Source: Hemiscyllium ocellatum (taxonomy: Eukaryota). Taken from it: a DNA stretch of 64,000 nt. Of this stretch, positions 1 to 64,000 are shown piece after piece. Position numbers and translations under genes: made by a program. Each line of letters begins with the position of its first letter. Positions within the stretch are counted from its first letter, which is position 1. The notes under the pieces are model-generated. The model was not told where the DNA came from. It was given only the letters and a program-made list of their open reading frames with translations, and did no database searches. Location: assembly GCF_020745735.1 (NCBI RefSeq), contig NC_083440.1, positions 3,126,517-3,190,516 of the forward strand, read 5' to 3'.

Positions 1-25200: not shown

Positions 25201-28200
25201 GGAACACAAAATGGAACTGCTGATAGGCCTTACCGTCGGCCCAGTCCCGGACGATTTTCCGGACCATGGTCGTTTTCCCGCTCCCTGCCGGCCCGCTCAC
25301 CACCACGGTCCCAGACAGGCTGCTCTTCCCGAAGCTGCTCCTGAACAACTGACCGATCCTCACGGTCTCCCACTGGGACTTGATCAGCTTCCGTTGCCCT
25401 TCCTCACGCCTCTTTCCTCTCGCGGTCAGGCTGTGCCCCGCAACGCCCCGTTCGGGACCGGAAACCACGATGACCTGTTCGGTGTAGCACTCCTCCAGAC
25501 AGAACCGCTCCCTCTTCCCACCGACAGTGTCGACCCAGAAGTCCTCACTGGCTCGAAGGAGGAAGCTTTTGTATTGGGTCTGGACATCTTGAAGCGAAAA
25601 TGCAAGTTGTTATAAAGACTGGAATAAGTCAGGAACATAATCAAAAAAGACGAGTTGGACGCTGGCGTTTCTAATTCGGGGACAGAATATCGCCTGGTCT
25701 AGAGGGAGGGTCTAATGAGGAAAGGCCGAGGGACTGGGAGCTGTTCTCCTTAGAGAGGAGGAGGTTGGGAGGTGACTTCACTGGGACGTATAAGATAATC
25801 CGAGGGTTAGATAGGGTGGACAGGGAGAGCCTTTTCCCTCAGGTGGTGATGGCCAACACGAGGGGGTGTAGCTTTAAACCGAGGGGTGATAGATCGAGGG
25901 CAGATGTCAGGTGGAGGTTCTTTACTCAGACAGTAGTGGGGGAGGGGTGGGGGGGGGGGGGGTGGAACGCCCGTCCTGTAACAGGACGAGACTCGCCAAC
26001 TTTAAGGGCCATTGGACAGGCAGATGGAGGAGAATGGGATAGTATAGGTTAGATGGGCTTCGCATTGGGTCAGCACGACATTGAGGGGCCAAAGGGCCTG
26101 GACTGGGCTGGAATGGTCTATGTTCTAGAAGTCCAATGGGATACAGGTTGTTAATGTTTTATTAATAAAATTAGAGCATTTTAAGTCACATAGCGGGGGG
26201 TAATCATGGTGTTAAGAATTAAAGTGCACGCGAGAGACAGATGATAAAATTAGATAATAATATAATCTAGGGATAAAATAAATTTTTAAAAGTTCCAATT
26301 TCTGAACAGGTTTTAAAGGGGATCTTTTAAGATTTTCAATCCATTTCCCTAGTTGGCTTACACCAATCCCTGAGCCTCTCTAAATCTTCAGTGGGCCTCA
26401 GGCGAAGCAGTGTGCATGATTCCTGCCTTCTATCTGGGTTGCTTTGGGGTTGGTGATGTCATTTCCTGTGGTGATGTCATTTCCGGTTCCTTTTCTCAGG
26501 GGGGTGGTAGATGGCGTCTAACTCGATGCGTTTGTTGGCCGAGTTCTGGTTGGAATGCCATGGTTTTAGGAATTCTCGTGCGGGTCTCTGGTTGGCTGGT
26601 CCTGGGATGGATGTGTTGGCCTAGAAACCCTAACCCCTCTCCCCCTACATCAAAGACAGCTCGGAAATGACCAAATTGCCTGACCAATCAGACCCCTTGG
26701 CATCATGGTAGCCCGCAAACCCACCAACACGCTAAAACAGCAGCTAGGGAACGTGAATGACCCTAGACAGACAACAAGCAGAACTAATGTCATTCACAAA
26801 ATACCGTGCAAGGACTGTAACACACACTACATTGGACAAACAGGCAGTAAACTAGCCACAAAAAGACATGACCCTCTCTCACTAGTATCCTCACACTCGC
26901 ATGGGGAAGGACCCCACTTCGACTGGGACAACACATCCATCCCGGGACAAGCCAAACAGCGACACGCGCGAGAATTCCTAGAAGCCTGGCGTTCCAACTG
27001 GAAACTCTCCCAACAAACACATCGAGTTGGACCACCCCCTGAGAAAAGGAGCAGGAAGTGACCTCAGCACAGGAAATGACATCGCCAACCCAAAGAGACC
27101 AACCGAAAGCTGGGCGTCTCAGCTGATGTTGATATTGGGGAATTCAGTGGAAGGAATCCAGTGCAGGTCCAGCTGCCGTGACTTCCTCTGGCTGGGGGCT
27201 GGTCTTCCTCGGTTCTGGTGTGGACCATCAATGTTGGATGTGACTCATCGCCCAAACCCTGGACACTCTCCAGGTCCCGGGCCACGGACTGCTTTGAGTC
27301 ACGAAAGGTGCTGACCGTTGTCTAATCGTCGGCGAGCGTGCCTTTCTGACCCAGGGATGGGCATCGATGAAGCAGCTGAAAGGGGTTGGGCCTAGGAGAC
27401 TACCCTGAGGGAGTCCTGCAAAGATGTCCCTGGGGCTCAGATGGAAGCCGTCGAAAACGTTGCGACTTCCAATTTCATGTTGCTGATCTTGGTTGATGAC
27501 TGAAAGAATTGAACTCATATACAACAGGAAAACAGAAACTCAGCCATCTGTTGATGTTGAGGTGGGTTATCTTAGCCCCAGCTTAATTACCCCAGGATGG
27601 GGACAGCCAATGAGACATGGTGAAGCCAAGACGCTGTGGTATATTGAACTGTGCTCGGTTATTAGGGTCCACCAACTTAAAAAGTCTTAGTTTCCAAATA
27701 AACACCATTGTGGGTGTCAGATGGGAGAGTGAGAATCAGGTCTGAGCGACAGGGAGAGGCTGAACAGGCTGGGGCTGTTTTCCCTGGAGCGTCGGAGGCT
27801 GAGGGGTGACCTTATAGAGGCTTATAAAACCATGAGGGGTATGGATAGGGTAAATAGACAAAGTCTTTTCCCCCTGGGGTGGGGGAGCCCAGAACTAGAG
27901 GGGCATAGGTTTAGGGTGAGAGGGGAAAGGGACCTAAGGGGTAACTTTTTCCCCCAGAGGATGGTACGTGTATGGAATGAGCTGCCAGAGGAAGTGGTGG
28001 GGGCTGGTACAATGACAGCATTTAAAAGGTGGATGGGGACATGAATAGGAAGGGTTTAGAGGGAGATGGGCCAAGTGCTGGCACAGGGGGCTAGATTAGG
28101 TTAGGATATCTGGGACAGCATGGACGGGTTGGGCCGAAGGGCCTGTTTCCGTGCTGTACATCTCTCTGACTCTAAATGGGACTAGATTAGGTTAGGATAT

Positions 28201-31200
28201 CTGGGTCAGCATGGACGGGTTGGGCCGAAGGGCCTGTTTCCGTGCTGTACATCTCTCTGACTCTAAATGGGACTGGATGAGGTTAGGATATCTGGAACCG
28301 CATGGACGGGTTGGGCCGAAGGGCCTGTTTCTGTGCAAAAGTAGGCTACACGTATAGAGTCAGAGTCATGCAGTACGAAAGCAGACCCTTTGGTTAACTC
28401 CATCCCTGCTGACCAGCTTTCCTCATGGAACCCGTCCCTTTAGCCTACACCCACCCTAAACCTGTCCTACCCGTGTGTTCAACCACGCTCTTGAGGGAAC
28501 CGATCGAACGTTTTTGTATGAAACTACACTGGTTTGTTATCTCAGTGAATGACAGCCAAGGCTGGAAGGGCTGAATGGTCTCCTTTGTCTTTGGATCCTA
28601 AACCCTATTCCCCAGAGGCCCCGTCTCCCAGTGTGCTAGTTGCGTCTCGCATTTCAGCCCGCCATTTTCTGATGCTTTTACCTTTGAGGTAGTTGGACAC
28701 TTTGGGTTCCATTAAACTCTGGCTCACTTCCATCCGTAGGCTGGCTCCTATTGAGATAAAGTTCATGGCTTACATCTCTCAATACTTGTGCGTGTAACCA
28801 GAAACCCGTATTCGGTGTCTCGCTGTACCTTTACTCTCAATCTCTTGCAGTATGTTGCTCAGTTTGGGGTTGGTAAGTTTCATCTTGATGAATGTTTCCC
28901 ACATGACTCTCCCTGCCTGAGCTCCACTCTCCATCACCGAATCCAGGAGATGTTCCGTGGCTCGACGATGACTCCCGTCCTTCACTAGGCGTTGGATTTC
29001 CTGGAAAACAGTAGCTCAGTCACACCCTCAGCCTCTCTCTGGGTGTAGGATCGCTCGCTGAGGTGGAAGGTTCGGTTTCAGACGTTTCGTCACCCCACGC
29101 GCGGTAACATCTTCAGTGGGCCTCCGGGTGAAGCACTGTTCATGAGTCCTGCCTTCCATTTATGCGTCACTTCCTGTGACATCACCAACCCAAACACATA
29201 AGTAGAAGGCAGGAATTATCAGCAGTGCTTCACCTGAGGCCCACTGATGATGTAACCGCCCGTGGGGTGACGAAACGTCTGAAACCGAACCTTCCAGCTC
29301 AGCGAGCAAACCTACATTCAGAACCTCAACCTGAGCTACAAATCTTCTCAAAACTCTCTCTCGGTGATATCGTTAAGGGCAAAAAGACTCCTGTAATTAT
29401 CAAGTCTGTACATATTTCCCTGTGGATCAATTGAAAGGGAGCCACCGTTAGGAGAAATTGTTGCAAAAATTAAATAGATAAATTGTCCCTGATTTTTTGA
29501 TAAGCACCTATAAGTTAAATCAGACTTTCTCAGATTTGTGACGTTATTCTGTGCAATGTCATGGTATCATTTATGAAAGAGCTAGGATGGATTAGTTCTA
29601 CCTTTAGGCAACATGAGATCTGTTCAAATCTCCGTTTGTAAATTGAATTGGTTAGTCAGTGTCCACATGGAATGAGCTGCCAGAGGAAGTGGTGGGGGCT
29701 GGTACAATGACAGCATTTAAAAGGTGGATGGGGGACATGAATAGGAAGGGTTTAGAGGGAGATGGGCCAAGTGCTGGAAACATGGGGCTAGATTAGGTTA
29801 GGATATCTGGGTCAGCATGGACGGGTTGGGCCGAAGGGTCTGTTTCTGTGCTGTACATCTCTCTGACTCTAAACGGGAGTAGATTGGGTTAGGATATCTG
29901 GGACAGCATGGACAGGTTGGGCCGAAGGGCCTGTTTCGGTGCTGTACGTCTCTCTGCCTCTAAATGGGACTAGATTAGGTTAGGATATCTGGGACAGCAT
30001 GGACGGGTTGGGCCGAAGGGCCTGTTTCCGTGCTGTACATCTCTCTGGTTGAGGTGATTCAACCCCGTCTTGTCAAGCCCATTAAGGATGGGCACTGAGG
30101 CAGCCGGAACGAGGGGGGAAATAAATATTTTTGTTATAATTCTGTTTGGAGACGAATGCAGACAATCGCAAACCTCTCCCATTATTGTAGCAATGGTCCG
30201 GAGTGATTTCTTTATCCCCATTTTGACCGCAATGTTATTGACAGGAGCTGCCGATGACCAGGGGGGAGGGTGGGATGTTTAATCCCTGACCCCGAGGTGT
30301 TGAGGGCTCTGCCTGACTGTAACAAGAAGGGGGGAGATGTGAAGGTGGGGAGGTGTCTGTGATCTGCCTCCGGCTCATCGAGAGCGCGGTGACGGAGCTG
30401 TGTTCCCTCTCTCACAGAGTCTGTCCTCAGCTCCCCCGCGACTGGAGGGGTTTCAGAAATTCAGAGATTGTTCAGTTCCAGTTAACGGCGCTAACGTGCT
30501 GACCAGCGTCCGGGAGCCAGGGGGGGGGGGTCTGTTCCAACACCGACAGTGCCTGAGGAAAGGTCGGATATCAGAGGGGGAACACGCCTCATCATCGTTC
30601 GCCCGCTCTGCTCCCTCCTGCCTTCCCAAACCAACACTGGGACCGTTCTCTGGTCAAAATCCCGTCCTGAGCATTCGAAACAGCACGCGTGTGATTAACA
30701 GATAGCCCTCATTTCTTAAGAGGACAGTGAGACTTCAGACAAAAGGGAAATAAAATTGCCAGGTCGAGGAAACAAAGCTGTTGCGTTCAAAAGGTTGGGT
30801 GGGGTGGGTGATCAGCAGAACATGAGATTGAACAACTGAGCCTACCCTGTAGAGATCTTCATGTGACTTTATCTTGTGCAGTATCATCAGGGAGACAGCT
30901 TCGATATACTCCTCAATTGCCTCTTCGATCCTCTGTCGGTAAAATTCAGTCACTCTGCGGAGAGTGATGTCAGTATAACCCCTCAAGGTCTGTCTGATAG
31001 CAGCACTGGGATCTGGAAAAACATAATTAAAAACAGGCATCAAAAAAACGCAGCGGGCCAGGCTGTGTCCGTGGGGAAGGGGGAACATCTCGAGTCCACT
31101 GTGAGTCTTCTTCAGAGCTGAAGAGAGAAGCAGGGGGGGCTGCAGCGTTCGTCACTGGAGAGAAAGGAGAGGAGCAGGAGGATAAAATTGGTGACTTGTC

Positions 31201-34200
31201 AACAGTACGACATTGGCTGGGAAAGGGTCTGCGATGCGATGACAGCTATTTTAGAAAGAGGGGACCGTCCTCTCGTTCGTGAAGTCAAACATGAATAGGC
31301 AGAATTAAACCCGAAATCAGAACCGGGAATCGTTGTGACCGCAGACTCCCGACAGAGTGGAAACAGGCAAAACAAATACGCAGCCACCCAGACCCATTCC
31401 CCCACCCTATTACTCTGCATTTCCACCTGACCTATCCACCCTAACCTGCACATCCCTGGGCACTATGGGACAATTTCCCATGGCCAATCCCACCCTAACC
31501 TGCACATCCCTGGGCACTATGGGACAATTTCCCATGGCCAATCCACCCTAACCTGCACATCCCTGGGCACTATGGGACAATTTCCCATGGCCAATCCACC
31601 CTAACCTGCACATCCCTGGGCACTATGGGACAATTTCCCATGGCCAATCCACCCTAACCTGCACATCCCTGGGCACTATGGGACAATTTCCCATGGCCAA
31701 TCCACCCTAACCTGCACATCCTGGGCACTATGGGACAATTTCCCATGGCCAATCCACTCTAACCTGCACATCCTGGGCACTATGGGACAATTTCCCATGG
31801 CCAATCCACCCTAACCTGCACATCCTGGGCACTATGGGACAATTTCCCATGGCCAATCCACCCTAACCTCCACATCCCTGAGCACTATGGGACAATTTCC
31901 CATGGCCAATCCACCCTAACCTGTACATCCCTGGGCACTATGGGACAATTTCCCATGGCCAATCCACCCTAACCTCCACATCCCTGGGACACTATGGGAC
32001 AATTTCCCATGGCCAATCTACCCTAACCTGCACATCCCTGGGCACAATGGGACAATTTCCCATGGCCAATCCACCCTAACCTGTACATCCCTGGGCACTA
32101 TGGGACAATTTCCCATGGCCAATCTACCCTAACCTGCACATCCCTGGGCACAATGGGACAATTTCCCATGGCCAATCTACCCTAACCTGCACATCCCTGG
32201 GCACAATGGGACAATTTCCCATGGCCAATCCACCATAACCTGCACATCCCTGGGACACTATGGGACAATTTCCATGGCCAATTCACGCTAACCTGCACAT
32301 CCCTGGGCACTATGGGACAATTTCCCATGGCCAATCCACCTAAACTTGCACATCTCTGGGACACTATGGGACAATTTCCCATGGCCAATCCACCATAACG
32401 TACACATCCCTGGGCACTATGGGACAAATTCCCAAGGCCAATCCACCATAACGTACACATCACTGGGCACTATGGGACAATTTCCCAATCCCAATCCACC
32501 CAAACCTGCACATCCCTGGGCACTATGGGACAATTTCCCAATCCCAATCCACCCAAACCTGCACATCCCTGGGCACTATGGGACAATTTCCCATGGCCAA
32601 TCCACCCTAACCTGCACATCCCTGGGCACTATGGGACAATTTCCCAATCCCAATCCACCCAAACCTGCACATCCCTGGGCACTATGGGACAATTTCCCAT
32701 GGCCAATCCACCATAACCTGCACATCCCTGGGCACTATGGGACAATTTCCCATGGCCAATCCACCCTAACCTGCACATCCCTGGGCACTGTGGGCCAATT
32801 TCCCATGGCCAATCCACCATAACATGCACATCCCTGGGCACTATGGGACAATTTCCCATGGCCAATCCACCCTAACCTGCACATCCCTGGGCACTATGGG
32901 ACAATTTCCCATGGACAATCCCACCCTAACCTGCACATCCCTGGGCACTATGGGACAATTTCCCATGGCCAATCCCACCCTAACCTGCACATCCCTGGGC
33001 ACTATGGGACAATTCCCCATGGCCAATCCACCCTAACCTGCACATCCCTGGGCACTATGGGACAATTTCCCATGGCCAATCCCACCCTAACCTGCACATC
33101 CCTGGGCACTATGGGACAATTTCTCATGGCCAATCCACACTGACCTGCACATCCCTGGGCACTATGGGACAATATCCCATGGCCAATCCACCCTAACCTG
33201 CACATCCCTGGGCACTATGGGACAATTTCCCATGGCCAATCCACCCTAACCTGCACATCCCTGGGCACAATGGGACAATTTCCCATGGCCAATCCACCCT
33301 AACCTACACATCCCTGGGCACTATGGGACAATTTCCCATGGCCAATCCCACCCTAACCTGCACATCCCTGGGCACTATGGGACAATTTCCCATGGCCAAT
33401 CCCACCCTAACCTACACATCCCTCGGCACTATGGGACAATTGCCCATGGCCAATCCACACTAACCTGCACATCCCTGGACACTATGGGACAATTTCCCAT
33501 GGCCAATCCACCCTAACCTGCACATCCCTGGACACTATGAGACAATTTCCCATGGCCAATCCACCCTAACCTGCACATCCCTGGGCACTATGGGACAATT
33601 TCCCATGGCCAATCCACCCTAACCTGCACATCCCTGGGCACTATGGCATAATTTCCCATGGCCAATCCCACCCTAACCTGCACATCCCTGGGCACTATGG
33701 GACAATTTCCCATGGCCAACCCACCCTAACCTGCACATCCCTGGGCACTATGGGACAATTTCCCATGGCCAATCCACCCTAACCTGCACATCCCTGGGCA
33801 CTATGGGACAATTTCCCATGGCCAATCCCACCCTAACCTGCACATCCCTGGACACTATGGGACAATTTCCCATGGCCAATCCACCCTAACCTGCACATCC
33901 CTGGGCACTATGGGACAATTTCCCATGGCCAATCCACCTTAACCTGCACATCCCTGGGCACAATGGGACAATTTCCCATGGCCAATCCACCCTAACCTGC
34001 ACATGTTTGGACTGTGGGAGGAAACTGGAGCTAACCCACACAGATCAGGAGGGGGGCGGAGAATGCTCAAATTCCACACAGACCGTCTCCCCTGAGGGTG
34101 GGATCGAACCCAGGTCCCTGGTGCTGGGAGGCAGCAGTGGTTCCCACTGAGGCACCGTGCCACCCTGTGTTCTGCTGGAAGGTGACAGTGGATGCAGGTT

Positions 34201-35611
34201 GTATATATATATAATATTAGATTAGATTACTTACAGTGTGGAAACAGGCCCTTCGGCCCAACAAGTCCACACCGAACCGCCGAAGCGCAACCCACCCATA
34301 ACCCTACGTTTACCCCTTTACCTAACACTACGGGCAATTTAGCATGGCCAATTCACCTGACCCGCACATCTTTGGGTTGTGGGAGGAAACCGGAGCACCC
34401 GGAGGAAACCCACGCAGACACGGGGAGAACATGCAAACTCCACACAGACAGTCGCCTGAGTCGGGAATTGAACCCAGGTCCCTGGCGCTGGGAGGCAGCA
34501 GTGCTAACCACTGTGCCACCGTGCCACCCACCAAGCAGCTTTGAAAAGTGTGAACGGGAGAGCCCGGGCAGATACCTGTGTCCGGCTGATCCAACGCCTC
34601 GGCCATGTCAGAGGTGAACGTCCACTTTGCTTTTTTCACCGGCGTTGTTTCCTGTCCGAATGTCGGCTGCGGCTCATTGGCTGTTCGGAATTTGGAACCT
34701 ATCTGCCTATCCACGTCCTTTCCCGTCTGTCCCAGATTCCTATCCGTGTCTTCGGAACCTAGTTCCATATTGTCAGACGAGTCCGACCTGGTGGGAGTGG
34801 CCTGGCTTTGTTTGCTGGGGGCCTGGTGCTCATCGATGGTGATGGAGCCAGGGTCCCGATAACTGAGACGGCTGGCTCCGTTACCTCCCGCGACGCTCTC
34901 CATCCTTTCCCCCCTCCACTGACTGAAGTCGCCGCCTTTATCCCACGGGAGGGCGGGGGCCTCTCTCTCGCTCCCGGCAGCTGAACCACGCCAACGTCCG
35001 GCACCCCCGAAGATCCAGCCTCTCCCCGGCTTGCCCACCCTGCCAGGCTCGGGTCCGGGCCGCGTTCGGTCGGCGCCACCCATGCCAGCCTCTTCCTTCC
35101 TCCCCCAGCCCAACGTCCAGAGGGAGCGTCTCGCCGGGCCCTCCTGTCCTTGCTCCTCTGCCCCGCGGGCTGCAGGAGGGCCGGGGTCCTGGCTGGGCAT
35201 CCGGTTCCAGGGAGGGGCGAGGTTCCGAGGGAACGCATCCCAAAGCCGGGGGAGACTGGGGAAGGTGAAGGTGAAGCCCTTCGACTTGCCACTGGCTGCC
35301 CGGTCCACATCTGTCTGCTCTGCGCGCGCTGAGCTGGAATACAAGGTCCCGGCCAGGGGATCCAGTTCCACGCTCGGTGTGCCCGCGGCCGGTGCCACCC
35401 TCCCGCTGGTCTGGGCTGCACCGCCAGACGAGGGAGGCCACACCGTCGGGTCAAACACCGTCCCGAACCCCGGGGCTGTCCCGTGAGCCGACGTACCCTC
35501 CCCCGACTCTGAGGCGCTGCTGTCTGTTTGGGGAAACGCAGCGGGGACGCTGCTCCTGCCTCTCGTTTTCCTGGTGGGTTTGTCACCTCGGGAACGGCGC
35601 CGGCTGAACAT
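10087..35611 (-). CDS. Multi-exon NLR immune receptor: N-terminal extension + CARD + NACHT + RI-type LRRs (shark NLRC3/NLRP3-like family), about 1312 aa
   Basis: Exons 35611-34576, 31012-30846, 29000-28829, 28747-28682, 25587-23841, 20808-20722, 20610-20440, 20344-20174, 15642-15475, 10240-10087. All are GT-AG with matching phases (1,0,1,1,2,2,2,2,2). Total 3939 nt is divisible by 3. Confidence 0.88.
11188..11596. other. Assembly gap
   Basis: N run. Confidence 0.99.
11628..11771. mobile_element. Degraded palindromic PLE-terminus element (same family as 6694-6852)
   Basis: TGCTGGAAAAGC.../...GCTTTTCCAGCA arms. Hammerhead cores are decayed. Confidence 0.7.
11853..12770 (-). mobile_element. 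CR1 subfamily A 3' fragment with repeated tail, nested in the older CR1
   Basis: ORF 12157-12516 is nearly identical to the other subfamily A copies. Confidence 0.92.
13945..14252 (-). mobile_element. Intact, unexpanded tRNA-derived V-domain SINE (HE1-like)
   Basis: A/B-box-like head (GGTTCAATTCC), V-domain GTGTGGAGTTTGCAC...TTTCCTCCCACAGTCCAAAG, and CR1-like tail. It splits the YLDFSK motif of the host CR1, with a short ATTTT duplication. Confidence 0.9.
15475..15642 (-). CDS. NLR LRR exon, 168 nt (LEGNGI...LTEVNLSGNLLTD...LQTIG)
   Basis: CAG acceptor, GTAAG donor, phase 2-2, LxxLxLxxNxL repeats. Confidence 0.9.
16165..16878 (+). mobile_element. CR1 LINE 3' fragment (subfamily C)
   Basis: ORF 16069-16809 from DLGV to IKGYG, plus the 3' UTR. 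Confidence 0.93.
17070..17490 (+). mobile_element. CR1 subfamily A 3' fragment
   Basis: [21 protein letters not shown] plus the shared diagnostic indels. Confidence 0.9.
17626..17803. mobile_element. Degraded palindromic PLE-terminus element with perfect outer inverted repeats of about 26 bp
   Basis: AGGTGAGAGAGCGTGGCGCTGGAAGA ... TCTTCCAGCGCCACGCTCTCTCACCT. The inner hammerhead-like parts are mutated. Confidence 0.7.
17970..18647 (+). mobile_element. V-domain SINE with about 8 internal 53-bp tandem units
   Basis: B-box-like GGTTCAATC, V-domain, array at about 18110-18527, (AATCT)3 tail. Confidence 0.9.
18775..20100 (-). mobile_element. CR1 LINE RT/3' fragment, frameshifted
   Basis: [35 protein letters not shown] and WQMEFN. 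Confidence 0.92.
20174..20344 (-). CDS. NLR LRR exon, 171 nt
   Basis: SLTSLNLNKNKLGDRGIRLV; CAG/GTAAG; phase 2-2. Confidence 0.92.
20440..20610 (-). CDS. NLR LRR exon, 171 nt
   Basis: LSSNGI...SLTQLNLSRNKLGDTGMTDLCEALSSPQCKIQSL; CAG/GTAAG. Confidence 0.93.
20722..20808 (-). CDS. NLR LRR exon, 87 nt
   Basis: LRGNNLTDDGVNLLSETLKREDCKIQQL; TAG/GTGAGT. Confidence 0.92.
20890..20985 (+). mobile_element. Solo PLE terminus with an intact hammerhead motif (20890-20921)
   Basis: CC-CTGATGA-A-GGGC TTTT GCCC-GAAA-CGTC-GG, followed by GATGCTGCCTGAACTGCTGTGCTCTTCCAGC. Confidence 0.8.
21485..22605 (+). mobile_element. V-domain SINE with about 16 internal 53-bp units
   Basis: V-domain at about 21510-21600, array at about 21600-22470, CR1-like tail. 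Confidence 0.9.
23130..23832 (+). mobile_element. CR1 LINE 3' fragment ending about 10 nt from the NACHT exon donor
   Basis: [28 protein letters not shown] 3' UTR, (CTATTGT)n tail. Confidence 0.92.
23841..25587 (-). CDS. NLR NACHT exon (1747 nt): FISNA-like region, NACHT, HD1/WHD/HD2, first LRR
   Basis: Walker A GPAGSGKTT, Walker B LLFILDSLEEF, sensor-1 LLTTRP, WHD FVHVTLQEFMAA, FLRFTAGLSS. AAG acceptor at 25590-25588; AG|GTACGT donor. Confidence 0.96.
25700..26130 (+). mobile_element. Degraded CR1 3' fragment
   Basis: YKIIRGLDRVDRESLFP...TRG...FFTQ, plus tail. Confidence 0.8.
26385..27105 (+). mobile_element. Penelope-like element fragment (GIY-YIG endonuclease) with an inverted copy of its 3' part at 26385-26622
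   Basis: NVIHKIPCKDCNTHYIGQTG...FDWDNT...AREFLEAW. 26385-26622 is the reverse complement of about 26930-27100 plus the terminus. Confidence 0.88.
27130..27480 (-). mobile_element. Old LINE RT remnant
   Basis: AGLPQGSLLGPTPFSCFID motif. Confidence 0.65.
27740..28336 (+). mobile_element. CR1 subfamily A 3' fragment with triple tail
   Basis: Same diagnostic sequence as 2510-3297. Confidence 0.92.
28682..28747 (-). CDS. NLR CARD-NACHT linker exon, 66 nt (GASLRMEVSQSLMEPKVSNYLK)
   Basis: TAG acceptor, G|GTAAAA donor, phase 1-1, open frame. Confidence 0.82.
28829..29000 (-). CDS. NLR CARD exon 2 (EIQRLVKDGSHRRATEHLLDSVMESGAQAGRVMWETFIKM...LQEIESK)
   Basis: TTTTCCAG acceptor, G|GTACAG donor. CARD-like LLDxVxxxG motif. 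Confidence 0.9.
29053..29355. mobile_element. Palindromic Poseidon-type PLE-terminus element with two hammerhead motifs (same family as 7198-7515)
   Basis: Inverted arms at 29053-29308. Cores at 29079-29118 (-) and 29242-29281 (+). Confidence 0.85.
29666..30047 (+). mobile_element. CR1 subfamily A terminal fragment with triple tail
   Basis: TGGAATGAGCTGCC...AAAAGGTGGATGGGG plus 3 tails. Confidence 0.9.
30846..31012 (-). CDS. NLR CARD exon 1 (DPSAAIRQTLRGYTDITLRRVTEFYRQRIEEAIEEYIEAVSLMIL...)
   Basis: TTTTCCAG acceptor, AGG|GTAGG donor. The T.FYR.R.E.AIE motif is one I recognise from shark NLR N-terminal CARDs. Confidence 0.88.
31343..34165 (-). mobile_element. V-domain SINE with about 48 internal 53-bp units (array at about 31435-34003)
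   Basis: Head at 34005-34165 with A-box-like GTGGCACGGTG and B-box GGTTCGATCCC. Tail at about 31343-31435. Confidence 0.92.
34217..34529 (-). mobile_element. Intact, unexpanded V-domain SINE
   Basis: Near-identical to 13945-14252. (AATCT)n tail. Confidence 0.92.
34576..35611 (-). CDS. NLR first coding exon: 345 aa low-complexity region ending ...DMAEALDQPDT
   Basis: Donor CAG|GTATC at 34575 is in phase with the CARD exon. ATG 35611 is in GCCAACATG context after an in-frame TAA (35650-35648). Strong acceptor TTTGTCCTTTTCTTTCTGTGTAG at 35998. Alternative start at ATG 34606. Confidence 0.62.
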
Positions 35612-36035
35612 GTTGGCGTGGAGGCGCCGAACGCATCGGCGTTCGGATTATTGACAGGGCCCACCGTCTGTTCCGCGTTCACTCTCCTCTCGTTGTCGGT
35701 CACACATGATTCAGCGCACGACAAACTCCCGGACGGGCCCCCTCAGAGTCGGCAGCCCTGGAAGGGGTGGGGCCACCCTGACTCAGATTTCCTTCGAACC
35801 CAGGGTTTGACCGGGCAATACGTCTTTTCTCTTCCCCCAAATGGATGCTGCGGCGCAGAAACGAAGACGAGGAAATATTTTACTGCAGGATCTCAGGCTT
35901 TCGTGATGATATCGTGCGATCGGTTCATCTGTGTCTTCCTGGTGACCAGAACATGATTCCAAAATGTTGGACCCGAACCCAGCAGGTCCAGGACCGTCTA
36001 CACAGAAAGAAAAGGACAAAACTATTAGTCAAACA

Positions 36036-36180
36036 CTCAGAGAGATGTACAGCACGGAAACAGACCCTTCGGCCCAACCCATCCATGCTGTCCCAGATAT
36101 CCTAACCTAATCTAGTCCCATTTAGAGTCAGAGAGACGAACAGCACGGAAACAGGCCCTTCGGCCCAACCCGTCCATGAT
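36036..36180 (-). mobile_element. CR1 subfamily A tail, two copies
   Basis: CAGCACGGAAACAG(A/G)CCCTTCGGCCCAACCC appears twice. Confidence 0.85.
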
Positions 36181-38885
36181 GTCCCCCCGATACTCCCTGC
36201 CTTGCTGTGTCCTTCCTGCCTGTCCCCCTGACACTCCCTGCCTTGCTGTGTCCCACCTGCCTGTCCCCCCTGACACTTCCTGCCTTGCTGTGTCCTTCCT
36301 GCCTGTTCCCCCGACACTCCCTGCCTTGCTGTGTCCCTCCTGCCTGTCCCCCCCTGACACTCCCTGCCTGCTGTGTCCTTCCTGCCTGTCCCCCTGACAC
36401 TCCCTGCCTTGCTGTGTCCCTCCTGCCTGTCCCCCCCTGACACTCCCTGCCTTGCTGTGTCCCTCCTTCCTGTCCCCCTGACACTCCCTGCCTTGCTGTG
36501 TCCCTCCTGCCTGACCCCCCTGACACTCCCTGCCTTGCTCTGTCCCTCCTGCCTGTCCCCCCCTGACACTCCCTGCCTTGCTCTGTCCCTCCTGCCTGTC
36601 CCCCCTGACACTCCCTGCCTTGCTGTGTCCCTCCTGCCTGTCCCCCCCTGACACTCCCTGCCTTGCTGTGTCCCTCCTGCCTGTCCCCCCTGACACTCCC
36701 TGCCTTGCTGTGTACCTCCTGCCTGTCCCCCCCCCGACACTCCCTGCCTTGCTGTGTCCTTCCTGCCTGTTCCCCCGACACTCCCTGCCTTGCTGTGTCC
36801 TTCCTGCCTGTCCCCCCTGACACTCCCTGCCTTGCTGTGTCCCTCCTTCCTGTCCCCCTGACACTCCCTGCCTTGCTGTGTCCCTCCTGCCTGTCCCCCG
36901 ACACTCCCTGCCTTGCTGTGTACCTCCTGCTGTCCCCCCCTGACACTCCCTGCCTTGCTGTGTACCTCCTGCTGTCCCCCCCTGACACTCCCTGCCTTGC
37001 TGTGTCCCTCCTGCCTGTCCCCCTGACACTCCCTGCCTTGCTGTGTCCCTCCTGCCTGTCCCCCCCTGACACTCCCTGCCTTGCTGTGTCCCTCCTGCCT
37101 GTCCCCCCCTGACACTCCCTGCCTTGCTGTGTCCTTCCTGCCTGTCCCCCCTGACACTCCCTGCCTTGCTGTGTACCTCCTGCCTGTCCCCTTTGACACT
37201 CCCTGCCTTGCTGTGTACCTCCTGCCTGTCCCCCTGACACTCCCTGCCTTGCTGTGTCCCACCTGCCTGTCCCCCTGACACTCCCTGCCTTGCTGTGTAC
37301 CTCCTGCCTGTCCCCCTGACAATTCCCTGCCTTGCTGTCTCCCTCCTGCCTGTCCCCCCCGACACTCCCTGCCTTGCTGTGTCCCTCCTGCCTGTTCCCC
37401 CCTGACACTTCCTGCCTTGCTGTGTCCCTCCTGCCTGTCCCCCCTGACACTCCCTGCCTTGCTGTGTCCCTCCTGCCTGTCCCCCCCTGACACTCCCTGC
37501 CTTGCTGTGTCCCTCCTGCCTGTCCCCCCTGACACTCCCTGTCTTGCTGTGTCCTTCCTGCCTGTCCCCCTGACACTCCCTGCCTTGCTGTGTCCTTCCT
37601 GCCTGTCCCCCGACACTCCCTGCCTTGCTGTGTCCCTCCTGCCTGTCCCCCGACACTCCCTGCCTTGCTGTGTCCCTCCTGCCTGTCCCCCCTGACACTC
37701 CCTGCCTTGCTGTGTCCCACCTGCCTGTCCCCCCTGACACTCCCTGCCTTGCTGTGTCCTTCCTGCCTGTCCCCCCCTGACACTCCCTGCCTTGCTGTGT
37801 CCCTCCTGCCTGTCCCCCTGACACTCCCTGCCTTGCTGTGTCCCTCCTGCCTGTCCCCCCTGACACTCCCTGCCTTGCTGTGTCCCACCTGCCTGTTCCC
37901 CCTGACACTCCCTGCCTTGCTGTGTCCCTCCTGCCCGTCCCCCCCGACACTCCCTGCCTTGCTGTGTCCCTCCTGCCTGTCCCCCCTGACACTCCCTGCC
38001 TTGCTGTGTCCCACCTGCCTGTTCCCCCTGACACTCCCTGCCTTGCTGTGTCCCTCCTGCCTGTCCCCCCCGACACTCCCTGCCTTGCTGTGTCCCTCCT
38101 TCCTGTCCCCCCTGACACTCCCTGCCTTGCTGTGTACCTCCTGCCTGTCCCCTTTGACACTCCCTGCCTTGCTGTGTACCTCCTGCTGTCCCCCCGACAC
38201 TCCCTGCCTTGCTGTGTCCCTCCTTCCTGTCCCCCCTGACACTCCCTGCCTTGCTGTGTCCCTCCTTCCTGTCCCCCTGACACTCCCTGCCTTGCTGTGT
38301 ACCTCCTGTCTGTCCGCCCTGACACTCCCTGCCTTGCTGTGTACCTCCTGCTGTCCCCCCTGACACTCCCTGCCTTGCTGTGTACCTCCTGCTGTCCCCC
38401 CCTGACACTCCCTGCCTTGCTGTGTCCCTCCTGCCTGTCCCCCCTGACACTCCCTGCCTTGCTGTGTCCCTCCTGCCTGTCCCCCTGACACTCCCTGCCT
38501 TGCTGTGTCCCTCCTGCCTGTCCCCCCTGACACTCCCTGCCTTGCTGTGTACCTCCTGCTGTCCCCCCTGACACTCCCTGCCTTGCTGTGTACCTCCTGC
38601 TGTCCCCCCGACACTCCCTGCCTTGCTGTGTCCCTCCTTCCTGTCCCCCCTGACACTCCCTGCCTTGCTGTGTCCCTCCTTCCTGTCCCCCTGACACTCC
38701 CTGCCTTGCTGTGTACCTCCTGCTGTCCCCCCTGACCCTCCCTGCCTTGCTGTGTCCCTCCTTCCTGTCCCCCTGACACTCCCTGCCTTGCTGTGTACCT
38801 GCTGCCTGTCCCCCCTGACCCTCCCTGCCTTGCTGTGTACCTCCTGCTGTCCCCCCTGACCCTCCCTGCCATGCTCTGTCCCTGC
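36181..38885. repeat. C-rich minisatellite of about 42 bp (CTGACACTCCCTGCCTTGCTGTGTCCCTCCTGCCTGTCCCCC), more than 60 copies
   Basis: Direct periodicity of 41-44 nt with a variable C-run. Confidence 0.96.
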
Positions 38886-39242
38886 TGCCCACCACGTGTA
38901 GCTGTTATTTTCCCCCTGCCCAGGGGGTGGGTGGTGTCACTGACCGTGAGGTGCTGAAACTCTGTCAGCTCTGAGCCCTGGGGTCGGAAACGCGGCGTTA
39001 TCTCAGCAGGCAGTCTCTGTGTGTGTGTGTGTGTGTGTGGGAGTCGAGCCGTCCCCTCCAGCAACAACGACTGGTCAGAGTCCGTCCTGTAGCTGTTGGG
39101 ACTTCCTCCTGGAGAGTTACAGAAAAACTTTGCGTCAGTCTGCCCCCTTCTATCCAGCGCTCTGCAGAGTTTAACCCCCTTCCCTAATATCAGTCCTAAT
39201 TCCCTCCCTCCCCAGTTTACTCTCCTGACTCTCTCTCTTTTT

Positions 39243-39260
39243 GCTTTCGCTTTCACTTCC
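39243..39260 (-). promoter_or_regulatory. Overlapping ETS-IRF composite (EICE) and ISRE element upstream of the NLR gene
   Basis: The minus strand reads GGAAGTGAAAGCGAAAGC, which is GGAAnnGAAA plus GAAAnnGAAA. Confidence 0.6.
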
Positions 39261-39343
39261 TAATCTCTCTCTCTCTCTCCTCGCCACCTCACCCCTTTGC
39301 TTCCCTGCAGGAAGGTCTGTGTCCGCTCGCTTTCGTTACTCAC

Positions 39344-39563
39344 CGTCTCGGCACATCCACCTGCCCACCTCCCAACTCCCTGAAGGAGCCCAGACCCCTC
39401 GACAGAGTTCTCTGTGAGTGCCCCGTTCTCTCTCCCCAACCTGGTCTGGTTGCACTTCTCCCAGCAACCTCATGAGTCAGGGCTTTGTTGAGAAATGATT
39501 GGCCGCTCTCCGATGAGTGACATCTCATCGATCAGGGTCCTGCCGGAGAGAGTGAGGACGTCA
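39344..39563 (-). promoter_or_regulatory. Candidate non-coding first exon/promoter of the NLR
   Basis: Donor G|GTGAGT at 39343-39338, AP-1 TGAGTCA at 39473-39479, CCAAT at 39498-39502, CRE-like GACGTCA at 39557-39563. Confidence 0.4.
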
Positions 39564-39749
39564 AGACGCTGGAGCTCAGAGCTGAAGCTGTGTTGCTGGA
39601 AACGCCTGACCTGATATGGTGCTGTCCCAAAGTTCACTTGAGAATGTAACCTTTAAAGAAAAAGGTTTGCGATTTACGCACGACAGAAGCGATACGAGGC
39701 TGTTATTCGAACAGACGGGAGACGTGACGCACAATTGGGGTAAACACAG

Positions 39750-40910
39750 TGACTGCAGATGCTGGAAACCAGATTCTGGGTCAGTGGTGCTGGAAGAGCA
39801 CAGCAGTTCAGGCAGCATCCAACGAGCAGCGAAATCAACGTTTCGGGCAAAAGCCCTTCCTCAGGAATAAAGGCAGAGAGCCTGAAGGGTGGAGAGATAA
39901 GCTAGAGGGGGGTGGGGGTGGGGAGAGAGTATCATAGAGTACAATGGGTGAGTGGGGGAGGGGATGAAGGTGATAGGTCAGGGAGGAGAGGGTGGAGTGG
40001 GCAGGGGGAAAAGGAGCTAGGCAGGTAGGACATGTCCGGACAAGTCATGGGGACAGTGCTGAGCTGGAAGTTTGGAACTAGGGTGAGGTGGGGGAAGGGG
40101 AATGAGGAAACTGTTGAAGTCCACATTGATGCCCTGGGGTTGAAGTGTTCCGAGGCGAAGATGAGGCGTTCTTCCACCAGGCGTCTGGTGGTGAGGGAGC
40201 GGCGGTGAAGGAGGCCCAGGACCTCCATGTCCTCAGCAGAGTGGGAGGGGGAGTTGAAATGTTGGGCCACGGGGCGGTGTGGTTGATTGGTGCGGGTGTC
40301 CCGGAGATGTTCCCTAAAGCGCTCTGCTAGGAGGCGCCCAGTGTCTCCCCAATGTAGAGGAAACCGCATCGGGAGCAACGGATACAATAAATGATATTAG
40401 TGGATGTGCCGGTAAAACTTCGATGGATGTGGAAGGCTCCTTTAGGGCCTTGGATGGAGGTGAGGGAGGAGGTGTGGGCACAGGTTTTACAGTTCCTGCG
40501 GTGGCAGGGGGAAGGTGCCAGGATGGGAGGGTGGGTCGTAGGGGGGCGTGGACCTGACCAGGTAGACACGGAGGGAACAGTCTTTGCGGAAGGCAGAGAG
40601 GGGTGGGGAGGGAAATATATCCCTGGTGGTGGGGTCTTTTTGGAGGTGGCGGAAATGTCGGTGGATGATTTGGTTTATGCGAAGGTTGGTAGGGTGGAAG
40701 GTGAGCACCAGGGGCGTTCTGTCCTTGTTACGGTTGGAGGAGTGGGGTCTGAGGGTGGAGGTGCGGGATGTGGACGAGATGCGTTGGAGGGCATCGAACA
40801 ATTGAGGGAGTCTTCAGTGTATAATTCCAGTTACATCGCACTGTAAACTTTTGCTATGAATTCTGTGCTGTACCATCTCATTCTCCACCACCGCCCTGAT
40901 GAAGGAACGG
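39750..40910 (-). mobile_element. Neptune-type Penelope-like element, 3' part (linker, Cys-rich finger, GIY-YIG, 3' UTR with hammerhead at 39833-39868)
   Basis: PLVLTFHP, PCHRRNCKTC, NIIYCIRCSRCGFLYIGET and RFREH...PVAQHFN (frameshifted). CTGAGGA-AGGGCTTTTGCCC-GAAACGTT. Confidence 0.92.
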
Positions 40911-41364
40911 CCAAGGTAGGACTTTCTCCTGGTGTTGGGGCACCCACCCCAGTCCAACACCGGGACCTCCAAAGCACGATGTCTCATACCCTGAGGAGAG
41001 GAAACGGTGAGGGGGTAAGGATAGGGGTGACTGGCTGGATAAGGTTACAGCGGGACAGGTAAACGTAGCTCCAGCGACTGCTATGAGTTTATCTGAATTA
41101 AACTCCATCTGCCCCTTCTCAGCCCATTGGCCCATCTGGTCCAGATCCTGTTGTAGTCTGAGGGAACCCTCTTCGCTGTCCACTACACACAAGAACACAG
41201 AAGGTGCTGGAGAAACTCAGCAGCATCTGTGTGTGGGGGCGGGGGGGAGAGAGAGAGGAGGGGGGGTTGCTAAATAACTGTTCCGGTCCAATCCTTGCTC
41301 AGGAGGGGAGCTGGGAGTAAGTGACCAGGATCGTGAGAGGCGAGCCCTGAGGGGGAGTCAGGAA

Positions 41365-42650
41365 TCATAGAGTCAGAGAGATGTACAGCACGGAAACAGG
41401 CCCTTCAGCCCAACCCCGTCCATGCTGTCCCAGATATCCGAACCTAATCTAGTCCCATGTGCCAGCACTTGGCCCATCTCCCTCTAAACCCTTCCTATTC
41501 ATGTCCCCATCCACCTTTTAAACGCTGTCATTGTACCAGCCCCCACCACCTCCTCTGGCAGCTCATTCCATACACGTACCACCCTCTGGGGGAAAAAGTT
41601 ACCCCTTAGGTCCCTTTCCCCTCTCACCCTAAACCTATGCCCCTCTAGTTCTGGACTCCCCCACCCCAGGGGGAAAAGACTGTGTCTATTTACCCTATCC
41701 ATGCCCCTCATGGTTTTATAAACCTCTATAAGGTCACCCCTCAGCCTCCGACGCTCCAGGGAAAACAGCCCCAGCCTGTTCAGCCTCTCCCTGTAGCTCA
41801 GACCCTCCAACCCTGGCAACATCCTTGTAAATCTTTTCTGAACCCTTTCAAGTTTCACAACATCTTTCCGATAGGAAGGAGACCAGAATTACACGCAATA
41901 TTCCAACAGTGGCCTAACCAATGTCCTGTACAGCTGCAACATGACCTCCCAACTCCTGTACTCAATACTCTGACCAATAAAGGAAGACGCCTTCTTCATT
42001 ATCCTATCTACTTGTGACTCCACTTTCAAGGACTCCAAGGTCTCTTTGTTCAGCAACACTCCCTAGGACCTTAACATTAAGTGTATATATTTGCTTTCCC
42101 AAAATGCAGCCCCTCACATTTATCTGAATTAAACTCCATCTGCCACTTCTCAGCCCATTGGCCCATCTGGTCCAGATCCTGTTGTAATCTGAGGGAACCC
42201 TCTTCGCTGTCCACTACACCCTCCAATTTTGGGGTCATCTGCAAACTTACTAACTGTACCCCTAATGCTCACATCCAAATCATTTATGTAAATGACACAA
42301 AGTAGAGGGCCCAGCACCGATCCTTGTGGCACTCCCGTGGTCACAGGCCTCCAGTCTGAAAAACAACCCTCCACCACCACCCTCTGTCTTCTACCTTTGA
42401 GCCAGTTCTGTATCCAAATGGCTAGTTCTCCCTGTATCCCATGAGATCTAACCTTGCTAACCAGTCTCCCATGGGGAACCTTGTCGAACACCTTACTGAA
42501 GTCCATATAGATCACATCTACTGCTCTGCCCTCATCAATCCTCTTTGTTACTTCTTCAAAAAACTCAAGTTTGTGAGACATGATTTCCCACGCAGAAAGC
42601 CATGTTGACTATCCCAAATCAGTCCTTGCCTTTCCAAATACATGTACATC
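41365..42650 (-). mobile_element. CR1 subfamily A fragment (RT to tail); a short duplicate piece at about 41087-41188
   Basis: [29 protein letters not shown], and the subfamily A C-terminus. Confidence 0.93.
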
Positions 42651-42659
42651 CTGAGAGAG

Positions 42660-43395
42660 TGAGGGCAGCAGATGCTGGAGATCAGAGTCTAGAGTGTGGT
42701 GCTGGAAAAACACAGCAGGTCAGGCAGCATCCGAAGAGCAGGAGAATCGACGTTTTAGGGTATAAGCCATTCGTCAGGAATGAAAAGGGTGGCCCAAGTG
42801 GAGCGGGTGCTGAGAGATAAATGGGAGGGGGGTTGGGGCTGGGGGACAGGTGGCTGGGAATGAGGTAGATGAAGGTGGGTGGGTCAGAGAGGAGTGTGGA
42901 GAGGATAGGTGGGAAGGAAGGTGGACATGTCCATTGGATAGGTCATGAGGGTGGTGCCGAGTTGGATCTGGGATAAGGAGGGGGGAGGAGAGATGAGGAA
43001 ACTGGTCAAGCCCACATTGATGCCCTGGAGGTTCCCAAGGCAGAAGGTGAGGCGTTCTTCCTCCAGGCGTCGGGTGGCTAGGATTTAGTAGAGGAGGAGG
43101 CCCAGGAGCTGGCCTATCCTTGGCAGAGAGGGAGGGGGAGTTGGAGCGGTCAGACAAAGGGAGGTGGGGTTGTCGAGTGCATGTGTCCCGGGAATGAGGT
43201 AGAGGATGGTGGGGGGTGATGGTGATAGGTCAGAGAGCAGGGTGGAGAGGAGTGGAGGGTGGGTTAGTCGGGGGGTGGAACTAACAAGGGAAAGGTGGAG
43301 GGAAGGGTCTCTGCCGAAAGCAGATAAGGGTGGGGAGGGAAATATATCCCTGGGGGTGGGGATTGTTTTGAAGGTGATGGCAATGTCGGAGGATG
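42660..43395 (-). mobile_element. Degraded, rearranged Neptune-type PLE 3' fragment
   Basis: RDIFPSPPLSAF motif. Terminus GCAGATGCTGGAG...GCTGGAAAAACACAGCAGG. Hammerhead is mutated. Confidence 0.8.
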
Positions 43396-44289
43396 ATGCG
43401 TTGTGTTGGTGGGTTGGAGGTGGCTCAGTGGTTAGCACCGCGCTCTCCCAGCACCAGGGTCCCGGGCTCGATCCCACCGTCAGGGGAGGGGGGTGGGGGC
43501 GACTGTCCTTGTGGAGTTTGCACATTCTCCCATGTGTCTGCGTGGGTTTGCTCCGGTTTCCTCCCACACTCCAAACATGTGCAGGTTAGGGTGGGATTGG
43601 CCATGGGGAATTGGCCCATAGTGTCCCGGGGTGAGGGTGGATTGGCCATGGGGAAGTGTCCCATAGTGCCCTGGGGTTGGGGTGGATTGGCCATGGGGAA
43701 GTGTCCCATAGTGCCCCGGGGTTGGGGAGGATTGGCCATGGGGAAGTGTCCCATAGTGCCCCGGGGTTAGGGTGAATACCATGGGGAAGTGTCCCATAGT
43801 GCCCCAGGGTTGGGGTGGATTGGCCATGGGGATGTGTCCCATAGTGCCCCAGGGTTGGGGTGGATTGGCCATGGGGAAGTGTCCCATAGTGCCCTGGGGT
43901 TGGGGAGGATTGGCCATGGGGAAGTGTCCCATAGTGCCCTGGGGTTGGGGAGGATTGGCCATGGGGAAGTGTCCCATAGTGCCCCAGGGTTGGGGTGGAT
44001 TGGCCATGGGGAAGTGTCCCATAGTGCCCTGGGGTTGGGGAGGATTGGCCATGGGGAAGTGTCCCATAGTGCCCTGGGGTTGGGGAGGATTGGCCATGGG
44101 GAAGTGTCCCATAGTGCCCTGGGGTTGGGGTGGATTGGCCATGGGGAAGTGTCCCATAGTGCCCTGGGGTTGGGGTGGATTGGCCATGGGGAAGTGTAAA
44201 AAATGAGGTCTGCAGATGCTGGAGATCACAGCTGCAAATGTGTTGCTGGTCAAAGCACAGCAGGTTAGGCAGCATCTCAGGAATAGAGA

Positions 44290-44325
44290 ATTCGACGTTT
44301 CGAGCATAAGCCCTTCATCAGGAAT
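44290..44325 (-). ncRNA. Minimal hammerhead ribozyme motif
   Basis: ATTC-CTGATGA-A-GGGC TTAT GCTC-GAAA-CGTC-GAAT, with perfect stem I pairing. Confidence 0.78.
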
Positions 44326-44762
44326 AAGAGAGAGAGAGCCAAGCAGGCTAAGATAAAAGGTAGGGAGGAGGGACTAGGGGGAGGGGAGATGACCTGGGGG
44401 GTGCAGTGAGAGAGGGACTCACTGAAATCCTTGTAGAGGGAGGAAGAGAGCTTCTTCAAGGAAGGCATCCTTGTAAGAGGATTCGCAGTAGGTTAAAATC
44501 TTCGAGTAAAAAATGAGGTCTGCAGATGCTGCAGACCTCATTTTTTACTCGAATCCAGCATCTGCAGACCTCATTTTTTACTCGAAGATTTTAACCGACT
44601 GCGAATCCTCTTACAAGGATGCCTTCCTTGAAGAAGCTCTCTTCCTCCCTCTACAAGGATTTCAGTGAGTCCCTCTCTCACTGCACCCCCCCAGGTCATC
44701 TCCCCTCCCCCTAGTCCCTCCTCCCTACCTTTTATCTTAGCCTGCTTGGCTCTCTCTCTCTT

Positions 44763-44798
44763 ATTCCTGATGAAGGGTTTATGCTCGAAACGTCGAGT
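44763..44798 (+). ncRNA. Minimal hammerhead ribozyme motif
   Basis: ATTC-CTGATGA-A-GGGT TTAT GCTC-GAAA-CGTC-GAGT. Differences from its twin are G-U compatible. Confidence 0.72.
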
Positions 44799-45239
44799 TC
44801 TCTATTCCTGAGATGCTGCCTAACCTGCTGTGCTTTGACCAGCAACACATTTGCAGCATGGGGAAGTGTCCCATAGTGCCCTGGGGTTAGGGTGGATTGG
44901 CCATGGGGAAGTGTCCCATAGTGCCCTGGGGTTGGGGTGGATTGGCCATGGGGAAGTGCCCCATAGTGCCCTGGGGTTGGGGTGGATTGGCCATGGGGAA
45001 GTGTCCCATAGTGCCCCAGGGTTAGGGTGGATTGGCCATGGGGAAGTGTCCCATAGTGCCCTGGGGTTGGGGTGGATTGGCCATGGGGAAGTGTCCCATA
45101 GTGCCCTGGGGTTGGGGTGGATTGGCCATGGGGAAGTGTCCCATAGTGCCCCGGGGTTAGGGTGGATTGGCCATGGGGAAGTGTCCCATAGTGCCCCGGG
45201 GTTAGGGTGGATTGGCCATGGGGAAGTGCCCCATAGTCA

Positions 45240-45700
45240 CTGGGGGCGGTGTCGGGATTCGAACCCCTTCCCCCGCGGGGAGGGGGCGTGGCCAGCGCCG
45301 GCCCCGCGGTGCCCGCGATCAGAGCCTGCGCCACTGCTCGCGCATGCGCGGCGCCTGCGCGGACGCCGCTGTTGAAGCTGCGGGTGCCGGCGGGCGGACG
45401 GAGACATGGCGCCGCGGCCCGGGATCCCCGTCCTCCTCCTCCTCCTCCTGCTCCTGCTCCGGGGCAGCGGGGCCCAGCCGCACCCGGCCTCCGCCGCCAA
45501 CGTCTTCCGGCAGGCGGCCGCCGCCCTCAGGGGGATGCTGCCGGAGCCCGTCCGGGAGGTGACCGACACCGCCCACTCCTCGGGGGTCTGGGGCCGGGAG
45601 GAACAGGAAAGGCCGAGGCTTCAGGGCGGGAGCTAGGCCCGAGCTCGGGGGGGGCGGGGCCAGGGCCAGCAATGGGCGGGGCGCCTCCTGATTGGCTGAT
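45240..45700 (+). promoter_or_regulatory. CpG-island promoter of the TMEM109-like gene
   Basis: Dense CpG, GC box GGGGGCGTGGC at 45282-45292, NRF1 palindrome GCGCATGCGC at 45340-45349. Confidence 0.8.
45406..45558 (+). CDS. TMEM109: TMEM109-like exon 1 (signal peptide)
   Basis: GACATGG Kozak, poly-Leu signal peptide, GAG|GTGACC donor. Confidence 0.82.
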
Positions 45701-48700
45701 TGTGTCTGTTTAACATATATGCAAATTAGGATTAGCATATTATTTATAATGTTTATGATAGTATTAATGATTATATTATTTATATATCACACATCACTGC
45801 ATCAGGGTTAAATGTTTATTGTTATATATAATATACAATTATATAGTGTACGTATATATATAATATGTAAATATTATGTTATGGATGAGTATTATATAAT
45901 GTTTATAATGTACACATTATACATCTATACATTACACTGTTATATATCATATATTTATACATTTATATATATACCCCCCTCACAGTCTGTCACTCCCCCC
46001 CCCCACAGTCTGTCACTCCCCCCCCACACAGTCTGTCACTCCCCCCCCCCCCACACAGTCTGTCACTCCCCCCCCTCACAGTCTGTCACTCCCCCCCCTC
46101 ACAGTCTGTCACTCCCCCCCCCCCACACAGTCTGTCACTCCCCCCCCTCACAGTCTGTCACTCCCCCCCTCCCTCACAGTCTGTCACTCCCCCCCCCCCA
46201 CAGTCTGTCACTCCCCCCCCTCACAGTCTGTCACTCCCCCCCCTCACAGTCTGTCACTCCCCCCCTCCCTCACAGTCTGTCACTCCCCCCCCACACAGTC
46301 TGTCACTCCCCCCCCCCACACAGTCTGTCACTCCCCCCCCTCACAGTCTGTCACTCCCCCCCTCACAGTCTGTCACTCCCCCCCTCCCTCACAGTCTGTC
46401 ACTCCCCCCCCCACAGTCTGTCATTCCCCCCCCTCACAGTCTGTCACTCCCCCCCTCCCTCACAGTCTGTCACTCCCCCCCCTCACAGTCTGTCACTCCC
46501 CCCCCTCACAGTCTGTCACTCCCCCCCCTTCACAGTCTGTCACTCCCCCCCTCACAGTCTGTCACTCCCCCCCCCACACAGTCTGTCACTCCCCCCCTCA
46601 CAGTCTGTCACTCCCCCCCCACACAGTCTGTCACTCCCCCCCCTCACAGTCTGTCACTCCCCCCCTCACAGTCTGTCACTCCCCCCCCTCACAGTCTGTC
46701 ACTCCCCCCCCACAGGCTGTCACTCCCCCCCCCACACAGTCTGTCACTCCCCCCCCACACAGTTTGTCACTCCCCCCCCACACAGTCTGTCACTCCCCCC
46801 CCACACAGTCTGTCACTCCCCCCCCTCACAGTCTGTCACTCCCCCCCCTCACAGTCTGTCACTCCCCCCCCTCACAGTCTGTCACTCCCCCCCCCTTCAC
46901 AGTCTGTCACTCCCCCCCTCACAGTCTGTCACTCCCCCCCCTCACAGTCTGTCACTCCCCCCCCTCACAGTCTGTCACTCCCCCCCCTCACAGTCTGTCA
47001 CTCCCCCCCTTCACAGTCTGTCACTCCCCCCCCCAACAGTCTGTCATTCCCCCCCCTTCACAGTCTGTCACTCCCCCCCCCAACAGTCTGTCACTCCCCC
47101 CCCTCACAGTCTGTCACTCCCCCCCCTCACAGTCTGTCACTCCCCCCCTCACAGTCTGTCACTCCCTCCCCCTCACAGTCTTTCCCCTTCCCACCCAACC
47201 CCCACTTCACAGTCTGTCACCTTCTCCCCACCCCCTCGTGGTCAGTCGGGTTCTGCCCCCTCCCCCGCCCTCTGTAATGAATCCTGTCTCCCCTTCACAT
47301 TCGGAACGCAGCCTCTGTCTGTCCGTCCCTCATTCCCCTCCCCCCCCCCTCCTCCGCTGCGACCCTTGCTCCTCCTCTGCTGGTCTCGGCAGCCCCCTCG
47401 GCTTCCTGTCCTTGTCTTGGGACCCCCCTCTGCGCGTGTGTAACGTGACGCCCCTCCCTGCCCTCTCTTATTGTTTTCCCTTTCTGCCCCTAGACCCTGC
47501 TGCAGTACTGGCAAGTCGCGATGGACAGCGCCAAGGTCATGGTCAGTGGGCTGGCTGAGTTGTGCTCGGATTTGCTGGATGCTTTGGGGATTAAAGGTTA
47601 GTGACCCTCACTAGCACCAGGGGGTGGGGGAGTGGAGGGGGGGGGGAATTGGGGAGGTGGGGTACGGGCAGTGTGAGGGACATTCTCTTCAGCAGGCCCC
47701 CACCGGGAGTGAGATTGAGACGGGGGGACATCTCCGCACAGAGACAACTTAAGCTTCAGGCTGATCGTTCAAGGAGGGAGGGTGAGATTGAGGAAGGGGT
47801 GGGATGGTGTCTCAGTGGTTGGCACCGCTGCCCTCCAGTGCCAGGTTCGGTCCCACCCTTGGTGAGAGGGAGGGGCGGCTGTCTGTGTGGAGTTTGCACA
47901 TTCTCCCCGTGTCTGCGCAGGGTTTCCTCCCACAATCCAAACATGTCCAGGTTATGGTGGGTTTGGCCATGGGAAATGGTCCCATAGTGCCCAGGGATGT
48001 GCAGGTTAGGGTGGATTGGCCATGGGAAATTGTCCCATAGTGCCCAGGGATGTGTAGGTTAGGGTGGATTGGCCATGGGAAATTGTCCCATAGTGTCCCA
48101 GGGATGTGTAGGTTAGGGTGGGATTGGCCATGGGAAATTGTCCCATAGTGCCCAGGGATGTGCAGGTTAGGGTGGATTGGCCATGGGAAATTGTCCCATA
48201 GTGCCCAGGGATGTGCAGGTTAGGGTGGATTGGCCATGGGAAATTGTCCCATAGTGCCCAGGGATGTGTAGGTTAGGGTGGGATTGGCCATGGGAAATTG
48301 TCCCATAGTGCCCAGGGATGTGCAGGTTAGGGTGGGATTGGCCATGGGAAATTGTCCCATAGTGCCCAGGGATGTGCAGGTTAGGGTGGGATTGGCCATG
48401 GGAAATTGTCCCATAGTGCCCAGGGATGTGCAGGTTAGGGTGGGATTGGCCATGGGAAATTGTCCCATAGTGCCCAGGGATGTCCAGGTTAGGGTGGGAT
48501 TAGTCCGGAGTGATCAGTTTGGGGAATAGCTCTGGGTGGGTTATTCTGCTGAGGGTCAGAGTGGCAGGTCAGAACCGCGGCGATGCTGACCCCCGGGGTG
48601 GCCAAGATCTGGCCGAGCGGGAGAGAAGGTTCGAGGGGGCAGAATGGCGCACGTCTGGAGCGTTCCTCCCTCCCACCCTTCCACGGTCACTCTCTGTGCC

Positions 48701-51700
48701 CCCACCCACTCCCCGGTGATGGGTGGTGACCCCTGCAGTACTGCCTCGCACCACCATGCGGCAGCGTCGCTCCACCGTCCAGCAGAGGCACAGCCCAGAA
48801 CCAGACCCCACTCTCTGCTGGGGGAGGGGTGTCAGCGTTTGATGCGGGGTGGGTAGGGCAGCAGCGTGCATCGTCTGGCGTCCCACCTCCCTGCTGTCCA
48901 CCCCCGGCCTTCCTGAAAGTCATGTATGAAACCCCTCCATGGCTCCTGATGGGGTGAGGCACTGTTGGGGCCCTGAGGTGGGGGATGGAGGGTCTCAGAC
49001 ACAGCTCAGAGCGGCTGGTTTTTGGGGAAGTCTCTCTCCCAGGAACGTGGAGGGCGAGGAGGGCAGTCAGGGATTTCCACTGAGTTAGACCCAGGCAACT
49101 GGGAACCCACTCACCTAGACTGAAGGCAGAGAGACATACAGCACGGAAACAGGCCCTTCGGCCCAACCCGTCCATGCTGTCCCAGATATCCTAACCTAAT
49201 CTAGCCCCATGTGCCAGCACTTGGCCCATCTCCCTCTAAACCCTTCCTATTCATGTCCCCATCCACCTTTTAAATGCTGTCATTGTACCAGCCCCCACCA
49301 CTTCCTCTGGCAGCTCATTCCATACACATACCACCCTCTGGGTGAAAACGTTACCCCTTAGGTCCCTTTCCCCTCTCACCCTAAACCTATGCCCCTCTAG
49401 TTCTGGACTCCCCCACCCCAGGGGGAAAAGACTTTGCCTATTTACCCTATCCATGCCCCTCATGGTTTTATAAACCTCTATATGGTCACCCCTCAGCCCC
49501 CGACGCTCCAGGGAAAACAGCCCCAGCCTGTTCAGCCTCTCCCTGTAGCTCAGACCCTCCAACCCTGGCAACATCCTTGTAAATCTTTTCTGAACCCTTT
49601 CAAGTTTCACAACATCTTTCCGATAGGAAGGAGACCAGAATTGTACACAATATTCCAACAGTGGCCTAACCAATGTCCTGTACAGCCGCAACATGACCCT
49701 CCCAATTCCTGTACTCAATACTCTGACCAATAAAGGAAAGCATACCAAACGCTGCCTTCACTATCCTATCTACCTGCGACTCCACTTTCAAGGAACTATG
49801 AACCTGCACTCCAAGGTCTCTTTGTTCAGCAACACTCCCCAGGACCTTACCATGAAGTGTATAAGTCCTGCTAAGATTTGCTTTCCCAAAATGCAGCACC
49901 TCACATTTATCTGAATTAAACTCCATCTGCCCCTTCTCAGCCCATTGGCCCATCTGGTCCAGATCCTGTTGTAATCTGAGGGAACCCTCTTCGCTGTCCA
50001 CTACACCCTCCAATTTTGGGGTCATCTGCAAACTTACTAACTGTACCCCTAATGCTCGCATCCAAATCATTTATGGAAATGACAAAAAGTAGAGGACCCA
50101 GCACCGATCCTTGTGGCACTCCCCTGGTCACAGGCCTCCAGTCTGAAAAACAACCCTCCACCACCACCCTCTGTCTTCTACCTTTGAGCCAGTTCTGTGT
50201 GTTTGTTATTTTTTTCTCTCTTTTTTTGCACGCACCCCAATTTACAGGAATGTGTAAATGTTGAGCAGCAGTGATGGTGAGCTGTGCAGTTTCACAGCTG
50301 GGTCAGACAGCAGTGCAGGTTCATTTCTCACTTGGATTCCCTTCCCCATGTGGGCCCTGACCTTCCTCCTTTTTAACGTTCTGTCGTTTTGCTCTTGTAT
50401 TTTTTTTCCACCCACCCCCCACCCTCAACCTCAAAGTTCCAAAACAATGCAACGACTTATTCAAGAAGGTAACTACTGCTCCGAGAACTCAAGGGTATTA
50501 ACCACAAGAAAGCAAATAGCTCACAAAAGGGAGCGGCGTTTCCAGCCACCACTGCTTCCCGTCCTCGTTGGGTTTCCGAGAATCCTGGGTTTCCTTTCTC
50601 TCTGCATTGTGTCGAGTGACCGACCATTCCCCAGTCACTGCAACGCTCCCTGTATCCAGAATATCTTTGCTCCCCACTCACTGGTTTGAGAACATCCTTC
50701 CTTACGGTGGATTGGCCATGCTAAATTACCCATAGTGCCCAGGGATGTGCAGGTTAGGGTGCATTGGCCGTGGGAAATTGTCCCATAGTGCCCAGGGATG
50801 TGCAGGTTAGGGTGGGATTGGCCATGGGAAATTGTCCCATAGTGTCCAGGGATGTGCAGGTTAGGGTGAATTGGCCATGGGAAATTGTCCCATAGTGCCC
50901 AGGGATGTACAGGTTAGGGTGGATTGGCCATGGGAAATTGTCCCATAGTGCCCAGGGATGTGTAGGTTAGGGTGGATTGGCCATGGGAAATTGTCCCATA
51001 GTGCCCAGGGATGTACAGGTTAGGGTGGGTTGGCCATGGGAAATTGTCCCATAGTGCCCAGGGATGTGCAGGTTAGGGTGGATTGGCCATGGGAAATTGT
51101 CCCATAGTGCCCAGGGATGTGCAGGTTAGGGTGGATTGGCCATGGGAAATTGTCCTATAGTGCCCAGGGATGTGCAGGTTAGGGTGGATTGGCCATGGGA
51201 AATTGTCCCATAGTGCCCAGGGATGTGTAGGTTAGGGTGGATTGGCCATGGGAAATTGTCCCATAGTGCCCAGGGATGTACAGGTTAGGGTGGGTTGGCC
51301 ATGGGAAATTGTCCCATAGTGCCCAGGGATGTGCAGGTTAGGGTGGGTTGGCCATGGGAAATTGTCCCATAGTGCCCAGGGATGTGCAGGTTAGGGTGGA
51401 TTGGCCATGGGAAATTGTCCCATAGTGCCCAGGGATGTGCAGGTTAGGGTGGGTTGGCCATGGGAAATTGTCCCATAGTGCCCAGGGATGTGCAGGTTAG
51501 GGTGGATTGGCCATGGGGAATTGTCCCATAGTGCCCAGGGATGTGCAGGTTAGGGTGTATTGGCCATGGGGAATTGTCCCATAGTGCCCAGGGATGTGCA
51601 GGTTAGGGTGGGTTGGCCATGGGAAATTGTCCCATAGTGTCCCAGGGATGTGCAGGTTAGGGTGGGATTGGCCATGGGGAATTGTCCCATAGTGCCCAGG

Positions 51701-53566
51701 GATGTGCAGGTTAGGGTGGATTGGCCATGGGAAATTGTCCCATAGTGTCCAGGGATGTGCAGGTTAGGGTGGGTTGGCCATGGGGAATTGTCCCATAGTG
51801 CCCAGAGATGTGCAGGTTAGGGTGGATTGGCCATGGGAAATTGTCCCATAGTGCCCAGGGATGTGCAGGTTAGGGTGGATTGGCCATGGGAAATTGTCCC
51901 CTAGTGCCCAGGGATGTGCAGGTTAGGGTGGATTGGCCATGGGAAATTGTCCCATAGTGCCCAGGGATGTGCAGGTTAGGGTGGGATTGGCCATGGGAAA
52001 TTGTCCCATAGTGCCCAGGGATGTGCAGGTTAGGGTGGATTGGCCATGGGAAATTGTCCCATAGTGCCCAGGGATGTGCAGGTTAGGGTGGGATTGGCCA
52101 TGGGAAATTGTCCCATAGTGCCCAGGGATGTGCAGGTTAGGGTGGATTGGCCATATGGAATTGTCCCATAGTGTCCAGGGATGTGCAGGTTAGGGTGGGT
52201 TCGCCATGGGAAATTGTCCCATAGTGCCCAGGGATGTGCAGGTTAGGGTGGGTTGGCCATGGGAAATTGTCCCATAGTGTCCCAGGGATGTGCAGGTTAG
52301 GGTGGGATTGGCCATGGGGAATTGTCCCATAGTGCCCAGGGATGTGCAGGTTAGGGTGGATTGGCCATGGGAAATTGTCCCATAGTGTCCAGGGATGTGT
52401 AGGTTAGGGTGGGTTGGCCATGGGAAATTGTCCCCTAGTGCCCAGGGATGTGCAGGTTAGGGTGGATTGGCCATGGGAAATTGTCCCATAGTGCCCAGGG
52501 ATGTGCAGGTTAGGGTGGATTGGCCATGGGAAATTGTCCCCTAGTGCCCAGGGATGTGCAGGTTAGGGTGGATTGGCCATGGGAAATTGTCCCATAGTGC
52601 CCAGGGATGTGCAGGTTAGGGTGGGATTGGCCATGGGAAATTGTCCCATAGTGCCCAGGGATGTGCAGGTTAGGGTGGATTGGCCATGGGGAATTGTCCC
52701 ATAGTGTCCAGGGATGTGCAGGTTAGGGTGGGTTCGCCATGGGAAATTGTCCCATAGTGCCCAGGGATGTGCAGGTTAGGGTGGGATTGGCCATGGGGAA
52801 TTGTCCCATAGTGCCCAGGGATGTGCAGGTTAGGGTGGATTGGCCATGGGGAATTGTCCCATAGTGCCCAGCGATGTGCAGGTTAGGGTGGGATTGGCCA
52901 TGGGGAATTGTCCCATAGTGCCCAGGGATGTGCAGGTTAGGGTGGGATTGGCCATGGGAAATTGTCCCATAGTGCCCAGGGATGTGCAGGTTAGGGTGGG
53001 ATTGGAAGGTTGGGACTGGGATAAGGATCTGGAACATTCCTGATGAAGAGCTCCTGCTGAATCTCTGAGACAGCCTGATCCTTTCCTGCGCCATGTTTAT
53101 CAACCCGCCCTGAGGTTCCTGCCACGGTCCTAACCCTCGCTTTGCCTCTTCTCTGCCTCCTCCCCCCCCTGTAGGTGAGGAGCTGGGGACGGACCGGGAG
53201 ACACTGCGGCGTGCCCTGAGCCTGGGCCTGGCCGGCCTGCTGCTCTACCTGGCGCTCTCGGCCGCCCTGCGGCTGCTGGGCTACCTGGTCGGGCGGCTCC
53301 TCTGGCTGGTCAAGCTGGCCCTGCTCTTCCTGGCCGCCGGCTACGTGGTGGTCACTTGCGAGGACGAGGGCCGGAGGAACGCCCTGCTGCTGGGCCTGGG
53401 TGCGGCCTACCTCCTGCTGGGCCACCTCTCCCTCCCGTTCGGCGGCGGCAGCGGGTGCTGCTCCTCGGACCGGCACGTCCTGGAGAGCAAGGTCTCTGCC
53501 CTGGAACACCAGCTGGCCGAGGTAGAATACCGGCTTCACCAGAGCAAGCTGCGGGACTACGACTAG
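45406..53566 (+). CDS. TMEM109: Transmembrane protein 109-like (mitsugumin-23/BRI3BP family), 3 exons, 215 aa
   Basis: Exons 45406-45558, 47494-47596 and 53175-53566 (phases 0,1; 648 nt). Signal peptide present. [33 protein letters not shown] and [12 protein letters not shown] match TMEM109 motifs as I recall them (LLNALGLAG, LLGRILWGLKLVIF, TRALLLLAL, LEAKVRGLERQV). The BRI3BP paralog is not fully excluded. Confidence 0.85.
45715..45975. repeat. AT-rich low-complexity tract
   Basis: (TA)-rich block directly after the CpG island. Confidence 0.85.
45975..47225. repeat. Minisatellite of about 21-26 bp, CACAGTCTGTCACT(C)n
   Basis: Direct tandem repeat with a variable C-run. Confidence 0.95.
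47494..47596 (+). CDS. TMEM109: TMEM109-like exon 2
   Basis: Polypyrimidine + TAG; TLLQYWQ...LLDALGIK; G|GTTAGT. Confidence 0.88.
47797..48555 (+). mobile_element. V-domain SINE with about 10 internal 53/54-bp units
   Basis: Head at 47797-47945, array to about 48500. Confidence 0.9.
49128..50197 (-). mobile_element. CR1 subfamily A fragment (RT to tail)
   Basis: [16 protein letters not shown], and ORF 49251-49748. Confidence 0.93.
50706..53005 (+). repeat. Headless array of about 43 SINE-derived 53-bp units
   Basis: Same unit. The first copy keeps the ancestral CCATGCTAAATT. Confidence 0.95.
53175..53566 (+). CDS. TMEM109: TMEM109-like exon 3 (TM helices + C-terminal coiled coil)
   Basis: TAG acceptor at 53172-53174, hydrophobic helices, stop TAG at 53564-53566. 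Confidence 0.92.
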
Positions 53567-54061
53567 CAAGGGGGCGGCCCAGGCAGACGAAACCTTCACC
53601 AAACCTCACCCCCTCCCTTCCCTCCCCAACGAAGGGGGAGCCATAAACACTGGGAAAAGCCTTCTCCCGATAACTCTCAGGCGTCACTCCGGTTCCAGGT
53701 CACCCGTGGCGAACGTTGCTTTAACATCCTTTAATCGGGCCCACTTCAGGACCATTCGCAAGAATGCCAAATTTCAGATGCTGACAGCCACGGAGAGAGA
53801 ACGGTGCTGATTGGCTGGCAAGTTAGCATCGACTTGGACGAAATGTCGAACTCTAAGTAAACCTGTTGCCTTACGTTTACCGTCTTATCTACCCCTCCCC
53901 AACCCCCCCCATCCCCAATCACTGCTGACAGAGTAGCAGTGCAAACACAACTCACAATGAGTCCCCCCTGTTTGTCGCCTGTTGGACACCCCCCTCCCAT
54001 TGTCCCTCGTTTCTGAAACTGTTCTTTCTCATTTTTAGACCAATGTTTGAAATTACTGACG

Positions 54062-54067
54062 AATAAA
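54062..54067 (+). terminator. Polyadenylation signal of the TMEM109-like gene
   Basis: AATAAA about 500 nt after the stop, followed by a GT/T-rich element. Confidence 0.7.
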
Positions 54068-54179
54068 ATGGTCCTGTCTTTGTATGTCTCCGCCTCCGCC
54101 TCCGGTCAAAGGTCAAATGTCAAAGAGGCACCTCATCGCCATGTCGGACAGAGCGAAACGTGAGGCTGACATCACTGAT

Positions 54180-55725
54180 CACTCCCACCCCCCCACACTC
54201 TCACCCCCCCACTCTCTCTCCCCCACACTCTCTCACCCCCACACTCTCTCACCCCCACACTCTCTCACCCCCACACTCTCTCACCCCCCCCACACTCTCT
54301 CACCCCCCACACTCTCTCACCCCCACACTCTCTCACCCCCACACTCTCTCACCCCCACACTCTCTCACCCCCACACACTCTCACCCCCACACACTCTCAC
54401 CCCCACACTCTCTCACCCCCACACTCTCTCACCCCCACACTCTCTCACCCCCCCACTCTCTCACCCCCACACTCTCTCACCCCCACACTCTCTCACCCCC
54501 ACACTCACTCACCCCCACACACTCTCACCCCCACACACTCTCACCCCCACACACTCTCACCCCCACACTCTCTCACCCCCACACTCTCTCACCCCCACAC
54601 TCTCACCCCCACACTCTCACCCCCACACACTCACATCCCCCCACACACTCACCCCCAAACCACTCTCCCCCCCAAACCACTCTCCCCCCCAAACCACTCT
54701 CCCCCCCCCAACCACTCTCCCCCCCCCCACCACTCTCCCCCCCAAACACTCTCCCCCCCAAACACTCTCCCCCCCAAACCACTCTCCCCCCCAAACACTC
54801 TCCCCCCCAAACACTCTCCCCCCCAAACACTCTCCCCCCCCAAACACTCTCCCCCCCCAAACACTCTCCCCCCCCAAACACTCTCCCCCCCCAAACACTC
54901 GCCCCCCCACACTCGCCCCCCCCAACACCCTCACACACGCACCCAAGCCTATGTCCACACCGACACACATGCCCGCACCCACACACTCATGCCCACACAC
55001 ACGCACCCATGCCTATACCCACACATTTGCCCACACCTACACGCACCCACGCCAACACCCACACATACATCCACATCACACACTTACCTCCGCACATGCC
55101 CCCACACTCAACCATGCACAACCGCCCACACCGACACACATACCCACACCCACAAACACATGCCTACACACACCACACACAGCCACACACACACACAAAA
55201 CCACATGCACACACACACGCCTCCACCAACACACACTCACGCCCACACAAAAATACACACCCTCACACATCCACACCCACGCACACATGTCCCCACCCAG
55301 TCGCCCATACACATGCACGCTAACACTCTCTCATGCTCAGTCATACCCACACACCCATCTACACCCACACACACGCACCCACAAACACTCAGTCACTCCC
55401 ACACTCACCCAGGCACACGCACACATGCCCACACTTACGGACACATGCCCACTCCCACACGCACACATCCCAACACGCACACATCCCAACACGCACACCC
55501 ACATACACACGTCCACGTGCACACATTCACACTCTCACATGTGCATGCACACCCATGCACACACGTCCATGCACCTACACCCACACCCCCCCCCACTCTC
55601 TCACACCCAGATACTCATATTCACACACGCACTCACATACACACTCAAACTCACACTCACTCTCTCATCCACACACTCGTGCTCACCTGTGCACATTCAC
55701 ACCCGGGCACGCGTTCCCACACACA
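54180..55725. repeat. Compound C/A-rich tandem and low-complexity repeats
   Basis: CTCTCACCCCCACA-type units, then CCCCAAACACTCT units, then degenerate (CA)n. Confidence 0.92.
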
Positions 55726-56504
55726 AACCCGGTACAGTTTATCATCAGTTTGTAAATATTGGAGATAATGCCATCGTGTTACACAGTCCCCCTCAGTCCG
55801 ACTGTTGGATAATGAATAATGGTCGAGCGAGCAGACCCCATCTGAACGGTCCAGCATTTACACTTTTCACTGAGTGCCTGTGAATTGGCTACGTGTAGAT
55901 GAACCTCACTCCTACCCTGGATGCCAACCTGCGGTTGTTTCGGAGACAGTAGTTTTGCCGGGTTGGTGTTTCTCTTTAGCTCGGTATTTCCTCTCGGGCG
56001 GTTTAATCCCTTCGTGACGTCGCCTTCCAGTTTCTCTACTCCTGACTGGTCAGCTTTTGTTTTCCTTACACTTCTGGTTCCTGCAGTTCGGTGGAAGTAT
56101 TTGGGAATGTTTTATTTATCCCCAGCGTGTGTGTGTGTGCGCGCGCGCTGGTGTCGGACACAGTGAGAAACAACAAGTGTGTAAATCTTTATATTCCCAC
56201 CACCAGGAAGATAGGAAAACACCCGAGTGGCCAGTGACTAGCAGTGTCCTTCACATCGAAGGGCAATGCTGTGTGATCAAAACAGCGAAGGGGAGGGCAG
56301 GGCAGAGATTAAATCCAAATAGAGTTGGAGGGGGAAATAACGCGCCCCACTCCCTGCGGCGCCCACCTTTGCTGCAATTCTCCAGGAGGGAACCCCCACC
56401 CCCGGCTCTCTGACTTGTCGTCCTCTGTGACAGCTGCCACTATCCCCACATCAGCAGAACCAATTGCCAGTGAAAACAGGCTGGAAAGCTCATCTGCCAT
56501 TGTC

Positions 56505-56660
56505 ATTGAGTCCTAGAGAGGTCCAGCACGGAAACAGGCCCTTCGGCCCAACCCGTCCATGCTGACCCAGATATCCTGACCTAATCTAGTCCCATTTAGA
56601 GTCAGAGAGATGTACAGCACGGAAACAGACCCTTCGGCCCAACCCGTCCATGCTGTCCCA
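56505..56660 (-). mobile_element. CR1 subfamily A tail, two copies
   Basis: CAGCACGGAAACAG...CCCTTCGGCCCAACCCGTCCATGCTG appears twice. Confidence 0.85.
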
Positions 56661-57245
56661 GAGGGTCAGTACAGAGTGCCCCAGTGACAGAGGGTCAGTA
56701 CAGAGCGCCCCAGTGACAGAGGGTCAGTACAATGTGTCCCAGTGTCAGAGGGTCAGTACAGAGTATCCCAGTGACAGAGGGTCAGTGCAGAGTGTCCCAG
56801 TGTCAGAGGGTCAGTACAGAGTGTCCCAGTGTCAGAGGGTCAGTGCAGAGTATCCCAGTGTCAGAGGGTCAGTGCAGAGTGTCCCAGTGTCAGAGGGTCA
56901 GTGCAGAGTATCCCAGTGACAGAGGGTCAGTACAGAGTATCCCAGTGACAGAGGGTCAGTGCAGAGTATCCCAGTGACAGAGGGTCAGTGCAGAGTGTCC
57001 CAGTGTCAGAGGGTCAGTGCAGAGTATCCCAGTGTCAGAGGGTCAGTGCAGAGTATCCCAGTGTCAGAGGGTCAGTGCAGAGTATCCCAGTGTCAGAGGG
57101 TCAGTGCAGAGTGTCCCAGTGTCAGAGGGTCAGTGCAGAGTGACCCAGTGTCAGAGGGTCAGTACAGTGTGTCCCAGTGTCAGAGGGTCAGGACAGAGTG
57201 TCCCAGAGACAGTGGGTGGTTGCAGAGTGACCCAGTGTCAGAGAG
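56661..57245. repeat. 29-bp minisatellite GAGGGTCAGTGCAGAGTGTCCCAGTGTCA, about 20 copies
   Basis: Direct periodicity of 29 nt. Confidence 0.95.
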
Positions 57246-57519
57246 GCCCAGGATCAGTTGGGATCGCTCCAATGTAGGGAAGTTTTCCTTTTGTCGATTG
57301 CTAGATCCTCCTAATTTGTTTACATTCATGTCACAGCCATTTGGCATGTCCTGCGTCAGACAAGTGTGGGCTTCCTGCAGCAGCTGACCGTGTCTCAGCA
57401 ATCGCCCCCTTGGCATCTTACCCCATCACTGCCTGCTTCCCTTCCCGTGGGGATTTCCTATCTTCCCTTCAAACACGTCATGCAGGATTTATCTCCACCA
57501 CAGCCTGGGAATTCAAGTT

Positions 57520-57726
57520 TCACTTTCTGACGTTCTCTGAAGACGGAAACATTTCCTCATACCCCCTCGGATTTCCGTTGTCAATTTTTGGCAATAATGC
57601 ACCCGTCCAGCCCTGCAGTGGGGAATATCTCCATGGAGATCCCGTCAGGTCTGCGTCAATGCCTTGAATTATTAATACGGATGTGTCAATGACAACTTGC
57701 TCATCAGCATCAACAACGTAACCCAT
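57520..57726 (-). CDS. Candidate terminal exon encoding a cytoplasmic-tail-like peptide (MGYVV...TSVLIIQG...RYSPL...GYEEM...RK*)
   Basis: TGTTTCTTCAG acceptor, 68 open non-repetitive codons, minus-strand AATAAA at 56111-56116. No upstream exon found. Confidence 0.35.
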   Translation of the reverse strand: MGYVVDADEQVVIDTSVLIIQGIDADLTGSPWRYSPLQGWTGALLPKIDNGNPRGYEEMFPSSENVRK

Positions 57727-57837
57727 CTGAAGAAACATCACACCAGAGGTGAGGGTTCTGCTCCGTTTCTCTCCCCCAGCCTGCAGCCAGGCTTGGTATC
57801 AACACACATTAGTCTCAGAACAAGACATTCAGCACCC

Positions 57838-59185
57838 AACTGTACACAGTGACTCCCAGTGTGATACAGAGACCGGAACTGTACACAGTGACTCCCAGTG
57901 CGATACAGAGACTGGAACTGTACACAGTGACTCCCAGTGCGATACAGAGACTGGAACTGTACACAGTGACTCCCAGTGTGATACAGAGACCGGAACTGTA
58001 CACAGTGACTCCCAGTGTGATACAGAGACCGGAACTGTACACAGTGTCTCCCAGTGTGATACAGAGACCGGAACTGTACACAGTGACTCCCAGTGTGATA
58101 CAGAGACCGGAACTGTACACAGTGTCTCCCAGTGTGATACAGAGACCGGAACTGTACACAGTGACTCCCAGTGTGATACAGAGACCGGAACTGTACACAG
58201 TGTCTCCCAGTGTGATACAGAGACCGGAACTGTACACAGTGTCTCCCAGTGCGATACAGAGACCGGAACTGTACACAGTGTCTCCCAGTGCGATACAGAG
58301 ACTGGAACTGTACACAGTGTCTCCCAGTGTGATACAGAGACAGGAACTGTACACAGTGACTCCCAGTGTGATACAGAGACCGGAACTGTACACAGTGTCT
58401 CCCAGTGTGATACAGAGACTGGAACTGTACACAGTGACTCCCAGTGTGATACAGAGACCGGAACTGTACACAGTGACTCCCAGTGTGATACAGAGACCGG
58501 AACTGTACACAGTGTCTCCCAGTGTGATACAGAGACCGGAACTGTACACAGTGTCTCCCAGTGCGATACAGAGACCGGAACTGTACACAGTGTCTCCCAG
58601 TGCGATACAGAGACCGGAACTGTACACAGTGTCTCCCAGTGTGATACAGAGACAGGAACTGTACACAGTGACTCCCAGTGTGATACAGAGACAGGAACTG
58701 TACACAGTGACTCCCAGTGTGATACAGAGACCGGAACTGTACACAGTGTCTCCCAGTGTGATACAGAGACCGGAACTGTACACAGTGTCTCCCAGTGTGA
58801 TACAGAGACAGGAACTGTACACAGTGTCTCCCAGTGCGATACAGAGACCGGAACTGTACACAGTGTCTCCCAGTGCGATACAGAGACCGGAACTGTACAC
58901 AGTGACTCCCAGTGCGATACAGAGACCGGAACTGTACACAGTGACTCCCAGTGCGATACAGAGACCGGAACTGTTCACAGTGACTCCCAGTGCGATACAG
59001 AGACCGGAACTGTACACAGTGACTCCCAGTGCGATACAGAGACCGGAACTGTACACAGTGACTCCCAGTGCGATACAGAGACAGGAACTGTACACAGTGA
59101 CTCCCAGTGCGATACAGAGACAGGAACTGTACACAGTGACTCCCAGTGTGATACAGAGACCGGAACTGTACACAGTGTCTCCCGG
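57838..59185. repeat. 39-bp minisatellite AACTGTACACAGTG(A/T)CTCCCAGTG(T/C)GATACAGAGAC(C/T/A)GG, about 34 copies
   Basis: Strict 39-nt periodicity with only three commonly variable positions. Confidence 0.97.
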
Positions 59186-59614
59186 TGCGGTATAGTGTTG
59201 TATATAGGCTGTCTGAGGCTAATTTGCTACCCAAACCTTCACCTGTTTCAGATTTAGTTTTTGGTATTGGATAGTATAGTGTGTATAGTCCTCATGAACA
59301 TACAGCCAAGATAGCAGAGGGGGCCCTTTGAACCTGTCCATGTATTCAGTTATATAACGGCCCATATGATATCGACCTGGTCTCCTGCGTACCCCGATCA
59401 GCGTGTGTCCCTGGGTAAACTGGAATCTATCTAACCCCCCCTTGAATTTATTCACGGATTCCCTATCCACTTCCTTTTGAGGAAGGGATTCCGAAGTCTC
59501 TCATACCTCTCAGGGAATGCGACCTGCTTCCTCAGCTCCACTTTCAATGGGTTCCTCTCCAGCAAGCCTCCGTATTTGTAATCTATCATCCCCAGTTTCA
59601 GGTTCTCTCACACA

Positions 59615-62100
59615 GGGGCAGCACGGTGGTTCAGTGGTTAGCCAGGGTCACAGGTTCGATCCCACCTCGGGCAACTGTCTGCACGGAGTTTGCACATTCT
59701 CCCCACCGGGTTTGTGTGGGTTTCCTCCGGGTGCTCCGGTTTCCTCCCATAGTCCAAAGAAATGCAGGTTAGGGTGGATTGGCCATGGGATATTGTCCCA
59801 TAGTGCCCAGGGATGTGCAGGTTAGGGTGGATTGGCCATGGGATATTGTCCCATAGTGCCCAGGGATGTGCAGGTTAGGGTGGATTGGCCATGGGAAATT
59901 GTCCCATAGTGCCCAGGGATGTGCAGGTTAGGGTGGATTGGCCATGGGAAATTGTCCCATAGTGCACAGGGATGTGCAGGTTAGGGTGGATTGGCTCTGG
60001 AAAATTGTCCCATAGTGCCCAGGGATGTGCAGTTTAGGGTGGATTGGCCATGGGAAATTGTCCCATAGTGTGCAGGGATGTGCAGGTTCGGGTGGGATTG
60101 GCCATGGGAAATTGTCGCATAGTGCCCAGGGATGTGCAGGTTAAGGTGCATTGGCCATGGGAAATTGTCCCATAGTGTCCAGGGAGGTGCAGGTTAGGGT
60201 GGATTGGCTATGGGAAATTGTCCCATCGTGTCCAGGGATGTTCACGTTCAGGTAGGATTGGCCATGGGAAATTGTCCCATAGTGCCCAGGGATGTGCAGG
60301 TTAGGGTGGGATTGGCCATGGGAAATTGTCCCATAGTGCCCAGGGATGTGCAGGTTAAGGTGGATTGGCGTTGGGGAATTGTCCCGTAGTGTCCAGGGAT
60401 GTGCAGGTTAGGGTGAATTGGCCATGGGAATTTGTCCCATAGTGTCCAGGGATGTGCAGGTTAGGGTGGGTTGGCCATGGGAAATTGTCCCATAGTGCCC
60501 AGGGATGTGCAGGTTAAGGTGGATTGGCCGTGGGAAATTGTCCCATAGTGTCCAGGGATGTGCAGGTTAGGGTGGATTGACAATGGGAAATTGTCCCATA
60601 GTGCCCAGGGATGTGTAGTTTAGGGTGGGTTGGCCATGGGACATTGTCCCATAGTGTCCAGGGATGTTCAGGTTAGGGTGGATTGACAATGGGAAATTGT
60701 CCCATAGTGCCCAGGGATGTGCAGGTTAGGGTGGATTGGCCATGGGGAATTGTCTCATCGTGTCCAGGGAGGTGCAGGTTAGGGTGGATTGGCCATGGGA
60801 AATTGTCCCATAGTGCCCAGGGATGTACAGGTTAGGGTAGATTGGCCATGGGGAATTGTCCCATAGTGCCCAGATATGGGCAGGTTAGGGTGGATTGGCC
60901 ATGGGAAATTGTCCCATAGTTCCAGGGATGTGAAGGTTAGGGTGGATTGGCTGTGGGAAATTGTCCCCTAGTGCCCAGGGATGTACAGTTTAGGGTGGAT
61001 TGACAATGGGAAATTGTCCCATAGTGCCCAGGGATGTGCAGTTTAGGGTGGATTGGCCATGGGAAATTGTCCCATAGTGCCCAGGGATGTGCAGGTTAGG
61101 GTGGATTGACAATGGGAAATTGTCCCATAGTGCCCAGGGATGTGCAGGTTAGGGTGGATTGGCCATGGGAAATTGTCCCATAGTGTCCAGGGATGTGCAG
61201 GTTAGGGTGAATTGGCCATGGGAAATTGTCCCATAGTGCCCAGGGATGTGCAGGTTAGGGTGGGATTGGCCATGGGAAATTGTCCCATAGTGCCCAGGGA
61301 TGTGCAGGGTAGGGTGGATTGGCCATGGGAAATTGTCCCATCGTGCCCAGGGATGTGCAGGTTAGGGTGGATTGGCCATGGGAAATTGTCCCATAGTGCC
61401 CAGGGATGTGCTGCTTAGGGTGGATTGGCCATGGGAAATTGTCCCATAGTGCCCAGGGATGTGCTGCTTAGGGTGGATTGACAATGGGAAATTGTCCCAT
61501 AGTGCCCAGGGATGTGCAGGTTAGGGTGGATTGACAATGGGAAATTGTCCCATAGTGCCCAGGGATGTGCAGGTTAGGGTGGGTTGGCCATGGGAAATTG
61601 TCCCATACTGTCCCAGGGATGTGCAGGTTAGGGTGGGTTGGCCATGGGAAATTGTCCCATAGTGCCCAGGGATGTGCAGGTTAGGGTGGATTGGCCATGG
61701 GAAATTGTCCTATAGTGCCCAGGGATGTGCAGGTTAGGGTGGGTTGGCCATGGGAAATTGTCCCATAGTGCCCAGGGATGTGCAGGTTAGGGTGGGTTGG
61801 CCATGGGAAATTGTCCCATAGTGCCCAGGGATGTGCAGGTTAGGCTGGATTGGCCATGGGAAATTGTCCCATAGTGCCCAGGGATGTGCAGGTTAGGGTG
61901 GGATTGGCCACGGGAAATTGTCCCATAGTGCCCAGGGATGTGCAGGCTAGGGTGGATTGGCCATGGGAAATTGTCCCATAGTGTCCAGGGATGTGCAGGT
62001 TAGGGTGGATTGGCCATGGGAAATGTTGGGGTCTGGGTGTGATGCTCTTCGGAGGGTGTTAGTGTGGATTCGATGGGCCGAATGGACTGTGCCATGGTGT
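59615..62100 (+). mobile_element. V-domain SINE with about 42 internal 53-bp units
   Basis: Head GGGGCAGCACGGTGG...GGTTCGATCCC, array at about 59762-62025, tail GGGCCGAATGG. Confidence 0.92.
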
Positions 62101-62479
62101 GGAGGGAGGAAATGCTCTGTTCTCTGCGGCGGTTGAGTTGGGAGTGAAGATTTCTATCACCCCGGTGTTGGAAGTTTGGAAACAGTATTGATCTGAGAGG
62201 CGTGTGGGGGTGAAGACAATTTTGGATCTTTCTCAGGCTGAGTGGGGACCGATCCTGCTTTCTGGGCTCCCTGCTCCAGGATTTCCAGATGGCTGGATGA
62301 TATCATCAGTGGGGATGGCCGTGGGGGTGGGAATGAATGGAATTCAAAGCATCAGCTCAAGAATGTGTCGTGTGGTCGGTGAAAAGTGAAAGGGCTGCTT
62401 CCCACTTTCATTCACTAACTTTCTCGCGTGCAAACCTTCCAAAAGCATTCACTTGTTCAACCTCCCTGCACTTATAAAC

Positions 62480-63275
62480 AGAGACAGGGCACACACACAC
62501 ACACACACAGAGACAGCTCAGCAAGTCAAACACACACAATTACAACATACACAGAGACAGACCCAGTTAGAAAACACACAGAAACATAGCTACACAGACA
62601 CACACACACTCAACTCAGCAAGACAAACATACACAATTACAACATACACAGAGACAGACCCAGTTAGAAAACACACAGAAACATAGCTACACAGACACAC
62701 ACACACTCAACTCAGCAAGACAAACATACACAATTACAACATACACAGAGACAGACCCAGTTAGAAAACACACAGAAACATAGCTACACAGACACACACA
62801 CACTCAACTCAGCAAGACAAACACACACAATTACAACATACACAGACAGACATCTACACACACACACACAAACTCAGCAAGACAAACACACACAATTACA
62901 AACACAGAGACAGACACATAGCTACACAGACAGCTCAGCAAGACAAACACACAATTACAACACACACAAAGACAGAAACAGTTAGAAAACACACAGACAC
63001 ATAACTACACAGACACATAGCTACACAGACAGCTCAGCAAGACAAACACACAATTACAACACACACACAGACAGACACAGTTAGAAAACACACAGACACA
63101 TAGGTACACAGACACACACATACACAGATACTGCACAACTCAGACACACACACACACAATTACAGTGAAACAAAGAGATACAGTTACAAAACACACACAC
63201 ACACAGGAATACAGAGAGACACACAAGCAGTCACAGCAGACAGAGAGACCGACACACAGCCACCCACACACATAC
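62480..63275. repeat. CA-rich repeat containing a 97-bp unit x3
   Basis: ACCCAGTTAG recurs at 62561, 62658 and 62755. Confidence 0.88.
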
Positions 63276-63341
63276 TAGGATTCCCAGCTCTCCACACCCC
63301 TGGGGATATCAGCAACACGCTTGTGAGAGAGGAGCCAGGCG

Positions 63342-63479
63342 ATGGCGATGGCAATGGGAGCCCGGCCGTTGCTGGGAACAGCCCGGGTTCGCAGGAACAT
63401 GCTAGGCGAAGATTTAACGAAATGCGTTCAGCTGGCCAAGAACCTGCGACCCAAATCCGAGTGCACTCTCCGGTTATAC
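63342..63479 (+). CDS. Candidate exon of a gene continuing beyond the window
   Basis: CpG-containing unique sequence, GCGATGG start context, consensus donor TAC|GTGAGT at 63480. Peptide not recognised. Confidence 0.25.
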
Positions 63480-63593
63480 GTGAGTATTCACAATCTTATT
63501 CCCCGAGCTCTCAGGTTCCATTTCTCACCAGCAGTGCCAGGAAAAAGTTCATCAACTTTGATTCAAATCTGGGAATGTTCTTTCAACCTCTCA

Positions 63594-64000
63594 GTAATAT
63601 TGACAGTGAGTGTGGGAATATACTTAAACTCCCCCTGTGTAATATTGACAGTGAGTGTGGGAATATACTTAAACTCCCCCTGTGTAATATTGACAGTGAG
63701 TGTGGGAGTATACTTAAATCCCCCTGTGTAATATTGACAGTGAGTGTGGGAATATACTAAAACTCCCCTGTGTAATATTGTCATTGAGTGTGGGAATACA
63801 CTTAAACTCCCCTGTGTAATATTGACAGAGAGTGTGGGAATACACTTAAACTCCCCTGTGTAATATTGACAGTGAGTGTGGGAATACACTTAAACTCCCC
63901 TGTGTAATATTGACAGTGAGTGTGGGAATACAATTAAACTCCCATGTGTAATATTGACAGTGAGTGTGGGAATACAATTAAACATCCCTGTGTAATATTG
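63594..64000. repeat. 44-45-bp minisatellite GTAATATTGACAGTGAGTGTGGGAATATACTTAAACTCCCCCTGT, truncated by window end
   Basis: Direct periodicity. Confidence 0.95.

Follow-up and report, generated by a model that had tools for sequence, protein, structure and literature searches.

The 335-residue extension preceding the CARD fold of a CARD-NACHT-LRR receptor in the epaulette shark Hemiscyllium ocellatum is real coding sequence under moderate purifying selection, as comparison with its orthologues shows. Aligned across species, this N-terminal tail consists of about seven short conserved motifs separated by variable spacers. As a whole, the explanation that combines the coding tail shown by these comparisons with an inferred docking or regulatory role is the best one available to us, and we consider it probable.

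All positions refer to the window, a stretch of 64,000 nucleotides of H. ocellatum contig NC_083440.1, in which the gene lies on the minus strand. The interval 35997-34576 (minus strand) is a single exon, bounded by an AG acceptor at 35999-35998 and by a donor reading ACAG/GT, with 34576 as its last base. It is the second or a later exon of the NLR gene and the first coding one (34576..35997), and comprises a leader of 386 nt, 345 codons and one base. The acceptor and its polypyrimidine tract at 35998 are kept in the zebra shark Stegostoma, which shows the acceptor to be real; frame, coordinates and acceptor are as the first-pass annotation had described them. The frame in phase with the next exon (ACA G/AT CCC at 31012) runs open through 357 codons. 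Translation is modelled from the earliest ATG in it, at 35611 (main start codon 35609..35611), which has A at -3 and T at +4 and follows an in-frame stop by 12 codons; the start MF(S/N/R/P)... aligns in seven of the nine models that reach the start region (alignment A1). The open frame is already present in RefSeq as a predicted coding sequence: the exon is the N-terminus of H. ocellatum XP_060709481-83, named 'NLRP3-like', and residues 1-345 of the RefSeq model (P0073) map to 35611..34577 with 100% identity. The exon is also likely to be transcribed, since the candidate RNA runs X1 and X2 contain 1.00 and 0.64 of its words and only 0.09-0.10 of those of the intron stretch, their status as RNA being a software guess combined with these same word shares.

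An open frame of this kind could be an accident of composition, as the first-pass annotation had cautioned, in which case the protein would begin at Met 34606 and the region before it would be a non-coding leader. The DNA here has a GC content of 64-70% and forms a CpG island (observed/expected 0.65-0.97), the extension has no Pfam or library matches, and a second frame of the exon, already noted as open for 321 codons, is again seen to be open (321-327 codons). In first-order Markov shuffles, ~1% of trials yielded an ORF of at least 345 codons and 0.03% yielded two frames of at least 320 codons, so the open frame goes beyond simple chance, and it is the cross-species data that settle its coding status. 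The orthologous exon of Stegostoma is 48% GC, with the same frame uninterrupted over 375 codons and neither of the others exceeding 69. When the two species are aligned as unguided DNA, 10/10 gaps are multiples of 3, and the mismatch is 0.50 at third positions against 0.39 at the first two. Omega is 0.47-0.50 in the coding frame, while the two off-frames give 0.98 and 0.91, values from one species pair in which dS is near saturation (~1.1-1.2) and the spacer alignment uncertain. The pN/pS ratio lies between 0.42 and 0.79 in every sliding window, a test of low power that in a single pair cannot detect site-specific positive selection. The comparison of orthologues that the first-pass annotation had proposed thus favours a preserved frame (omega ~0.5 against ~0.95 off-frame), and its compositional caveat is removed by an exon that is open in this frame only at 48% GC. 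That the frame is a chance product is very improbable, and in our view these data already rule it out.

The same reading is opposed by the behaviour of its supposed start. Met336 (MAEALDQPDT), at 34606, is replaced by L, F, W or another non-Met residue in nine of the ten other models, including the close relative Chiloscyllium, S. canicula being the only other one with Met at this position. Between 35611 and 34606 there are eight other AUGs, of which two have a strong context. For both reasons a short isoform produced from Met 34606 by leaky scanning is unlikely; all RefSeq isoforms of the gene retain an identical long N-terminus, and the earlier suggestion of long and short forms is not borne out.

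Ten shark species, with eleven gene models between them, have homologous, collinear extensions of about 75-590 aa, all of these orthologue proteins being computational gene models. Used as query on its own, the Carcharodon tail retrieves Mustelus at 50% identity (3e-107) and Heterodontus at 45% (4e-59); for the S. canicula tail the alignment has E = 4e-10. Across Galeomorphii and Squalomorphii, the tails of the ten species are homologous and collinear and keep the frame. Chondrichthyan NLR paralogues that share the cryptic CARD carry leaders of only ~15-30 aa (~110 aa in one skate model), and the tail is therefore an orthogroup-specific addition. Such 'NLRP3-like' paralogues in Heptranchias (P0005), Scyliorhinus torazame (P0011) and Callorhinchus (P0018) share the CARD fold, linker, NACHT (43-47% identity) and LRRs, but they lack the long motif-bearing tail, which only this gene's orthogroup has. 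The galeomorph and squalomorph sharks separated hundreds of millions of years ago; one orthogroup has kept a tail of 120-590 residues before its CARD since before that split, while its many paralogues do without. The paralogues are probably the NLRP-related family that is expanded in the whale shark (Tan et al. 2021, PMC8455134).

Downstream of the tail, the protein follows the order of a short helix, CARD fold, linker, NACHT and LRRs, in agreement with the CARD-NACHT-LRR receptor first annotated. The CARD fold is encoded by two exons (30846..31012, which joins exon 34576..35997 in phase, and 28829..29000, both minus strand). A further exon (23840..25594, minus strand) carries the linker, NACHT, winged helix, HD2 and first LRR, and exact peptide mapping of P0073 locates LRR exons within 10090..20804 (minus strand) at 20804-20727, 20609-20532, 20525-20442, 20340-20191 and 10233-10090. 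Pfam recognises NACHT (E = 3.5e-36 in the exon, 2e-35 in the full protein), NLRC4_HD2 (6.9e-12), NOD2_WH (1.6e-06) and, in P0073, a C-terminal LRR_6 (E = 6.8e-22). Its CARD profile finds no match in P0031:1-360, P0001:1-330 or full-length P0073, and the effector domain is assigned as a CARD through its modelled six-helix death fold alone. The model has a pLDDT of 93; in VIA-align it is matched by more than 30 solved CARDs (Z 8-11.4), the top 30 matches (Z 8.4-11.4, rmsd 1.7-3.7 A, 80-100 residues aligned) being nearly all CARDs save one de novo designed protein and one Fas/FADD death domain. PYD and DED matches reach at most Z 7.1, the best PYD, AIM2 (Z 7.0), being outscored by more than 30 CARDs. 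In Foldseek the high-probability matches are likewise CARDs, with target-normalised TM of 0.74-0.82, none reaching E <= 0.001. Pfam finds no N-terminal PYD, despite the RefSeq name 'NACHT, LRR and PYD domains-containing protein 3-like'; the family database name "NLRP3/6-like (PYD)" is a misnomer, the CARD fold having been missed by sequence profiles, and this misnaming bears on how inflammasome-like signalling in sharks is inferred. NLR effector domains normally lie at or near the N-terminus. NOD1, NOD2 and NLRC4 have the same CARD-NACHT-LRR order, and the model overlays the CARDs of NLRC4 and NOD1 with Z 10.3-10.7; however, these receptors start essentially at a Pfam-recognised CARD, whereas in the shark protein a Pfam-silent CARD follows 335 disordered residues.

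The disordered character first ascribed to the extension (335 codons, 34607..35611, minus strand) is upheld by AlphaFold, which predicts residues 1-333 to be disordered with a pLDDT of 46. Values fall below 50 for 295 of the 372 residues modelled, and no secondary structure precedes residue 334, where a helix (334-340) begins. Neither a Pfam search of the extension nor a comparison with known motif classes and families gave a match. An automatic conservation scan retrieves five islands, to which two further clusters with conserved aromatic anchors are added, so that predicted disorder is joined to conserved islands amid variable, indel-rich spacers, as in a disordered region bearing short linear motifs. 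The N-terminal polybasic segment (residues 1-21, 35549..35611; all motifs on the minus strand) is seen in alignment A1 and has F2 conserved in 7/7 sequences. Motif 1 (residues 109-124, 35240..35287), a basic and FxFxF...W cluster with F115 and F117 partly conserved, occurs in about four tandem copies in Mustelus. It is followed by motif 2, (F/W)T(L/F)GWGRK(K/E) (residues 164-173, 35093..35122), ranked as the strongest island in our motif compilation, with W165 aromatic and W169 identical in 7/7, and by motif 3, FG..GGW(H/R)G (residues 196-213, 34973..35026; F201 7/8, W207 5/8), which aligns with S. canicula residues 7-24. Motif 4, KGG.FSQ...(E/D)M (residues 224-238, 34898..34942), keeps F229 in 7/7 and, like motif 2, is seen in alignment A1, and motif 5, (F/L)SYR(D/E)xG (residues 251-257, 34841..34861), Y251 in 5/7. 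M282 and E283 are nearly invariant in motif 6, (S/L)DNMEL (residues 277-287, 34751..34783), as are P324, K326, K329 and F332 in motif 7, TPVKKAK..F and the ensuing short helix (residues 322-343, 34583..34648), which includes the non-conserved Met336 (34606-34604).

Of the first description of the tail, part needs revision. The five spaced aromatic motifs are all present, each with at least one conserved aromatic; overall, only about nine of the 25 aromatic residues are conserved, and aromatic positions as a class fare no better than others (0.39 vs 0.36). The anchors are F2, F115, W165, W169, F201, W207, F229, Y251 and F332, together with the KKAK cluster. Similarly, the Gly/Pro/Ser/Arg richness is seen here, but across species the GARP content of the tails runs from 0.26 to 0.44, and the Gly/Pro/Arg bias is peculiar to the hemiscylliid lineage, reflecting a GC shift, and not a property of the module. 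The suspect GC-rich, Gly/Arg/Pro-rich look is lineage-specific compositional drift over a real coding region, a lesson for genome scanning. The tails do not resemble FG nucleoporins, with 1-5 FG in each tail of 116-590 aa in place of dense FG/FxFG/GLFG repeats and no Pfam Nucleoporin_FG match, nor a GW182-type Ago-hook region, with 0-3 GW/WG each and only W169 and partly W207 conserved.

As it is retained where paralogues manage without it, the tail is a candidate regulatory or sensing device. We tentatively suggest that its short linear motifs make it a platform for docking and regulation, which would bind partners and set when and where the adjacent CARD signals, with a contribution from basic clusters, namely the polybasic N-terminus and the NLS-like PVKKAK adjoining the CARD. 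NLRP1 and CARD8 use their disordered N-termini as protease tripwires, and these too are long disordered regions at the N-terminus of innate sensors signalling through a CARD. By analogy, the shark tail could be a tripwire or integrated decoy that activates the receptor when cut or modified by a protease or effector of a pathogen, or by a stress kinase as at the NLRP1 linker; the exposed disorder, the plastic length (75 to 590 aa), the tandem repeats in Mustelus and, in orectolobiform sharks and Heterodontus, a (V/I)xxD-like site that follows the DNMEL island, a pattern read by eye, would be consistent with it. However, NLRP1 and CARD8 combine FIIND with a C-terminal CARD, whereas the shark protein ends in LRRs, has its CARD before NACHT and, as anticipated in the first-pass annotation, lacks FIIND (ZU5-UPA) by Pfam in full-length P0073 and P0068; N-terminal degradation therefore cannot free an active C-terminal CARD fragment. 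Moreover, the pairwise pN/pS (0.42-0.79, a single pair with low power) carries no sign of positive selection, and islands conserved over deep shark divergences suit a host partner over an arms race; both fit a docking or regulatory tail built on motifs better than they fit a decoy under rapid evolution. We regard the tripwire or decoy as quite improbable, and degradation of the NLRP1/CARD8 type is probably not how the tail works. It is similarly improbable that the tail is a sensing module independent of FIIND, its motifs mimicking a host target, or serving as substrates, of pathogen proteases or effectors or of a stress kinase, so that cutting or modification would unmask the N-terminal CARD; if true, this would be a second, independent tripwire route among vertebrate NLRs, invented in sharks.

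Polybasic stretches in NLRP3 (a linker) and NLRP6 (a disordered region) recruit these receptors to membranes or condensates, and basic clusters in a flexible part of an NLR are a feature shared with the shark tail. Basic-aromatic clusters (the N-terminal polybasic stretch, KSKGFTF, WGRKK, KKAKWTF) in a Gly/Ser/Pro-rich chain that is 7% aromatic and 13% basic could thus attach to anionic lipids or promote multivalent phase separation and so concentrate the receptor. Yet the NLRP3 and NLRP6 segments are short and lie between PYD and NACHT, whereas the tail is 335 aa long, precedes the effector domain and bears conserved aromatic motifs; it is the motif sequence that is conserved and not the composition, with most aromatics varying, and neither a lipidation site nor an amphipathic helix is predicted; we find such targeting rather unlikely. 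Autoinhibition, in which the tail would fold back on CARD or NACHT and be released upon activation, is unlikely as well: residues 322-343, which count here as the most conserved island, abut the CARD, and the short helix packs before it in the AlphaFold model, but beyond this helix the prediction has no intramolecular contact, and 335 residues exceed the need for masking when paralogues manage with leaders of 15-30 aa. A parallel for the docking and regulatory tail is provided by CIITA, whose N-terminus is an acidic and Pro/Ser/Thr-rich disordered region that recruits partners and which has basic nuclear-localisation motifs; it is likewise an NLR with a long disordered N-terminus and basic motifs, although it has no sequence similarity to the shark tail and its main isoforms lack a CARD. 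The KKAK and polybasic patterns do no more than suggest a nuclear role.

The 5' leader segment of the exon (35612..35997, minus strand; 386 nt) contains four upstream ATGs, and ~330 nt of it can be aligned in blocks with the Stegostoma leader. It includes a conserved 11-codon uORF, MNRSHDIITKA and a stop (35893..35928, minus strand), with a counterpart of the same length and stop in Stegostoma (L001:2662), MNLSHDIITSA, which differs by three synonymous and two replacement changes.

The N-terminal extension of the receptor is a translated-looking, selectively maintained, disordered and motif-bearing tail that lies immediately before the CARD. Its exon is bounded on the minus strand by an AG acceptor with a long polypyrimidine tract ending at 35998 and by a donor (ACAG/GT) directly after base 34576. 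The frame that joins the next exon in phase (G/AT CCC at 31012) runs for 357 codons without a stop. The earliest ATG in it, at 35611, comes 12 codons past an in-frame stop, and Met336 (MAEALDQPDT) is located at 34606. Another frame of the exon is also open, for 321-327 codons. The acceptor, exon bounds, internal methionine and second open frame were therefore all accurately described in the first-pass annotation. Further downstream on the same strand are the helical-domain (CARD-fold) exons at 31012-30846 and 29000-28829, a small linker exon that begins at 28747, a 1.75-kb exon encoding NACHT (Pfam, 3.5e-36), NOD2_WH and NLRC4_HD2, and LRR exons reaching down to 10090. Searching first with the NACHT exon and next with the N-terminal region of an orthologue retrieved the H. 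ocellatum protein model XP_060709483.1 (P0073; 'NACHT, LRR and PYD domains-containing protein 3-like isoform X2', 1256 aa), residues 1-345 of which correspond to 35611-34577 at 100% identity. The extension is already modelled as coding in RefSeq, as an automatic prediction; isoform X1 diverges from X2 only past residue 1207, and one N-terminus is common to the four Chiloscyllium punctatum isoforms.

The exon DNA, at 64-70% GC, is a CpG island (observed/expected 0.65-0.97 across 34400-36000); an ORF as long as the tail frame arises in ~1% of Markov shuffles, and two such frames in 0.03%. Because gene models favour long ORFs, coding status was assessed at the DNA level in one species pair, the H. 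ocellatum window and the orthologous locus of the zebra shark Stegostoma tigrinum (L001). The Stegostoma exon, which is 48% GC and has no CpG island, is open for 375 codons in the homologous frame, whereas the other two frames are stop-ridden (longest 69 codons). The earlier reservation that GC-rich DNA yields long ORFs by chance is thereby removed, and GC richness accounts for the second open frame. Stops and frameshifts were looked for in the orthologue; the frame is intact, and the two exons, aligned as DNA without guidance (57% identity), show 10/10 gaps in multiples of three. In the same alignment, Nei-Gojobori omega is 0.47-0.50 in the tail frame as against 0.98 and 0.91 in the other two. 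By way of comparison, the value is 0.44 for CARD exon 1 and 0.20 for the NACHT exon. Differences in the tail amount to 0.50 at third positions versus 0.39 at first and second positions, and pN/pS lies at 0.42-0.79 in every 50-codon window. The coding claim is thus upheld by an open Stegostoma exon, gaps in threes and an omega that is low in the tail frame only.

At the protein level, a homologous and collinear extension of 75 to ~590 aa is present in eleven gene models from ten shark species, namely Hemiscyllium, two Chiloscyllium, Rhincodon, Stegostoma, Scyliorhinus, Mustelus, Carcharodon, Heterodontus and Pristiophorus, the last with two genes. The Carcharodon tail alone, used as query, recovered the tails of Mustelus (50% identity, E = 3e-107) and Heterodontus (45%, 4e-59) and matched nothing outside this NLR; the window tail aligns collinearly with that of S. 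canicula (E = 4e-10). The S. canicula orthologue (P0031 and its neighbour) is split into adjacent RefSeq genes of 553 aa and 544 aa with the break within the NACHT region, which is probably an annotation or assembly artefact. One of the two Pristiophorus japonicus genes (P0001, P0067) has a ~75-aa tail and a 20-aa tandem duplication ahead of the CARD; the other has a ~490-aa tail, carries Ile at the conserved start Met, and its model begins further upstream.

The sequencing runs are consistent with transcription of the whole exon. Two small runs from the assembly individual that are predicted to be RNA, X1 (150 M letters) and X2 (253 M letters), contain 1.00 and 0.64 of the words sampled from 34576-35997 and just 0.09-0.10 of those of the intron stretch 29050-30800; the latter share probably stems from repeat words, since runs of other species show the same level. 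This pattern fits cDNA that includes the leader up to about 35997. Runs X3-X6 were dropped as RNA evidence; the larger X5 and X6 contain 0.80 of the intron stretch as well, as DNA would, and are therefore uninformative on expression.

The start, MF(S/N/R/P)..., is aligned in 7/9 models reaching this part. The proposal that leaky scanning would yield a short isoform from Met336 did not hold up and such an isoform is unlikely, since this position is not conserved (Leu in Chiloscyllium punctatum, Met elsewhere only in S. canicula, non-Met in all remaining models) and eight AUGs lie between it and 35611, half of them in frame and half out of frame; two, at 35083 and 34903, have a strong context. 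Met336 falls within a short helix that AlphaFold places just ahead of the CARD. The 386-nt leader can be aligned in blocks with that of Stegostoma, in which the acceptor and polypyrimidine tract of the exon are also kept. Among its four upstream AUGs is the start of an 11-codon uORF (35893-35928, minus strand) whose Stegostoma counterpart (L001:2662-2697) has the same length and stop, with 2/11 residues replaced and three synonymous differences. As length, stop and peptide are conserved, it can be hypothesised that this is a conserved-peptide uORF that may control translation of the main frame of the NLR.

Residues 1-333 are predicted by AlphaFold (11-sequence alignment) to lack secondary structure (pLDDT 46), with a helix at 334-340. 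The 345-aa tail gave 0 matches against 1.8 billion proteins with HMMER, owing to its divergence, and no usable match in the ESM Atlas; Pfam returned only noise on six tails (CBM_20 and Edc3_linker, both under the cut-off). Along the tail, conserved islands alternate with variable, indel-rich spacers: from N- to C-terminus, a polybasic start, a basic FxFxF...W cluster, (F/W)T(L/F)GWGRK(K/E), FG..GGW(H/R)G, KG..FSQ..(E/D)M, (F/L)SYR(D/E).G, (S/L)DNMEL and TPVKKAK..F, followed by the helix. Of the 25 aromatic residues, nine are conserved anchors (F2, F115, W165, W169, F201, W207, F229, Y251 and F332) and the remainder are lineage-specific; taken together, aromatic positions show no higher conservation than other positions (0.39 versus 0.36). 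NPF/DPF endocytic motifs occur near the FSYRD island in some orthologues, with SRL instead in H. ocellatum, and no RHIM or amyloid-type motifs were seen by eye in the tail. A kinship with FG-nucleoporins, prompted by FSFG/FTFG in some orthologues, was rejected because FG counts are too low, and a GW182-like Ago-hook was ruled out by GW/WG counts and conservation. In Mustelus asterias (P0068), residues ~90-400 hold the first motif module (...SNPGK..PG.VDK...SFTFRGLTQ..SNFSQLGS.DTSQAFH.EVKQT) in about four tandem copies, giving a tail of ~590 aa.

The Gly/Pro/Arg-rich composition reported in the first-pass annotation is present in the window tail but is a hemiscylliid trait: the GARP (Gly/Ala/Arg/Pro) fraction is 0.42-0.44 in hemiscylliids against 0.26-0.31 in whale, zebra, white and Mustelus sharks, and 0.40 in Pristiophorus P0067. 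It accompanies a GC shift of the entire locus (23840-35997) in Hemiscyllium relative to Stegostoma, seen in the tail (65% versus 48% GC; GC1/2/3 of 0.61/0.63/0.71 versus 0.48/0.50/0.46) and in NACHT (GC3 0.70 versus 0.51), the CpG island over the exon being confined to Hemiscyllium within this pair. In the unconstrained tail the shift altered the amino-acid make-up (GARP 0.42 versus 0.27). Judged from base composition, GC-biased gene conversion may be the cause.

Behind the tail, Pfam recognises no CARD and no PYD. Residues 346-459 nevertheless give a confident AlphaFold model (pLDDT 93) and, in an exhaustive structural comparison, solved CARDs ranked on top (among them SP100, NLRC4, ARC, NOD1, ASC, caspase-1, MAVS and Apaf-1; Z 8.4-11.4 over 80-100 residues), above PYD and DED matches (Z <= 7.1), the best death domain (Fas/FADD) reaching Z 8.5. 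By predicted fold the original CARD call is therefore correct, and the RefSeq name with its PYD is wrong. The chondrichthyan NLRs P0002-P0020, named 'NLRP3/12-like', likewise have a Pfam-invisible CARD-fold domain and no PYD, and automatic naming misleads for this whole group. In Heptranchias, Scyliorhinus torazame, Hypanus and Callorhinchus, paralogues carry this cryptic CARD behind leaders of just 15-30 aa, and one Leucoraja model has a leader of ~110 aa; the long tail is therefore a derived feature of one orthogroup. An NLRP-related family is reported to be expanded in the whale shark (PMC8455134), and the tail orthogroup probably sits within it. We thus describe an NLR, conserved across sharks, in which a long, disordered and motif-bearing region precedes a cryptic CARD; a literature search turned up no account of the tail. 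The observation holds, is robust in evolutionary terms and corrects the annotation of the family.

We tentatively propose, at rather less than even probability, that the tail is a docking and regulatory platform gating the CARD. Islands of specific sequence amid drifting composition suggest short linear motifs, which would bind defined host partners, and both basic elements (the polybasic start, and an NLS-like KKAK beside the CARD) suggest that localisation may also be controlled. Generic membrane or condensate targeting would fit the basic-aromatic clusters but would rest on a composition that is not conserved, and is unlikely. Masking of the CARD, which the conserved helix abutting it could suggest, would leave 335 residues unaccounted for and seems decidedly improbable. 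A tripwire or decoy is more doubtful still: the NLRP1/CARD8 mechanism needs a FIIND, of which Pfam found none, as already remarked in the first-pass annotation, and is impossible in this receptor, which lacks the domain and has an N-terminal CARD; pN/pS below 1 in the single species pair does not favour such a role. Docking, targeting, masking and tripwire readings are not mutually exclusive.

A tRNA-derived SINE covers 34392-34459 in the intron just past the exon, and one GC-rich minisatellite starts ~100 nt upstream of the exon's acceptor. Large GC-rich, CpG-depleted minisatellites (CpG observed/expected 0.03-0.12) occupy 36102-38900, with others of the same type at 1-2000, 31435-34003, 43500-45300, 45800-47500, 54000-55900 and 57750-59250; the GC-rich minisatellites of the window give rise to spurious ORFs of 400-1000 codons in several frames.
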